From: a virus
Lineage: Duplodnaviria > Caudoviricetes
Strand: one strand, 5' to 3'
DNA length: 51,081 bases
IMG/VR virus record: IMGVR_UViG_3300037722_000278
Span: 1-51,081 of that record
Shown here: in pieces, positions 1 through 51,081 of the stretch
Layout: each line of letters begins with the position of its first letter
Position numbering within the stretch: position 1 is the stretch's first letter
Notes under the pieces: model-generated
Told to the model about the DNA's origin: nothing
The model's database searches: none
What the model saw: only the letters and a program-made list of their open reading frames with translations
Position numbers and translations under genes: made by a program

Positions 1-127
1 ACGAAATCGACATCGACAAGGCAGATGGGGGCACTCTTCGTAAGAAGCTGGAGGAAACACTCCAGCGGAACAAGACCCTCGAAGAGCTGGCATCCACCTC
101 CGCAGCCAAGGCGGCTATCGGAGAGCA
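1..127. repeat. Terminal direct repeat (left copy), most likely circular-assembly overlap
   Basis: Bases 1-127 are identical to 50955-51081 and fall mid-gene; 127 nt is a typical assembler k-mer size. Confidence 0.93.
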
Positions 128-464
128 TGGGTACTCGCTCGTGAAGGAAGAGGATCTGAAGGGAGTGTCGGCGGACCAGGTCGAGGCGAAGGCCAAGGAG
201 CTGCAAGAGCAGCGTGAGGCCAGTCGTCTGGAAACGGTTCGCAGTGTGCTCGCCGAGCGTGGGCTGGATGGTGAAGACCTGGAAGCTGCGGTCGAGGATT
301 TCCTCGGCAGCAAGCAATCCTCTTCGGAGGGTGAGGACTTCACCGGGATCGAAAGCATTGGAGGCTCTCGACCGACCCGCACTCCGACGGTTCCGAAGAT
401 GGACGATGCGTTGGGCAACTTCACATCGCACTTCGAGGAGACCGCCAAGCGCACCCGGAAATAA
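1..464 (+). CDS. Capsid scaffolding protein, 3' part (gene starts at 50924 and crosses the circular junction; about 164 aa)
   Basis: Frame is continuous with ATG 50924 through the overlap; acidic/helical protein immediately upstream of the major capsid gene. Confidence 0.75.
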   Translation, partial: EIDIDKADGGTLRKKLEETLQRNKTLEELASTSAAKAAIGEHGYSLVKEEDLKGVSADQVEAKAKELQEQREASRLETVRSVLAERGLDGEDLEAAVEDFLGSKQSSSEGEDFTGIESIGGSRPTRTPTVPKMDDALGNFTSHFEETAKRTRK

Positions 465-493
465 TTCGTACGCAACCTGATTGAGGTAACAAA

Positions 494-1435
494 ATGCCCG
501 CTGGGTCTCTGACCTTGCTCGAGGCGAACAAGGATTCGACCAACAAGTTGAAGAGGGGCGTGGTCGCCACGCTCATCCAGGAGTCTCCGATTCTTGAGAT
601 GATCCCCTTCATGAGCTTCAATGGCAACGCCATCGAAGTTGAGGTCGAAGTCTCTCTGCCTTCGCCCGCATACCGTTCCGTCAACGAGACGTATACCCGT
701 TCCTTCGGGGGTAACACCAAGCGCATGTTCGGTGTTTCCATCCTGGGCGGGGAAGTCTTCGTCGACAATTACCTCCTCAAGGTCCATTCGAACCAGGCCA
801 ATGCCAAGGCCAAGCAGTATCGGAAGTTCTCGAAGGCCATGTCTCGGACGTGGGACAAGTCCTTCTTCGACGGTACCGGCACTGCCAAAGACTTCAAGGG
901 CGTGAATGCTCTGATCGATGAAGGTCTTGGCCAGAAGCTGATCCAGTCTTCGGGCGGAGGCGCCCTCACCCTGGACCGGCTGGATGAAGGCTTCGACCTC
1001 TTGAGGTCGCAGTCTCTTCCCGATGCGATTCTGATCAACCGGACTTTGCGCCGGAAGGTCACTTCGCTCGCTCGTTCTACTGTCACTGGGATTTCGTTGA
1101 TCGATGTGGGCACCGACGTCTTCGGACGTAAGGTGAACATGTACAACGATGCCCCGATGCGACTCATCGGAGACGACATTGCTGGGAACGCTCTGCTCGA
1201 CTTCGACGAAGACCCGGGAGATGCGTCGTCTGACACGGCGTCGATCTACCTCGTGGCTTTCGGTGAGGACGAGAACGTCTACGGGCTGTCTGGTCTCGGT
1301 GGATCTATGGAGGTCCGTGACTTTGGGGAGACCGAAGCTGCTCCCGGCCATCTCGGCCGTGTGGAGTGGTATCCCGGCCTCGCCATCGACAACCCGTACT
1401 CGATCGTCCGAGTGTACGGCATCCTGAACTCCTAG
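494..1435 (+). CDS. Major capsid protein (HK97-fold family)
   Basis: 313 aa; GAGG RBS; N-terminal pattern SPILEMIPF..GNA....E.SLP...YR.VNE resembles phage major capsid proteins; follows the scaffold gene. Confidence 0.85.
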   Translation: MPAGSLTLLEANKDSTNKLKRGVVATLIQESPILEMIPFMSFNGNAIEVEVEVSLPSPAYRSVNETYTRSFGGNTKRMFGVSILGGEVFVDNYLLKVHSNQANAKAKQYRKFSKAMSRTWDKSFFDGTGTAKDFKGVNALIDEGLGQKLIQSSGGGALTLDRLDEGFDLLRSQSLPDAILINRTLRRKVTSLARSTVTGISLIDVGTDVFGRKVNMYNDAPMRLIGDDIAGNALLDFDEDPGDASSDTASIYLVAFGEDENVYGLSGLGGSMEVRDFGETEAAPGHLGRVEWYPGLAIDNPYSIVRVYGILNS

Positions 1436-1448
1436 GAGGTGAACTAAA

Positions 1449-1889
1449 TTGGCTCAAAGTTCTTTGACCCCTGGTCCTGGACTCCCCATCCGTGATGCTC
1501 TCGCAGTGTCGTGGCTGTTGGACTCCGAGGCCACTGCCGGCACCGAGACTGGTGACTGGGAGGAAGTTCACTTCCCTGGCCCGGTCCAGATCGAAGTAGC
1601 GCTGGCTACCACAGCCGGCACTGTCACTTCGGCAGACCTGGAGATCCAGGCGGCCGACGCTGACGATGCTGATGGTGACCCGGATGAGATTCAGCGTCTC
1701 GGCCGGTTCAGCAACTTCGTTGCCACTGACGATGATGTGACATTCGTGCTGGATGTGACCTGCTACAAGCGGTTCATGCGGCCGGTGCTCATCACTGTCG
1801 GCTCTGGTGCGGACGTGATCGCTACGGTCACTGTCCGCCAGCGTGACGTGCATCGTGGCGTTGTCGGTTCGGGTGCTGTGATCTCCTAG
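1449..1889 (+). CDS. Virion protein, probable capsid decoration/cement protein
   Basis: AGGAGG RBS with TTG start; beta-rich 146 aa; lies between the capsid gene and a terminator. Confidence 0.55.
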   Translation: MAQSSLTPGPGLPIRDALAVSWLLDSEATAGTETGDWEEVHFPGPVQIEVALATTAGTVTSADLEIQAADADDADGDPDEIQRLGRFSNFVATDDDVTFVLDVTCYKRFMRPVLITVGSGADVIATVTVRQRDVHRGVVGSGAVIS

Positions 1890-1909
1890 ATCACGGACAA
1901 CCCCTTATT

Positions 1910-1942
1910 GGAGAGGCTCCCTTCGGGGGGCCTCTTCTCTTT
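1910..1942 (+). terminator. Intrinsic terminator after the capsid operon
   Basis: GGAGAGGCTCCC-TTCG-GGGGGCCTCTTC hairpin followed by a pyrimidine/T run. Confidence 0.75.
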
Positions 1943-1957
1943 ACGCCTTCCGGGTGG
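1941..1957 (+). promoter_or_regulatory. Putative late promoter motif TTACG-N6-GGGTGG, 7 nt before ATG 1965
   Basis: One of about 10 copies with invariant 6-nt spacing; no Shine-Dalgarno sequence before the ATG. Confidence 0.7.
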
Positions 1958-1964
1958 ATAGTAG

Positions 1965-2339
1965 ATGTCACTCTCCAACTTCCTTGAGACTGCCCTGTGT
2001 AACCATCTTCGGGGCGGGACTGCGTACACCCAGCCGACGAACCTTTATGTGAAGCTCCACTTGGGTGATGCGGGCGAGGCTGGCACTGCCAATGCTGCGG
2101 CTGAGACGACTCGGATTGAGGTGACGTTCGGCGCTCCGTCTGACGGGGTCATGCTGAACGACGCCGAGGTTCTCTGGGAGGCGGTGTCGACGACCGAGTC
2201 TTACACCCATTTCTCTGTCTGGGATGATGTCTCGGCCGGGAACAACCTGGGTGCTGGGGCTCTCGGGGCAACGGTGGAGATCACTGCCGGCGAGGATGCC
2301 AGGTTCGCTGTCGGCGCCTTGTCCTGGACGTTCGCCTAA
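1965..2339 (+). CDS. Tail/virion structural protein
   Basis: SNFLE.AL.NH....AYT.P..LYVKLH.GD.GE pattern common in phage tail-associated proteins. Confidence 0.7.
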   Translation: MSLSNFLETALCNHLRGGTAYTQPTNLYVKLHLGDAGEAGTANAAAETTRIEVTFGAPSDGVMLNDAEVLWEAVSTTESYTHFSVWDDVSAGNNLGAGALGATVEITAGEDARFAVGALSWTFA

Positions 2340-2354
2340 CCGGGGTAGTCCCCG

Positions 2355-3917
2355 GTGACTACTCGCCCTCCTCTCGACCAGCCTCAAGACGAGGTCTTTG
2401 TCGGCCGGATTGTCCCCTCTCAGAAGGACGACGATGTTGATATTGGGCTGGTCTACGATGACGTAACCGGCGAGATCGTCGGGCTCTACGGTCACAACAA
2501 CACGGAAGACACGATCCACCTGTCTCTCGGGGTTGGTGCTCGTGTGGAGCGGATCACTCTCGAGCCGTTCACCACCATGCGTCAAAGGGCGAACCTGCCT
2601 GCTGGCCGCCGGCCCTCGATGCGTCCAGCCACCATTGCCGATCACCCTTGGCAGCAGGCTGCCGGATGGGTGGCCGGGTTCGATTCGGTCACTGTCGAAC
2701 GTGTGTATGCGAGGCCGGAACGGAACTCTCCGGTGGTGCTGTCGGAGGCGATCACCGAGTTCGTGTCGTCTGAGTCCACCACTCATAACGTGCCGATGCC
2801 GGCCACGGTCAACCCTGGTGACCTGCTCGATGCCGGGTCGTATATCACTGGCTCGTCGACCATCTCGGCTAGTGGGTTCACTCTGACCGGCTCTCAGGCC
2901 AACACGAGCGGGGATGACACCAGGCTGAGCTTGTTTGCTAAGAATGCGGTCGGCAACGAGGACGGCACCAACGTCAACTTTGCCACCTCGTCGAGCGCTT
3001 TCATGTATGTCACTCTCCGCCGGATCGAGGAGGGTTCCTGGTCGGGCGACGTCGCAGACATAGAGGCTGCTTTTGCTACTGGGACTTCGACCACTCCGAA
3101 CCCTCCCAACCTGGCGCCCAGTGGCGGGTCGGCTGACTACTTGTGGATCGCCTGGGGTTGTAAGGATTCCAGCGGGACGATCACCAGCGCTCCCACCAAC
3201 TACACGAACCTCATCACCGGCTCGGGCGGAGCGAACATGGGCACGGCTCGGCGGACTCTCGAAGCCTCGTCGCAGGATCCTGGCACATTCGGTGGGTCTA
3301 GTTCGCAGCCGTATATTGCGGCGACCGAGGCAATCCCGCCGGCGTCGGGTGCGGAACCTCTAGAACTTGACGGGAGTATCAGCGGTGCCGGCACTCTCGC
3401 CGGCACGCTGGGTATCAGGCGTGTCCTCGCTGGCAGCCTGGCTGGAGCTGGTGTCCTGGCAGGGGATCTGATCGCCCGGCGGGCGCTTACTGGTTCTCTG
3501 GCAGGGTCGGGTCTTCTCGCCGGGGACATGCTCCGGGTGCGTGACCTGGCTGGTGGGGTGGTGGGGGACGGGGCTCTGGCTGGCACACTGGCCATCGTCG
3601 TCGTCCATGATCTGACCGGGTCTCTTACCGGGTCGGGAACTCTGGCGGGGGATCTGACCATCTTCACTGTCCACGATCTGACGGGGGCCCTGGTGGGCAC
3701 TGCCACTCTCGAGGGGGACATGCTCCGGGTCAGGGATCTGACTGGCCAGCTCGTCGGAAACGCAGTGCTGGCGGGGGATATGGTCCGGGTTCGGAGTCTC
3801 ACTGGGAGTCTGACCGGGACGGGGAGTTTAAACGGCACCCTGGTGGTCGTGTTCCCGTTCCCCTCCTCGATGGACTATCGCTCGGTCATGAGGTTCAGGC
3901 CGGCTCGTAGACGTTGA
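2355..3917 (+). CDS. Tail fibre / head-fibre-like protein with C-terminal ~19-20 aa repeats
   Basis: 520 aa; Ser/Thr/Gly-rich beta domain followed by about 8 repeats of (D)LxGSLxGxGxLxGD. Confidence 0.6.
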   Translation: MTTRPPLDQPQDEVFVGRIVPSQKDDDVDIGLVYDDVTGEIVGLYGHNNTEDTIHLSLGVGARVERITLEPFTTMRQRANLPAGRRPSMRPATIADHPWQQAAGWVAGFDSVTVERVYARPERNSPVVLSEAITEFVSSESTTHNVPMPATVNPGDLLDAGSYITGSSTISASGFTLTGSQANTSGDDTRLSLFAKNAVGNEDGTNVNFATSSSAFMYVTLRRIEEGSWSGDVADIEAAFATGTSTTPNPPNLAPSGGSADYLWIAWGCKDSSGTITSAPTNYTNLITGSGGANMGTARRTLEASSQDPGTFGGSSSQPYIAATEAIPPASGAEPLELDGSISGAGTLAGTLGIRRVLAGSLAGAGVLAGDLIARRALTGSLAGSGLLAGDMLRVRDLAGGVVGDGALAGTLAIVVVHDLTGSLTGSGTLAGDLTIFTVHDLTGALVGTATLEGDMLRVRDLTGQLVGNAVLAGDMVRVRSLTGSLTGTGSLNGTLVVVFPFPSSMDYRSVMRFRPARRR

Positions 3918-3931
3918 CGGGCGCCGGGTGG
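3915..3931 (+). promoter_or_regulatory. Putative late promoter motif TGACG-N6-GGGTGG, 7 nt before ATG 3939
   Basis: Downstream part (CCGGGTGGATAGTAGATG) is identical to the 1950-1967 copy. Confidence 0.7.
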
Positions 3932-3938
3932 ATAGTAG

Positions 3939-4841
3939 ATGCCAGCTTTCACTGACGTGACTCTCGAGTCTCTAATCGAAGAGACTCTCGACGTCCTCTA
4001 CCGGTCTGCCGAACGTCCCGCCCAGGTGATCGTCGGGTCGACCGCCATCAGCGACGACAACGACACCACGCTCACCCTGTCTACAGGGACGGTCGATGTG
4101 ACTGACCGCCTGGAGGGCGGGTCCGAAGTGATGCTTGTCACTGGGAAGAGCGCTGATGCTGACCCGGTCTACACCGTGAGCCGAGGCTACTTGAACACGG
4201 TCAAGGAAGCACATTCGACTGGGAGTGTCCTGTTGAAGGGGCCCGAGTTTCATCGTGCCCTGGTGGAGAGGTGGGTCCGCAAGGCGGTCTCGTCGATCAT
4301 GAACACGGAACTGCCGTATCTCGAGTCGGCCACGTATGCTCGGCATGCCACCTACTCGTATATCGAGCTGCCGGCGGATTCTCTAGGCGTCTTCCAGGTC
4401 CGACATTTCGGCGTTCTCGACGGTCGTGTTGCCGGTCATGGCGGGTGGAGGTTCGAGGAGCTGCCGACGGATCTGGTCGCCTCGGGAAAGATCCTCCGGG
4501 TCAGCTCGGGTGTGACCGAGGATGACGAGCTGATCGTCGACGTGTGGCGCCCGTACACGTTCACTGGTACGGGGGAGGCTGCCACAGTGCCTTTGCCGGT
4601 CACGGCTACGGATGTTCCCGTGTTGTGGGCTGCTGCCTACGGCATGGCCCGGCGTGAGATTTCGAAGGCTGAGGTCGACAAGATCGAAGAGTGGAATCAG
4701 GGGGAGGCTGCTCGGCAGGGCGTAAACCTTCGAATGATCCGTGACATGTGGGGCGAGGTGTACCGGCGTGTGGACGAGTCGAAGGACGTTCATCGCCTGC
4801 CCAAGACTCGCCCCTTCCAGAAGATAGCGAAGGTCTGGTAA
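3939..4841 (+). CDS. Head-tail adaptor / tail tubular protein A-like
   Basis: 300 aa; position in tail cluster; helical N- and C-termini flanking a beta insert (E.M.VT...VSRG..NT...AH..G). Confidence 0.55.
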   Translation: MPAFTDVTLESLIEETLDVLYRSAERPAQVIVGSTAISDDNDTTLTLSTGTVDVTDRLEGGSEVMLVTGKSADADPVYTVSRGYLNTVKEAHSTGSVLLKGPEFHRALVERWVRKAVSSIMNTELPYLESATYARHATYSYIELPADSLGVFQVRHFGVLDGRVAGHGGWRFEELPTDLVASGKILRVSSGVTEDDELIVDVWRPYTFTGTGEAATVPLPVTATDVPVLWAAAYGMARREISKAEVDKIEEWNQGEAARQGVNLRMIRDMWGEVYRRVDESKDVHRLPKTRPFQKIAKVW

Positions 4842-5545
4842 TGGCTGCTACTAACCGATTGTTCGTCGACCTCATTTCGGGGACACTGTCTGCTGACCCT
4901 GGCGTGTCTGGCACCACTCTCGACGGGGCTTTCCTCGCTGACCTGCCCGTGGTCGCCGACCCGGATTTCATTGCTCTGACGATTGACCCGGAGGCGGCTG
5001 ATGGGGATCCTGAGATCGTCTGGGTGACAGTCCACTCTTCGGCTGCGACCTCGGCGACGGTCCTCCGTGAACAGGAGGGCACGACTGAACGTGCGCATGA
5101 TTCGGGTACGAAGGCGATTGCTGGCCTGACGGCTGACGGTCTCACCTCGGCGATCCGTTCGCTCTACCCGGTCGGATCGATCTATTTCAATGCGAGCGTC
5201 GCTACCAATCCGGGCACCCTGCTCGGGTTCGGCACTTGGGCAGCCTTCGGCGAGGGACGGGTACTGGTCGGACTGGACTCTGGCGACACCGACTTCGACA
5301 CTGTCGAGGAGGAAGGCGGCTCCAAGACCCAGGCGACTCACGTTCACGAGGTTGACCCGCCCATCACGACCAGCGCCATCGAAGCTCAGACTCAGGTATC
5401 CGCTGATTCGGGCAACGACAATGGTGTTGCTGTCGACGATCACACGCACACTGTCAACATCGCCCCTTTCAACTCGGCGGCAGCAGGTGACGATTCGATT
5501 GTCCAGCCATATGTCACTGTCTACATGTGGAAGAGGACTGCATGA
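4841..5545 (+). CDS. Tail fibre/baseplate protein with Gp10-C/tail-collar-like domain
   Basis: TAATG-coupled start at 4841; motif LYPVGSIYF...NP..L.GFGTW..FG.GRVLVG...QPY.TVYMWKRTA. Confidence 0.75.
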   Translation: MAATNRLFVDLISGTLSADPGVSGTTLDGAFLADLPVVADPDFIALTIDPEAADGDPEIVWVTVHSSAATSATVLREQEGTTERAHDSGTKAIAGLTADGLTSAIRSLYPVGSIYFNASVATNPGTLLGFGTWAAFGEGRVLVGLDSGDTDFDTVEEEGGSKTQATHVHEVDPPITTSAIEAQTQVSADSGNDNGVAVDDHTHTVNIAPFNSAAAGDDSIVQPYVTVYMWKRTA

Positions 5546-6216
5546 GCTTGGCGCTCGGAGGTTACGCCTTCGGCACCGAACCTCTCGCAGGAGACCCGCT
5601 CCACGATCCGCCGACCGTGGTCGTGACCGCTCCGACTGGAACAGTGTCGACCGGTGGTCCAGTTTTGACTGTCGAATGGGATTACGCCCAGCCTCAGGGC
5701 GACGCTCAAGAGTGGTATCGGGTGCTCGCCCAGAATGATGCTGGCACGACCACCTTCTACGATTCTGGCTGGCTGCCTGGAACTGACGCCTCTCTCGGTG
5801 TCGACGTCGACGCTGAGGAGATCCCTCACGACTCGTCTGACCTGACTTGGATGGTCCAGGTGCGAGGGCCGGAGGGGATCGGTACGGGCACTGTAGCCCG
5901 GTATCAGGTTGAGGATGATGAGGCGATCGTCATCGACTGGGGCGATCCGGCTGCTGCGATCACGGCGCCGGGAGATGGCGGGGTTGTGGACGAGCTGACC
6001 GGACTGGACGTGTCTTGGACGTTCACTGATGCTGGGAAAACCCAGTCTGCCTACCGTGTGAGGCTGCTCCTCCACGATTCGAGCCTGGTCGAACATGACA
6101 CTGGCTGGGTGGCTAGTGCGGCCACCTCGTATGAGGTGCCGATCACCCTGCGGGACGGTTCGGTCTACGACGTGGAAGTCCAGTTGAAGAACAATCATGG
6201 GATTCGGAGCGACTGA
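5542..6216 (+). CDS. Virion protein with two Ig/Fn3-like domains
   Basis: ATGA overlap; repeated W.Y/F...Q..YRV.......YDSGW / HDTGW pattern. Confidence 0.6.
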   Translation: MSLALGGYAFGTEPLAGDPLHDPPTVVVTAPTGTVSTGGPVLTVEWDYAQPQGDAQEWYRVLAQNDAGTTTFYDSGWLPGTDASLGVDVDAEEIPHDSSDLTWMVQVRGPEGIGTGTVARYQVEDDEAIVIDWGDPAAAITAPGDGGVVDELTGLDVSWTFTDAGKTQSAYRVRLLLHDSSLVEHDTGWVASAATSYEVPITLRDGSVYDVEVQLKNNHGIRSD

Positions 6217-6791
6217 TGGCTCATCTCAAGGATGATCACAGGCTTCTGGAGCAGACGACAGCGGAGTTCCATGGGGCGATGAACGATCATCGGACGTTCC
6301 GTAACGAGATCAACGCCTTGCGGAACGAGCTGCGAAGAGTCAGCACTGCTGTGCTGACCGGTCGGGTCAGTGACCTCGAAGCAGCAGCGGCGGACCTTCC
6401 CCTGGGTCTCCTCGGCTACGCCGAGGTGACGTCGAGCCAAGCCTCGATCAGTTCAGCCGTCGACCTCACCGACTTGAGCGTCACCGTTACGGCCGGCGCC
6501 TCACGTCGCCTTCGGGTAAGCGCCCAGGTCGCAGGTCTTCCGTCGACCGCCGACAACCTCATCATGGTCAGAATCCAAGAAGACACCACCGTTTTCAGCG
6601 AGTTCTCCCTCACCCTCGCCCGCACCAACGCCAGCGAATCGCTATATGGCGAGGTCGTCGTCACCCCCTCGTCAGGATCGCACACTTATAAGCTCGTCGG
6701 CCTCATGGCGGTCGGCACCGGCACCGTCCAAATGACCGCCGGAGCCACTCGGCCAGCCTTCATTCTCGTCGAAGACATTGGGCCCGCCTGA
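6216..6791 (+). CDS. Tail fibre/minor tail protein
   Basis: N-terminal coiled coil; C-terminal beta-sandwich ending GSHTYKL...ILVEDIG, typical of actinophage minor tail proteins. Confidence 0.6.
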   Translation: MAHLKDDHRLLEQTTAEFHGAMNDHRTFRNEINALRNELRRVSTAVLTGRVSDLEAAAADLPLGLLGYAEVTSSQASISSAVDLTDLSVTVTAGASRRLRVSAQVAGLPSTADNLIMVRIQEDTTVFSEFSLTLARTNASESLYGEVVVTPSSGSHTYKLVGLMAVGTGTVQMTAGATRPAFILVEDIGPA

Positions 6792-8692
6792 TGAGCCACG
6801 CTGCACCTGACATTGTCACGATCACCGTCGACGCTCCCGGCGTCGCCAACATTCCGCCGCTCGAGTCGGTCGGGAAAATCTACGAGATCGGAATTAACGG
6901 GATCGGCTACATGCTCGACGACCATCCTGGCCGTCCAGACTCTCTCCCCTTGTCGGTGGTCCCATCTCTTGACGCTCCACGACTGGCGACGGGTGACACT
7001 CCGTTCTCTCAGGCTGTCGAACGGTACACGTTGGAAACCTTCCATGACTGGACTGCCGGTGCAGGCCAGGAGTTCCTGAACCGGGAGGAGAGCGACTCTC
7101 GATCCTTCTTGGATTCGGATGGCGTCGACCCGTTCACTGAGAAGGGGAAGCTGAAGCTGCTGCCCGTGTCGACGGTGAGCCTGGCGGAAGCGTATGCGGG
7201 GCTCAGGCTGGTCGCTGTCGGCGATGACCTGTACGCACTTTCGGATGATGATGAGCTGACCAGGTTTGTCGGGTCGACGAGCACTTGGGGCACTCCGTTC
7301 ACGATTTCGGATGGTGACCCGGTCGTCGTTTCTGACTTGTCTTCGGACGGCCAGTTCTGGTATGCGGCGACCGGCGAGGGGATCATCAGGGGGACTACGG
7401 CTGACCCGGCTGCGAACTGGTCTGCTCAAGTCGCCCAGGGAGTCCGTTGGGCTGGCGGCCGTATCTGCGCTGCCGTGGTCGAGTCGGGTTCCACGCCGAA
7501 CAGGTTCACGACCTTGGCCCGGGACGGGACTGAAGAGCTGGCTGCCGGGCATCTCACCTTGGATGCCGGCCATACCATTGTCCTGGGCGGAGCGGCTGCT
7601 GGATCTTTCTACTTCGGCTCGCATGTCGGCGACCAGGGGCAGATCTGGGCGTGGCAGTTGGGCGTCGATTCGGAAGGGTCGTTCTTTGTCCCCCATGTCG
7701 CCTGGGATATGCCTCAGGGCCTGGTTCCGAGCGCCGTGTATGCGGCTGCCGGGGAGGTCTGGGTGCGTGCTTACCGTGCTGAGGGCCCGTCGGCTGGTGA
7801 GGTGCTCATCTACCGGGGGGTTCCCGGTTCTGGGCTGACTCCGTTCCTGGTGGCCGAGCTGGGGGTGACTGCCCGGGCTGGCGATTTCGCCGAGGTGGGA
7901 GATCTGATCTTGTTCTCCTGGCAGGACACGACGGGGGATGCTGGGCTGGGTGCGGTGAACTTGCCGACCGGCGGGTATTCACGCTGGCTGCAAGCTCACG
8001 AGACAGGCGTCGTGTCGTCGGTGATCGAACATCGTGGCCTGGCTGCCTATACGGTGGCGGGTGAGGGTGTCTACGTGGAGTCGTCGACTGTCTGGGAGCT
8101 GGCAGGGTTTGTTACCCAGTCGTTTGTTGATGGCGGGTCTGCTCTGGACAAGGTGTTGGATGCGGTGACGATTGAGGCTGCGACCCTTCTCGAGGGGGAG
8201 GAGGTCGAAGTCGAATATTCGATCGATGGTGGCGGTTCGTACGTGTCGGGGTTGACCTTGGATACGCAGGGTGCTCGCCGGAAGACCGTCCAACTGTCTC
8301 AGCGGACCGGATCGTGGGGTCTGCGTGTCCGCCTGGTGGGGGATGGAACGTCGCAGACGACCCTGGTGGCTGCCCAGGGGAAGTATCACCCGTTGGGTTT
8401 GACTGACCGGATTGTCGTCCACCGGATCAGATGTTATGACGAGCAGAAGGGTTTGAACGGGGCTCCTCTCCCTGAGAATGGGAAGGGTCATGGGGCTCGG
8501 AGTCTCCGCCATCTCGAGTCGCTCGGCCAGAATCGTGTTCTCCTCCAGGATGTCGACTGGCATGTGACCGGGTTTGCCGAAGTGGTCGAGGTCGTTTCGG
8601 TGCAGGTTTCGAGGTCGCTGATCTATGACCCGGCGATCGGTGAGAATCGTGTGGGTGGGGTTGCTGAGGTGACGTTCAGGAAGGTCGGGTAG
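6791..8692 (+). CDS. Tail nozzle / tail tubular protein B-like (beta-propeller)
   Basis: 633 aa; DW..GAGQ...F.DS.GVDP....G.LKLL motif; beta-rich; last large tail gene. Confidence 0.6.
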   Translation: MSHAAPDIVTITVDAPGVANIPPLESVGKIYEIGINGIGYMLDDHPGRPDSLPLSVVPSLDAPRLATGDTPFSQAVERYTLETFHDWTAGAGQEFLNREESDSRSFLDSDGVDPFTEKGKLKLLPVSTVSLAEAYAGLRLVAVGDDLYALSDDDELTRFVGSTSTWGTPFTISDGDPVVVSDLSSDGQFWYAATGEGIIRGTTADPAANWSAQVAQGVRWAGGRICAAVVESGSTPNRFTTLARDGTEELAAGHLTLDAGHTIVLGGAAAGSFYFGSHVGDQGQIWAWQLGVDSEGSFFVPHVAWDMPQGLVPSAVYAAAGEVWVRAYRAEGPSAGEVLIYRGVPGSGLTPFLVAELGVTARAGDFAEVGDLILFSWQDTTGDAGLGAVNLPTGGYSRWLQAHETGVVSSVIEHRGLAAYTVAGEGVYVESSTVWELAGFVTQSFVDGGSALDKVLDAVTIEAATLLEGEEVEVEYSIDGGGSYVSGLTLDTQGARRKTVQLSQRTGSWGLRVRLVGDGTSQTTLVAAQGKYHPLGLTDRIVVHRIRCYDEQKGLNGAPLPENGKGHGARSLRHLESLGQNRVLLQDVDWHVTGFAEVVEVVSVQVSRSLIYDPAIGENRVGGVAEVTFRKVG

Positions 8693-8699
8693 CGGATCT

Positions 8700-8716
8700 T
8701 GACGTCTCTCGGGGGG
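8700..8716 (+). promoter_or_regulatory. Putative late promoter motif TGACG-N6-GGGGGG, 8 nt before GTG 8725
   Basis: Matches the recurrent bipartite motif. Confidence 0.6.
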
Positions 8717-8724
8717 ATTAGAGA

Positions 8725-8934
8725 GTGGACAAGTTCGCAATCGCATGGATCGTATGGATCGGCTGGTTCGCAGTTTGGGAGACATGGGCAATCATCGACG
8801 GGGCCAACGGCCGGCCGGGGGGGACTCTCTCCGAGCACGTCCGGGAGCTAGTCCAGGGTCGGTCTCTCTTGGCGTTCCTGTTGGTGGCGTTTTGCCTGTG
8901 GTTGGCCTGGCATATCGTCTTCGAGGAAGCGTGA
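8725..8934 (+). CDS. Small two-TM membrane protein (holin candidate)
   Basis: 69 aa with two hydrophobic segments and a TLSEH motif; preceded by the late motif. Confidence 0.5.
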   Translation: MDKFAIAWIVWIGWFAVWETWAIIDGANGRPGGTLSEHVRELVQGRSLLAFLLVAFCLWLAWHIVFEEA

Positions 8935-9001
8935 GACGTAAAGCCCCGATCCTCGCCCTGCCTCTCCTCTACGGACTGAGCGCTCTGATAAGGGCTCTTT
9001 C

Positions 9002-9205
9002 TTGACCTGCTCTCATTGCAGTCTGGAGACTCCTGAGGATCGGAACTTCTGTGTCCACTGTAAGCATAAGCTCCGTGACCTGAGAGGGATCAGGTTCGGG
9101 AAGGGCACTGGCTCATCGGTGAAGCTCGACTACTTCTGGGAGACTGGCAATCCGGCCGTGTTCGCTTCGCCGGGCGCTCTGGACTTCGACCCTAGTCTGC
9201 CTTAG
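9002..9205 (+). CDS. Small zinc-ribbon protein
   Basis: CxxC...CxxC; converges on the end of the minus-strand arm. Confidence 0.45.
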   Translation: MTCSHCSLETPEDRNFCVHCKHKLRDLRGIRFGKGTGSSVKLDYFWETGNPAVFASPGALDFDPSLP

Positions 9206-9408
9206 TTGAAGGCGTTGGTGATCATCCAGCCGAGCCCCATGAGTGCGAGGCCGACGAGGATGAGGGATACGACTCCGATGATGACCGTGTCGAGGAACTG
9301 GCCTTTCATCTGACCCATCGTAGCGCTCTCCGGGTCGTGGTGTGGCCTGGATACTGGTTCGGTGGCTCCTGGGGGCCTTTCTGTGGGCCTGAGGGCATTC
9401 TGAGTCAT
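9202..9408 (-). CDS. Small membrane protein
   Basis: ATGA-coupled to the recombinase gene; C-terminal TM helix. Confidence 0.55.
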   Translation of the reverse strand: MTQNALRPTERPPGATEPVSRPHHDPESATMGQMKGQFLDTVIIGVVSLILVGLALMGLGWMITNAFN

Positions 9409-10346
9409 ATGTCCAGCCCTCTCGCCTTGACCGCCTGGAAGGCGGCATCCTGACGCTTCTCCATGTAGCGCTGAGTCGTCCCCAGGTTCGAATGACGTAG
9501 GGCGGCTGAGATCTCTTCGATGGTGGCGCCACGCTCCTCGAGCATGTTGGCGAAGCTCCGTCTCATGTCATGCGCCCGGAAGACGATCCCAGCTTTCCCG
9601 GCGGCCTCCCTGATGATCTTCCCGACCATGTCCCCGGTAATCGGCGTGTCCCAGAGGACACTCCTCTCCCATCCGCTCCGAAAGTCGGTGGTCACCCGGA
9701 TCTTCGGAATCACCGGTTCGGAACCTTGCAAGTCACCGGTTCCATATCCGAGACCTTCGAGAGCCTCGTCATGCCACAGCTTGAACCAGGGGAGCGTCCC
9801 GCCAGTGATGAACAGGCTGGCACGCTTCTGGCCTTTGCCGACGATGTTGATGGACTGACGGTCGAGGTCGACGCCACTCCAGGTGAGCCCGGCTATCTCG
9901 GCCCGTCGTAGGCCGACAGTGAATCCGAGCCTGGCAATCATCATGGTCCTCCGGCCAGTGACCGTCTCCGTGTCGATCGAATCGAACACCCGGGGCATGT
10001 CGTCGAGGCCGAGCCAGTGATGCTCGGTGACAGGCTTCGACTGGGATCCGGGGACGAGCCTCTTGAGGTTGACGCTGGGGTCTTCGATGATGAGTCCCCG
10101 CCAGTTCGCCCAGGAGAAGAACCCGTGGATCCTCGTCCGGTAGCCAGCCTTCGACGCAGGGCTGAGGTGTGGCCTGCCAATGAAGCTGACGAGGTCGTCT
10201 TCGGTGAAGTCGACGAGGAGCTTGTCTGGGTTGTGGAGCTGGAGACTACGTAGGACGACCCGGTAGCCGGCCCGACTGGACTCGGTGTTTAAACCGCTGG
10301 TCGGGTCGGTGATGTACGAGTTGACCGCATCCGGGTAGAGCCTCAT
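9405..10346 (-). CDS. Tyrosine recombinase/integrase (XerC/D-like)
   Basis: Catalytic set GLRRAEI (R), GKGQK (K), HDMRR (HxxR), LRH (H), TQRY (Y); N-terminal core-binding domain. Confidence 0.93.
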   Translation of the reverse strand: MRLYPDAVNSYITDPTSGLNTESSRAGYRVVLRSLQLHNPDKLLVDFTEDDLVSFIGRPHLSPASKAGYRTRIHGFFSWANWRGLIIEDPSVNLKRLVPGSQSKPVTEHHWLGLDDMPRVFDSIDTETVTGRRTMMIARLGFTVGLRRAEIAGLTWSGVDLDRQSINIVGKGQKRASLFITGGTLPWFKLWHDEALEGLGYGTGDLQGSEPVIPKIRVTTDFRSGWERSVLWDTPITGDMVGKIIREAAGKAGIVFRAHDMRRSFANMLEERGATIEEISAALRHSNLGTTQRYMEKRQDAAFQAVKARGLDI

Positions 10347-10504
10347 CGCTTCTTCTCCGGGGTGATGTACGCCCAGCCGCAGTCCTGGTGACGATGCTCG
10401 AACCCTTGCGGCGGGTATCCCCGAGCCTCATCGGCTGCGTGGCAGATGTTTGCGGTGAGACCGATATACCAGGCGGCGTGACAGATGTACCTGCGGAGCG
10501 TCAT
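10343..10504 (-). CDS. Hypothetical protein (53 aa)
   Basis: Translated by hand; ATGA overlaps at both ends. Confidence 0.45.
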   Translation of the reverse strand: MTLRRYICHAAWYIGLTANICHAADEARGYPPQGFEHRHQDCGWAYITPEKKR

Positions 10505-10719
10505 GCTGCCACCTCGTCGAGAGCCGACCGGTGCTCGTCGCAGTAGCCGACAGGGATCGTGAACTTGATCTCAGGCCGTCTCAGGTCAGCAGTCACGACC
10601 GCCTGCTTACGCCGGCGCCGGTCTTCGACCTGGCAGCGGATGCAGAACCGGGGGTTGTCCTCAGACCAGAACGCACCGTCGGGATGCTCGACGATGTTCG
10701 AAAAGTAGAAGCTGCTCAA
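10501..10719 (-). CDS. Hypothetical Cys/His protein
   Basis: CxxC...CxxH; overlaps neighbours by 4 nt. Confidence 0.55.
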   Translation of the reverse strand: MSSFYFSNIVEHPDGAFWSEDNPRFCIRCQVEDRRRRKQAVVTADLRRPEIKFTIPVGYCDEHRSALDEVAA

Positions 10720-10865
10720 CGCTGGACCTCCCAGTCGGTGAGGCTGGCGCCGGCAGTAGAGAGTTCGTCATGCTCGACGATCGAGTCGAGCCCGGTGTAC
10801 TCCCAATCGTCAGGCACTTCGATGTCGTAGTCAGCCGTGAATGTGGCTGTGACGTGGATCTGCAT
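10716..10865 (-). CDS. Hypothetical acidic protein (49 aa)
   Basis: Preceded by ACCCACAAGGAG RBS; MQIHVTATFTADYDIEVPDDWEY... Confidence 0.6.
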   Translation of the reverse strand: MQIHVTATFTADYDIEVPDDWEYTGLDSIVEHDELSTAGASLTDWEVQR

Positions 10866-11030
10866 GCGGTCTCCTTGTGGGTAAGGCTGGACTCGCTAGT
10901 TGACAAGTCCCGTTGACAGTATAGCACACCAGTCGGCTCCACCACAGGTGACCTCACCATTCCCAGAACCGGTCGGTATCCCAGACAGTGACAACACTAA
11001 CAGTTCGTGTTGTTACGTGGGAGCTGACGC

Positions 11031-11342
11031 TTATCGGCGACTGTTGTCTGGCTCGGGTGGTTCGCCCCAGTCGTTGAACCGGGAGACCCCATCGTAGTAC
11101 CGACCGTCGAGAGCGAAGTGGGAGATCATGGGGCAGACACGACCATGGTTCGTCCCGTATTCGATGTCAGGTCCGCAGAGGCAGGATCCCTCGGGAGTGA
11201 GTTCATGGACGAACTGCTCGTAGGGGAGGACATGAGTGGAGGTGATCCCCTGATCGTCCTGCGTTTGGAAGGTCTTCCACCCGGGCACCTCTTGGGGGGC
11301 TCGGGTCATTCCGCTAGGCATTGAGCCGCTCACCTGAGACAC
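11031..11342 (-). CDS. Hypothetical protein with His/Cys metal-binding motif
   Basis: HVLP...HE.....CLCGP......H..LDGR; start uncertain. Confidence 0.55.
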   Translation of the reverse strand: MSQVSGSMPSGMTRAPQEVPGWKTFQTQDDQGITSTHVLPYEQFVHELTPEGSCLCGPDIEYGTNHGRVCPMISHFALDGRYYDGVSRFNDWGEPPEPDNSRR

Positions 11343-11646
11343 GGCACCTTACGCACACGTTGAGCCACTCCCTGAACCGGGGGTCATGCAGCACGTCTTC
11401 AGGAACATGCCGAATCTGCCAGTCCCTGATCCTCAGCCCATAGGTAGGAGCGAATGGCCGGATCAGATACACCGGATAGTCCGGGCCCTCAGCCTGGATC
11501 TCCTCATGGACATGAAAGTTCGATCGAGTGACGACCAGTAGTGGTTCGCCCTCGTAGGCCTCCATGCCTTCGGGTAGCCAGAGGTCGTCTTTGCGCCACA
11601 TCAGATTCTGACCACCGGCCAGAAGTCGGTCGGATACCACCACCAT
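11314..11646 (-). CDS. Hypothetical protein
   Basis: ORF in minus-strand operon; start uncertain. Confidence 0.45.
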   Translation of the reverse strand: MVVVSDRLLAGGQNLMWRKDDLWLPEGMEAYEGEPLLVVTRSNFHVHEEIQAEGPDYPVYLIRPFAPTYGLRIRDWQIRHVPEDVLHDPRFREWLNVCVRCRVSGERLNA

Positions 11647-11886
11647 TGTGGCGGCGGCTGAGGCTCGTCGAAGATAGCAAGCTCTTTGAGAGCTTCCTCG
11701 ATCGGGTCAGGCTCAGGCATCACTAGTCCACCCGAAAGGTGTCGACGATGGTCGAGACCATCCCGCAGGCGCACGCCTGGACAGCCACATACTGCTTGAT
11801 GTCCCCTCCAAGATCAGCACCGAAGAAGATCTGGCCTTGCGGAGTGTGCCGGCCTCGTTCGCACAGCCTGAGCCGCAGCCAGCGTC

Positions 11887-12162
11887 TCACACGTACTTGT
11901 CGAGCCGGCGGCCATCATTCCGCCGGCGCCCTCCGAACATCTGCTCGAGTTCCGTCTCCGACAGGTATTCGACAGTCTGCTCGAGGAGCTTGGCCGCCAC
12001 CTTGTCGTGGTAGTAGCAGTAGCCGCTGGGGCCTTTTGGCTGGGGGCAGGTGCCTTCCTCGACAGGATAAGAGCAGGTCATTGAAATCGGTCCGATGGGA
12101 ATCGGGATCCGAGAATGGCGATCCGACCGTTGAACCGAGACCGGACTAGGTCGTCGAACCAC
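11887..12162 (-). CDS. Hypothetical zinc-finger protein
   Basis: C..C..CYYH motif; true start probably downstream (MTCSY). Confidence 0.45.
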   Translation of the reverse strand: MVRRPSPVSVQRSDRHSRIPIPIGPISMTCSYPVEEGTCPQPKGPSGYCYYHDKVAAKLLEQTVEYLSETELEQMFGGRRRNDGRRLDKYV

Positions 12163-12238
12163 TCTTGGACCCTGCGGTTGTGCTCAGTGTCCCTTGGTAG
12201 AGGGCCGTCGAGATCCTCGACGATGATGGGCTTCTCGC

Positions 12239-12541
12239 TCATTCGAACCCCAGTTCTTCAGCCAGCGTCGCCAGCTCCGCACGGAGCGAGACGACCGCAC
12301 GCTTGTACACGTCATGGACTGACTGGCGGGATCGGCCGAGCATCTCAGCCACTTCCACCTTCGTCATCGAACCCCAGACGAGACATTCGACAACCGTCCG
12401 CTCATCCTCCGGCAGGTTCTCGACCGCATCCTTGATCCGTTCGACGAAGATCGGGTCGAGACTGCTCTCGTCGACACCAGGAATGAGATCGAACATCCAT
12501 GGTTCTTCGAGATGTTGGGGGTCCACGACTAGCTCCCTCAC
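12239..12541 (-). CDS. Sigma-70 region-4-like HTH protein (stand-alone)
   Basis: AVENLPEDERTVVE....GSMTKVEVAEMLGRSRQSVHDVYKRAVVSLR is a sigma r4 signature; no region 2 present. Confidence 0.8.
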   Translation of the reverse strand: MRELVVDPQHLEEPWMFDLIPGVDESSLDPIFVERIKDAVENLPEDERTVVECLVWGSMTKVEVAEMLGRSRQSVHDVYKRAVVSLRAELATLAEELGFE

Positions 12542-12744
12542 TCGATGCCCAAGTACTCCGAGGCCAGGGTGAGGGCACGCTTCCGACGGTCATTGGTGGA
12601 GATCCACCCGGAGAGGAATCCACCTTCGAGAGTCCGCACCGCATTGACAATGGTGCTGACAACCACGAGATCCGTGTCGACCGGTTTGAGAGCAGCACCC
12701 AGCTTCTCCCGGGTCATGCTCGTCGTGATCTTCGTGTCGCTCAT
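12538..12744 (-). CDS. Hypothetical protein
   Basis: 4-nt overlaps in operon. Confidence 0.55.
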   Translation of the reverse strand: MSDTKITTSMTREKLGAALKPVDTDLVVVSTIVNAVRTLEGGFLSGWISTNDRRKRALTLASEYLGIE

Positions 12745-13031
12745 GCTGCACCCGAGAGATCGTCGGTCAGGTCAGGCAGCTCGCCATAGTCGATGTCGGC
12801 CGGGCTCGGCGTCAGATCAGGCCCCACCACCGGGGTCAGTATCTGATCGATCGAGGTCTGCCCTGGCAGCTCCGGCGGGAGGTCCAAGGCCAGCTCGTCG
12901 GGAATGGTGGCGTCGAAGGTGGCCAGGTATTCGACCTGGCTGGGGCCTTCGCTGATCAGTTCGACGCTGGAGGCGGGAGTGCCGAACTCTGCGCCGGCAG
13001 GGAACAGGACAATGGTCGGGTCTGTGCTCAT
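12741..13031 (-). CDS. Hypothetical acidic protein
   Basis: 4-nt overlaps in operon. Confidence 0.55.
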   Translation of the reverse strand: MSTDPTIVLFPAGAEFGTPASSVELISEGPSQVEYLATFDATIPDELALDLPPELPGQTSIDQILTPVVGPDLTPSPADIDYGELPDLTDDLSGAA

Positions 13032-13276
13032 CGTGGGTTCCTCGTCCGATGATGGAGGGCCACATATAGGGCATCTCCTGGGGTGAAGGCTCCATAAGCC
13101 TCAGTCCCCACCTCGACCGTCCATTCAGCGATATGAGGGTCGCTCTGCTTATGGAAGTGCAGGCTCCATTCTTCGTGGTCGTCCGACATTGCTCGGATGC
13201 GCTCCACTGCTTGCAAAGCATGGATCACATCGATCCTGGCGCTCGTTTCGGTGATCTCGGTCCTGTCGCTCATCAT
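13028..13276 (-). CDS. Hypothetical protein
   Basis: 4-nt overlaps in operon. Confidence 0.55.
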   Translation of the reverse strand: MMSDRTEITETSARIDVIHALQAVERIRAMSDDHEEWSLHFHKQSDPHIAEWTVEVGTEAYGAFTPGDALYVALHHRTRNPR

Positions 13277-13509
13277 GGGTTCCTCAGTTGGAAGACTCTC
13301 TCGGAGACCTCGGCGTAGGCCTCCTTGAGGCTCACGGTCAGGTCTCCGAGGATCGGATCGGAGGAACGCAGGCGTCCGAGGTTGAAGTTCAGGAGCTGGG
13401 TCAGGCCGTAGTCCTGTAGGTCCGTGTCCGCAAAGAACTCTTCGACTTCGACCGGGTCGTCCGGGTCGAAGAGCGGGGCTGGGAACCCGTCTTTCGCTGG
13501 TTTGGGCAT
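13273..13509 (-). CDS. Hypothetical protein
   Basis: Preceded by CCCACAAGGGAG RBS. Confidence 0.6.
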   Translation of the reverse strand: MPKPAKDGFPAPLFDPDDPVEVEEFFADTDLQDYGLTQLLNFNLGRLRSSDPILGDLTVSLKEAYAEVSERVFQLRNP

Positions 13510-13532
13510 TTGCTATCTCCCTTGTGGGTGGG

Positions 13533-14147
13533 TCAGGGCTGATACCCTGGGGTGGAACTGGAAGCTCCCGGCTCCCAGACTTTCGGCGGACTCAGGAACC
13601 CGGCATTACGCAGGGCCCTCCGCAGTTCGACATGCTGTACGACGTCGGCACTGACACGCTCGGCCACCAGCTCCAGGCCTCGAGGTGTGAGCCGGTTCGC
13701 CTCCCGCCAATCGCCCTGCGACATGCCCACCTTCGGTGCTGGTATCCCCAAGACCGACCCAAGATTCTCCTGAGACTTGGAAAGCCCGCTGAACCTGATG
13801 AGGTCGCCTTTCGTGTCCTGAGTCTGCTTCGGGTCGAGCGGCGGGAGCCCGAACTCGAGCATCGCCGAGTTGATGACAGGCAGGTCGAACCCTCGGATGT
13901 AATGCCCGGTGACGATCCCAGCCTGGTCGTACCTCTTACGGAAAGCCTTGAGCATCCTCTGCGACGAGCCTCGCCGGCGGTTGAGCAGCAGCACTTCGAG
14001 ATCCTGCATCTCATCGTTGACGATCCATGCTGAGGCGATGGCGGTCACTTCCTTGTGGACGAAGTCGCCGCCGTACCAGCCGAGAGGTCTCGCCTCAATG
14101 TCGAAGTCGAGGATGGCCGGACCGTCGAAGCCGATAGACAGAGTCAA
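13533..14147 (-). CDS. DEDD/RNase H-like 3'-5' exonuclease (YprB-like)
   Basis: ILDFDIE, GHYIRGFDLP and C-terminal R...DV motifs. Confidence 0.8.
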   Translation of the reverse strand: MTLSIGFDGPAILDFDIEARPLGWYGGDFVHKEVTAIASAWIVNDEMQDLEVLLLNRRRGSSQRMLKAFRKRYDQAGIVTGHYIRGFDLPVINSAMLEFGLPPLDPKQTQDTKGDLIRFSGLSKSQENLGSVLGIPAPKVGMSQGDWREANRLTPRGLELVAERVSADVVQHVELRRALRNAGFLSPPKVWEPGASSSTPGYQP

Positions 14148-14359
14148 TGCTGGATACCCTTGGGTAGTTCGAAGAAGTCGACCGGGTTGAGCCTGAACGA
14201 CTCGCCGGATGCGAACGCCTCGTCGATGGCGGCCTCGATAACGGGCAGTGTTTCGTTGATCTCCCGCTCGGCGAGGATCGAGTATTTGAGACGTAGTGCC
14301 GCTCGAGCCACCTTCTTGGCTTCTTGGATCGTCATTTCCCGCTCGTCTTTACGACGCAT
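14144..14359 (-). CDS. Hypothetical protein
   Basis: ORF in operon. Confidence 0.5.
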   Translation of the reverse strand: MRRKDEREMTIQEAKKVARAALRLKYSILAEREINETLPVIEAAIDEAFASGESFRLNPVDFFELPKGIQH

Positions 14360-14543
14360 CCAGTAGCTCCTCTAGTTGGGCTTCCATTCGTTCGATCCGG
14401 GCCGCTCGTCTGTACGAGTCGACTCGAGCTGCCCTGGCGATCGGATCTCTCCAGTACCGACGCTGCTCGTAACGACGTTCAGTTTCTCGACCCTTCTCCG
14501 TGCGCTTGTAGCGAGCCTGGGCCTCCCGGTGAGCCTGGGTCAT
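14349..14543 (-). CDS. Hypothetical basic helical protein
   Basis: ORF in operon. Confidence 0.5.
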   Translation of the reverse strand: MTQAHREAQARYKRTEKGRETERRYEQRRYWRDPIARAARVDSYRRAARIERMEAQLEELLDAS

Positions 14544-14800
14544 GCTCTCGCCTGTCTGGCCAGTTGCCGGCGTGCATGCCGATTCGGGTGTGGTGTCGTC
14601 CAGAACTCACGTACGATCCCGGCGTTGTCGGTGTACCGGGGGAAGCAGAGGCATGGTCTGACTGGGAGTCGACACCAGGGCTGATGTCGGAAGGTGGTGT
14701 TGGTGCCGCCGCTTTCGATGACTTCTCGAGGACTGGGCACCGTGGTGGGGATCGATCGGTTGATCCACCATTCTCGAGCTGCCTGGATCGGGTTTCTCAA
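14540..14800 (-). CDS. Hypothetical protein
   Basis: H..WC....C.C motif and C-terminal NRHARR. Confidence 0.5.
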   Translation of the reverse strand: MRNPIQAAREWWINRSIPTTVPSPREVIESGGTNTTFRHQPWCRLPVRPCLCFPRYTDNAGIVREFWTTPHPNRHARRQLARQARA

Positions 14801-15048
14801 GAAACAGCCTCCCAGAGGTCTTCCAGGCCCTGCTCGAGAGTGTCGAGGGCCTTGCGTAGGCCTGCGATCTTCTTCCGGCTACGGGCGATGGCCCGTTTGG
14901 AGCCCCACGGGAACCAGAGTTGGATTCTCCGATCGCAGTCAGCGATTTTCAGAAGTGCCGACTCGTCCTGCCAGGGGGACGGCAGGTCCACGACGACATA
15001 CGAGTCGACCTCGGTGGAGGCGGGTTCGAGAAACCATCGTTGTCGCAC
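14797..15048 (-). CDS. Hypothetical protein
   Basis: LKIADCDRRIQL motif; coupled overlaps. Confidence 0.55.
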   Translation of the reverse strand: MRQRWFLEPASTEVDSYVVVDLPSPWQDESALLKIADCDRRIQLWFPWGSKRAIARSRKKIAGLRKALDTLEQGLEDLWEAVS

Positions 15049-15392
15049 TATGAGTCCGCCCGAGCAGCGACGAGGAGAACCTCGACGGTTCGCCCATCGT
15101 CGAGCATGTAGGCGTAAGCCTTCAGCAGGTTCTCGAGCTTGTCCATGAACTTGGCGAGCCCGCTATTGCAGCGGGCGCAGAGGAGACCTCGGACCTGGCC
15201 TGTCTTGTGGTTGTGGTCGACAGCGAAATGCTTCTTCGAAGTGCCGCCACCACAGATGGCGCAGACACCGCCCTGGGCTTCGAGGATCAGCTCGTACTCG
15301 TCGATGGTGATCCCGTAGGTGGTCTTCAAGTGGTAGTTGTGCTGCGACCTGCGCCGCTTGGCTGCACGTTCCCGCTCGAGCTTGGTTGCCAT
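15048..15392 (-). CDS. Recombination endonuclease VII
   Basis: YGIT..EY...LEAQGGVCAIC...AVDHNH.TG.VRGLLC..CNSGL. Confidence 0.92.
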   Translation of the reverse strand: MATKLERERAAKRRRSQHNYHLKTTYGITIDEYELILEAQGGVCAICGGGTSKKHFAVDHNHKTGQVRGLLCARCNSGLAKFMDKLENLLKAYAYMLDDGRTVEVLLVAARADS

Positions 15393-15445
15393 AGACCATG
15401 AATGACAGCCGTGTTATTCGCCGATTACACTGGTAATTGGGCGGT

Positions 15446-15465
15446 TTAGCTGACAGGTTCCCAAT
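15446..15465 (-). repeat. 20-bp element ATTGGGAACCTGTCAGCTAA (copy 1, minus strand)
   Basis: Exact reverse complement of 30031-30050; lies in an AT-richer intergenic gap. Confidence 0.85.
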
Positions 15466-15500
15466 AGCGGATCTGTACTAATCCGAACAGAATTAGTAGT

Positions 15501-15644
15501 TCAGACCCCGTTGACCAACAGGTCGTCGAGGTGGAACAGGGCGAAGGCCGCCTCGAACCCCAGCTCGATTTCCATCAGCTCGATCTCGGCGTTACCGCCG
15601 TGGTGGACGATGTGAACCGCTGTTGCGGTGCTGTAGTTCCTCAC
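15501..15644 (-). CDS. Hypothetical protein (47 aa)
   Basis: GTGA overlap with primase stop; translated by hand. Confidence 0.45.
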   Translation of the reverse strand: MRNYSTATAVHIVHHGGNAEIELMEIELGFEAAFALFHLDDLLVNGV

Positions 15645-16564
15645 AGGGTCCAGCCGTCGGCGACGGCTTCGGCCACCCGGCCACCCGGAACCTCGATCGG
15701 GTAGGAGGAAACTCGACCGTCCCCGAGCACCCAGTCCCTGGCCTTCTGGCCGGGCTCATCGTCGTCGGTAGCGATACCGACAGTCTCGAACCGGAGCATT
15801 TCCTCGAGGTACCGGTCTTTCAGTGTGCCGGCACCAGACGGCAGAGCGAGCACCGTGACGTCTCTCTTCGACTTTCTGCCGAGGAGCAGCTTGTTCATGA
15901 CCCAGGCGTCCGACTCGCCTTCGACGAGGATGGCGTGTGTGGCGTTCTCAGCCCACGGGTGAGGCCGGTAGAGGCCCACCGTGAAGGCGGAGCCGGTGAC
16001 GGCGCTCTTCGCTGCGTCAGGTAGGTGGCGGACTTTGATCCCCCGCACATACCTCACGTTGTCGTGAGGATTGAGGATTATGTGAGGTATCCACAGGTCG
16101 CCACTCTTGATGATCTTGCAGCCGTACGAGAACAAGTCATACACATGGAGAGTCGGCCACTTCTCCCCGACTACGGCCTTCCACTCTTCGAAATGCTCCC
16201 AGTTGGACTCCTCGACCGTCTTGAACTTCTCTGTCAGGTCGGGCGGCTCCCACGGCATGTCGTGAGCGTGGGCTCGAGGTTTGACGACGGCTGGCATGTC
16301 CCGGCCGAGAATGCGGAGGGCGTCCATATAGGAGGCGCCGGTGGCTGCCTGGACGAAGCTGATCTGGTCGCCTCCCTGGCCGGTCGCATAGTCATACCAG
16401 TCGAACTCGTAGACGTGGAGACTGGGAGTCTTCTCGGTGGGGTTGGCGAGCGACCGGATCTTGTGGGATCTGTCCGGGTCGGGCATTCCGCATATACGGA
16501 GGACTTCGGCCATGGTGACCGTCCGTTTGATGTCGTCCCGGACCCGGGCAAGCTCAGTGTCCAT
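15641..16564 (-). CDS. DNA primase (TOPRIM domain)
   Basis: N-terminal EKTPSLHVY...WYDY..G.GGD.ISFV (degenerate Zn-binding domain); ILVEGESD and ATDDDEPG motifs. Confidence 0.88.
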   Translation of the reverse strand: MDTELARVRDDIKRTVTMAEVLRICGMPDPDRSHKIRSLANPTEKTPSLHVYEFDWYDYATGQGGDQISFVQAATGASYMDALRILGRDMPAVVKPRAHAHDMPWEPPDLTEKFKTVEESNWEHFEEWKAVVGEKWPTLHVYDLFSYGCKIIKSGDLWIPHIILNPHDNVRYVRGIKVRHLPDAAKSAVTGSAFTVGLYRPHPWAENATHAILVEGESDAWVMNKLLLGRKSKRDVTVLALPSGAGTLKDRYLEEMLRFETVGIATDDDEPGQKARDWVLGDGRVSSYPIEVPGGRVAEAVADGWTL

Positions 16565-16654
16565 CAGGATCCTTCAACCACCGCCAGATCGCCTCAGAGC
16601 AGAGAATCCCTCGGTGGACTGGCAGCCAGCAGAAGTAGCAACGGATCTCGGCGG

Positions 16655-16984
16655 TCATACCGTCATCATCTCTCTCAGCCGTTTCTCCTGGGTGGCCTGG
16701 ACCTGACCCCAGAAGCCTGGAGTCCGATGCTGCTGCGCCCAGAAGCGCCGGTAGTGTTTGTGGCACATGCCTTCATGGGTGGCCTGCCGAGGACAGAACT
16801 CGCATTTGAGATCTCGGTTGTCGGTGAACAGGCGTGGCGGATCCTCCGGGCGTGCGATGTCTGCGCTTCTGGTCTTCCGGGCGTACCAACGCTGGTAGCA
16901 GCGTCGGCACAGGTGCCGGGAGTAGACAGGCTTCTCTCCGCATTCTGTGCAGAGGGCGCTGGGCGGATACTTCTTGGTGGACAT
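16655..16984 (-). CDS. Tandem zinc-finger protein
   Basis: CTEC...LCRRCYQR and CEFC...MCHKHYRR; TGATG-coupled start at 16984. Confidence 0.6.
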   Translation of the reverse strand: MSTKKYPPSALCTECGEKPVYSRHLCRRCYQRWYARKTRSADIARPEDPPRLFTDNRDLKCEFCPRQATHEGMCHKHYRRFWAQQHRTPGFWGQVQATQEKRLREMMTV

Positions 16985-17307
16985 CAGGCTTCGAGCCACC
17001 TCTTGGCCTCGGTGCCAAGCTGGACCACATCCCTCACCCTGAGGATTGAGGAGAGGTCGAGGGAGGCCACGTCGATTTCATCGGCCACCTCGCCGACCTC
17101 CTCCATGAGGATCATCAGCCAGGTGAAAGGGTTGTGGTTTTGGGCTCCCCACTTCTCGTTCTGCTGGTACCTCTCCTCGTGGACTTCCCTGAGGATGATC
17201 TCGGTGCGGGAGAGGGTGGCGCCGATACCACTGTCCATGTCCTCGACGATGGCCACGGCCACCGCTGCCACTTGGATCAGCTCAGCCCGCTGGTTCTCGA
17301 CGCTCAT
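16984..17307 (-). CDS. MazG-like nucleotide pyrophosphohydrolase (apparently circularly permuted)
   Basis: Contains ER.QQ..KWG.Q, WLMILMEEVGEVA and ELIQVAAVAVA motifs. Confidence 0.75.
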   Translation of the reverse strand: MSVENQRAELIQVAAVAVAIVEDMDSGIGATLSRTEIILREVHEERYQQNEKWGAQNHNPFTWLMILMEEVGEVADEIDVASLDLSSILRVRDVVQLGTEAKRWLEA

Positions 17308-17876
17308 GCTGCCCTCCTCAGCAGGGACAGCAGCTCATTCTCCAAATCGTCGAGAGTCCCGTCGTTCTCGATGATCAGGTTCCAGTCGGCGTCGGCGAGA
17401 GCTGTCTCAGAAATGTGGTTGCCTGCGCCGGCGCCAGGCCTGGTGAGCTTCACCATCCAGGCGCCCCACTCGGCGAGCCGATCGAACTCGTTCGGGAACC
17501 TGACATCGGAGATGACGAAATCCCTGTTTGAGGCGACGTTGGCGATCTTCTCGATGATGGGGGTGACCCAGACATCCTCGCCGAGGTGGTCTCGGGCTGC
17601 GACGCCGAGATTCTGGAGGAACCGGCGCACCTCGGGCATCAGCTTGGCAGTCTCCCAGCCGGCAGCCACGAACTCGTCGAGACGTTCCAGAGTGATGGTC
17701 CCGGGCTCCTCGGCTGGGCCGGTGGCCTTGTGGACAAAGACGACCGGGTTGATGGCGAGGGCCATCTCCTTCAGCGTGTCCGCAAACGCCAGCCGCTCGA
17801 ACCCGTACTTCTCGACGAGGATCGCAGCAGCCGTGTCCTTGCCCACCTGAGCCTGATGTCCGAGACCGATAATCAT
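17304..17876 (-). CDS. Deoxynucleoside monophosphate kinase
   Basis: IIGLGHQAQVGKDT P-loop; AFAD.LK, R..LQ.LG...R, ISDVRFPNE, HISE and NDGT motifs. Confidence 0.9.
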   Translation of the reverse strand: MIIGLGHQAQVGKDTAAAILVEKYGFERLAFADTLKEMALAINPVVFVHKATGPAEEPGTITLERLDEFVAAGWETAKLMPEVRRFLQNLGVAARDHLGEDVWVTPIIEKIANVASNRDFVISDVRFPNEFDRLAEWGAWMVKLTRPGAGAGNHISETALADADWNLIIENDGTLDDLENELLSLLRRAA

Positions 17877-18487
17877 GCTGCCCTCCTCGGGCTGTTCTCT
17901 TGGATCCTGATGGCGGTCAGGGCGCCAGCCCAGCCGACAGCCCGGATATGCCCGCCAGGATCGTCAGGGACTGCCCTGTTCCATGGCTGGTCGAAGAGCA
18001 GGTTCATCGCTCCGGGCTGAGTCCACTCCATGTCAGGCTTGTCATCGATGACAATGTCGGCCGGGTAGGCAGACTTCCCATGCTTCGACCCTGTGAACAC
18101 CATCTCGAGCTGGTCGAGGCCGATGTTCTCGTGGTACCAGGCGAGAGTGTCGACCTGCGCTCTGTACGTCTTGCTGCTGCCCTTGAGGATCTTGTTCGTG
18201 ACGATCCGTACCCGGTGCCCATCATTGACGAGTGATCTGACAGCATGGATAGCTCCCGGAACCTCCCCTGCGAGCTTGAAAGCGTTGGCGAAGACCGCCT
18301 CGTCGAACACCTGGTAGAAGTCCTTCTTGCTGACGTCGAGAGACTGGGCGAGATCCCATTCGATAAACGAGTCCCGGGTCATTTCCACGCCGAGCCTGTC
18401 TGTGAGGAACGGGATCATGAACCCGTGCCAGTCGTAGACGACTCCGTCAGAGTCGATGTTTATCACCATGTTGCTTTCAGGCTCCAA
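17873..18487 (-). CDS. 5'(3')-deoxyribonucleotidase, HAD family
   Basis: IDSDGVVYD, IVT, IDDKP and FDQPWN motifs. Confidence 0.88.
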   Translation of the reverse strand: MEPESNMVINIDSDGVVYDWHGFMIPFLTDRLGVEMTRDSFIEWDLAQSLDVSKKDFYQVFDEAVFANAFKLAGEVPGAIHAVRSLVNDGHRVRIVTNKILKGSSKTYRAQVDTLAWYHENIGLDQLEMVFTGSKHGKSAYPADIVIDDKPDMEWTQPGAMNLLFDQPWNRAVPDDPGGHIRAVGWAGALTAIRIQENSPRRAA

Positions 18488-19362
18488 TCGATCTCGGAGA
18501 TCCGCCCGGTCGGCTGATCCCAGTGGTGCTGGACTGCGTTGTACGGGTCAATGTCTTCGTCGCCTCGGGTCTTCAGGAACTGCATGCGGAAGTCGTTCGA
18601 CCGTTCCATCCGCTCGTAGGCGGGCATCTCCGGGTCGAGAGAAGGGCGGAAGGCGCCGACCATGTAGTCGGGCGACCATTCACCGCCGTACGAGCCGCTG
18701 CTTTTCGTGAGGGGCCGGTGGCCCTCGTCGACATACGACTGGTCTGACCCTCGCCGTTTCACGGCCGTGCCACGGTGGACCTGGTGGAGTGCGACGACCA
18801 CCGCATCAGACTCACGAGCGAAATCTTTGAGACCTTGGACGAGCTTCACGGTCGAATCGCCTTCGACGAGCCCGTAGGCTCGGACGAGTGTGACGAAGTC
18901 GACGACGATGAGCTTCGGAGCTTCACCGGTGGTGTCTCGGTAGTCGTCGACAGCGACGAGCATGTCGGGAATGCCGATGCCGGTCTGATCCATGAACTGG
19001 AGCTTCGGGAAATCTTGGACTGTCTTCTCGATCGCCGGAGACCAGCCGTCAGTGACGAGGGAGTGTTCGATGTTCTTGGTCGGCGTGCCGGTGTAGACAC
19101 CAGCGAGACGTTTGAGCAGGTAGCGTGAGTGCATCTCGAGCTGGAAGAAGACTGCTGGAGTGTCGGGATTGTTGGCGACGACGTTGAGCGCCCACCAGGT
19201 TTTGCCGACACCAGTACGTGCGAGGAAGAGCATCAGTTCTCCTGGTGCGGGACCGCCGCTGGTCGGCTCGTCGAACAGCTTGTATCCGGTGGGCACACGA
19301 GGTATGTCGCTCGTGGCCCACCGGACCAAGTCGGCCTTGACATCGTCGAGGCGTTGAAGCAC
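18463..19362 (-). CDS. DnaB-like (SF4) replicative helicase
   Basis: PTGY..FD...GG..PGEL...ARTGVGKT (Walker A); FQLEM, IVVDFV, LHQV.R and K.R motifs. Confidence 0.9.
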   Translation of the reverse strand: MLQRLDDVKADLVRWATSDIPRVPTGYKLFDEPTSGGPAPGELMLFLARTGVGKTWWALNVVANNPDTPAVFFQLEMHSRYLLKRLAGVYTGTPTKNIEHSLVTDGWSPAIEKTVQDFPKLQFMDQTGIGIPDMLVAVDDYRDTTGEAPKLIVVDFVTLVRAYGLVEGDSTVKLVQGLKDFARESDAVVVALHQVHRGTAVKRRGSDQSYVDEGHRPLTKSSGSYGGEWSPDYMVGAFRPSLDPEMPAYERMERSNDFRMQFLKTRGDEDIDPYNAVQHHWDQPTGRISEIDWSLKATW

Positions 19363-19374
19363 AAAGGCTGCTTC

Positions 19375-19887
19375 CTAGAAGGGGACCGGCTGGGCATTGC
19401 CCTGCGGCGCTCCACCCTGAGGCTGCGGTTGAGGCTGAGGCTGTGGTGCCTGCCCTCCGCTGCCGGGGAACGGACGTCCGAGCTTCTCGAACACCCATGC
19501 TGGAGCAGGCCCGTACTGGCCATTCAGGAACAAGCCCTTGACCTCGGCGTTCTTGTTCTTGAATGCGAAGTCGGGGCCTCGTCCGCCACCGGAGGTGGCT
19601 CGATGGTCTCCGACATTGTTATACCAGTCGTTCGGGTTGTTGTTGAGAGCGTCCTGCCAGCGGCCGTCTTCTGAGGACAGGTCACGATCGACCGTCGACT
19701 GGACACCGCCCTGGTTCAGGTTCTGCTGAGCCTGCTGGAACTGGTCGGGGTCACCTCCGAGGAGGATGATCCCGTCGAAGAACCGCTGCATAGCTGTCAT
19801 GGCGCCGTCCGGGTTCCCGGTTCCGGCGTATAGCTTCGCTGCGGACTTCGCCGCTGTCTGAGCTGCGATGCTCTTATCTGTACTCAA
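19375..19887 (-). CDS. Putative ssDNA-binding/annealing protein
   Basis: Upstream of helicase; GPDF..K...GL.L motif; Q/P-rich tail ending VPF; CCCACAAGGGAG RBS. Confidence 0.5.
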   Translation of the reverse strand: MSTDKSIAAQTAAKSAAKLYAGTGNPDGAMTAMQRFFDGIILLGGDPDQFQQAQQNLNQGGVQSTVDRDLSSEDGRWQDALNNNPNDWYNNVGDHRATSGGGRGPDFAFKNKNAEVKGLFLNGQYGPAPAWVFEKLGRPFPGSGGQAPQPQPQPQPQGGAPQGNAQPVPF

Positions 19888-19920
19888 TATCTGTCTCCCT
19901 TGTGGGTGTAGGGGTGGGCG

Positions 19921-20238
19921 TTAGCCCAGTTCGGATTCAGGGACTCCGAGCCCCATGAACCACTCTTGTAGAACCTGGTCTGCCTCCTCCTGGGTGGCGA
20001 TGATGAGGGTCGGCTCGGTGTAGTCGATCATCGCCTGGGCTGTCGCCAGGTAGTTCTCTGACATTTCTGCGAAGATCCGGCCGAGAGCGAGCGTGATGCC
20101 GATCTGCTCGTCAGGCTCGTCTTTCGGATGCCGCTTCGCTGAGGCGGTGGCTGACAGCATCCCTTCGGGAACCATGAGTTGTGCGGCGGTGACATCGTCG
20201 GTCTGGATGATCTGGATGTCGAAGTGAGCCTGGATCAT
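19921..20238 (-). CDS. DUF1876-like (dsRBD-fold) protein
   Basis: A.A.RHP.D.PD..IG..LA..R motif; ATGA-coupled start at 20238. Confidence 0.65.
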   Translation of the reverse strand: MIQAHFDIQIIQTDDVTAAQLMVPEGMLSATASAKRHPKDEPDEQIGITLALGRIFAEMSENYLATAQAMIDYTEPTLIIATQEEADQVLQEWFMGLGVPESELG

Positions 20239-20450
20239 GCGTAGTCCAGACTGTTCCGAAGGTCCCACTCAGACTCCTGGTCCAGAGCTTCCTCGATCAA
20301 CTCATGGAGGCGCCCCTCGCCCTGGCCGGGCCACCGGGAGCCGCCCTCCAGGGCGGTGCTCAGACGGTAAATGTGGGCAAGCTCCCGGCCTGACAGCTCG
20401 ATCTGGAATGTCCTGTCGGCGAAGTTGCTTCCAAGCGGTTTGATCTTCAT
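20235..20450 (-). CDS. Hypothetical protein
   Basis: GAGGAGG RBS; ATGA overlaps. Confidence 0.5.
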   Translation of the reverse strand: MKIKPLGSNFADRTFQIELSGRELAHIYRLSTALEGGSRWPGQGEGRLHELIEEALDQESEWDLRNSLDYA

Positions 20451-20644
20451 ATTGCCTCCTCTCGAGCCCGCCACGCCTCGTAGTCACCAATGAGGGTGGA
20501 CACGGCACCGGCCAGCGGCACGGGACGCACCACGTCAGCCATGTGCTTCGTGGCGTTCATTTCCGCTTCGGCCAGCATCATGGACTCGACCTTGCGCAGT
20601 ACGTCGAGCCCCTTGTCGATTTGGCGGACAGTGTCTTCGCTCAC
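20447..20644 (-). CDS. Hypothetical protein
   Basis: 4-nt overlaps. Confidence 0.5.
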   Translation of the reverse strand: MSEDTVRQIDKGLDVLRKVESMMLAEAEMNATKHMADVVRPVPLAGAVSTLIGDYEAWRAREEAI

Positions 20645-20898
20645 GAGGAGAAGACCACTTTCAGCTCGGCCGGCGGAACAATCCGCTGGACCTCGACATC
20701 CTCGATGGGCGATCCCCCAAGAGAGGAGTAGGCAGACGGGCCTATCGGCGACTCGGTGACGCCAGTGACCCGCCCCCTCCCCAAGGTCTGGGAATTGTGC
20801 TTGGCGAGGACAGCCTCGGTAGGACTTGTCGCTTCGATAGCCGAGAAGTAGATCTGGCCGTTGGGGTCGTCGGATCGGACAATGTACAGGCGTTTCAT
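20641..20898 (-). CDS. Hypothetical protein
   Basis: GAGGAGG RBS; overlaps. Confidence 0.55.
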   Translation of the reverse strand: MKRLYIVRSDDPNGQIYFSAIEATSPTEAVLAKHNSQTLGRGRVTGVTESPIGPSAYSSLGGSPIEDVEVQRIVPPAELKVVFSS

Positions 20899-21794
20899 AT
20901 GGCCTCCTCGTCGATGAAGTTCAGGGTCTTCCCGTACGGGCAGACCTTCCAGTAGTCGCAGTAGAACTTGGAGCAGAGGAACGATTCCGGGCTGGCCGGG
21001 AACGGGCCTCCCTGCTCGATCAGGCGTGCAAGATCACGTCCTCTCTCTAGGGTCACTTCGATATGCCGGTCTGACCTGGGTGCTGGCCGACGTTCGAAGG
21101 ATCCGTCGTGGCCCATCACGTCGTAGACGAACCTGATGTCTCTCGACCCGGACCATTCACGCCACAGGTCGATGTACCAGGCTGCCTGGGGGCTGGTGGG
21201 CGTCCCCTTCGTCTTCGTCCACTTCTTCTTCGAGGTCTTGTTGTCGACGAGGACATACAAGACACCGTCGAAGAGGACGAGGTCGATGCCACCAGACCTG
21301 TTCCATCCGGGGAGTGCCGGGTAGGGGAGTTCGAGCCGCTGTTCGACGGCGATGACCTGGTACTCCTGAGGCCAGGGATGGCCGTCGGCGAAGTATCTGA
21401 TGATGAAGTTCCTGACACGTTCGACAGCCTCGGCTTCGGTGAGGATCAGCTCCTTGTTACGACCGCCGGCGGCTTGGAATGTCCAGTCGTATGACTCGTT
21501 CGGCTTGCCGGTGTACTCGTCGAACTCGATGTTGGCGAGGAAAGAGAAGGCGGCAGTGTCCGCATAGTGGGCGACCTGCTCGTCGGTGGGCAGGAAGTAC
21601 CCCTGCTCTCGCCGGTCGAGGTAATACTCGGCGATCCCGGCGTGGTATCCGGTCCCTATGCCGGAGCTGACGTAGCCCTGGTTGGGCTGCTCGTGGAAGA
21701 TCTTGTATTCGATCTGTTTGAGGCAGATGTTGCATCCGGTGTCGACGAGCGACTGGGTCATGTTCCTCGTCTGGATCTGGACGGGGACGGTCAT
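20895..21794 (-). CDS. PD-(D/E)XK RecB/Cas4-like exonuclease
   Basis: N-terminal C, GTGYH, VE, GGIDLV, VDNKT, Q...Y and C-terminal C....CDY...C cluster. Confidence 0.85.
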   Translation of the reverse strand: MTVPVQIQTRNMTQSLVDTGCNICLKQIEYKIFHEQPNQGYVSSGIGTGYHAGIAEYYLDRREQGYFLPTDEQVAHYADTAAFSFLANIEFDEYTGKPNESYDWTFQAAGGRNKELILTEAEAVERVRNFIIRYFADGHPWPQEYQVIAVEQRLELPYPALPGWNRSGGIDLVLFDGVLYVLVDNKTSKKKWTKTKGTPTSPQAAWYIDLWREWSGSRDIRFVYDVMGHDGSFERRPAPRSDRHIEVTLERGRDLARLIEQGGPFPASPESFLCSKFYCDYWKVCPYGKTLNFIDEEAI

Positions 21795-21949
21795 GAGCCG
21801 TCCCAGAGCTTGTCGTCGATGACCGTGACATCCTTAAGGATCTCCCGGACCTTGGCGGCGACGAAGGCCTCCAGAGTCTGGAGGAACTCTTCTGTGTTGG
21901 CTGCGGCCTGGCGGCTCAGGTCGGCGAGCAGGATCTCGGCCTCGGTCAT
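21791..21949 (-). CDS. Hypothetical protein (52 aa)
   Basis: ATGA-coupled at both ends; MTEAEILLADL... Confidence 0.45.
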   Translation of the reverse strand: MTEAEILLADLSRQAAANTEEFLQTLEAFVAAKVREILKDVTVIDDKLWDGS

Positions 21950-22536
21950 GCGGCCTTCTTGATGGCGTAACGGACCTGGTCGTAGGAGACGTTGAACCGG
22001 GAGGCGATAGCCACCATCGGCTCACCCGCACGCCACGCTTTCACGATCTGAGCCCGCTGCCGTGTCGTCAGTTCGCCACGGTTCCGCTTGTGAGGTTTGA
22101 GGCTCGTCCGGTTCAGCCAGTAGTAGACCTTCGGCCGGGACACTCCGATCAGTTCGGAGATCTCGACAGGGGTGTACCCCTGGAGGTGGAGGTCGAAGAT
22201 GGATCGTGCTTCGCCTGAGATCCGGTCGACGATTTCGGCGACATAGACCGGGTTCAGTTCGGGGACAGCGGGGAGAATGTCTTCCACGTCGAGGCCTGCG
22301 AATGCGAGGACTGCGACCCGATCCTTGGACCGGAATGGAGGGTGGTCTGGGATTCCTCGGGCTGAAGCCTGCCGGAGAATGGAGAGTGGCGGGCGTGGCC
22401 CTCCCGCATACCAGGCGACTATGAGGGCCTGCCAGGAGAGTGGTACGATTTGGGCTGAGGAGGGCAGCTTGCTGTCTTCCTTGTGGGTAGCGACCGCCTC
22501 GGATTCGTCTGGGGCGGTCGCTTTGGTCGTAGCCAT
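21946..22536 (-). CDS. Double-HTH DNA-binding regulator
   Basis: GYTPVEISELIGVSRPKVYYWL and GEPMVAIASRFNVSYDQVRYAI; leaderless ATG 8 nt after TATAGT. Confidence 0.75.
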   Translation of the reverse strand: MATTKATAPDESEAVATHKEDSKLPSSAQIVPLSWQALIVAWYAGGPRPPLSILRQASARGIPDHPPFRSKDRVAVLAFAGLDVEDILPAVPELNPVYVAEIVDRISGEARSIFDLHLQGYTPVEISELIGVSRPKVYYWLNRTSLKPHKRNRGELTTRQRAQIVKAWRAGEPMVAIASRFNVSYDQVRYAIKKAA

Positions 22537-22544
22537 GAGTGGCC

Positions 22545-22575
22545 ACTATAGACTGGTCGACCGACAAGTCCACTA
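22545..22575 (-). promoter_or_regulatory. Sigma-A-type promoter (-10 TATAGT) overlapped by an imperfect palindromic operator GACTGGTCG-AC-CGACAAGTC
   Basis: Divergent intergenic region between two HTH genes; palindrome at 22551-22570. Confidence 0.6.
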
Positions 22576-22663
22576 CCAGTCGGAGACTATTTCTTGACAG
22601 TTCCCATTTGTCGCAGTTAATCTTGACGGATTAGCTGGGAGGCTAAGGAAAGGGCGGACGGAC

Positions 22664-22954
22664 GTGACGTCGAGAGAAAAGGAGATCCTGGAAGCCTATG
22701 AGGCCTGGGATCCAGACGAAGAGAAGATTGCGGGGTTGGTAGACCGGCTCACCATTAGCCGACAGCGGCTATACGACGTTCTCGAACGGAACAAGGTTGT
22801 TCCCAAGTCGAGGCGTGCCAGTCCAGTGACCAGTCAGCTCAACAGCGACCTGCTGTCCGAGATGGCCGAGATGGCTCTCGGCTACCTGCTCGGACAGCTC
22901 CAGGATGCTCGGGACGAGCTGGCCGAATACCGGGCTCGGTATGGGGCGCTCTAG
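22664..22954 (+). CDS. HTH protein, repressor candidate
   Basis: Only clear + strand gene inside the early arm; IAGLVDRLTISRQRLYDVL HTH and C-terminal coiled coil. Confidence 0.65.
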   Translation: MTSREKEILEAYEAWDPDEEKIAGLVDRLTISRQRLYDVLERNKVVPKSRRASPVTSQLNSDLLSEMAEMALGYLLGQLQDARDELAEYRARYGAL

Positions 22955-23760
22955 CCGCCAGACAGGAGACGGCCGATCTCGGCGACGATGTCGGCTGCGG
23001 TAGGACCGGCAGCAGCACCGATTGTGCCAGCAGCCACAACGGCTGCGATCAGCTTCGTCTTGGTGGTTTGAGCGACTGCGGCGGTCGCCTGGTTGGCCGC
23101 TATGGCAGCCGACTCGCTAGCGGCACGAGCAGCGATAGCCGCATCCGTGGCCTGCTTGTAGCCCTGGACGATGTGATGAGCGATCCCTCGCACTCCACCA
23201 CTGACCGGGTCTGAGAAGGTCTTGAACAGGACGGCCTCGCCGATCCTCTTGTAGTTTTCCTCGGTTAGTTCCATGTCTGTCTCCTGGTTGATATGGGGGA
23301 TGAGGTTGTAGAGCTTGTTGCCGGGACAGTCGCCAGATGCGGCACCTCGAGTGTCACGGTGACCTCCGGTCAGCTTTCCCGGCCACCAGCCCTTGGCGTG
23401 GCCATGGTCGATGAGGGAGACGAGCGAGGCGAGAGCGGCAGGGGTGGGAGTGTCAGTGTTGAAGTCGCCGAGTAGGCAGATGGCGTGGCCGGTCGAGTTG
23501 TGGCCGGCAGTGTGGGTGCCCAGGTATCCGGGTGGAACACCTTCGAAGATCTGGCCGAGGTCGTTGATTAGGAAGGTGTAGGCGATGTCAGGCCAACCTC
23601 TCCCGTCCATGTGGAAGTTTTGGATACCTCGGATCCGGCTCGCCCCGCCGGTAGGGGAGGCAGAATGGTGAAGCCAGAGTTCCTTGGATGGGGTGGCGAT
23701 GGTTCGCCTCTGGACGACGGGTGCTCTCGCTCCCCACTCGGCCCTGGTGATGATGTCCAT
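22951..23760 (-). CDS. Endolysin, N-acetylmuramoyl-L-alanine amidase (Amidase_2/PGRP-like)
   Basis: IITRAEWGA, LHHSA, IQNFHM..RGWPDIAY, HTAGHN, GHRD and CPG motifs. Confidence 0.92.
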   Translation of the reverse strand: MDIITRAEWGARAPVVQRRTIATPSKELWLHHSASPTGGASRIRGIQNFHMDGRGWPDIAYTFLINDLGQIFEGVPPGYLGTHTAGHNSTGHAICLLGDFNTDTPTPAALASLVSLIDHGHAKGWWPGKLTGGHRDTRGAASGDCPGNKLYNLIPHINQETDMELTEENYKRIGEAVLFKTFSDPVSGGVRGIAHHIVQGYKQATDAAIAARAASESAAIAANQATAAVAQTTKTKLIAAVVAAGTIGAAAGPTAADIVAEIGRLLSGG

Positions 23761-23767
23761 CTACTAC

Positions 23768-23784
23768 CCGCCCCTACCACGTAA
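23768..23784 (-). promoter_or_regulatory. Putative late promoter motif TTACG-N6-GGGCGG, 7 nt before the endolysin ATG
   Basis: Same motif and TAGTAG-ATG context as the tail genes. Confidence 0.7.
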
Positions 23785-23821
23785 AAAAGACCCCCAGTGC
23801 AAGGAGGAAACACTGGGGGTC
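23783..23821 (-). terminator. Intrinsic terminator insulating the endolysin from early transcription
   Basis: GACCCCCAGTG...CACTGGGGGTC stem followed by TTTTTT on the minus strand. Confidence 0.8.
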
Positions 23822-23832
23822 TGAGAGTCGGG

Positions 23833-24099
23833 CTACGCCCGAAGTCGGGTTACGGCAGCCAAAGCTCCGTGAATGAACGCCTGGGCTTCCTTTGTGTTCA
23901 GATAGTGCTGGGTGTCGTCGTCGACTTGGACGAGCCATGGGCCGGCCTTGCCGGGGGACATGGATGTCCACCCGGCGATCAGGCCTTTGCCGTGGAGCAG
24001 GTTGAGTCCGGCAATGATGTTGGCTGCCCGGCTCACAGTTTGAACCCGCCGAACTTCTGTCTCACGCTCTTCTTGGCCGGGCAGTTTGCTGTACAGCAT
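23833..24099 (-). CDS. Hypothetical protein
   Basis: ORF ending just before the terminator; start uncertain. Confidence 0.45.
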   Translation of the reverse strand: MLYSKLPGQEERETEVRRVQTVSRAANIIAGLNLLHGKGLIAGWTSMSPGKAGPWLVQVDDDTQHYLNTKEAQAFIHGALAAVTRLRA

Positions 24100-24181
24100 T
24101 TCGGCCCGGTGCGAGGGCGATAGGGCGTCCGCTTGTAGACACGCCCGCCCTTCCGGTGTTTGGCCCTGAGTGGGATCTGAC

Positions 24182-24517
24182 TCATACCGGGGGCCCTCCG
24201 ATCAGGCTCTTGTGAGGGTCGAAGGTCCGGTCACCCTTGTAGGTGAACCATTCCATCGCCTCGTGCTCTTCGGCTCGCCTGGCGAGAAGGAATGCCTCTC
24301 GGACCAGCCGCTCCTCGGTGAGGGGTTCAGCAAGGAACGCTGCCGTGGAGTCGAGTACGACTTCCCTGGTCGGGTCGTAGGCGTCGACGGTGAGGAAGGC
24401 CCAGTTGAGATGGAGGATTGCTGCTCCGTCTCCGAACCGGTCGAGGTGGTAGCGGAGCTTCCACCCAGGCTTATATTCGACCTGACCCAGGATCAGATCG
24501 ATCTGCCCGGGGTTCAC
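24182..24517 (-). CDS. Conserved-looking phage hypothetical protein (YKPGW...E.HE..EWF...G.R.FDPH)
   Basis: Motif pattern typical of an actinophage family; GTG start at 24517 inferred. Confidence 0.6.
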   Translation of the reverse strand: MNPGQIDLILGQVEYKPGWKLRYHLDRFGDGAAILHLNWAFLTVDAYDPTREVVLDSTAAFLAEPLTEERLVREAFLLARRAEEHEAMEWFTYKGDRTFDPHKSLIGGPPV

Positions 24518-24602
24518 TGCCGCACTTCGGTGAGGGCAGCCATGGCGAACAGGACTATCAGAGCGATGACCAGCATCCATGGCTCTTCGGGGAGTCGTGG
24601 CC

Positions 24603-24896
24603 TCATGATGTGGCCCGACGCCGACGTATGGCAGCCTTCCACCGGCGCTTGAGACTCCGATACAGGGGAACGGACGAGCCATATCCCGAGTCGACGTCGA
24701 AGCCCAGCCGGATCGTGGTCTCCTGGAACAGGCGATGCTTCGCCTTCGCAGCGAAGAAGTCGCCTTCGAGCTGGCCCAGCATGCACTGAGTCGTGAGCTG
24801 CATGTCGAGAGAGTCGAGGTCGATGGCGTCAGGCCATCCTGGATAGTGCTCGTCGAGGAACTTGATTCCCTGACGAATATTGGGGGCGATGGTCAT
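24603..24896 (-). CDS. Hypothetical protein (G...LD...PGW...IDLD.LDM.....C.LGQL.G)
   Basis: CCCACAAGGAGG RBS; recognisable actinophage family pattern. Confidence 0.65.
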   Translation of the reverse strand: MTIAPNIRQGIKFLDEHYPGWPDAIDLDSLDMQLTTQCMLGQLEGDFFAAKAKHRLFQETTIRLGFDVDSGYGSSVPLYRSLKRRWKAAIRRRRATS

Positions 24897-25135
24897 TTCC
24901 TTGTCCTCCTTGTGGGTGAGGTCGGCAGGTCAAACAACCTGCCAGTGTTCGGGGTCGGGACGCCATGGTCACGGCAGTAGACCCGACCGGTGTACTTCTT
25001 CTGTCTGAGCGTGCCCGCCCCGCCCGTCCGAGTGACCTGCTCGACGCCGGTCAACTCCCGGAACGAGTAGGGCTGGTCGGGGGAAACCGGTGCGCCACAA
25101 GTGACACACAGGCCAGCGACAGCCTTGTACTCCAT
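24893..25135 (-). CDS. Zinc-finger hypothetical protein
   Basis: CxxC...CxxH. Confidence 0.5.
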   Translation of the reverse strand: MEYKAVAGLCVTCGAPVSPDQPYSFRELTGVEQVTRTGGAGTLRQKKYTGRVYCRDHGVPTPNTGRLFDLPTSPTRRTRK

Positions 25136-25467
25136 TACGGTTTCCTACCTTCCTCGTAGCATGACCAGCATTTGCCGTTCCTGGTCTGAGTGCGTGGTGC
25201 GGTAACCCCGCAGGCGCATTCGACTCCGGCTCGCTGTTCGATGCTGAGGCCGGCGACGACACCAGGGATGGTGGGTCCGACAGGGTCGGTCATCACCCAG
25301 CGTCTGCACGGTTCCAACACCGGACAACTACGGCAAAGAGATTTGGCAGCGGGAGTGTTGCCTTTGACGGCGAGCCAGGTCTTGCCTAGGCAGGCAGCAT
25401 GCTCCTGCCATGGGTCGAGGTCGAGGGCAGGGTCCGTGCGGGACCCTGCCAGTTCGACCATGGTCAT
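25135..25467 (-). CDS. whiB: WhiB-family transcriptional regulator with extra C-terminal Cys cluster
   Basis: WQEHAAC...AKSLCRSCPV...C...GVVAGLS; additional CAC..CWSC. Confidence 0.85.
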   Translation of the reverse strand: MTMVELAGSRTDPALDLDPWQEHAACLGKTWLAVKGNTPAAKSLCRSCPVLEPCRRWVMTDPVGPTIPGVVAGLSIEQRAGVECACGVTAPRTQTRNGKCWSCYEEGRKP

Positions 25468-25772
25468 TTGTCGAAGACCACGACGTGGACTACGGCCTCG
25501 TCCTGGGCTGGGTCGCCGTTGGCGCCCTGGTACAGGAACACGGTGGGCACACCGTCGTCTGACCCGCCTGACGGGTTCAGGTAGATGTACTCGGTCGAGC
25601 CGCTGTCCTTCTCGGCACGCCAGCCTCCCAGGATCGGGTAGTAGGTCACGCCGCTGTCGACGTCGAACACCTCTTCGACGTCGAACACGGGGAAAAAGTC
25701 CTCGCCGTGGGTGGTCGCTGCCAGGTTGCCAGCGTCCTCTAGGTGGTGGTCGTCCCTGTAGAGACGCTCCAT
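25464..25772 (-). CDS. Hypothetical protein (YIYLNPS..SDDGVP.VF.Y)
   Basis: Preceded by the structured repeat and RBS. Confidence 0.65.
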   Translation of the reverse strand: MERLYRDDHHLEDAGNLAATTHGEDFFPVFDVEEVFDVDSGVTYYPILGGWRAEKDSGSTEYIYLNPSGGSDDGVPTVFLYQGANGDPAQDEAVVHVVVFDK

Positions 25773-25778
25773 GTTTGT

Positions 25779-25838
25779 CCTCCTTGTGGGTTGTGGTGCG
25801 AACGCACCAGGAGGGGCACCGTGGGTGCCCTACCTGCT
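25779..25838 (-). repeat. Structured intercistronic element copy A
   Basis: AGC-AGG-TA-GGGCACC cac GGTGCCC-CT-CCT-GGTGC gttc GCACC-acaa-CCCACAAGGAGG. Confidence 0.85.
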
Positions 25839-25866
25839 GTGTTCAGCGGTCTGGATTGTCAGCCCC

Positions 25867-26010
25867 CTACCCCGTAGGGTGGGGGCCGGGTAAACCAGGA
25901 TTGGTGTTGGGAGGCACTTCGTTGCCGTCACTGGTTACCACCCCCTCTGGTCCGTACGGCAGCGCTTCGGCGCTGCCGCTTAGGACAAGGACTAGTAGAA
26001 GCCAAAGCAT
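25867..26010 (-). CDS. Small putative secreted peptide (47 aa)
   Basis: MLWLLLVLVLSGSAEA|LPYGP...; RBS supplied by element B. Confidence 0.5.
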   Translation of the reverse strand: MLWLLLVLVLSGSAEALPYGPEGVVTSDGNEVPPNTNPGLPGPHPTG

Positions 26011-26020
26011 TTGCTATCGC

Positions 26021-26084
26021 CCTCCTTGTGGTTTGTGGTGCTGACTGCACCAGGAGGGGCACCCGTGAGGATGCCCTACCTGCT
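26021..26084 (-). repeat. Structured intercistronic element copy B
   Basis: AGC-AGG-TA-GGGCATCC tcac GGGTGCCC-CT-CCT-GGTGC agtca GCACC-acaaa-CCACAAGGAGG. Confidence 0.85.
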
Positions 26085-26331
26085 ACAGACCGAAGTCTTC
26101 GAACATGGCGGCAGCGCCGTCCATGTCATCGCCGAGAAGGTCGTACAGGGCGCCGATGGCAGGATCTGCCACCAGTGCCCCGTGTCTCTCTCCGAACGCT
26201 TCACAGCCTCGGACTCGGACGTCTGCGGACACGATGGCGTAGGTCGAGCCGTCGGCTTCGGCGTAGTCGTGGATGTAGTCGTTGTCCCATGGCTCGGAAC
26301 ACTGCGGGCATCGAATGTCCATCACAGCCAC
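26083..26331 (-). CDS. Hypothetical protein (DI.CP.C.EPWD...L...LGDD.DG...M.ED)
   Basis: Phage-family-like motif pattern; start may be 26322. Confidence 0.65.
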   Translation of the reverse strand: MAVMDIRCPQCSEPWDNDYIHDYAEADGSTYAIVSADVRVRGCEAFGERHGALVADPAIGALYDLLGDDMDGAAAMFEDFGL

Positions 26332-26753
26332 CTGGTGGGATCGTCACCGAAGTGACCGGCCAGGGCGTCGAGGATGTCGACACCATGCTCGGCGATCAGG
26401 ACGTCGTACTTCCAGCCTGTCAGAACTGGATTGCCCTGGCCGTCCTGCATCCGACTGGCGATCTCGGGCATGCCTGGCTTCCAGGCGTACTCGGTCTGCG
26501 GCCAGTCATAGCTCCCGCCATCGTTGGCGGTGAAGGCGACCTCGTTCTCGATCAGGAACTTGACTAGCTCCTGAATCCCTTCGTCTTCGTCGAAGCCGTA
26601 GTAGGCCTCTTCGATCACAACCTCGAACCTCTCGGGGCTGTTCTCGTCGTAGGAACTTCCGGCCTCGTCGGCTAGTTCCACGATTCGAGCGTGGACGTCC
26701 TGGCTGACACCTTCCATGCTGAACGTCATTTCGACGTAGCTGCGCTCACCCAT
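26322..26753 (-). CDS. Hypothetical acidic protein
   Basis: ATG 26753 follows the RBS of element D. Confidence 0.65.
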   Translation of the reverse strand: MGERSYVEMTFSMEGVSQDVHARIVELADEAGSSYDENSPERFEVVIEEAYYGFDEDEGIQELVKFLIENEVAFTANDGGSYDWPQTEYAWKPGMPEIASRMQDGQGNPVLTGWKYDVLIAEHGVDILDALAGHFGDDPTRWL

Positions 26754-26758
26754 CTGTT

Positions 26759-26822
26759 CCTCCTTGTGGGTATTGGTGCTGGTAGCACCGCCAGCCCCTG
26801 CGTTTAAACAGGGGTAGGCGCT
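26759..26822 (-). repeat. Structured intercistronic element copy D
   Basis: AGC-GCC-TA-CCCCTG tttaaacg CAGGGG-CT-GGC-GGTGC tacca GCACC-aata-CCCACAAGGAGG; stems fully compensated relative to A/B/C. Confidence 0.8.
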
Positions 26823-26827
26823 GTCAC

Positions 26828-27403
26828 CTAGCTCGGCCACATGACCTCGCCATCAGGGCATGACGGGTTGCCGACCTCCAACCATTTGGCCGTGGTCCGC
26901 ACCGTGTAGCCGCAGTCCAGACACTGGACTTTCAGCATCCGGGTCGACTGCTTCGGCCCCATAGCCTTCGGGTCGATCGCAGCATGAGGGAAGACCCCCA
27001 GGTCGCCTGCGACCTTCGTCAGATACTCCGTCAGCTTCTCCCCGGCGTGAGTCGAAGTGGGTTTGCCTTCCAGGCCTAGCTCTCGCATGCCCCGGGAGAA
27101 GGCTCCGCCATGCTTCGTGCCCGGAGGCAATGCGGCATGGAGGATTTCGTGTACCAGGGTGGCCAGGATCTCGACGGGGTCACCTAGGACCGGGCTGATG
27201 AAGAGTTGTGGGATCTCGTCGGCAGTGTTCGTGCCATACCAACACTGTCCGATAGTCCGGTTCTTCACGCTGACGGCCTTACGGCTGGGCCAGCCGACCG
27301 AGACTCGAACCTCGGGCATGTCGTATCCGGCGCCCTCGAAGAGTGTGGTGAGGGTCGTGGTGGCTTCTGTCAGCCACCCCTCCCGGTTGAGTGTCGTGGT
27401 CAT
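26828..27403 (-). CDS. SprT-like zinc metallopeptidase
   Basis: GQCW, LVHEILH...HG..F and C-terminal CxxC...CP. Confidence 0.8.
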   Translation of the reverse strand: MTTTLNREGWLTEATTTLTTLFEGAGYDMPEVRVSVGWPSRKAVSVKNRTIGQCWYGTNTADEIPQLFISPVLGDPVEILATLVHEILHAALPPGTKHGGAFSRGMRELGLEGKPTSTHAGEKLTEYLTKVAGDLGVFPHAAIDPKAMGPKQSTRMLKVQCLDCGYTVRTTAKWLEVGNPSCPDGEVMWPS

Positions 27404-27516
27404 GGCCGGTCTGCAAACGTCACCGATGCAACGAAGTAACCGATGGCCTCAAGAGCCTTCTGGATCTCGTCGGTGTCGATGGCGTCAGGGTCCGATGTGT
27501 AGACGACTATGTCCAT
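27400..27516 (-). CDS. Hypothetical protein (38 aa)
   Basis: RBS from element C; ATGA overlap with the SprT-like gene. Confidence 0.55.
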   Translation of the reverse strand: MDIVVYTSDPDAIDTDEIQKALEAIGYFVASVTFADRP

Positions 27517-27523
27517 CTCTGTC

Positions 27524-27584
27524 CCTCCTTGTGGGTGTGGTGGTGTGTCCACCAGGAGGGGCACCCGAAGGTGCCCTACCTGCT
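27524..27584 (-). repeat. Structured intercistronic element copy C
   Basis: AGC-AGG-TA-GGGCAC cttcgg GTGCCC-CT-CCT-GGTGG acaca CCACC-aca-CCCACAAGGAGG. Confidence 0.85.
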
Positions 27585-27586
27585 AG

Positions 27587-27841
27587 TCACAGGAAAGCGT
27601 CGAGGTGATGCCCTTCGACGATGGCCGATGCAGGCGCCGAGACCTCGCCACGCCATGAGATCCCCTCGGGGAGATCGATCAGGCGGTCGTAGTCCTCGTC
27701 GCCGAAGGCTGAGATCGCCTGCTTGCACGGGTCGATCATGGTGCTGGGCACCGGTGGGAAGTGGTTGGATGACAGGTGCCATCCGAGTGCAGTGTCGAGG
27801 TCGGCGACCTCGGCCATGCCCATGGCGGACAGGAGGCCCAT
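27587..27841 (-). CDS. Hypothetical protein (WHL..NHFPPVP...C..AI...AIVE.HHL)
   Basis: Pattern typical of actinobacterial phage early genes. Confidence 0.7.
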   Translation of the reverse strand: MGLLSAMGMAEVADLDTALGWHLSSNHFPPVPSTMIDPCKQAISAFGDEDYDRLIDLPEGISWRGEVSAPASAIVEGHHLDAFL

Positions 27842-27981
27842 TATCGGACCTTCGTCTCGGCCAGAAGCCGACGCTGAGACCTGGGCGAAACGAGCCAGAT
27901 ATAGGCTCGGCCACCCAGTTCCAGGAATTGGATCGGAATACGACCCTTGGCTGCCAGACTGGCAAGACCAGGAGTGTTCAT
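27841..27981 (-). CDS. Hypothetical protein (46 aa)
   Basis: RBS from element E; TAATG overlap. Confidence 0.55.
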   Translation of the reverse strand: MNTPGLASLAAKGRIPIQFLELGGRAYIWLVSPRSQRRLLAETKVR

Positions 27982-27986
27982 GTTGT

Positions 27987-28049
27987 CCTCCTTGTGGACA
28001 GGTGCGGAATCACACCACCAGGCCCACCAGTGACGATGGGCTAGGCGCT
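27987..28049 (-). repeat. Structured intercistronic element copy E
   Basis: AGC-GCC-TA-GCCCATC gtcact GGTGGGC-CT-GGT-GGTGTG attc CGCACC-tgt-CCACAAGGAGG. Confidence 0.75.
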
Positions 28050-28053
28050 GAGA

Positions 28054-28191
28054 TCAGATCGAAGTGATCGTGACGGCCCGGGGATACCTCGTCCCCATGA
28101 TTCTGAAAGCCATGTCCAGGTCGAGGGCCTGAATCTCGTTTATCACGCTGACCCATGTCCCGTGATGCGCCCTCATCTTGAAAGTTCTCAC
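28054..28191 (-). CDS. Hypothetical protein (45 aa)
   Basis: GTGA overlap with upstream gene; stop abuts element E. Confidence 0.4.
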   Translation of the reverse strand: MRTFKMRAHHGTWVSVINEIQALDLDMAFRIMGTRYPRAVTITSI

Positions 28192-28466
28192 AGAACGTCG
28201 GTCAGCTTGGCGACCACCGCCCGTGCCTCGGGCGGGGTCATAAACAGGTGTGTCTCCCCGATGGTCAGGTAGACCTTCCCGTCTTGGACGACGCCCGAAT
28301 TGACTCGCCGGGGCATGGTGTTCTTGCGAGGGTGGATGTCAACCGATACGAACGCACTGGTGCCTCCGTCGGGGTCGAGTTCAAACTCTCGGACATGGAC
28401 GGTGTGCTGGTCGTCGTGCGTCTCGTAGGCGGTGCCTGGCGAGCCGTAAAGGCTGCGTGTTTCCAT
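28188..28466 (-). CDS. Hypothetical protein, first early gene
   Basis: CCACAAGGAGG RBS before ATG 28466. Confidence 0.65.
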   Translation of the reverse strand: METRSLYGSPGTAYETHDDQHTVHVREFELDPDGGTSAFVSVDIHPRKNTMPRRVNSGVVQDGKVYLTIGETHLFMTPPEARAVVAKLTDVL

Positions 28467-28863
28467 GATGTCCTCCTTGTGGACAGCCACCGGCTGATGC
28501 CGGTAGGCCACCAGACCCCTCAGGTCTCACACGGTTTGAGCGATGCCAGAGGAGTCTGATGGCCCACCACCATGGGCCTAGTACAGGGCAGAGCATCAAG
28601 CCGTGATCTGAGCGCCAAGGTCCAAGCGCTAGGGCGCCGTCCATGTGCGTCTTGCCTTGCAGATGCCGTCGTATCCGTCAACTGCCCTGTACTAGGCCCA
28701 CCAGAGATGGGCCTCAAAGAGTTCATTCACTTGCCCCCAGCCTCGCTCGCCACGGACATCACCTGCCAAAGGCCTGAGAGAATCCCGACTCGTCGCCATC
28801 ACCACCCACTCGGGCCGTAGCGTACGCCGGACCTTGCCCCCGTATGTGCCGGGGTCAACCCCG

Positions 28864-28893
28864 ACTGTACAGCGACCAGTCCAGAACTGTCAA
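28864..28893 (-). promoter_or_regulatory. Sigma-A-type early promoter TTGACA-N18-TACAGT
   Basis: Consensus -35 and near-consensus -10 at the head of the early arm; spacer contains GACTGGTCG. Confidence 0.75.
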
Positions 28894-29683
28894 GGGCTGT
28901 GACCAGGGCTTATGCACCCATTCGTGGACTAGTCGGCCAGACTGACGCCGTAAGTAGGCACCAGAGTCGCCACCCGAGCGCAGAGCTTAGTACCCTGCAC
29001 CACGCAGTACCATGCACCACACGATACCCATGCGTGTCAGCCTCAGTGCTCAGGGTGCGGCTCAGTCACACTGTATTGGTGAGTGCTGCCGCATGCACAG
29101 TACCTGGCACTGCATGGTACTGAGCAGAGGGTGCCAGGGTCCACTCACTGTCCAGTACGTGGAACAGCGAGGTCGTGGAACCGTGCCAGCCACGAGGACG
29201 GCTCCCAGGCGGAAACCACCCCCCACCAGGCCTGACGGGGGACCGGGGTCCATAAGGTCGCCGTGCGACGCTATGGGGAAGGGCACGTAGTGGTGTGGCG
29301 TACAGGTTGCTCTGGGCTTTGTGCGGTTTCTGTGTCCGTAGTCTGTGTCTCTTGTGTGCTCGAGCCGCCGCAGGCGGCGTTCGAGCCTGAGTCTAGGTGC
29401 TGGGACCACGCCCACCCCTTCGCTGCCTCACCGTTTTTTCTGACATCGATGTCAGTTCTGGTCGTGATCACCATCATGTTGGTCTGTTCCAGCGTTTTTC
29501 GAGACATGGCTGGTCTCTGCCGTCTGACGGGCTGCTGCCGGGGCCCAGCCGGCTTCGGACTTGCGTCCTACTCGAGCGTCTGATCGTCTGTCGGCTTGCG
29601 TGGGGCGCCGGGGAGACCCTTGTCAGTATCCGCCCATGGAGCGACGAGACGCAACCGGCGGGTTGCACGTTCGTGTACCTCGT

Positions 29684-29700
29684 TGACACTGTTTGGGGGG
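29684..29700 (+). promoter_or_regulatory. Putative late promoter motif TGACA-N6-GGGGGG at start of RNA cluster
   Basis: Matches the bipartite motif. Confidence 0.55.
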
Positions 29701-29778
29701 CTTAGAGAAGAGCCGCTAAGGCTCCTTGTGGGAGCCGAGCCCTCTACGGGCCGGCACCGGGCGGTAAATCCCGCCCTT

Positions 29779-29846
29779 AAGTCTCGCACCGGGTGCGGGC
29801 TGGCCTCCAAAACCGGCCTTGCGGGGTTCGACACCTCGGGGACTTG
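29779..29846 (+). tRNA. tRNA-Trp(CCA)-like with reduced D-arm
   Basis: AAGTCTC/GGGACTT acceptor; CTCCAAA anticodon loop; CGGGG-TTCGACA-CCTCG T-arm; D-arm only GCAC-cgg-GTGC. Confidence 0.65.
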
Positions 29847-30030
29847 CTAGGACGAGAGAGACCTGCGCCCATCAGCGTGGTTCGTCCGCCGGAGTGATGC
29901 CCGTGCGCCTCTCGACCGAAACAGGCCACCGTCCAGGTGAGCTGAGACTGACGAAGGAGCCTATTCGGGCTCTCGAATCGGTCTCCACTCCTCACCTGGA
30001 CACCGGTCTGGACCTCCCCTCCACCCCAGA

Positions 30031-30050
30031 ATTGGGAACCTGTCAGCTAA
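30031..30050 (+). repeat. 20-bp element ATTGGGAACCTGTCAGCTAA (copy 2)
   Basis: Exact reverse complement of 15446-15465. Confidence 0.85.
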
Positions 30051-30080
30051 TTCGTCCTGATAGGGGTATGAGCACTGTGT

Positions 30081-30097
30081 TTACGCTGCCAGGGTGG
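30081..30097 (+). promoter_or_regulatory. Putative late promoter motif TTACG-N6-GGGTGG upstream of structured RNA
   Basis: Exact match to the motif core. Confidence 0.65.
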
Positions 30098-30103
30098 CTT
30101 ATG

Positions 30104-30560
30104 AGACACCCGATTAGGCGGACGCCGGCGGCACCGGCGGCCAGATGGGCGAACTGATCTAGCAGTGTGTGGTGTGTGAGCCCGGGATAAACGCTCCTGG
30201 CAGCCTCGCCAGATGGGGCACCTTCGGCCGGAAGGTGGAGTGTGAAGCCCGGGCCCGGCACGTTGACAACATGACGCAACTCGAGCTGAGTTGCAGGTGG
30301 TTGGTAAAGAGTCAGGAGGGAGACACCCCTCTGACCAACGGTGAAAGGCTTTTTATTGGGCTAGGTACCCAGGGTCATATAGCCGGATGAGGGGCAGCGG
30401 TGAGTGCTGCGGAACGGAGTGGTCTCCGGGCCGGTGGCTCCTGACTCTTTACGAGCCTCCTGCGACCCTGTATCCACGAGGGGGGTCGTATTGATAGATG
30501 ACTGCTATGCCTGGTGAGAAGTGGATCGAGCAGTCGCTTGACCCCAGCAGGGGGCTCGCA
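30104..30560 (+). ncRNA. Putative large structured ncRNA
   Basis: Perfect 15-bp stem 30304-30318/30438-30452; nested stems, pseudoknot and kissing-loop complementarities; no credible ORF. Confidence 0.55.
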
Positions 30561-30565
30561 CAGGT

Positions 30566-30643
30566 TGGATTCACCGCTTGGGGTGATAGGGCACCGTAAC
30601 CATCCGGGCCTTGAAGAGGGGAGTTCGAGACCCCCGAATCCAC
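30566..30643 (+). tRNA. tRNA-like element / pseudo-tRNA (anticodon unclear)
   Basis: TGGATTC/GAATCCA acceptor and GGGAG-TTCGAGA-CCCCC T-arm; anticodon arm enlarged. Confidence 0.4.
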
Positions 30644-30696
30644 GCAGGAGTCCCCCATCCGATCGGCGGGTCGCCCCCGAGGGGGCTCCAGCATTT

Positions 30697-30769
30697 GCCG
30701 AGGTAGCTCAGTGGCAGAGCACCGGGCTCATAACCCGGATGTCGTGCGGTTCGACTCCCACCTTCGGCT
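30697..30769 (+). tRNA. tRNA-Met(CAT)
   Basis: GCCGAGG/CTTCGGC acceptor; TAGCTCAGTGGCAGAGC D-arm; CCGGG-CTCATAA-CCCGG anticodon arm; T-arm with a 1-nt bulge. Confidence 0.85.
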
Positions 30770-30871
30770 CGGCGAGCCCTCAACTGGGTAAATAGCGGCG
30801 GTGGAAACCCTCGCCGGCTGGAACCCTCCCGCCACCGACATGGCGGGCCTGTCGGGGATAGGGCTCGCCTT

Positions 30872-30944
30872 ACCCCGGTCTGTCTAACTGGTAGGACGCC
30901 AGGCCCTGAACCTGGAAGTGGAGGTTCGAGTCCTTCCTGGGGTG
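30872..30944 (+). tRNA. tRNA-Gln(CTG)
   Basis: ACCCCGG/CTGGGGT acceptor; CCAGG-CCCTGAA-CCTGG anticodon arm; GGAGG-TTCGAGT-CCTTC T-arm; C at position 33. Confidence 0.75.
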
Positions 30945-30974
30945 CGGCCGGTGTATGACCCCGTTCATCCGGGG

Positions 30975-31031
30975 CGGCCGGTGGGCTTCTGGTTGATGTA
31001 GAACAGGAGGGTCCGATTCCCTCCCGGCCCG
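30975..31031 (+). tRNA. D-armless tRNA-like element
   Basis: GGCCGG/CCGGCC acceptor; TTCTG-GTTGATG-TAGAA arm; GAGGG-TCCGATT-CCCTC T-arm. Confidence 0.35.
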
Positions 31032-31039
31032 CTAGGTCT

Positions 31040-31056
31040 TGTCGCCCCTCGGGTGG
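31040..31056 (+). promoter_or_regulatory. Putative late promoter motif variant TGTCG-N6-GGGTGG before terminase
   Basis: In-frame GTG at 31063 lies 6 nt downstream. Confidence 0.55.
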
Positions 31057-31062
31057 ACGTAT

Positions 31063-32964
31063 GTGCATGCCTCCGTCTCGAAGATGTCCGTCGACCGCCG
31101 CATCGACGCAGCCATCTCCAAAGTGCTCGACACCGGATGGACCCAGTCTGAAGCCGCCCGCCACTACGGGATCAACCGTTCCAACCTGAACCGTCGGATC
31201 AAGCCGATCCGACAGCAGCGTGAAGCCAACGAACTCCGAGCTGCCGAAGAACTCCTCGCCGGCACACGCCAGCCTCTCATTCAAGAGACTCGACGTGTCG
31301 GCACCTTCGCCGAGTTCGAAGAGCGGTATTTCGGAGAGCTGATCTGCCCGGACTGTCAGGTCCACCATGAGACGCCCGAGTTCCACAAGGAGATCGCCGA
31401 GGCGATCGACTCCGACGCCCGCAGGATCCTCATCAACCTGCCCCCCTACCACTCGAAAAGCACGCTGGTAACTGTCAAACACACCGTCTACGACATTGCC
31501 AAGAATCCGAACTCCCGGACCATCATCGTCTCCAAGTCCGGGCCCTTCGCCAAATCCTTCCTCCACGCCATCAAGTCCTGGCTGTCGGTCGAAGAGCTGT
31601 ACCAGAACACGCAAGGCAACCTGATCAAGGACTTCGGCCCGTTCATGCCCGAGAACGAAGGCTGGTCCCAGTACGAGATCTACGTCCAGAACCGTCACAT
31701 GGCCGGCGGCGTCGAGAAAGACCCGACCGTCCTGTCCATGGGCTATGGCGGGCAGATCTACGGCCGGCGTGCCGACAAGATCAAGTTCGACGACATTGCC
31801 ACGCTCGAGAACCAGCGGAACCCCGAGCGTGTCGCCCAGATGATCGAGTGGCTCAACAAGGAGGCTCTGTCTCGTATCGGGAAGAGCGGGCAGGCTGTCT
31901 GGGCTGGCACTCGAGTCGCCCCCGGCGACATCTACTCGGTGCTGATGAACCGGCCCGGGTACAAGGTCATCAGGTATCCGGCGCTCATCGACGACGAACA
32001 CGAGCAGGTTCTCTGGCCGGAACACTTCCCCTACGAACAGGTACTCGTCCACCGGTCTGAGATGAGTCCCGCCGACTTCCAGCTCGTCTACCAGAACGTC
32101 GATGTCCCCGGTTTAAACGCCTCCTTCACTCAGGAGATCCTCGACGAGGCGAAAGACACTGATCGTCAGTTCGGTCACTACGAGACCGGATGGCGTCTCA
32201 TTGCCGGGCTCGACCCGGCCGGCGGGACCAAGGGGTCCGGGTATACGGCCCTCGTCTTGCTGGCTATCGATCTGAACACGGGGAAGCGGTTCGTCGTGGA
32301 CGCTGTCGCCGAGAAGGCGATGAAGGCGCCCCGGCTCAAGCAGCTCATGTTCGAGTGGACCGACCGCTACCCGATCTACGAGTGGCGTGTCGAGTCGAAC
32401 GGGCTCCAGTCGCAGCTCGTCCAGTACAACGAGGAGATCATCCAGCATCTCGCCAAGCGTGGCGTCAGGGTCATCCCCCACCAGACACATTCGAACAAGT
32501 GGGATCCCGAGTTCGGGGTCGAATCCATCGCCCCGCTCTTCTATGCAGACCTGGTCTCTATCCCGTGGGCTGGCGTCCAGTCAGCACAGAAGTTTCAGCG
32601 GCTCATCGAAGAGTTCGTCGCCTTCCCGATGGGGATCACCTCCGACCTGGTTATGGCTTTCTGGTTCGCCGACCTCGGGGCTCGAGACCTCCTACGCCGG
32701 GCACACCTTCCCATGTTCAACGAGCGGCTGCGGAAACGGTGGCCGAAGCGGATCCGATCCAGAGCCCGGGTCGTCAACTTCGAAGACCAGTCAGTCAGGC
32801 CAGTCTCCATGGAAGACCAGCGTCTCGGCCACATGACTCGGGGGCAGCAGGGCTACCGCAGGATGACTGTCGGCACCCCCACTCCGCACGGGTCTGTCCG
32901 TGAGTTCGAGGCTGAGCCTGTCGAGAAGCCGATGAATATCGACCCGAAGATCTGGACGCCCTGA
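31063..32964 (+). CDS. terL: Terminase large subunit with N-terminal HTH
   Basis: INLPPYHSKST (Walker A), GRRADKIKFDD (Walker B), GTR, GLDPA and DLVMA nuclease motifs; start is 31063 or 31084. Confidence 0.92.
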   Translation: MHASVSKMSVDRRIDAAISKVLDTGWTQSEAARHYGINRSNLNRRIKPIRQQREANELRAAEELLAGTRQPLIQETRRVGTFAEFEERYFGELICPDCQVHHETPEFHKEIAEAIDSDARRILINLPPYHSKSTLVTVKHTVYDIAKNPNSRTIIVSKSGPFAKSFLHAIKSWLSVEELYQNTQGNLIKDFGPFMPENEGWSQYEIYVQNRHMAGGVEKDPTVLSMGYGGQIYGRRADKIKFDDIATLENQRNPERVAQMIEWLNKEALSRIGKSGQAVWAGTRVAPGDIYSVLMNRPGYKVIRYPALIDDEHEQVLWPEHFPYEQVLVHRSEMSPADFQLVYQNVDVPGLNASFTQEILDEAKDTDRQFGHYETGWRLIAGLDPAGGTKGSGYTALVLLAIDLNTGKRFVVDAVAEKAMKAPRLKQLMFEWTDRYPIYEWRVESNGLQSQLVQYNEEIIQHLAKRGVRVIPHQTHSNKWDPEFGVESIAPLFYADLVSIPWAGVQSAQKFQRLIEEFVAFPMGITSDLVMAFWFADLGARDLLRRAHLPMFNERLRKRWPKRIRSRARVVNFEDQSVRPVSMEDQRLGHMTRGQQGYRRMTVGTPTPHGSVREFEAEPVEKPMNIDPKIWTP

Positions 32965-32978
32965 CGCTGCTTGGGCGG
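32962..32978 (+). promoter_or_regulatory. Putative late promoter motif TGACG-N6-GGGCGG, 8 nt before ATG 32987
   Basis: Matches the motif. Confidence 0.65.
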
Positions 32979-32986
32979 ACAGATAG

Positions 32987-33295
32987 ATGTCAACACTGAG
33001 TGACCGCCGCCGTGACCGGCGGAACCGGGCCGCCTTCAACCGAGCCAAGACCAAGGCAGGCGAGGATGGGATGGTCTGCGGCTACACGGATCCCGAGGGG
33101 AACCCCCGTTATTTCGTGACGCCACGAGGGACTCCAGACGAGGAGGTCCGAGAGCGAGCCTTCCAGGCGATCCACGGCCGGCCCATGAACCGAGCCGAAC
33201 AGCTCCTCGACGCTGCCCAGTCAGGCGACCTGATCCGAGCCTACGAGCAGGCGATGACCCACTATCTCGACAGAACTCCCGTGGCTGATGTTTGA
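32987..33295 (+). CDS. Hypothetical protein
   Basis: Between terminase and portal; leaderless start. Confidence 0.6.
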   Translation: MSTLSDRRRDRRNRAAFNRAKTKAGEDGMVCGYTDPEGNPRYFVTPRGTPDEEVRERAFQAIHGRPMNRAEQLLDAAQSGDLIRAYEQAMTHYLDRTPVADV

Positions 33296-35111
33296 CGTCG
33301 TCCACCTTCCCGCCCTCTACGACTCTTGGCGTGAACGTCAACTCGCCCGAGACGAACGACACGACATCATCGACCGGGTCGTCGCCGGAGAGTTCGAGAT
33401 CTACGACCCTGACGAGGAGCGGCTCGCCGTCTCCTCGCCGAACATGATCCAGGTTGCACTCGAGGACACCGCCGAAGCCTCCTCGCTCGTCCCGACCGTC
33501 CGAGCCCAGCCGACCAAGGACGGACCCCAGGCCAAGCATGTCGCCCAGAAGATGGAGCGGATCTCGGCCGGATACATGGAGGCCAACGAGATCGACCTGC
33601 TCATCCCCCGATCAGTCATGGACGCCGGCGCATACGGGTTTCACGTCTGGACCGTCCTCCCCGACTTCGACCAGAAGATCCCCCTCATCGAACGGCGGGA
33701 TCCTCGCACCTGTTACACGGAAGACGGATTCCATCCGGGAGACACGGTACGTCGGGCCCTCTTCGCTCGAGAGCTGTACTTTTCCCAGTTGCCTCCCGAG
33801 TGGCAGAGCAAGGTCCAAGCCACCCTGACCGAAGGTGTCATGGTCGACACGGGCACCGAGTGGGAGGAAATGTCCGTCGACGAGATCCGGGCCAACGATG
33901 CCGTGGTCCTCGTCGAATACTTCGACTCCGACGAGATGGTGCTGGCGGCGCTCTACCAGAACTCGGGCCGGGAAATGGGCTCCGAGACTCGAGTCCACCA
34001 GCTTCCCGTCGAGCTGAAGCGGACCCCGAACAAGGTCAAGATGTGCCCGGTCGTCATCGGCGCTCGAATCACTCTCGATGGAGAGTTCCGAGGCCAGTTC
34101 GACCAGGCCGTCGGCATGCTCGAAGCGCACATCCGCCTGTTCTCTCTGCTCATGGATTACGCCGACCAGGCTGTCTACTCGGACATTTTCGTCAAGGATC
34201 TCATCGGCGAGATGCCCTACGGTGGCGGCGCCTACATCGAGTTGGGCCCCAACGGTCAGATCGGCCGTGTCCCACCCGCCGTGTCCAGCCTCGATGTTCA
34301 GCGTGACCTCGAGACCCTGTCTGACGGGATTCACCTCGGAGGCCGCTGGCCGAAATCCCGGCCAGGCGAGATTGATCAGTCGATCGCCTCGGCCAAGTTC
34401 CTCGAATCGTCTGTCGGCATGCTCAACACGGCGATCCGCACCTATCACCAGATCCTCCAGCGGAGCCTGGGCAAGGCGATGCGTCTCGCTCTCGCCACCG
34501 ACCAGGCCTACTTCCCGGCGGCCAAGACCGCCACGGGCATCCTCCGTAACCAGGAGTTCGTCGAGACCTACGAGCCTGGCAAGGACATCGACATGTCAGC
34601 CAAGGTCCGAGTCGAATATGGGCTCGGCTTCGGACGTGACCCTGGCCAGTCGGCGGTCCTCCATATCCAGTATTCCCAGACTAGCCCTCCGCTGATCTCC
34701 CAGGAGACCGTCCAGGAGAACGTCGACGGTATCCGAGATGTCGCCCTCGAACGCTCCAGGATCGACATCCAGCAGTTCCGAGGTATGGCTCTGGCCAAGC
34801 TCCTCCAGGGGATCGAGGCAGGAACCATCCCCCAGGGCGCCCTCGTTGAAATCGCCGCAGCTCGTGAGCGTGGCGACGACCTGTTCGAGATCTTCCAGAA
34901 GTACGTGGTCGAGCCTGAAGAGGCCATGCGTGACCAGGCCCTCCCGACAGGGATGGGTGGCATGCTCGGCGGCGGGCCCATGCCTTCCGGGCCGCCGGGA
35001 GCGCCGCCCGCTGCCCCTGTCCCCCCTGGCGGAGCTGACCTGATGGCTCGTATAAACATGCCGGCCGGTCCTGGCGGGACTCTCGGCACTCAGGTTCTCC
35101 AGGAGGCCTGA
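33288..35111 (+). CDS. Portal protein
   Basis: 607 aa after terminase; helical; DPR..Y motif and Pro/Gly/Met-rich C-terminal tail typical of podoviral portals. Confidence 0.8.
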   Translation: MFDVVHLPALYDSWRERQLARDERHDIIDRVVAGEFEIYDPDEERLAVSSPNMIQVALEDTAEASSLVPTVRAQPTKDGPQAKHVAQKMERISAGYMEANEIDLLIPRSVMDAGAYGFHVWTVLPDFDQKIPLIERRDPRTCYTEDGFHPGDTVRRALFARELYFSQLPPEWQSKVQATLTEGVMVDTGTEWEEMSVDEIRANDAVVLVEYFDSDEMVLAALYQNSGREMGSETRVHQLPVELKRTPNKVKMCPVVIGARITLDGEFRGQFDQAVGMLEAHIRLFSLLMDYADQAVYSDIFVKDLIGEMPYGGGAYIELGPNGQIGRVPPAVSSLDVQRDLETLSDGIHLGGRWPKSRPGEIDQSIASAKFLESSVGMLNTAIRTYHQILQRSLGKAMRLALATDQAYFPAAKTATGILRNQEFVETYEPGKDIDMSAKVRVEYGLGFGRDPGQSAVLHIQYSQTSPPLISQETVQENVDGIRDVALERSRIDIQQFRGMALAKLLQGIEAGTIPQGALVEIAAARERGDDLFEIFQKYVVEPEEAMRDQALPTGMGGMLGGGPMPSGPPGAPPAAPVPPGGADLMARINMPAGPGGTLGTQVLQEA

Positions 35112-35518
35112 TGGCTGACCAGTCGATCGAGAAAACTCCGATGGCCGGCACCTCCGTAAATAAGCCCGAGAGCGGGACTTACGGAGAGAAGGCGGATCTC
35201 GCCAACCTCCAGCAGAGTTTGCCGCCCATGGGCCCGGGCGGTGGTGCCGAAGGCGGGCCTGCTCCCATGCCTCAGCCGTCGCCGGCCATGCCTGGCCGCC
35301 CCGGCGGGAGGCCCATGAACGCTCCCGCAGGCGTCCCCGACGTTCTTCTTGGCACGGAGGATGCGGCGACGCCGGCAGCCGCTCCGAACGCTCCTGGAGC
35401 CTCCCCGGAGGCTGCACGTCTCGCCCTGCTCGAGCAGCTTGCCTCTTCGACCGAAGTGTCGGAGACGACTCGTGCGTGGGCTCGCCTCGTCTTGGAGTCC
35501 CTGAGTGGTCCTCGATAG
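35111..35518 (+). CDS. Pro-rich virion-associated protein
   Basis: TGATG-coupled to portal; YGE...L..LQ motif. Confidence 0.6.
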   Translation: MADQSIEKTPMAGTSVNKPESGTYGEKADLANLQQSLPPMGPGGGAEGGPAPMPQPSPAMPGRPGGRPMNAPAGVPDVLLGTEDAATPAAAPNAPGASPEAARLALLEQLASSTEVSETTRAWARLVLESLSGPR

Positions 35519-38500
35519 GGGCGGGCTGCCTGATGTGGCCCTCGAAGAGGAGCCCCGCTCGGGTCTGATCGATCAGGCTCAGGAGGGCGGGCTTGGCGGG
35601 CTGGCCACCGGCCTCGCCGGGATGGTCCTACCCCAGGCTGGGCTTCCTGGCCAGCGGTCCATCGGCGACGTGTTCACCGACTTCGTCGAGTTCTCCCGCC
35701 TCGGAGACGTCCTAGACCTGGGTTCTGCCCTTGACCCGAACTCGGGCCTCGACCCTCTCGAACGGCTGGTAGCCGCCGCCCCGTTCATCGGTGTCGGCGC
35801 TATTGGTGTACGCCAGGGGTACAAGCGTTACGCCGCCCGGGCCCAGCAGGCCCAGGGCGCCATGGCCCATTCGATGAACCCGCCTCAAGGCCAGGCGTTC
35901 GACCTGTCCGACCCTGGCTTCGAAGAGCTTGGTGGGATCGATCCGACCGGGACGCAGTTGCGTGAGCAGCAGGCCAAGTTCGAGCAGCTCTCCTTCGAAT
36001 CCAAATCTCCGTTCAGCCGGGGAGTCCTCCGGGCCGAATCGTGGGAAGAGCTGATTGCCACCGTCGACTCCGAGGCTGCCGTCAACCCCAACCGTCATCG
36101 GGTCGCAGACGCCGCCCTTCGAGGTGTCGGCCTGGCCGTAGTCAACAACGCACCCGACCCCACCTTGTATGGGGTCGACCCGGAGGCAGCCCAGTTCATC
36201 GCAGCCAAGGTCGCCCTCGCCAAGTGGAACCGGGCGATTGACCTGGGGCTCATTAAGGAGCCTGACCTTCGTCAGCCAGGGCTCGGATCTGGCGCCACCG
36301 AGCGGCTCCTCCAGATGATCCACCTCGAGATCGCCACCTCGGGGATTGTCGGGCCTGACCTGTCAATGCCGTCACCTGGACGGCTCGCCCGCATCGTGAC
36401 CACCGAGGGCGGCGAAACGCAGGTCATCTATGGCATTGTCGACGAACTTCTCCCGACCGAACGGGTCTTCGACTGGGATGTGATGTACCCCGTCGACGAG
36501 GGGAGGGTCCACAAGCGTCAGTCGTCACTCGACATGGAGGCGATGGAGGGGCTCTACGCCGCCAACATTGCCAAGGGTGTCCTCCAGGCTCCGCCGTCCA
36601 TGGCCGACTCGGGCCGAGGGCTCCTCGCCAAAGACCAGGGCACTTTCTACAAGGCGATGAACCAGACCGCCAGGGTGCTGTCCGATGCCACCCCCTACTC
36701 GGTGACCCAGGTGTCGGGTGTCATCTCTGGTCTCTCGTCGAATACTGCGTGGGCTCCAGAGAACCTGGTGGGCGCCGTCCATACTGTCTTGCAGACCGGC
36801 CGGCCTGACCTGGACCCCATGTCGGCCGAGTATCAGGCTCTCTTCCGTGAGGCCACGGTCGGCTCTGGGTGGGGTCAGGATCTCTTCGAGTCGTCTGGGC
36901 AGCCTGTCCGGGAGCAGTTTGAGCAGATGCCCGGAGCGCCGGGTGGGATCCCCGACTTCGAGGGTGTCGCTGGCCATTACGGCAACCCGGAGAACGTGAC
37001 CGGCCCCCACGGGATCATGGGGGCTGACGAGACGACCAAGATCGAGAAGGCCGAAATGATCCTCAAGGGGAACCTGCCTCCATGGCTGGTCCTCCGGGGG
37101 ATGAAGACGAACACCTTCTCTCGTAGCGGTGCTGACCCGTCTCTTCGGGATCTCGTCACAGTCGACCGGCATTCCGACAGACTGTCCCAGGGGTCCGTTT
37201 TCGTTACTTACCCTCTCGCACACCAGGGTGTCGTCCGTGGCGAAATCGACCCGACCCAGACCTACCACGACCCGATCACTGGTGACTCGATCACTGGTGA
37301 GGGGATCCGGGCGGCTCTCGACGCTATGGAAGAGCATGGGTGGTCACCCGAGCAGGTCATGCGTTGGAGGAAGACGCTCGCCAGCTTCCCGACCAAACAA
37401 GCTCAGGCTCGCTACCTGGCCCAGTCCCGAGCACACCTCCTCGTCCGTGACGAGCTAGGCCTGGAAACCGGTCAGGAAACTCAGGCTATGGGCTGGGCGT
37501 ACGCCAGGGAGAACATGGGGCGCACCCTCCTGGAGCGCCGCCTCTCCGAGGCGAAGACGATCGACGAGTTCAGGGCTATTGCCGAGGCTGGAACTCTCGA
37601 CCCGGCGATCTTCTCCCATCTCGAGGGAAACCCTGTGCTCGAGCGAACCGCAGCAGGGATGGTCTGGGAGGTCGACGACACTCTCGCCGGCGCCCTGCCC
37701 ACTGTCGAGGATCTGCATGCTGCTGGCAAGGGTGTTCAGCGTCCCGCTTCGGGACGTGTGACATCCTCGATTCTCGCTGTCAGAAACGCTGACGGCCGGG
37801 TCACCCCCTACGCCGACGCCACCAAGCCTGGTGTCGCCGAAACTCTCCGTCATGCCACCCCAACCGGGATCCGGGTCGGGGACTTTGAACGGTACATCTC
37901 GAACAAGCCACGCCAGGTGCTGTCCGCCCAAGACCATGTGGCTGAGGCGGGCGACTACCTGCGTGAGGACGGCCGCCAGGCGGCCGGGTTCGCCACCATC
38001 GGTATGGACCCGGCGAGCCCCGGCCACCCTGGAATGCTCCCTGGTAACCGGGCTGTCGTCCTCGTCCCCCAGGATCGAGTGTCGGACATTCAGGGCATCC
38101 TCGAGGGTGACTGGCCGCTCGAATATCAGGTCGGCACCGCCCAGGGCACCCGGCTCGGACTGAGCCGCAACAAGCTCGACGCCGAAGACCTCGCTGGCCT
38201 GACTGACGACCAGCTCGGCGAGCTGCTCAAGAACAACGACTGGGGCGCCATCTCGTCTGACAATATCGCTGGTCTGCGAGCTGACGTCCGTCGGATGGGC
38301 GGGCAGTTCATCGATGCTGAAGGGTCTTGGCTGGTCGAACCGCAGCCCACTTTCACGAACCCTACGGGTGAGCGTGTCAACCAGGAGATCGCCCAGGTTG
38401 CCGAAGAGTACATGGACCAGGCCGGGCTCGACTATGAGCCGGCACTGTTGGCTGACGAGGTCAACGAGAAGCGGGCTATGAAGATCGCCGACGCCTACGA

Positions 38501-40823
38501 TGCGCTGCCCGAGTTCGACCCTGCCTCACGAGAGTCATACGAGGCCATGGCCGCCGAAGTCAAGGCCCAGTACGAGTTCCTCGTCGGCAAGGGCTACGAG
38601 TTCACGTTCGGGGATGACACTGTCTTCACGGTCGACCCCACCGGGAAGGGCATGTTCGAGGACATCAGGAAGAAGAAGCTCAACGTGTACGGCACTGAGG
38701 AGACTTTCACTCCTGCCGAGTTCCGCAAGCTGCAATCTCAGAACCCCCTCTTCCGACACACCGGCACCATCGTCGACGGACGAAACCTGACCTTCAACGA
38801 CATGTTCAGGGCGATCCACGACGTGTTCGGCCATGCCCGCAATTCGAACAATTTCTCCACCTTGGGCGAAGAGAACGCCTGGCGTACCCACATGGCCATG
38901 TTCTCCAAGAAAGCCCAGCCTGCCATGACCGCCGAGACCCGAGGTCAGAACTCGGCCCTGAACGCAGGGCCTGCTCGTCGGACCCTCGACGGGAAGCTGA
39001 TCAAGCGGGGCGATCCGGGCTACCTCGAGGATGCTCCCTTCCCGCCACAGAAGGCGGCTCTGCTCCCCGACGAGTTCAACGTGGTCGAGAAGCCCCCGAT
39101 CAAGGACACCGAAGCCTCCCTCTTCGTGACAGGCCTCTCCTATGCCGACCTGATCAAGCTGGGCAAGAAGCATGGCCAGATGGCCATTGCCACTCGAAGC
39201 GCCATGCTCAACACCGACGGAACCTACAATCCCGTCCAGGACAAGGTCTCCTTCGGCGACAGCGCTAACCCGGACTCCAATACTCGGCTTGCCACGGGCC
39301 AGAAGTTCTCGTTCGACTACGACTTCTCCGAGGCGCTCCCCCTCCCGCTCGACCCCGACACTCTCGCTGATGTCGGCAGCCAGGCCGAGCCTATGGCTCA
39401 GGTCACCATCGACATGGGCGGGGACTACGGCGGGCTCAACTGGAATGTCACCTCCCGGATGTTGCGGAAGGTTGCCGGTGTTCCTGGCGCTCGCCCTCGG
39501 GTCTACTCGCATGCTCCCAACCAGGTTCCCGCCGGCTTCACCAAGGCTTCAGAATCCGTGTTCACCGATGCTGCCGGCGTCACCGGGTCGATCCTCCACC
39601 GGAGTGGCGATCGGTATGCCCGCCACCAGGCTGACGTGTGGATCCCCGAATGGGAGTCACACACTCTGTCGCAGGACGGGTTCGAAGGTGAGCGGACCCG
39701 GCGAGGGGCTAAGGATGCTCGAGATGTCATGGAGGTCGACCAGGAAGCCGGGATGATCTGGTTCGACAAGGATCTCGCCATTTCTGTCCCGCCTGATGCG
39801 GACGTGTCGCTCGGTAAGGCAGGGTCCATCTTCCGATCGCTCCGCATAAATGGAACGATTGTTCGAGAAATGGTGGTTGATACGAACGGCCCCGTCCCCA
39901 TCCTCGTCGCCGGCGAAGCTGGCGTGCCCGGGCCCGGCCGTACCGTTGTCACCCTGTCGAATGGTGTCGTCTCGAAGATCACCCCCCACACGGAGACAGA
40001 CCTGGCTCCTGCCCGTGACGCTCTGGCGGGCGCAGGGCTGATCCCGGACGGTGAGAAAGTGGCAATCGAGTATCTCACCGAAGACGATGCGACAGCCAAT
40101 GTCGAAGCGACCTCTGCCGTCTTCCACGATGCCCTGCCGGTCGTCGACACCAACAGGTTCCCCTGGTCAAGCCAGGACAGGCAGTTCACCGCAGAAGTCC
40201 GAGAGACGGTCCCCACGCTCAAGAAGATCAGTTTCGGCCGGAACGCCACCGACCAGGTCCGTGGGCAGGCCCGAGGTGTCCTCGAAGGCCTCCACGGGGC
40301 AGGCTCCAGGTTCTCAGCGTTCCAGGCCAAGTTCGGTTCGCTGCCCGTCGAGATCTGGGAAGGGTCTGCGGGAATCGACACGGCTGTCATCGCCGACAAG
40401 CAGTACATCGACGCCGTGACCCTCCTCCGCAACGAGCCGGTCATCATCTTGAACGAGAGCGTGCTCGCTCGGAGGTGGGCGAAGGGCGTCAAGCCGAAGA
40501 ACTCGAACCGGTACTCCCACCCGGAAGCCTCAGACTTCGAAGAGACGCTCGTCCACGAGATCGGCCACATGCTCTGGCGTCACTTCCCCGACACCAAGAC
40601 CAGACACGCCCACCTGATGGACGCCTTCGACGTTGTCGGCGTGAACGAGGCGACCGGACGGATGCTCGTCTCACCCTACGGGTATCAGGACTGGCGGGAG
40701 TTCTTCGCCGAAGCCTTCGCCAGGTCAGTGTTCGAACCAGACAAGGTGCATCCTGCGCTCGCTAACCTGGTGTCGATCGCCATGAACAACGCCCGCAGCG
40801 GTGTGGAAGGGATCAACGGATGA
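35505..40823 (+). CDS. Large polyvalent internal virion protein (1772 aa) with C-terminal zincin metallopeptidase
   Basis: Several recognisable motifs: VTVDRH, FRAIHDVFGH..GEE, and HEIGH...SPYG...EFFAEAF. Confidence 0.8.
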   Translation: MVLDRGGLPDVALEEEPRSGLIDQAQEGGLGGLATGLAGMVLPQAGLPGQRSIGDVFTDFVEFSRLGDVLDLGSALDPNSGLDPLERLVAAAPFIGVGAIGVRQGYKRYAARAQQAQGAMAHSMNPPQGQAFDLSDPGFEELGGIDPTGTQLREQQAKFEQLSFESKSPFSRGVLRAESWEELIATVDSEAAVNPNRHRVADAALRGVGLAVVNNAPDPTLYGVDPEAAQFIAAKVALAKWNRAIDLGLIKEPDLRQPGLGSGATERLLQMIHLEIATSGIVGPDLSMPSPGRLARIVTTEGGETQVIYGIVDELLPTERVFDWDVMYPVDEGRVHKRQSSLDMEAMEGLYAANIAKGVLQAPPSMADSGRGLLAKDQGTFYKAMNQTARVLSDATPYSVTQVSGVISGLSSNTAWAPENLVGAVHTVLQTGRPDLDPMSAEYQALFREATVGSGWGQDLFESSGQPVREQFEQMPGAPGGIPDFEGVAGHYGNPENVTGPHGIMGADETTKIEKAEMILKGNLPPWLVLRGMKTNTFSRSGADPSLRDLVTVDRHSDRLSQGSVFVTYPLAHQGVVRGEIDPTQTYHDPITGDSITGEGIRAALDAMEEHGWSPEQVMRWRKTLASFPTKQAQARYLAQSRAHLLVRDELGLETGQETQAMGWAYARENMGRTLLERRLSEAKTIDEFRAIAEAGTLDPAIFSHLEGNPVLERTAAGMVWEVDDTLAGALPTVEDLHAAGKGVQRPASGRVTSSILAVRNADGRVTPYADATKPGVAETLRHATPTGIRVGDFERYISNKPRQVLSAQDHVAEAGDYLREDGRQAAGFATIGMDPASPGHPGMLPGNRAVVLVPQDRVSDIQGILEGDWPLEYQVGTAQGTRLGLSRNKLDAEDLAGLTDDQLGELLKNNDWGAISSDNIAGLRADVRRMGGQFIDAEGSWLVEPQPTFTNPTGERVNQEIAQVAEEYMDQAGLDYEPALLADEVNEKRAMKIADAYDALPEFDPASRESYEAMAAEVKAQYEFLVGKGYEFTFGDDTVFTVDPTGKGMFEDIRKKKLNVYGTEETFTPAEFRKLQSQNPLFRHTGTIVDGRNLTFNDMFRAIHDVFGHARNSNNFSTLGEENAWRTHMAMFSKKAQPAMTAETRGQNSALNAGPARRTLDGKLIKRGDPGYLEDAPFPPQKAALLPDEFNVVEKPPIKDTEASLFVTGLSYADLIKLGKKHGQMAIATRSAMLNTDGTYNPVQDKVSFGDSANPDSNTRLATGQKFSFDYDFSEALPLPLDPDTLADVGSQAEPMAQVTIDMGGDYGGLNWNVTSRMLRKVAGVPGARPRVYSHAPNQVPAGFTKASESVFTDAAGVTGSILHRSGDRYARHQADVWIPEWESHTLSQDGFEGERTRRGAKDARDVMEVDQEAGMIWFDKDLAISVPPDADVSLGKAGSIFRSLRINGTIVREMVVDTNGPVPILVAGEAGVPGPGRTVVTLSNGVVSKITPHTETDLAPARDALAGAGLIPDGEKVAIEYLTEDDATANVEATSAVFHDALPVVDTNRFPWSSQDRQFTAEVRETVPTLKKISFGRNATDQVRGQARGVLEGLHGAGSRFSAFQAKFGSLPVEIWEGSAGIDTAVIADKQYIDAVTLLRNEPVIILNESVLARRWAKGVKPKNSNRYSHPEASDFEETLVHEIGHMLWRHFPDTKTRHAHLMDAFDVVGVNEATGRMLVSPYGYQDWREFFAEAFARSVFEPDKVHPALANLVSIAMNNARSGVEGING

Positions 40824-41113
40824 GAGCAAGCCAGCCATCACTCTGCTTCATGTGCGAGTATTACGTGCCAGGGACCGACCCGACGAACGATCGGCAGAAG
40901 CCGATCTGTCGTGCCTTCCCCGAAGGGATTCCCCGGGAGATCATGGACGCAGGGTTCGACCATCGCCAGCCTTTCGAAGGTGAGACGATCCTGTTCAAGC
41001 CGGCCGCTGGAGTGACCGAGGCAGACATCAACCAGTGGGAGGCCGAGGTGCTCGAGAACTCGAAGGCAGACGTTCTGGGCGTGCTCGGTGACATGGAGCC
41101 CGAACAAGCCTGA
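40820..41113 (+). CDS. Small Cys/His protein, candidate immunity/inhibitor partner of the upstream zincin
   Basis: CFMC...CRAFPEGIPREI...FDHRQP..GE.ILF; ATGA-coupled. Confidence 0.65.
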   Translation: MRASQPSLCFMCEYYVPGTDPTNDRQKPICRAFPEGIPREIMDAGFDHRQPFEGETILFKPAAGVTEADINQWEAEVLENSKADVLGVLGDMEPEQA

Positions 41114-41127
41114 CGCTCGGCGGGTGG
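41111..41127 (+). promoter_or_regulatory. Putative late promoter motif TGACG-N6-GGGTGG, 8 nt before ATG 41136
   Basis: Matches the motif; TAGTAG-ATG context. Confidence 0.7.
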
Positions 41128-41135
41128 CCTAGTAG

Positions 41136-44100
41136 ATGCCGCTCGACCTTTCTCGTGTCGACCAGAACCTGCAAGCCATCCGGGCGATAGAGGGATCCTG
41201 GTCTCTTCCCTCGCTGCCGGACGAAGTGAAACTGGACCTCGCTGGCAATGCGATGATGAACGCACCAGCCCTCGGATTCCTCCTGACCGGCATCAACGCC
41301 CAGACCGACGAGGCGCAGAAGCAGCAGGCGCTCCCCACCCGGCTCGACCAGAACGACGAAAGCCTGTTCCCCGCCCAGCCATCCTACGCTCTCGAGCCCA
41401 AGTCACGGGTCGGCGCCACCGTCGCCTCCGTGACCGGACTGGCCGTTCCCCAGGTCTACGACGTGAAAGCGCCGCAGCGGCTGAAGCAGAAGCTCGTCGA
41501 CGGCGGCTACCTCAACCTCTCCCCCGACCAGGTCGCCTCAGACCAGTGGCTCCCCGAGTTCTCATACGCCGCCTCCCAGCTCAACTTCGACGAGATGGGA
41601 AAACGCTTCTCGGGAGACAAGCCCGGCTCGGTTTCTGTCGACCAGATCCTCAACGTGGTCGACGAATGGCTCACGCCAAGAGGTCTCTACCGGGCGGCCG
41701 TCGAACTGGACCTCTGGTGGGATGCCGGGCAGATCAGCGCCGAGTTCCAAGAGTGGGACCAAAAGCTGTCTACCTGGCGTGAAGACCCGTTCGACCCTCG
41801 CAAGCTAGTCGACCTGGTCACCGGGCCTCTCGACGACATTCTCTTCCCCGCCCTGAACCTCGCACTCATGTTCACCGGTGTCGGCCAGGTCATCGCTACC
41901 GGCCGGGCACTCCACATGGGGGTCAAGGGTGCCACGGCACTGGCCGGCGTATACCGGGGCAGCAGGGGGCTTAGGTTCATGGCCCAGGGTCTCGACGATG
42001 CGGCCCGGTTCGCCAAGCCGTCATGGGTGTCGGGCAAGGTAGCCCAGCTCGGACCTGCCGGCGAGAAGACGTCGATGATCATGGACCAGTGGCGGAAGCA
42101 GGGCGGGGTCATCCTCGCCAAGAAGGCCAACCAGCAGGTCATGAAGGCCGGATTCACCTCCAACCTCGAACAGCTCATCGACTCCGACCGAGGCGGGCAG
42201 TCGCTGAACCGGTTCACCGGAGTTGGCGAGGCCGTCGAGACGGTTTTCTCGAATCCGCTGGTCGACTGGGGTGCTGATCTGTTCCTCATGCCGCCGAACA
42301 TTCTCGCCCCGGGCACCTTCTCGAGGCCAGGCAAGGCAGCGGTCGACAGTGTCAAGGCCGGGTTTCTGAAAGCAGCCGACAACGAGAACCTTCTGGCAGC
42401 CTATGACCGTCCAGTCATCGCCTATCTCACCGAGGATGTCGGCGAGGACGCTGCCAAGCAGTATGTGAAACTCCGCAACGACCGTGGGATGAAGCGGGCA
42501 CTGTCTGAGACGTTCTTCGAAGGTGACGACGAGAAGATGGGCGCTGCCCTGGCCTTCACCACGACCATGGCGGCGGTGGACCATCACGCTCGGAATGCTG
42601 CTGATGTCGTCTCCGGGAGCGTCCTGCACGAGCTGGGGTCGACCACGAGGACACTCTTCCATCAGGCTCGGAACACGGCGACCGCACGCCTTCGCCAGCT
42701 CGACCCTGACAATGTCGAAGATCTCCTCACCCACTTTGCCAAGTATGGGCTCGACGACGCCGGCCAGGTGGCCACCCGGAGGGCCGACCGGTTCTACCGG
42801 CAGTATCGGAAGATCCGGGAGGCCTACCTCGAACCGGCCGAAGCCGCCAAGAGTCGAGCCGGATCGGTCCCCTCTGACCACCAGCGGTTCATCGGCACCT
42901 TCGACTCGGAAGTCGGACGATACCGGTGGCGTCCGTTCAAGGCTGGCGACAGTTTCGAAGATGATCCCTTCTTCGTTGACCTCCATCGTGGCGAGCTGGC
43001 CGAGTCGCTCGGCGACGACCTGGGAGCCGTCCTTCGTGGCGAGGCGGACCTGCCCGACCAGTACGCCAACCGTTATCTGAGGCGAGATGCTGCCGGCGGC
43101 GTGCGCCATTGGAGACTGTCAGAAGCCGACAAGGTGCAGCTCTACGACGTGGAGAAGCTCGGCGTCTTGAAAGACTCGGCTCGCCGACACAACGACCTGC
43201 GTGGGAAGTACCTGTCGGAGATGATGAACGATGTCACTCCCGAGGCTGTCGAACAGTATGTCTACGAGGTGCTGCCGACGTTCGGGCGGTGGAACGACTT
43301 CATCGATTCTACTGGTGAGATCCGTGATGCGGTGATGCGGGGCGACCTGGACAATGTCAGGTTCACCCCTCCCATGTCGGACGCCAACCGTCAGCTCGCA
43401 GCCATCCCCCATTCACCGACTGGTCGCAAGTGGGTGGACGAGCTGTTCGCCATGATGGTCGAATTGCCCGGAGACGAGCATCTCCAGGGCAGCCTGATGA
43501 AGGGGGTCTTCTCCCCGTTCGCCAGAGACGTCGACCCCCAGATGGGCAACTTCACCGTGGCCGGCCAGTCGACAGTGACGAAGCAGCAGGCGCTGGCTTT
43601 CGGGGCTACCGCCAAGCGTGCCGTCAGAATGGTGAAAGCCATCCGTCGGCTCAAGGCCCTGCCTAATTCCGAGGATCTGTTCCGTGTCGCAAGTCAGGTC
43701 GTAGAGGGCGGCGAGAACATCACCGGCCCGGGCCTGTACGAGGTGCTGGCAGAAGCGCTCGGCTCTGCCACCGAGAAGTCCGCTGGTGAGCTGGCTGCTA
43801 TCGCTCGGATCGCCCGGGAGGCCGGCGTGACTCTCGACGACATCGAGCCGGTTCTGATCGGCAAGCTGAACGAGATCAACTCGCTGCCCAGGTGGTCTGA
43901 AGATTTCATGGTCCCCACCCAGCTCGACCGAACCGATGACCTTGTCAAGGAGGTCGATGCGAAGATCCGGGAGCTTCAAAAGCAGGCGTTCTTCATGGCG
44001 TCGGAGGTCGACGGGGCTCCAGCATGGATGACCGGGTTCCTCAAGGAGCGCAACTACAAGCTGGTTTACGGGGTCGAGTTCGCCCAGCCGTTCGACCTGG

Positions 44101-46346
44101 ACGGGATCATGCCCCAGTTCGCCGATGTCGCTCGCCGCCACCTCAAGCAGAAGCGCCTGGGAGACTTCTTCTCACGTCAAGACCCCGAGGCCGTGTCAGC
44201 CTTGAAACTACGCAAGGTGCGAGACTCTCTCCATGCCAACCTGGCCCGAGTTCCTGCCGAAGGCGGCCGTCCTCTGAACCTGGGGGCCGGTCCTGACCTG
44301 GGGAACGCAGACCAGAACCGGGTGGTCGAAGACCTGTTCGAGATTCTGAGGGAGGTCCAGGAGGAGGCCAGGAACACCCTCGACACTCTCCCAACGAGAG
44401 GGCTTGTCGGCCGGGTCGCCGGCCGAGCCTCGTTGGCCAGGGTTCCGTTCTCGCTCGACCGGCTCGCCTCGGACCTTCCGTTCGACGCCTTCGTGGCTAG
44501 GGTCATGGGGAGGGGCTACTCACGCCAGCAGGCCTACGGGATATACAAGGCTCTCCAGTCTTCTCAGGCTCTCGGGTTCCGCACTCACGGGCTGTATGCG
44601 ACAGAGTCATACATCCGGTCCCAGCCGAACCTTCTCGACGGGCTCCGAGTGCTCGGCACCACGAACGCCGGCGACAAGTACCGGAAGGGTCGAGCCGTCC
44701 TCGGAGCTATCGGCGGCGGAATGGCCGCCAACCTGAGCATCGAAGAGGGTGAGGATCCCCTGTCCCCCGGGAATATCGGATTGCGTCTCGGCGGGGCTGT
44801 CCTCGGCGGTGTGGCTGGTGCCTCTCCCCGGGTGGGCATCCCCGGCGTCAAAGCTCTCGCAGGCAACCTGTCGAACACGAAGGCTCTCAAGTATGCCTAC
44901 CTGGGGGACGGGATCGCCAACCTGCGAGACATGGTCCGATTCTCCCTGTCTCCGATCTTCGACGCCTCCCGGTATTCGGAGGCGATCATTCTCAACCAGA
45001 TCGGCGAACTTCCACCCGGCCTCAAGAATCTCAGGATCAACCAGTCTCCGAAGGGGTTCCGGTCGATGGTCGCTCGAGAACTTCGGGGTGGTGGCATGGA
45101 CAAGGATGCTGCTGCTCGTGCCGCCACGCTCGAGTGGGGGAAAGTCCAGGACGAGTTCGCCTCGGCAGCCAGAGGCTACCGGGACTTCGACTGGGAGGTC
45201 ATCGACGGTGTGGGCCGGCGGTTCTCCAGCGTGGGAATCCTCGGGTTCAGCCCGGTCGAATGGATGTCCTCAACCTACGGGCACCTCCGTCGTGGCGGGG
45301 TTGCCCCGTCCAAGGCTTATGAGGTGGTCAGGGACATTTACACGTATGGGACGACCGGACGGTCGGCCGCAGAGCTGTCAATGAACTTCGTCTTCTTCCC
45401 GTTCTCGTTCACCAAGAAGACTGTCGGTCACCTGTCGAAGTTCTTCTCGGACGACATTGCCAGGCTGGTCGTTCTCCACGACATGGCCGCCACCTTCCAG
45501 CTTCTCAACGAGAACTACGACCTGTCTCAGGAGTGGCGTGACCGGCTGCCCATCCTCGAGAAGGCCAACCGGTTGAACCTGCTCGCCTACGGTGTCGGAC
45601 TCGGCCAGTTCGGTGGTGTAAACGCACCGATCATCCGAGGGCTCTCTCAGCTCCCTGGCGTCAGCTCAGCCGTCGACATGATCCCGGGGCCCTCCTCGAT
45701 CGTGAACGCCTTCGTTCCCCAGGTCGTCCCCATGTCTAGCGCCTCCGACGCTGACACAGCCTGGGGCACGGTCAGGGGGCTCATGCCTGTCATCAACGAC
45801 GTGAACACCATGGTGGGCGCTCTCGTCGAACAGGGTCGGGTCGTCGGGAGTGAGAACCACATGACCTCCCGGGCAGAGGCCCGGCATGCGTGGGAGGAGT
45901 GGCGTGCCTTCCAGGCCGAGGTGAAAGAGGGGCTTGATGCGGCGGGGATGACCTGGGCGCAGGCAACCAGGCAGCCTGTCTTGAACTCCTTGATCCAGAC
46001 CGAGCGTGCCAGGATCTCGACCAAGTACCCATCATGGAAGCAGGGTCTGGGCGACGGTATCGCTCATGGTGCGGCCATCGACATGGAGCTGGAAGAGCGT
46101 GTCCGGTTCCCGAAGACGAATGGGGACAAGCTCCTCGGCGAGTTCGTTGAACTTCACGACGTGATGGGCGATGCGCTCACGTCGGCTGACATGTCTTGGA
46201 CTCGGCCGGAAGACGTGCCGCCTGAGATCTACCGGATGTTCCGGGATCTGGCCATCCAGTTTGGTAAGGAAGAGCCCGAGTTTGTCCGTCTCTACGACCG
46301 GTTCTTCCGACGCTCCTTGGGTGATATTACGAGTGACCTCTACTAA
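41136..46346 (+). CDS. Large internal virion/ejection protein (1736 aa)
   Basis: Helical, with Gly/Ala-rich hydrophobic segments; located in the virion cluster. Confidence 0.7.
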   Translation: MPLDLSRVDQNLQAIRAIEGSWSLPSLPDEVKLDLAGNAMMNAPALGFLLTGINAQTDEAQKQQALPTRLDQNDESLFPAQPSYALEPKSRVGATVASVTGLAVPQVYDVKAPQRLKQKLVDGGYLNLSPDQVASDQWLPEFSYAASQLNFDEMGKRFSGDKPGSVSVDQILNVVDEWLTPRGLYRAAVELDLWWDAGQISAEFQEWDQKLSTWREDPFDPRKLVDLVTGPLDDILFPALNLALMFTGVGQVIATGRALHMGVKGATALAGVYRGSRGLRFMAQGLDDAARFAKPSWVSGKVAQLGPAGEKTSMIMDQWRKQGGVILAKKANQQVMKAGFTSNLEQLIDSDRGGQSLNRFTGVGEAVETVFSNPLVDWGADLFLMPPNILAPGTFSRPGKAAVDSVKAGFLKAADNENLLAAYDRPVIAYLTEDVGEDAAKQYVKLRNDRGMKRALSETFFEGDDEKMGAALAFTTTMAAVDHHARNAADVVSGSVLHELGSTTRTLFHQARNTATARLRQLDPDNVEDLLTHFAKYGLDDAGQVATRRADRFYRQYRKIREAYLEPAEAAKSRAGSVPSDHQRFIGTFDSEVGRYRWRPFKAGDSFEDDPFFVDLHRGELAESLGDDLGAVLRGEADLPDQYANRYLRRDAAGGVRHWRLSEADKVQLYDVEKLGVLKDSARRHNDLRGKYLSEMMNDVTPEAVEQYVYEVLPTFGRWNDFIDSTGEIRDAVMRGDLDNVRFTPPMSDANRQLAAIPHSPTGRKWVDELFAMMVELPGDEHLQGSLMKGVFSPFARDVDPQMGNFTVAGQSTVTKQQALAFGATAKRAVRMVKAIRRLKALPNSEDLFRVASQVVEGGENITGPGLYEVLAEALGSATEKSAGELAAIARIAREAGVTLDDIEPVLIGKLNEINSLPRWSEDFMVPTQLDRTDDLVKEVDAKIRELQKQAFFMASEVDGAPAWMTGFLKERNYKLVYGVEFAQPFDLDGIMPQFADVARRHLKQKRLGDFFSRQDPEAVSALKLRKVRDSLHANLARVPAEGGRPLNLGAGPDLGNADQNRVVEDLFEILREVQEEARNTLDTLPTRGLVGRVAGRASLARVPFSLDRLASDLPFDAFVARVMGRGYSRQQAYGIYKALQSSQALGFRTHGLYATESYIRSQPNLLDGLRVLGTTNAGDKYRKGRAVLGAIGGGMAANLSIEEGEDPLSPGNIGLRLGGAVLGGVAGASPRVGIPGVKALAGNLSNTKALKYAYLGDGIANLRDMVRFSLSPIFDASRYSEAIILNQIGELPPGLKNLRINQSPKGFRSMVARELRGGGMDKDAAARAATLEWGKVQDEFASAARGYRDFDWEVIDGVGRRFSSVGILGFSPVEWMSSTYGHLRRGGVAPSKAYEVVRDIYTYGTTGRSAAELSMNFVFFPFSFTKKTVGHLSKFFSDDIARLVVLHDMAATFQLLNENYDLSQEWRDRLPILEKANRLNLLAYGVGLGQFGGVNAPIIRGLSQLPGVSSAVDMIPGPSSIVNAFVPQVVPMSSASDADTAWGTVRGLMPVINDVNTMVGALVEQGRVVGSENHMTSRAEARHAWEEWRAFQAEVKEGLDAAGMTWAQATRQPVLNSLIQTERARISTKYPSWKQGLGDGIAHGAAIDMELEERVRFPKTNGDKLLGEFVELHDVMGDALTSADMSWTRPEDVPPEIYRMFRDLAIQFGKEEPEFVRLYDRFFRRSLGDITSDLY

Positions 46347-47887
46347 TGGATGAGCTGAGAGAACAGATCAAGAGTCTCGGGTATTCCGAGGCTGAGATCA
46401 CCAGGTTCCTTGAGGATCCGGCCAACGCACCTCGGGATGTGGTGGTCCTGTTCGAGGCGCATATGCAGTCGACCTCCGGTACGGTCGGCCCCGACACTCC
46501 CGAGTTCGGAGCCTTGTCGGCTGAGGCTGCTCCGCTGGCCGAGGCGAGCGTCCAGACTCAGGAGATCGCCCGGAAGATTGCGTCAGACCAGCCTCTGTCT
46601 GAGGAGGAGCTGGCGATTATGGAGGGCGGCGGGTCCATCGCTGATACCATCCTGGCGGCAGCGCAGGAGCTTGCCATTGGTGAGGAGCAGTTCAACTTCG
46701 ACTGGGTGTACAACGCTCTCCAGCTCACCCCCGGATCGCTCGATACAGACAAGGCGCTTGCTGAACTGTGGGAGCATCTCGTCGCTGTCGGCGCCGCCCA
46801 GGAGGTCGAAGCGTCCGAAGCTGAGAAGGCTTTGACGGTGAAGGAAATCCTGGCTAGGTCACCTTCGAACATGGCTGTCCAGATCGCCGTCCTCGAGTGG
46901 GGTCAGGAGAACAAGGCTTACACGCCTGACCAGCGGATCGACGGAGTGTCCATGACCGACATTTCCGCACTGCTCGAGAAGGGCATGCGTCTCTCCCGGG
47001 CTGTCAGCGTGGGTCGGGCGGCTAACCAGTTCGACCTCAACCCGGTTGAACTGGCCGAGATCTGGGAGGCTCAGGATGCGACCCATCTCGGAGGGTCGTC
47101 CATGGCTTTGGAGCGGGCCAACGCAGAAGGCCGAGGTGTCGACCAGTTCAGAACACGACAGCCGCTCCTCAACACGGCCGTGGAATACAAGGCCGGGCTC
47201 GACATGTACAACCAGTCGAAGTTGATGGCTGCGGTCCACGTCAGCGACCAGGAGCTGGCCAAGAAGCTCTACGCCAACCCGTACTCTCTCGACTCTGGGG
47301 AGCTTCAGCGGGTGCTCGAATATGTTGGCGGAGCCGAAGGCAAGGAGAGCGACCCTCAGATCTCGTGGGTGGCGAACAGGCTGGCCGGCGGGTACAAGGC
47401 GACCGCCACGGTCGACACGGAGAGCGTCCGCAATGCCGTCCAGACCCTGGCTGACGCCTGGAACCTGACCGGGTCCGAGGGCGTGGCTGCTGCCTTGTCA
47501 GGCCAGCTCGTGGCAGATGCAGTGTCTCAGGCTCAGGCTTCTCTTCCGAACCCGTTCGGTCCTGTCGGGTCTCCAGTCTCCGTCCAGGACTCGATCCAGG
47601 ATGTCGCCGCTCACGTTCGGGCTCGCCTTCGGGAGGTGCCCGAGTATGAGGCGCTCTTCGGGAACAAGGCGGCGGGCGAGTCGGAGGAGGAGTATGCGGC
47701 CAGGTTCGAGAACCGGTCTCAGTCTGTCCTCGGCGACGATGTGGTCGGAGCTGTCCGGGCTGGAATGCGCTCGGGGAATGTCAACACCATCTACCAGCAG
47801 GGGCTCAACACGGAGGTCGGTGACTCCTCGACAAGGTTCCAGGAGCTGATAGCTCGCAACGCTCGGATCTTCCGTGAGATGCTCTGA
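46346..47887 (+). CDS. Internal virion protein
   Basis: 513 aa; TAATG-coupled; helical. Confidence 0.6.
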   Translation: MDELREQIKSLGYSEAEITRFLEDPANAPRDVVVLFEAHMQSTSGTVGPDTPEFGALSAEAAPLAEASVQTQEIARKIASDQPLSEEELAIMEGGGSIADTILAAAQELAIGEEQFNFDWVYNALQLTPGSLDTDKALAELWEHLVAVGAAQEVEASEAEKALTVKEILARSPSNMAVQIAVLEWGQENKAYTPDQRIDGVSMTDISALLEKGMRLSRAVSVGRAANQFDLNPVELAEIWEAQDATHLGGSSMALERANAEGRGVDQFRTRQPLLNTAVEYKAGLDMYNQSKLMAAVHVSDQELAKKLYANPYSLDSGELQRVLEYVGGAEGKESDPQISWVANRLAGGYKATATVDTESVRNAVQTLADAWNLTGSEGVAAALSGQLVADAVSQAQASLPNPFGPVGSPVSVQDSIQDVAAHVRARLREVPEYEALFGNKAAGESEEEYAARFENRSQSVLGDDVVGAVRAGMRSGNVNTIYQQGLNTEVGDSSTRFQELIARNARIFREML

Positions 47888-49530
47888 TGGCTGTCGTCAG
47901 CCCTCGGGCCGTCTACGACTACCTGTTGGCGAACGGGGTGAGCCCGGCGTCGGCGGCTGGCATCCTGGCGAACATTGCAGCAGAGTCGGGCTTCGACTCG
48001 GCCGTGATCGGAGATGTGAACGTGGGTGGGTCGGGCGGACTCTTCCAGCATCACGCTGCCAGGTGGGACAGTCTGAAAGCCTACGCCCAGTCGACGGGTC
48101 GCCACTGGACAGACTGGCAGGCGCAGGTCGACTTCGCCTTGCGAGAGGCAAAGCAGATGGGTCTGAGTCTCACCCACTCCGACGCCTCCAAGGCGTCGTA
48201 CGAATGGACGGTCAGGTTTGAGCGCCCGGCGAACGCAGAGGCGAAAGCGAAGCAGCGAGCTGGGACGGTCGCCAAGTACAACTATGGAGGCGCTGCCAGT
48301 AGCAGCGGTAGTGGAAGTGGGGCCCCGGTAGTGCCACAGAGCGGAAGTGCCATTCCGGCGGCAGCGTCAGAGGAACTGAACGTTCCGACCGGAGGCTCCT
48401 GGTTCCGTGTCGGCAGCGAGTACATTGTTGCCTACCGGTTCTACGGCAACGATCAGAAGACCGGACCGAGCCAGATCGTCTACTACCGGGCATCTTCGCC
48501 GCCTCCTGGCCAGCAGATCTTCTCGGAAGCCCAGTACAAGGAGTGGTCGAAGTCGGGCTTGTGGACTGACGGGGGAACCGTCGACGCCTTCCGTGGCGTG
48601 AAGAAGGGCTTGTCCTACCAGGATCTCGTCAACCAGACTCTCCTCGAATTGGGCCTGGCAGGGACAGACGCTCTGACGGATGGCGGGGTCATGGCGATTA
48701 TCGCCTTGGCTATGACCCGGGAGATGTCGCCGGAGGAGCTGGCGAACCGGTTGAGGCAGACCAAGTGGTATCAGGCTCGCACTGACAAGCAGCGTGAGTG
48801 GGATGACCTGTCCGAAGCTGAGAAGGATGCTCGGGCTGTCGACGAGGCGATGAAGCTGGTCGGACTCTGGTTCACGTATGTCGGTGAGGATCTCGACGTG
48901 TCGGCCTTCGACACGGACAAGGACGGGGTGATCTCTGGTGCGGAGCTGCGTGCAGGCAATCGTGACTTGTTTACCTGGTCGATGCGGGTCGCTTCTGGTC
49001 AGATAACCCAGGCTCAGGCGGTGAACAGTTGGGTGAAGGCTGTCGCCGGAGAGAGCGCCGATTCGCCTTGGTCTCGGACTATCCGTGACGAGGAGAAAGC
49101 TCAGGGTCAGCATGGCGTCGACCTGTCGAACATGGGTGGTCAGATCCGGGACATGTATGAGGAGTGGGGGATTCCTATCACTGATGCCAAGCTCGAGAAG
49201 CTGGCGAGCGACGTGGTCATGAACATCATGTCTATCGAGGATGTCGAGGCGGAGCTTCGTAAGGCGGCGATGGGTCTCTATCCGACCAAGCCTGAGGGCT
49301 TGTCGACTCGTCAGTGGGCGGAACCGTACATCCAGACGTACATGGGAGTGTTGGAGGTTCCCGAGGTGGGATTGACCGATGCTCTGCTTCAGCGTGGGCT
49401 TCGTGATGGAGCGACCTTGGCTGACTTTGAGAAGACTCTCCGGTATGACGACCGGTGGCTGGGGACGAACAATGCTCGTGTCGAGATGAATGACAAGGTG
49501 TCGGCTCTTGGAAGGCAGATGGGGTTCTGA
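47887..49530 (+). CDS. Virion protein with N-terminal phage tail-type lysozyme domain
   Basis: AAGILANIAAESGF, GLFQH...R, Q.DF..RE and FERPA motifs. Confidence 0.85.
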   Translation: MAVVSPRAVYDYLLANGVSPASAAGILANIAAESGFDSAVIGDVNVGGSGGLFQHHAARWDSLKAYAQSTGRHWTDWQAQVDFALREAKQMGLSLTHSDASKASYEWTVRFERPANAEAKAKQRAGTVAKYNYGGAASSSGSGSGAPVVPQSGSAIPAAASEELNVPTGGSWFRVGSEYIVAYRFYGNDQKTGPSQIVYYRASSPPPGQQIFSEAQYKEWSKSGLWTDGGTVDAFRGVKKGLSYQDLVNQTLLELGLAGTDALTDGGVMAIIALAMTREMSPEELANRLRQTKWYQARTDKQREWDDLSEAEKDARAVDEAMKLVGLWFTYVGEDLDVSAFDTDKDGVISGAELRAGNRDLFTWSMRVASGQITQAQAVNSWVKAVAGESADSPWSRTIRDEEKAQGQHGVDLSNMGGQIRDMYEEWGIPITDAKLEKLASDVVMNIMSIEDVEAELRKAAMGLYPTKPEGLSTRQWAEPYIQTYMGVLEVPEVGLTDALLQRGLRDGATLADFEKTLRYDDRWLGTNNARVEMNDKVSALGRQMGF

Positions 49531-50684
49531 TGACGGCTCCTGGTCCTTTGAACGAGGTTCCTGTCGGGGGTGGCGCTCCGCCTTCGGCTCCGGCCCCAGC
49601 TCCAGCGCCCATAGAGTTCACCCTGCTCGACGACATCCGATCTCAATATCCTTGGCTCGAGGTGATCGGACTCGACTCGTTCGTCATTGGTGTGATCCGT
49701 GATGGTGCCTCGATCGATGAGGCGCTGGCGAAGGTCCGGGGGACAGCCCAGTACAAGGGTCGCTTTCCTGGAATGATCGCTGCTGATGGCCGCCGGCGGT
49801 TCACGACGGAGGCTGACTATCTCCGTGAGGAGCAGAACTATCGCCAGGTGCTCATCGACTTTTCGGCGTTCGACCCAGCTCAGGATTCCCCTCAGGACTA
49901 TCTGGCGTTCCTGGACCAGGGGATCCAGCCGCAACAGTTGGAGCGTCGTTTCCAGGTGTACCGGGCGTTGGAGCGTGGCAGCCAGGAGCTTCGTGATGCC
50001 ATGTATGTCTACGGGAACATGGACGTCTCAGTCGACGATCTCTACCAGGCGACAGTGTCACCTCAGTTCCGCCAGCAGATGATCTCCACGTATGACGAGT
50101 CGGTCGCTAAGAGCAACCTCGACTACGAGACATTCCTGACTCGGGCTACGGAGCGTGGGCTCTCTCGGGTGACGGAGACTCTTCGCAACATGCAGACGTT
50201 GGGGTTGGTGTCGGGCGATGCGGTCTCGCAGATGTTGTCGATTGACCCGAACTTTGCCCGGGAGATGATGGGGTCTCTGTTCCAGTCGTCGCCGGCTGAC
50301 ACGGCGACTATGGGTATCGACGAGCTTCTGTCAGCGTTCGACTATGCGATGATCGGGTCGGCTGCGTCGCAGTCGGGCTTTGGCCTGCCGACGAAGGAGC
50401 GTCTCGAGGAGTTCCGTACTGCTGGAGTGGATCGGGCTCGGGCGTTGCGTGGGTATTCGGAGGCGGAGCTTCGGAGGAGCGGACTCGAGTCGATGGCTGC
50501 TCGAAACAACCGTGGCAGTCTCGGCCAGGCGAACTTGGAGGATGCGTTTGTTCTCGGCTTGGCGCCGGCTGCGGCTGATGTCACTCGCCTTTTCGAGCAG
50601 GAGCGTGCGCTGGGTAAGCAGGGGGCTGGGTTCTCGAGACAGGTGGATGGCCGACGTATCGTTCAGCAGGGAAGGGGGTACTGA
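49530..50684 (+). CDS. Internal virion protein
   Basis: 384 aa; YK.RF.G....EA.YL..E..Y pattern; TGATG-coupled. Confidence 0.6.
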   Translation: MTAPGPLNEVPVGGGAPPSAPAPAPAPIEFTLLDDIRSQYPWLEVIGLDSFVIGVIRDGASIDEALAKVRGTAQYKGRFPGMIAADGRRRFTTEADYLREEQNYRQVLIDFSAFDPAQDSPQDYLAFLDQGIQPQQLERRFQVYRALERGSQELRDAMYVYGNMDVSVDDLYQATVSPQFRQQMISTYDESVAKSNLDYETFLTRATERGLSRVTETLRNMQTLGLVSGDAVSQMLSIDPNFAREMMGSLFQSSPADTATMGIDELLSAFDYAMIGSAASQSGFGLPTKERLEEFRTAGVDRARALRGYSEAELRRSGLESMAARNNRGSLGQANLEDAFVLGLAPAAADVTRLFEQERALGKQGAGFSRQVDGRRIVQQGRGY

Positions 50685-50755
50685 TGGCGAAGCAGAATGG
50701 CAGCATCAAGGTCGCTGGCGGCCGTAAGCAGAACGGCAAAGTCAACCAGAAGTGA
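50684..50755 (+). CDS. Tiny basic peptide (23 aa, MAKQNGSIKVAGGRKQNGKVNQK)
   Basis: TGATG-coupled; purine-rich RBS; internal KQNG repeat. Confidence 0.4.
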   Translation: MAKQNGSIKVAGGRKQNGKVNQK

Positions 50756-50811
50756 CATTCCGGTGCTGGTTCTCGGCTCTGAGCTGATAATCAGCACCAT
50801 TTTGTCGGGGT

Positions 50812-50840
50812 AAGGGCCTCTCGGAGACGGGGGGCCTTTA
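50812..50840 (+). terminator. Probable intrinsic terminator
   Basis: AAGGGCCTCTCG-gaga-CGGGGGGCCTTT hairpin. Confidence 0.55.
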
Positions 50841-50854
50841 CACGTTTGGGGCGG
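50838..50854 (+). promoter_or_regulatory. Putative late promoter motif TTACA-N6-GGGCGG for the scaffold-capsid operon
   Basis: Matches the motif; here followed by a ~60-nt leader with GGAG RBS. Confidence 0.6.
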
Positions 50855-50923
50855 CCTTATGAATCCTTTCTGGAGTCCCCCCGGGCTTCAGGGAGCGTAC
50901 GACACCGGGAGTAGGAGTAGGAA

Positions 50924-51081
50924 ATGCCCATCACCATCGTTGACGAGGCCGGAAACGAAATCGACATCGACAAGGCAGATGGGGGCACTCTTCGTAAGAA
51001 GCTGGAGGAAACACTCCAGCGGAACAAGACCCTCGAAGAGCTGGCATCCACCTCCGCAGCCAAGGCGGCTATCGGAGAGCA
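50924..51081 (+). CDS. Scaffolding protein, 5' part (continues at window start to 464)
   Basis: AGGAG RBS; MPITIVDEAGNEIDIDKADGG... Confidence 0.75.
   Translation, partial: MPITIVDEAGNEIDIDKADGGTLRKKLEETLQRNKTLEELASTSAAKAAIGE
50955..51081. repeat. Terminal direct repeat (right copy)
   Basis: Identical to 1-127. Confidence 0.93.

What the first reader, a model, noticed from the sequence alone, without database searches (positions are those of the whole stretch)
25779..28049. Repeated, covarying two-hairpin RNA element between early genes, fused to the RBS
Seen on the minus strand: five ~60-nt copies (25779-25838, 26021-26084, 26759-26822, 27524-27584, 27987-28049). Each starts at or shortly after the upstream stop codon and ends in CCACAAGGAGG before the next ATG. 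Fold: AGC-[P1]-UA-[P2 hairpin]-CU-[P1']-[P3 hairpin]-CCACAAGGAGG. Stems vary with full compensation: P1 AGG/CCU becomes GCC/GGC; P2 GGGCAC/GUGCCC becomes CCCCUG/CAGGGG; P3 GGUGC/GCACC becomes GGUGG/CCACC. The UA/CU internal loop and flanking AGC are invariant, and one copy has a cUUCGg tetraloop. Inference: a functional cis-RNA motif such as an mRNA processing site (compare T7 early RNase III sites), an antiterminator or translational switch, or a recombination module for swapping early gene cassettes. It resembles mycobacteriophage start-associated sequences, but here structure rather than sequence is conserved.
Basis: partly seen in the sequence, partly recalled or inferred. Interest (0 to 1): 0.8.

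Follow-up and report, generated by a model that had tools for sequence, protein, structure and literature searches.

The report
Two-state RNA hairpins between phage genes
The five repeats are real copies of an uncatalogued folded RNA signal, widespread in uncultivated phages of high-GC bacteria, that starts on one gene's stop codon, can refold into a small hairpin before the next gene, and probably marks where a long message is cut and stabilised.

Summary
Observation confirmed and extended. The window is a complete 51-kb uncultivated actinophage-like genome. All five minus-strand sites fold as described. A covariance model finds exactly these five (70-86 bits; next hit 18.7). Rfam has no match.

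The element is a family. It has 35 model hits on the window plus 8 IMG/VR phage contigs, 6 copies on an Acidimicrobiia MAG contig, and 60 further distinct copies on 29 metagenome contigs. P1/P2/P3 pair in 96.5-97.6% of cells against 72-76% when shuffled.

New findings:
- The 5' flank, which holds the upstream stop codon (0-12 nt before P1 in 79 of 86 copies), pairs with the 5' arm and loop of P3. This gives a long interrupted hairpin (P0-P1-P2) that excludes P3.
- P0 is statistically supported in two data sets and is the more stable state in 31 of 34 copies.
- The CCACAAGGAGG tail is this phage's own ribosome-site consensus, not part of the fold.
- There is no U-tract, no promoter, and no protein shared by all carriers.

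Best reading (0.4): an intercistronic processing and stability signal of the T7 RNase III kind, which also serves as a cassette junction. Main rival (0.25): a switch that senses translation termination. Function is untested.

The parts
27987..28059 (-). Copy A: P0 5' strand with the upstream TGA (28056-28054), P1 CGCC/GGUG, UA/CU loop, P2 GCCCAUC/GGUGGGC, P3 GGUGUG/CGCACC, tail UGU-CCACAAGGAGG; ATG at 27981
   Evidence: (70.4 bits)
27524..27594 (-). Copy B. P0 5' strand 27594-27583 (holds TGA 27589-27587); P1 27582-27579 with 27556-27553; UA 27578-27577; P2 27576-27570 with 27565-27559, loop UUCG; CU 27558-27557; P3 27553-27549 with 27543-27539; tail to GGAGG at 27524; ATG 27516
   Evidence: 77.3 bits; 62.4 bits sense, 26.7 antisense
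26759..26832 (-). Copy C: TAG 26830-26828, P1 CGCC/GGCG, P2 CCCCUGU/GCAGGGG, P3 GGUGCU/AGCACC, tail; ATG 26753
   Evidence: (80.5 bits)
26021..26094 (-). Copy D: the stop TAG (26085-26083) overlaps the conserved AGC; P1 CAGG/CCUG, P2 GGGCAUCC/GGGUGCCC, P3 GGUGC/GCACC, tail; ATG 26010
   Evidence: (86 bits)
25779..25848 (-). Copy E: P0 5' strand holds an in-frame TGA (25845-25843), while the frame's first stop is TAG 25869-25867; P1 CAGG/CCUG, P2 GGGCACC/GGUGCCC, P3 GGUGC/GCACC, tail; ATG 25772
   Evidence: (79.3 bits)
28472..28530 (-). Possible degenerate relative: two unrelated small hairpins (the stop TGA 28522-28520 lies in the first loop) followed by the same UGU-CCACAAGGAGG tail as copy A. 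The model matches only the tail.
   Evidence: 18.7 bits
24905..24945 (-). Single hairpin plus the same ribosome-site consensus; not a member by the model
   Evidence: 14.6 bits
28864..28893 (-). Promoter-like site TTGACA-18-TACAGT upstream of the element-bearing genes (weak: 1 found, 1.2 expected by chance)

Best explanation
SHOWN. The sites are copies of an uncatalogued sense-strand RNA element that sits between the small co-oriented genes of one leftward gene block.
- Its resting fold is one long interrupted hairpin of roughly 20-26 pairs: outer helix P0, a G.G mismatch, a 4-bp P1, a 2x2 UA/CU loop, and a 7-10-bp GC-rich P2 capped mostly by GNRA, UNCG or UCAC loops.
- The 5' strand of this hairpin begins on, or within 12 nt of, the upstream stop codon.
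- The 3' strand of P0 can instead pair with the next bases to form a small hairpin, P3. An unstructured A/C-rich spacer and the next gene's ribosome site follow P3.

INFERRED.
- A host double-strand-specific endonuclease of the RNase III type cuts the long hairpin near its conserved irregularities.
- P1-P2 then stays as a 3' cap on the upstream message.
- The freed strand folds into P3, which becomes a 5' cap on the downstream message.
- The polycistronic RNA thus becomes separately stable single-gene pieces, as at the RNase III signals of phage T7.
- A ribosome reaching the stop codon must also open P0 and P1, which would favour P3 for a time.
- Because the copies are repeated, they also act as points where [element + gene] cassettes are gained and lost.
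For: - Fold and covariation of P1/P2/P3: 96.5% of 508 cells paired against 72.4% shuffled, 13 of 15 pairs changed on both sides, 0 of 500 shuffles as high, slid controls 40-54%. On 67 distinct metagenome sequences: 97.6% against 75.7%.
- P0 register: 6.86 of 10 positions paired in register, against 2.7-4.2 in shifted registers.
- P0 cognate test: own flank 6.86 against other copies' flanks 4.71, 0 of 50,000 permutations as high (n=37). Replicated at 7.16 against 4.89, 0 of 50,000 (n=56). On a gapless 12-sequence alignment: 70.8% against 51.1%, 0 of 500.
- The U/A in GG[U/A]G covaries with both partners: flank A/U in 37 of 37 copies and the P3 3' arm.
- Long state more stable than the P3 state in 31 of 34 copies, mean -3.5 kcal/mol.
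- Stop codon 0-12 nt before P1 in 34 of 37 and in 45 of 49 copies.
- Sense strand: the same loci score 57-69 bits sense and 21-28 bits antisense. In P1+P2 there are 16 G.U cells against 3 non-standard cells, and 29 against 6.
- None of the 5 copies has a T-run or a promoter-like site.
- No protein family is shared by all six carrier genomes compared, five of them complete (blastp 1e-4), which points to a host factor.
- P2 loops are mostly stable tetraloops, so the loop is unlikely to be read.
- 5 to 10 or more copies per genome between genes, as for T7 signals (the T7 facts are recalled, not fetched).
- Cassette junctions: in three related phages, two insertion/deletion events of [element + gene] end exactly at elements.
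Against: - No RNA data exist, so no cut, no RNA end and no transcript has been seen.
- RNase III needs no stop codon inside its substrate, so the tight anchoring on the stop codon is not explained by this reading.
- P3 is missing in 3 of 37 copies, and shorter than 5 bp in 3 more. A 5' cap is therefore not always made.
- Conserved unpaired bases (G.G, UA/CU) could equally be read by another protein.
- The energy model ignores ribosomes and proteins.
- Discovery patterns fixed part of P2, the UA/CU loop and GGUG, so the census and set 2 are biased towards the common variant.
- The blastp comparison can miss small, fast-evolving proteins.
- Only 2 of 6 block ends between contigs G003 and G006 fall at elements.
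Confidence: 0.4

Rival explanations
1. Termination-sensing switch for translational coupling. The ribosome that finishes the upstream gene melts P0 and P1, P3 forms, and this change (or the compaction of about 60 nt into two hairpins) hands the ribosome on to the next start or sets the rate of initiation there.
For: - Stop codon inside the 5' strand of P0 in 79 of 86 copies.
- P0 and P3 are mutually exclusive and both covary.
- A ribosome site follows 15-37 nt after P3 in most copies.
- Unfolding by an upstream ribosome is an accepted coupling model (abstract and passages of PMC12548453).
Against: - The ribosome site is not consistently hidden in either state: median unpaired probability 0.43, and its pairing partners differ from copy to copy.
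- The same review passage reports that structure just after the stop codon correlates negatively with coupling, and that coupling is best at short distances.
- Some G003 copies have no ribosome site behind them.
- The conserved G.G and UA/CU bases are not explained.
Confidence: 0.25
2. Passive barrier. An uncut, very stable hairpin blocks exonucleases and leaves no free RNA between genes for Rho to load, in the manner of REP elements.
For: Very stable GC-rich hairpin with tetraloops that fills the gap from the stop codon to the spacer; no U-tract.
Against: - It does not explain P3 and its covariation, or the conserved mismatches.
- Overlapping genes, which this operon also uses, would avoid the problem without any spacer.
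Confidence: 0.12
3. Binding site of a trans-acting protein (of the phage or the host) that times or represses the translation of many early genes at once.
For: Conserved unpaired bases G.G, UA/CU and GGUG in a fixed geometry; many copies in front of unrelated genes.
Against: - No protein family is shared by all six carrier genomes.
- The capsid protein is not shared (0 of 5).
- The loops are generic tetraloops.
Confidence: 0.08
4. Selfish or purely recombinational DNA repeat (of the MITE, REP, MIRU or PeSL kind) with no role as RNA.
For: - Present in phage lineages with no detectable shared proteins.
- Near-identical common variant (UAGGGCACC...GGUGCCCCU) in different phages.
- Insertion/deletion events of [element + gene] end at elements.
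Against: - Stems change freely with compensation, and wobble pairs favour the sense strand.
- No bridging reading frame as in MIRUs (0 of 5), and no attC core sites (0 of 5).
- No promoter as in PeSLs.
- No transposase-like partner was looked for.
Confidence: 0.07
5. Transcription signal: a hairpin-only terminator or attenuator, or a put-like RNA that makes the polymerase resist termination.
For: Two adjacent stem-loops in the P3 state resemble HK022 put RNAs (recalled). Hairpins without U-tails were called terminators in the phiC31 early region; only the title was seen, in the reference list of PMC2602773, and the paper is not held.
Against: - None of the 5 copies is followed by a T-run.
- Mycobacterial RNA polymerase does not terminate at hairpins without a U-tract (abstract of PMC3993855).
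- A persistent antiterminator would not be needed after every gene.
Confidence: 0.05
6. A new small self-cleaving ribozyme that cuts the message between genes.
For: Many copies in phage genomes and a few invariant unpaired bases.
Against: - Too few conserved junction bases.
- No match to any Rfam ribozyme, even at E up to 10.
- The fold is a plain interrupted helix.
Confidence: 0.03

Closest known systems
RNase III processing signals of the phage T7 early polycistronic mRNA (R0.3, R0.5, R1, R1.1, R1.3). Recalled knowledge; no T7 sequence or paper was fetched.
   Same: Several copies per genome between co-oriented genes; an irregular hairpin of about two helical turns with an internal loop; no U-tract; the hairpin left on one product can protect it.
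   Different: Here the hairpin is anchored on the stop codon and has a built-in alternative hairpin (P3). The hosts are high-GC actinobacteria-like. Cleavage is untested, and sequence likeness to the T7 sites was not tested.
Start-associated sequences (SAS) and extended SAS of Cluster K mycobacteriophages (PMC3203893; passages read)
   Same: Repeats in one orientation in front of many non-structural genes of an actinophage, next to the ribosome site; function unknown.
   Different: The SAS is a fixed 13-base sequence, and that paper reports that the inverted repeats of the extended SAS do not support RNA pairing. Here the sequence varies and the pairing is kept. The SAS motif has 2 matches with up to 2 mismatches in the window against 1.95 expected, none at the sites.
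PeSL (promoter-early stem-loop) cassettes of T4-type phages (PMC2839356; abstract read)
   Same: Small repeated regulatory units between non-essential small genes; recombination between units shuffles gene cassettes (compare).
   Different: By that abstract, PeSLs hold a strong sigma-70-like promoter and a working terminator. The elements here have no promoter-like site and no T-run. They also covary as RNA.
Intercistronic repeats of bacteria: REP/BIME (recalled) and MIRU (passage in PMC12548453)
   Same: Short repeats inside operons, just after stop codons, that form hairpins in the message.
   Different: No bridging reading frame as in MIRUs (0 of 5). The stems differ between copies with compensation. 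Found so far on phage-like contigs only.
HK022 put antiterminator RNAs (recalled)
   Same: Two adjacent stem-loops of about 60-70 nt, one with an internal irregularity, acting in cis.
   Different: HK022 has two put sites, each just after a promoter. Here there are 5 to 10 or more copies, one after each gene, anchored on stop codons.

Membership tests
Any Rfam 15 family | Match to a curated covariance model | tested here: not met
   At gathering thresholds over the whole window, only two tRNAs. At E up to 10 over 25700-28120, two chance-level plus-strand hits (E 4.5 and 7) and none on the element strand.
T7-type RNase III processing signal | Lies between co-oriented cistrons of one phage transcription unit | tested here: met
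   All five copies lie between same-strand reading frames. That they share one transcript is inferred.
T7-type RNase III processing signal | Irregular hairpin of about 20 bp or more with an internal loop | tested here: met
   P0+P1+P2 with a G.G mismatch and a UA/CU loop; the more stable state in 31 of 34 copies.
T7-type RNase III processing signal | Cut by RNase III in vivo or in vitro | not testable with these tools
   No RNA run holds the sequence.
SAS / ESAS of Cluster K mycobacteriophages | 13-base GGGATAGGAGCCC a few bases before the start codon | tested here: not met
   2 matches with up to 2 mismatches against 1.95 expected, at 8460 and 30724, not at the sites.
SAS / ESAS of Cluster K mycobacteriophages | Inverted repeats kept in sequence, without compensatory changes | tested here: not met
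   Here 13 of 15 pairs show changes on both sides. The feature itself is taken from passages of PMC3203893.
Intrinsic terminator | GC-rich hairpin followed at once by a U-tract | tested here: not met
   None of the 5 elements is flagged; the tails are A/C-rich.
PeSL cassette | Strong sigma-70-like promoter inside the unit | tested here: not met
   One promoter-like site in 24500-31200, at 28893-28864, outside the elements.
PeSL cassette | Recombination between units moves gene cassettes | tested here: inconclusive
   Two [element + gene] insertion/deletion events end at elements among G003, G006 and G008, but only 2 of 6 block ends between G003 and G006 do.
MIRU | Small reading frame through the repeat that overlaps the flanking stop and start | tested here: not met
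   0 of 5 copies.
Integron attC | Core sites RYYYAAC / GTTRRRY at the ends | tested here: not met
   0 of 5 copies.
HK022 put RNA | Binds and modifies the transcribing polymerase | not testable with these tools

The most novel reading that the evidence does not exclude
A ribosome-operated two-state junction. The terminating ribosome flips each element from the long hairpin to the P3 state. That flip gates cutting, decay or re-initiation, so each small gene's message is released and capped only once the gene before it has been translated. The same unit is a portable cassette boundary, shared by phage lineages that have no detectable proteins in common.
Probability: 0.25. Interest if true: 0.85.

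Novelty: new variant of a known kind. Interest (0 to 1): 0.72.

Why it matters
- It would add a large, strongly covarying RNA family (about 100 parsed copies here) to the few known cis-signals that organise phage polycistronic messages. It comes from uncultivated phages of high-GC soil and sediment bacteria, where almost nothing is known about message processing.
- Its two-state design, anchored on a stop codon, makes one question directly testable: how are translation, cutting and message stability linked at gene junctions?
- It gives annotators a marker for gene and cassette boundaries.
- It could serve as an insulator or processing part for synthetic operons in actinobacteria.

Tried and rejected
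- Megablast of the 3-kb region against cultured phages: no match.
- Blastn of one copy against the same collection: only chance fragments at E=7.
- First pattern (CCTGGTG...CCACAAGGAGG): 29 viral loci, none with the fold (best 21 bits).
- Related loci through the SprT-like protein: none.
- Related loci through the 102-aa protein: one extra locus, L040, without the element.
- CTCC variant of the pattern: 17 stretches, 16 of them searched with the model, none reaching E 0.01.
- Eight single viral hits of 27-38 bits from the CACC pattern were not counted as members.
- Genome contigs: of 80 loci searched, 78 gave nothing.
- Five cultured phages nearest by SprT (UtzChips, Zeta1847, Tweety19, phage 4A, Yang): 0 of 5 with a model hit at E up to 0.01.
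- Capsid protein in five carrier genomes: 0 of 5.
- No RNA holder listed among public runs; read laying was not used.
- ARAGORN on G001: nothing.
- Consistent hiding of the ribosome site: not found, inconclusive.
- Alignment A8 from model R2 mixes antisense hits and was not used for counts.
- The phiC31 terminator paper is not held.
- Literature searches for a description of such an element found none. Supplements were not consulted.
- Earlier notes of this scan were consulted only after my reading was formed.
Full report
WHAT THE WINDOW IS. The window is a whole IMG/VR virus record of 51,081 bases with direct terminal repeats, rated 100% complete. GC content is about 61-62%.
- Plus strand: a capsid protein, a weak portal match and a tail tape-measure protein.
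- Minus strand, about 9.4 to 30.5 kb: an integrase, primase-like and DnaB-like proteins, a PD-(D/E)XK nuclease, an HTH protein and an amidase, plus a WhiB-like protein (25135-25467) and a weak SprT-like match (26828-27403).
- The nearest cultured phages by the SprT-like protein infect Microbacterium and Arthrobacter, at about 50% identity.
- There is no nucleotide match among cultured phages.
- The phage is therefore an uncultivated, probably temperate phage of a high-GC Gram-positive host.

THE OBSERVATION.
- Folded singly, each gives AGC, P1 (3 bp), UA, the P2 hairpin, CU, P1', then the P3 hairpin, with the ribosome site mostly open.
- A covariance model (R1) scanned over both strands with filters off finds exactly these five at 70-86 bits. 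The sixth hit scores 18.7 bits and matches the tail only.
- Rfam gives only two tRNAs at gathering thresholds, and nothing on the element strand at E up to 10.

THE RIBOSOME-SITE TAIL IS NOT PART OF THE FOLD.
- CCACAAGGAGG has seven exact minus-strand matches. Two of them (24905 and 28472) lack the element. With one mismatch allowed there are 15 matches against 1.4 expected (sequences).
- In other carrier phages the fold is followed by other consensus tails: ACCAGGGAGG in G002, AACAGGGAGG in G007, GACAGAGAGGAG in G006 and G008.
- Some G003 copies have no ribosome site within 45 nt.
- So each phage has its own extended ribosome-site consensus, and the element simply sits in front of it.

A FAMILY, NOT FIVE LOCAL REPEATS.
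- A structure-shaped DNA pattern found a second IMG/VR contig, G001, with four full copies and a fifth cut by the contig end.
- Two further patterns found G002, G003, G006, G007, G008, G009 and G010.
- Model R1 gives 35 hits at E up to 0.001 on the window plus these eight contigs.
Of the 80 loci searched, only an Acidimicrobiia MAG contig (six copies within 2.6 kb) and one single hit passed. This also shows that a chance pattern match does not score with the model.
- A stricter pattern on metagenome contigs gave 56 stretches and 82 model hits at E up to 1e-4. After removing duplicates and copies already seen, 60 new distinct copies on 29 contigs remain. One 11-kb contig has ten or more copies, and one 8.5-kb contig has at least eight.
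- The five cultured phages nearest by SprT have none (0 of 5). Blastn of one copy against 50,697 phage records gives only chance fragments.
- Caveat: every pattern fixed part of P2 and the UA/CU loop or GGUG. The census is therefore biased towards contigs that hold at least one copy of the common variant.

COVARIATION OF P1, P2 AND P3.
- 35 sequences: 96.5% of 508 cells form standard pairs, against 72.4% after shuffling. 13 of 15 pairs change on both sides. No shuffle of 500 reaches any of the five measures. Slid partners give 40-54%.
- 67 distinct metagenome sequences: 97.6% against 75.7%.
- These alignments are fitted to the model, which favours it. The slid controls and the variety of P2 sequences (for example GCGUAGC/GCUACGC, GCGGUUC/GAACCGU, CCCCUGU/GCAGGGG) show that the signal is real.
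- P3 of 5 bp or more is found in 31 of 37 and in 48 of 56 parsed copies. Three copies in G007 have none.

THE NEW POINT: AN OUTER HELIX, P0, THAT COMPETES WITH P3. When 12 nt of 5' flank are included, RNAfold pairs that flank with the 5' arm and loop of P3 in most copies.

I parsed each copy by P1 and P2 alone, which leaves the test of P0 unbiased. I then counted pairs between flank position -1-k and position k after P1'.
- Set 1, 37 copies parsed of 38 given, from 9 contigs:
  - 6.86 of 10 positions pair in register, against 2.7-4.2 in six shifted registers.
  - A copy's own flank pairs better than other copies' flanks (6.86 against 4.71). None of 50,000 permutations reaches this, and the same holds when the three conserved inner positions are left out (4.92 against 3.16) (first run with 23 copies).
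- Set 2, 56 of 60 new copies kept (4 dropped because the parse lacked the G|C...G|G frame): 7.16 against 4.89, 0 of 50,000.
- Gapless 12-sequence alignment: the tool counts 70.8% paired against 51.1% shuffled, 0 of 500, with slid controls at 24-50%.
- P0 is thus real but imperfect. Position 0 is a G.G mismatch in 33 of 37 copies. In the three G007 copies that lack P3 it is a G-C pair.
- The base after it (U or A in GG[U/A]G) pairs with the flank in 37 of 37 copies (A-U 28, U-A 9). It also covaries with the 3' arm of P3. One base therefore answers to two partners, which is the mark of alternative helices.

WHICH STATE IS THE RESTING STATE. With P3 forbidden or the flank forbidden, the long state is the more stable in 31 of 34 copies, with a mean difference of -3.5 kcal/mol. 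In 12 of the 34 the two states lie within 2 kcal/mol.

THE STOP CODON.
- The frame that is open for at least 40 codons ends 0-12 nt before the first base of P1 in 34 of 37 copies of set 1 and in 45 of 49 copies of set 2. Seven copies of set 2 had no such frame on their short contigs.
- In 27 of the 86 copies the stop is the UAG of the conserved UAG|C.
- TGA occurs 47 times, TAG 39 times and TAA never.
- Copy E of the window looks like an exception (30 nt), but an in-frame TGA lies 6 nt before P1, at the usual place.
- A ribosome that reaches the stop codon must therefore have opened P0 and P1.

WHICH STRAND, AND WHAT IT IS NOT.
- The same loci score 57-69 bits on the gene strand and 21-28 bits on the other strand.
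- G.U pairs outnumber all non-standard cells in P1+P2: 16 against 3 and 29 against 6.
- None of the five copies has a T-run or a promoter-like site. The only promoter-like site in the region lies upstream at 28893-28864, and one such site is what chance gives.
- No reading frame bridges the flanking genes, and there are no attC core sites (0 of 5 each).
- The SAS motif is absent from the sites.
- The ribosome site is not consistently hidden (median unpaired probability 0.43).

CARRIERS AND CASSETTES.
- G003, G006, G008 and G010 are one phage group, and G002 shares a few genes with them.
- The window's phage shares no protein with any of these five at blastp 1e-4, and no family is common to all six genomes. 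The capsid protein is not found in the five either (an empty answer of limited weight).
- Only two genes of the window's leftward block have relatives in the fetched loci, and both lie next to elements. Those loci were chosen for their elements, so this carries little weight.
- Among G003, G006 and G008, two insertion/deletion events of the form [element + small gene] end exactly at elements. One element of G006 aligns with two elements of G003 that flank an extra 330 nt. G006 has an extra [element + gene] that begins at the first base of P1 and is missing in G008.
- Other block ends do not fall at elements: only 2 of 6 between G003 and G006 do.

HOW IT MOST LIKELY WORKS. Shown:
- a conserved, sense-strand, two-state RNA fold anchored on the stop codon;
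- generic stable loops;
- a few conserved unpaired bases;
- many copies per genome between unrelated small genes;
- no phage protein common to all carriers.

Inferred: a host enzyme reads it. A two-turn interrupted helix between cistrons of a phage message is what RNase III cuts in T7 (recalled). A cut near the G.G mismatch, which is also the first base pair boundary of P3, would leave P1-P2 as a 3' cap upstream and let P3 close as a 5' cap downstream. This explains the long helix, the irregularities, P3, the absence of a U-tract and the copy number. It does not explain why the stop codon must lie inside the helix.

The main rival does explain that point. In it, the terminating ribosome operates the switch to couple translation or to gate decay. 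It has no conserved helix that hides the ribosome site, and it runs against the reported negative effect of structure after the stop codon (passages of PMC12548453). The two readings can be combined; that is the novel case. The weaker rivals are:
- a passive barrier;
- a protein-binding site;
- a selfish repeat;
- a hairpin-only terminator (the abstract of PMC3993855, reports that mycobacterial polymerase needs a U-tract);
- a put-like antiterminator;
- a ribozyme.

WHAT IS KNOWN. I found no description of such an element.
- Full-text searches.
- Papers seen:
  - passages of PMC3203893, PMC5712189, PMC2602773 and PMC12548453;
  - abstracts of PMC3993855 and PMC2839356.
- Supplements were not consulted.
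- The phiC31 paper on terminators without U-tails is not held; only its title was seen.

Notes of earlier agents in this scan describe very similar 'two-state hairpins that start on the stop codon' in other uncultivated phages, with the same T7 comparison. These are unchecked AI notes, read after my own reading was formed. They are not independent evidence, and one related note is marked 'part of it fell'. A look-up by sequence found no look-alike window.

VERDICT. The element is a real, widespread, uncatalogued RNA family with a two-state design, and its function is still untested.

Noticed in passing
window 25843-25869 (-): The 47-codon frame before copy E ends at TAG 25869-25867. It has an in-frame TGA eight codons later (25845-25843), at the position where the family's stop codons normally sit. 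The TAG may be a recent premature stop.
   Followed up: partly
window 10870, 13320, 14048, 22476, 24905, 28472, 29721 (-): An extended ribosome-site consensus (C)CCACAAGGAGG precedes many minus-strand genes without the element: 15 matches with up to 1 mismatch against 1.4 expected. The bases CCAC lie beyond the stretch that, by recalled 16S 3'-end sequence, can pair with the rRNA.
   Followed up: partly
window 35505-40823 and 41136-46346 (+): Two giant reading frames (1772 and 1736 aa) with almost no family match: one weak DUF7178 hit and one PHROG of unknown function.
   Followed up: no
window 30697-30770 and 30872-30945 (+): tRNA-Met (CAT) and tRNA-Gln (CTG) genes in the divergent region between the two gene blocks.
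   Followed up: no
L038 (G001) about 1960-2420 (-): A TTGACA-17-TATAAC promoter-like site is followed by a GC-rich untranslated leader of about 450 nt, before the first element-bearing gene. The leader holds a GGTTCGATTCC stretch like a tRNA T-arm, but ARAGORN finds no tRNA or tmRNA.
   Followed up: partly
all 86 copies with a determinable upstream frame: The stop codons linked to the element are TGA (47) or TAG (39), never TAA.
   Followed up: partly
L253 4734-8938 (+); L233 235-8140 (+): Metagenome contigs with ten or more copies in 11 kb, and at least eight copies in 8.5 kb: an element after almost every small gene.
   Followed up: partly
L055 4007-4437, L091 5380-5940, L089 7777-8279: Among three related phages, extra [element + small gene] units are present or absent, with junctions exactly at elements. 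A relative of the extra G003 gene also sits right behind an element in G002 (4777-5058).
   Followed up: partly

Follow-up and report, generated by a model that had tools for sequence, protein, structure and literature searches.

Large structured RNAs such as GOLLD and ROOL, as well as theta (HDV-like) ribozymes, occur beside phage tRNAs, and phage T7 carries RNase III processing hairpins between its genes. tRNAs with a reduced D-arm exist in mitochondria, and a G3.U70 pair has a recognised role in tmRNA. In Mycobacterium phage Trike, annotated genes for tRNA-Trp(cca), tRNA-Gln(ctg) and tRNA-Asn lie beside the small terminase gene. For Mycobacterium phage DS6A, a tag-less mini-tmRNA that consists of the tRNA-like domain (TLD) only is described (Hudson, Lau and Williams 2014, PMC4131195), and natural non-canonical tRNAs of bacteria and phages with acceptor/T-stem lengths of 8/4 and 9/3 appear in the abstracts of two further papers (Mukai et al. 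2017, PMC5389517; Krahn et al. 2020, PMC7609411).

Standard tRNA finders usually set the limit of what is annotated in phage tRNA clusters. Here, we describe a cluster in which default settings miss three of five tRNA-shaped genes. The window, i.e., the whole stretch of 51,081 nt of caudoviricete DNA that was analysed (IMG/VR record IMGVR_UViG_3300037722_000278), has a divergent setting with early genes on the - strand up to 28511 and the large terminase gene terL on the + strand. Before terL, 1.3 kb of ORF-free DNA is pieced together from two normal tRNA genes, three aberrant tRNA-shaped ones and very stable hairpins. The units exist and fold, all five tRNA-shaped ones lie on the + strand behind a conserved motif, the spacers between them are stable hairpin modules, and strains differ by the gain or loss of single units. 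In kind, the locus is a phage tRNA cluster with tRNA mimics, which is already known; the variant is new. We favour, with a probability of roughly 0.55, the reading that 29685-31083 is the leader of a rightward (late) operon, enlarged to an array of separate RNA gene modules, including the processing and mimicry outlined below. The leader spans ~1370 nt here vs 200-370 nt in relatives that share its promoter-like motif. Its features are given below, where the z-scores of single elements are flattering because the windows were chosen after the stems had been seen.

29685 to 29712, + strand: conserved promoter-like motif (TTGACA, 4-5 nt, TTTGGGnGG, then a TAnnAG-like element) that opens the leader
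29779 to 29847, + strand: non-canonical tRNA-Trp(CCA) with a 7-bp acceptor, a mini D-arm and a normal T-arm
29850 to 29887, + strand: hairpin present in the MFE structure
29922 to 30010, + strand: long hairpin with irregular pairing, core 29931-30001; its CGAA/CGAA internal loop is symmetric
30032 to 30050, + strand: 19-nt exact repeat, second copy at 15446-15464 on the - strand
30165 to 30262, + strand: weak three-way junction (z -2.83; 1 of 200 shuffles as good)
30290 to 30466, + strand: domain with an imperfect closing helix of 29 nt, the 15-bp core of which is perfect (z -4.27)
30566 to 30643, + strand: degenerate tRNA-shaped unit, matched by the strict skeleton scan, with a cloverleaf-like MFE structure (z -1.53)
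30644 to 30696, + strand: hairpin before tRNA-Met (z -3.33; 0 of 200 shuffles as good)
30697 to 30770, + strand: tRNA-Met(CAT), called by ARAGORN at default settings; Rfam tRNA (RF00005) 65.9 bits vs a gathering score of 29
30771 to 30871, + strand: structured Met-Gln spacer closed by a 10-bp helix (z -4.01; 0 of 200 shuffles as good)
30872 to 30945, + strand: tRNA-Gln(CTG), called by ARAGORN at default settings; Rfam tRNA 50.0 bits
30945 to 31032, + strand: terminal tRNA-shaped unit, a T-arm with loop TCCGATT and an acceptor-like stem (z -1.55)
31039 to 32964, + strand: large terminase gene terL (phrog_38 match, 5e-73), coordinates of the listed ORF, likely start ATG at 31084

A preliminary description of this DNA had found no credible ORF in the region, which was borne out by negative codon-usage scores for every ORF in 28512-31038. 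None of the 20 ORFs tested within 28248-30795 had a PHROG or Pfam family, and among 88 stop-to-stop ORFs overlapping 26000-31100, matches in relatives were confined to terL, its opposite-strand ORFs and one weak 31-aa hit. The longest ORF is broken in a sibling strain by a 1-nt deletion at 30013. The tRNAs described as interleaved with the region are real, since tRNA-Met and tRNA-Gln are recognised by both ARAGORN and Rfam. A strict tRNA-skeleton scan (7/7 acceptor pairs, T-arm, T[TC]CGA loop) of the whole window on both strands yielded three matches, at 29779, 30566 and 30872, all on the + strand in the region, vs a shuffled mean of 0.5; tRNA-Met was missed because of an extra base in its T-stem. 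In Xanthomonas phage Elanor, a tRNA-Met locus that is not annotated aligns with tRNA-Met and the 3' 38 nt of the hairpin before it (76% over 112 columns). Three further tRNA-shaped units had been overlooked in the preliminary description.

The first of these, the Trp unit, combines a 7-bp acceptor, a 5-bp T-stem, a 7-nt TTCGAnn loop and a 7-nt anticodon loop with U33 and purine 37, as seen in the ARAGORN drawing and in an alignment to R1, a model built from the counterpart in the relatives L005 and L006. In place of a standard D-arm, with a 3-4-bp stem and a loop of ~7-11 nt, it has a hairpin of 4-5 bp capped by a CGG loop of 3 nt, and its anticodon loop CUCCAAA is closed by a C.A mismatch. 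The MFE structure is a cloverleaf, and the unit passed the strict skeleton scan. Elements that we take to mark Trp identity are present, namely A1-U72, a G that follows the acceptor stem, and a CCA anticodon; the anticodon loop, A1 and the 3' end TGC match the annotated tRNA-Trp of Trike. ARAGORN made no call at default settings and called the unit only at a lowered threshold (-ps, -mt). There was also no Rfam tRNA hit at gathering score, the best clan match being tRNA-Sec with 16.9 bits vs a gathering score of 47. At -ps, ARAGORN gave only eight calls in 41 related loci, three of them of the same Trp kind (L005, L006 and L028, which duplicates L006).

In searches with R1, the Trp unit was the best non-self match (25.7 bits, E ~1e-3 from an only roughly calibrated model), and the window's canonical tRNA-Met and tRNA-Gln both scored below it (17.6 and 14.0 bits). 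In the resulting alignment, which was made by the covariance model and leans towards that model, 97.6% of 82 cells are paired and 13 of 24 pairs are changed on both sides. The mini D-hairpin core and the UCCAAA loop are common to the Trp unit and its counterpart in L005/L006, whose terL is 61% identical to the window's and which carry the same reduced design with different stem sequences. Because this design is conserved with different stems in a distant relative, the unit is probably a working RNA of undescribed shape; a limited literature search found no published description of a mini-D-arm tRNA design. A second 'Trp' call in L005, L006 and L042, made at -ps85, did not look like the same RNA and was dropped.

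Unit 30566-30643 has a perfect 7-bp acceptor, a T-arm with a TTCGAGA loop and one mismatch, and a long irregular anticodon-side stem with an 8-nt loop. The name 'Tyr(gta)' was given by ARAGORN at -ps80 only, where false calls are many; such calls (Tyr, Ser) are weak, as at -ps85 the coding DNA of relatives already yields roughly one 'tRNA' every 1-2 kb. The interior of unit 30945-31032 is not tRNA-like; Rfam tRNA-Sec matches the unit with 17.3 bits (E 3), and R1 with 25.5 bits over the acceptor and T-arm only. Its position directly before terL is that of a mini-tmRNA in the closest relative, L003 (terL 75% identical), where a gene for the tRNA-like domain only (60.3 bits vs a gathering score of 47) lies 29 nt before terL. 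Mini-tmRNAs also occur in L004 (61.6 bits) and L016. No tmRNA (RF00023) match to unit 30945-31032 was among those listed at E ≤ 10 and none reached the gathering score of 47; the third acceptor pair is G-C, and the G3.U70 pair and the UUCGAC motif of the L003, L004 and L016 copies are absent.

Two 'late motifs' had been proposed as promoters of the region. The one placed at 29684 is supported by conservation upstream of terL: the promoter-like motif is found by regular expression in the window, in L003, of which L021 is a duplicate, in L023 and in L025, each time on the + strand and, in the relatives, 200-370 nt before terL, and a variant seen by eye in L024 brings the number of relatives to four. 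The one placed at 30081 did not hold up, as GGCTTAGAGA with at most one mismatch has 4 matches vs 2.34 expected, and neither position 30081 nor the start of any other late gene is among the places matched. Prediction of sigma-70-type promoters gave no call at either 29685 or 30032, and the TTGACA of the conserved motif is only 14 nt from the -10-like hexamer. Exact and degenerate scans for the motif in viral contigs gave 0 matches. Rightward transcription is favoured by two points, this motif at 29685 and the strand on which the tRNAs are encoded. The second copy of the 19-nt repeat 30032-30050, at 15446, lies in an intergenic gap ~55 nt before a - strand ATG; each copy runs with the local direction of transcription, and the repeat has 2 matches at ≤ 3 mismatches vs 0 in 100 shuffles. 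A sigma-54-like reading of the repeat, in which GG and GC stand 12 nt apart, remained an unsupported idea.

The region folds better than shuffled controls, with z -7.33 for the + strand and z -3.93 for the - strand of 29700-30696, compared with z -1.24 for terL coding sequence and z -0.21 for 28600-29596. Early genes on the - strand at 26000-26996 reach z -8.77, so that RNA genes are not alone in having a strong z in this genome. Sliding windows of 120 nt show nothing unusual, most of them having z above -2. The CGAA/CGAA hairpin of 71 nt (29931-30001), which had been noticed before, is present (-45.0 kcal/mol, z -5.99, 0 of 200 shuffles as good) as part of hairpin 29922-30010, where ~26 bp form three stacked helices and a 6-bp outer helix is added. 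Also present is the perfect 15-bp helix 30304-30318/30438-30452, which extends to a 29-nt, 86% complementary pairing of 30290-30318 with 30438-30466. The proposed tertiary contacts fared otherwise. Loop-to-downstream pseudoknots number 2 in the region vs 2.5 +/- 1.5 in dinucleotide shuffles, 146 of 200 of which have at least two, and the case at 30197 was not found at 6 nt. The supposed kissing pair ATCCAC/GTGGAT is at chance level, with 34 such 6-nt complementary pairs in the region vs 24.7 in shuffles.

Sibling strains, represented by DNA contigs from other samples with variants in runs X2-X5, differ by whole units; the sites at which the phage occurs are sediment and soil. One contig of run X3 joins 30694 to 30870, skipping 175 nt, and has neither tRNA-Met nor the spacer 30771-30871; in another, 30310-30478 is replaced by 27 nt, so that the interior of domain 30290-30466 (141-nt domain) is absent. 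Among 14 substitutions in 29848-30565, the best-supported differences listed from low-depth contigs with 23 more beyond them, the + strand fold leaves 6 unpaired, 5 with pairing kept and 3 broken, vs 7, 2 and 5, respectively, in the - strand fold. This test is weak, the probability of at most 3 disruptive substitutions in 14 being 0.013 if all substitutions are equally likely and 0.38 if only transitions occur. In hairpin 29850-29887, 29861 A>G and 29886 C>T turn Watson-Crick pairs into G.U pairs. In hairpin 29922-30010, run X3 has 29951 A>G, giving G.U, 29962 T>C and 30007 T>C, giving G-C, and an apical loop changed from AUUC to UUCG. In the three-way junction, 30252 G>A breaks a pair, and three substitutions at 30378-30382 fall in an unpaired stretch of domain 30290-30466.

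Counterparts of the region outside these strains are few. Megablast and blastn against 50,697 phage records found tRNAs only (at most 7% of the query covered), and the middle 720 nt have no nucleotide homologue in 40 related loci with terL 52-76% identical. Across 28000-31040, blastn against the same 40 loci gave only three short matches, 29512-29566, 29239-29265 and 30482-30535. In the leaders of L023, L024 and L025, the only Rfam match at E ≤ 0.5 is to a tRNA-Met on the - strand of L025. In terL, homology to relatives begins at ORF residue 17-18, and the N-terminus includes an extra conserved region of ~130 aa that is absent from Streptomyces-phage terminases. The one genome match for terL, 47% identical, is L046, a contig of an Acidimicrobiia MAG, which gives a weak hint at the host; its leader has no tRNA, mimic or motif.

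Known non-coding RNA families were searched with Rfam, where tRNA is the only family to reach gathering score; below threshold, miRNA, tRNA-Sec and similar models match at E ≤ 10. GOLLD and ROOL have no match at E ≤ 10 in 29000-31300 or 29650-31060 and none at gathering score in the whole window. No HDV-type match was found at E ≤ 10 in the region; when spacer 30771-30871 was threaded by eye onto an HDV-like fold, a 6-bp P1 formed, but L3 would be only 4 nt long and P1.1 would have no partner, and this by-eye reading was dropped. Hammerheads are absent from the window at gathering score, from the region at E ≤ 10 and from 8500-29700 at E ≤ 1. The relatives L004, L005, L006, L012 and L016 carry 20 type II hammerhead copies on the - strand. 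A hammerhead reading of the CGAA hairpin was rejected by eye, its CUGACGA...CGAA letters being used in a plain helix. The packaging-RNA role suggested for the locus found no support either, as Rfam gave no phi29-type pRNA match and the terminase is of the phrog_38 large-terminase type, not the phi29-like portal/ATPase with which pRNA is associated.

The preliminary description had left a choice between a new large ncRNA and a set of RNA modules. A set of modules fits the separately folding + strand units and the siblings that have lost single units. That the whole locus, or the middle block 29848-30565, acts as one multi-domain ncRNA like GOLLD or ROOL is very improbable, even though this 718-nt block folds with z -4.79 on the + strand (0 of 20 shuffles as good; z -3.46 on the - strand), contains long closing helices and a multibranch domain, is ORF-free with tRNA-shaped genes on both flanks, and has substitutions in its 5' hairpin stems that are all wobble-compatible on the + strand (5/5). 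Against these points stand the Rfam result and the missing homologues in the 40 loci and 50,697 records, the loss of a 141-nt core domain from a sibling strain, tertiary contacts at chance level, and long-range pairs of the global MFE structure that are unstable between MFE and centroid; moreover, the modules that can be identified are tRNA-derived. If the long inverted repeats instead act as DNA, e.g., as a pac/cos site, a replication origin or operators of a divergent early/late control region, then their place between diverging operons directly before a terL with an extra conserved N-terminus would be natural, the - strand would be expected to beat shuffles as it does (z -3.46 to -3.93), as symmetric DNA palindromes should, and the 19-nt repeat 30032/15446 would resemble a protein-binding or promoter site. 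Further long hairpins do lie outside the tRNA array, at 28495-28575 and 29036-29124. We nevertheless regard a DNA role as unlikely: the G.U pairs and wobble-type substitutions at 29861, 29886 and 29951 would be mismatched in DNA and equally in RNA of the - strand, folding is better for the + strand, the largest palindrome is missing in a sibling strain, and the 127-nt terminal repeat of the record is far off at 1/50955 (it may be an assembly artefact).

The same deletions of whole units are what dispensable DNA would undergo, and they bring up a decaying tRNA cluster whose only working genes are tRNA-Met and tRNA-Gln, with pseudogenes for tRNA-like units and with hairpins that rearrangements left behind as neutral remnants. 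The ruined anticodon and D regions of units 30566-30643 and 30945-31032 fit such decay, as does the lack of a counterpart of most of the region in relatives with terL 60-75% identical. As an account of the whole locus it is unlikely, since decay would not give the reduced Trp design twice, with different stems in L005/L006, the hairpins are far more stable than shuffles, and phage genomes rarely keep 1.3 kb of junk. Decidedly unlikely, to our minds, is a bolder possibility, that the leader is a precursor of small non-decoding RNAs (tRNA top-half mimics, the reduced tRNA-Trp and stable hairpins) made in bulk at the onset of late transcription, which soak up or evade host factors acting on tRNA, e.g., processing enzymes, factors for ribosome rescue or defence nucleases that cut tRNA. 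Were it so, the gain and loss of cassettes from strain to strain would be the trace of an arms race, and the reduced D-arm and mismatched anticodon-loop closure of the Trp unit would reflect nuclease escape with decoding kept, not decay.

For the favoured reading, a late-operon leader grown into an array of RNA genes, we infer transcription, processing and charging as well as any role of the 720-nt middle block. Transcription would begin after the conserved motif at 29685, perhaps with a second start near the 19-nt repeat at 30032, and the transcript would pass five tRNA-shaped units and several long hairpins into terL. Judging from the general bacterial handling of tRNA-shaped RNAs, host RNase P and 3' tRNA-processing enzymes would excise the tRNA-shaped units. 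The irregular helices of ~26-29 bp would be RNase III-type substrates and are probably processing or stability elements that part the small RNAs from the terminase message; for the hairpins of the middle block, such a role is a guess. The products would be ordinary tRNA-Met and tRNA-Gln, a conserved, structurally reduced tRNA-Trp(CCA) that may still decode, and two units limited to the acceptor and T-arm, which could be decayed tRNA genes or non-decoding mimics comparable to the tag-less mini-tmRNA that the closest relative has at the same spot.

Should the tRNA-shaped units be decoys or nuclease-resistant tRNAs, they would add to the picture of phage tRNAs as counter-defence tools; should they be decay products, they document a fast turnover of such clusters between strains. 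Since this phage group also has tag-less mini-tmRNAs and type II hammerhead arrays, it offers a rich natural collection of small structured RNAs around the early/late switch.

Among the systems introduced above, GOLLD, ROOL and theta ribozymes resemble the locus in that structured non-coding sequence adjoins phage tRNA genes, but the region has no Rfam match to them and its block is not conserved. The irregular helices resemble the T7 hairpins in shape only: both make two or more turns, have internal loops and lie between functional units of a transcript, which here would likewise be polycistronic. The Trp unit is called in the mitochondrial mode of ARAGORN. Like the non-canonical tRNAs in the abstracts of the two papers cited, it departs from the cloverleaf and keeps acceptor, anticodon and T-arm; unlike the 8/4 and 9/3 cases presented there, its D-arm is cut to a hairpin with a 3-nt loop and its anticodon stem is lengthened. 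With the DS6A mini-tmRNA, the terminal unit would share the design of a phage-borne, non-decoding RNA that keeps the acceptor/T-arm half, and L003 has such a gene at the position of this unit; it differs in having no tmRNA match, no G3.U70 pair and no UUCGAC motif. The Trike cluster likewise has tandem tRNA genes on the structural-gene strand near the terminase, and the Trp(CCA)+Gln(CUG) pair is common to both, with the two tRNA-Gln genes 82% identical over 73 nt. Unlike in Trike, only two of the five units in the window are canonical, the spacers are stably folded and 50-720 nt long instead of a few bases, and the array lies in the untranslated leader of terL.

The best-supported reading of 29700-31035, which a preliminary description had presented as a 1.3-kb structured RNA locus with pseudoknots and kissing loops (perhaps a new large ncRNA, perhaps a set of RNA modules), is a modular array of RNA genes in the leader of the late operon. 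The record is complete (51,081 bases, ~61% G+C, a 127-nt repeat at each end), and ORFs were judged by a codon-usage score trained on the window's long genes. This score is negative for every ORF within 28512-31038, and none of the 20 tested ORFs lying in 28248-30795 belongs to a PHROG or Pfam family; the earlier statement that the region holds no credible ORF thus stands. On both grounds, diverging early and late operons are separated by 2.5 kb of ORF-free sequence, and the RNA region lies in its right-hand half. Starting at 31039, the plus strand encodes the large terminase, the portal and large structural genes.

Features in and around the ORF-free gap
26828-27403, 27587-27841, 28054-28191, 28188-28511 and others, minus: left-hand genes by codon usage (26828-27403 matches phrog_6361)
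29685-29712, plus: conserved motif (TTGACA, 4-5 nt, TTTGGGnGG, then a TAnnAG-like hexamer)
29779-29847, plus: Trp-like unit, called tRNA-Trp(cca) by ARAGORN at a slightly lowered threshold (-ps) or in mitochondrial mode
30566-30643, plus: unit whose acceptor stem is perfect and T-arm nearly so; an irregular stem (9 bp, 8-nt loop) stands in for the anticodon arm
30697-30770, plus: tRNA-Met (ARAGORN, Rfam)
30872-30945, plus: tRNA-Gln (ARAGORN, Rfam)
30945-31032, plus: unit with a T-arm and acceptor-like stem only
from 31039, plus: large terminase, terL (phrog_38, E 5e-73)

Searching with terL yielded 18 viral and 23 metagenomic loci (contigs partly shared) at 52-76% identity, and one MAG contig at 47%. 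The latter, a 48-kb contig binned to Acidimicrobiia, was the sole match to terL in 185,579 species genomes; it hints weakly at an actinobacterial host, unless it is a binning artefact. Similarity to the relatives sets in at residues 17-18 of the ORF, so terL probably begins at ATG 31084. The relatives also keep an extra N-terminal region of ~130 aa (31084-31470) that Streptomyces-phage terminases lack, their alignment starting no earlier than residue 130. Since no separate small terminase gene was seen, this region may represent a fused domain for DNA recognition.

A ~30-nt motif on the plus strand precedes terL by 200-370 nt in three relatives (L003, the closest, L023 and L025), with a variant in a fourth (L024). 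Its conservation lends support to the promoter proposed at 29684, and the copy at 29685-29712 is the strongest contender for a rightward promoter or a site controlling it; a second "late motif" proposed at 30081 found no such backing. Because the motif lies ~1,370 nt ahead of terL in the window, the RNA island reads as an expansion of the late leader. A related motif (TTGACG, 5-6 nt, TTGGGnGGA...) resembles the leader motif and sits exactly at the terL end in the window (32959-32990) and two relatives (L003 5399, L025 3673). Only two copies of an exact 19-nt repeat (89% over 27 nt) occur genome-wide, at 30032-30050 (plus) and 15446-15464 (minus); both are intergenic and oriented along local transcription, which makes the repeat a promoter or operator candidate.

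Besides tRNA-Met and tRNA-Gln, the region holds three further tRNA-outlined units that had been overlooked. A strict skeleton scan (7/7 acceptor pairs with a T[TC]CGA-loop T-arm directly after them, length 60-95 nt) of both strands of the whole window returned exactly three places, 29779-29845, 30566-30642 and tRNA-Gln, all on the plus strand inside the region, against a mean of 0.5 in shuffled windows. The Trp-like unit folds alone as a cloverleaf and agrees with the annotated tRNA-Trp of Mycobacterium phage Trike in the anticodon loop, the first base and the 3' end; its D-arm is reduced to a hairpin of 4-5 bp whose loop has 3 nt, and its anticodon loop is closed by C.A. The labels "Tyr" (30566-30643) and "Ser" (30945-31032) that ARAGORN assigns at -ps80, a setting that over-calls heavily, are untrustworthy. 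In Xanthomonas phage Elanor (ON189045.1), an unannotated tRNA-Met lies just past the large terminase gene (1540-1615 of the locus); at 76% identity, it and the preceding 38 nt match window 30659-30766, suggesting that both phages share a tRNA-Met cassette and its leader.

By blastn, none of the terL-retrieved relatives has nucleotide similarity to 29700-31035, so the block appears to be lineage-specific. The reduced Trp design recurs in two of them (L005 and L006, terL 61% identical): in their tRNA-Trp(cca), the acceptor stem has 7 bp, the D-hairpin has 5 bp and a YGG loop of 3 nt, the T-arm is normal, and the anticodon stem is lengthened, with an A.C mismatch closing it beneath a UCCAAA loop. 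In a covariance model built from these two units only, the best non-self match is the window's Trp-like unit (25.7 bits, E ~1e-3 in 272 kb), which outranks the window's canonical tRNAs. The resulting alignment, which is model-fitted and leans towards the model, pairs in 97.6% of 82 cells, with both partners differing in 13 of 24 pairs. This recurrence argues for a maintained gene rather than a wreck.

Two of the structures described earlier are confirmed. The 71-nt hairpin at 29931-30001, with its two CGAA strands opposed, folds at -45.0 kcal/mol versus -26.1 in shuffles (z -5.99, equalled by 0/200), and the perfect 15-bp helix 30304-30318/30438-30452 forms the core of a 29-nt helix (86% complementary) enclosing a domain with z -4.27. 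Folding far surpasses shuffled sequence over long plus-strand stretches, with z -7.33 for 29700-30696 (minus strand -3.93) and -4.79 for the middle block, 29848-30565 (minus strand -3.46); in 120-nt sliding windows within the region, z is mostly above -2. Controls were mixed and gave -1.24 (terL coding), -0.21 (28600-29596) and -8.77 (early genes, 26000-26996, minus); strong z-scores are therefore not peculiar to the RNA locus. At 24899-27584, read on the minus strand, an intergenic module is repeated ahead of successive early genes (direct-repeat families D6, D7, D13, D18); it consists of a short GC hairpin and, after it, a conserved ribosome-binding stretch of CCACAAGGAGG type, and probably explains the value of -8.77. 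Two further long near-perfect hairpins lie in the gap outside the described block, at 28495-28575 (sliding z -7.25, minus strand; overlapping the first early gene's start) and 29036-29124; their weak matches to miRNA-precursor models mean merely that they are long hairpins.

Parts of the stretch occur in nine DNA runs, all of sediment or soil origin, and in no listed RNA run; contigs from four of the nine were compared over 28500-31500. One joins 30694 to 30870 between two TT dinucleotides, removing tRNA-Met and a structured spacer (175 nt); another carries 27 nt in place of 30310-30478, losing the large domain's interior and keeping the helix base. The strain differences as a whole point firmly to modularity, and mildly to a plus-strand RNA. 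All five stem substitutions in hairpins 29850-29887 and 29922-30010 keep plus-strand pairing (A-U or G-C to G.U, G.U to G-C), and an apical loop there changes from AUUC to UUCG. Among the best-supported differences listed, which come from low-depth contigs, 14 substitutions fall in the middle block; 3 of them break pairs in the plus-strand fold, significant against an any-substitution null (P 0.013) and not significant against a transitions-only null (P 0.38), and 5 do so in the minus-strand fold.

A categorically new, large ornate RNA is not supported by these data: apart from tRNA the block has no Rfam match at the gathering score, it shows no conservation in the terL-retrieved relatives, one domain is dispensable, and the proposed tertiary contacts are at chance level. 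Loop-to-downstream pseudoknots number 2 in the region versus 2.5 +/- 1.5 in dinucleotide shuffles (at least 2 in 146/200), the one at 30197 falls short of 6 nt, and the 6-nt loop-loop match is one of 34 such pairs versus 24.7 in shuffles. DNA-level palindromes serving packaging, replication or control are a possible explanation for part of the block, against which stand the dependence of the stems on G.U and the strand asymmetry of folding. Plain decay is likely for the units at 30566-30643 and 30945-31032, but not for the Trp unit.

Under the modular-array reading, the array would be transcribed rightward from the motif at 29685-29712 and cut into units by host tRNA-processing enzymes. The two long irregular helices (26-29 bp) resemble the type that RNase III cuts in phage transcripts, for example in T7. 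The products would be two standard tRNAs, one reduced tRNA-Trp, which is probably functional and presumably charged, and two units with the acceptor/T-arm half only. Some units may act as decoys.

The phage group is rich in small RNAs. Tag-less mini-tmRNAs, reduced to the tRNA-like domain and bearing an acceptor stem of the G3.U70 type, occur in three relatives:

L003, 3389-3469, plus: 29 nt upstream of terL; 60.3 bits with the tmRNA model, against a gathering score of 47
L004, 706-807, minus: above the Rfam tmRNA gathering score
L016, 346-422, minus: found by motif scan and by eye only

The window's last unit (30945-31032) lies at the position of the L003 copy. A tag-less mini-tmRNA reportedly inhibits tmRNA, perhaps via SmpB titration (PMC4131195). 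Five relatives (L004, L005, L006, L012, L016) carry 20 type II hammerhead ribozymes on the minus strand (38-55 bits, above the gathering score), ~350-450 nt apart among early genes, 1.4-5 kb upstream of terL; an Rfam search of the window found none.

The closest known systems are phage tRNA clusters of the ordinary kind that lie next to packaging genes, as in Trike, the TLD-only mini-tmRNAs (Mycobacterium phage DS6A; PMC4131195) and non-canonical tRNAs. Three aspects are new: two lineages have a D-arm-reduced tRNA-Trp in common, the array is housed in an enlarged terminase leader that a conserved motif precedes, and the gain and loss of cassettes can be seen directly between strains.
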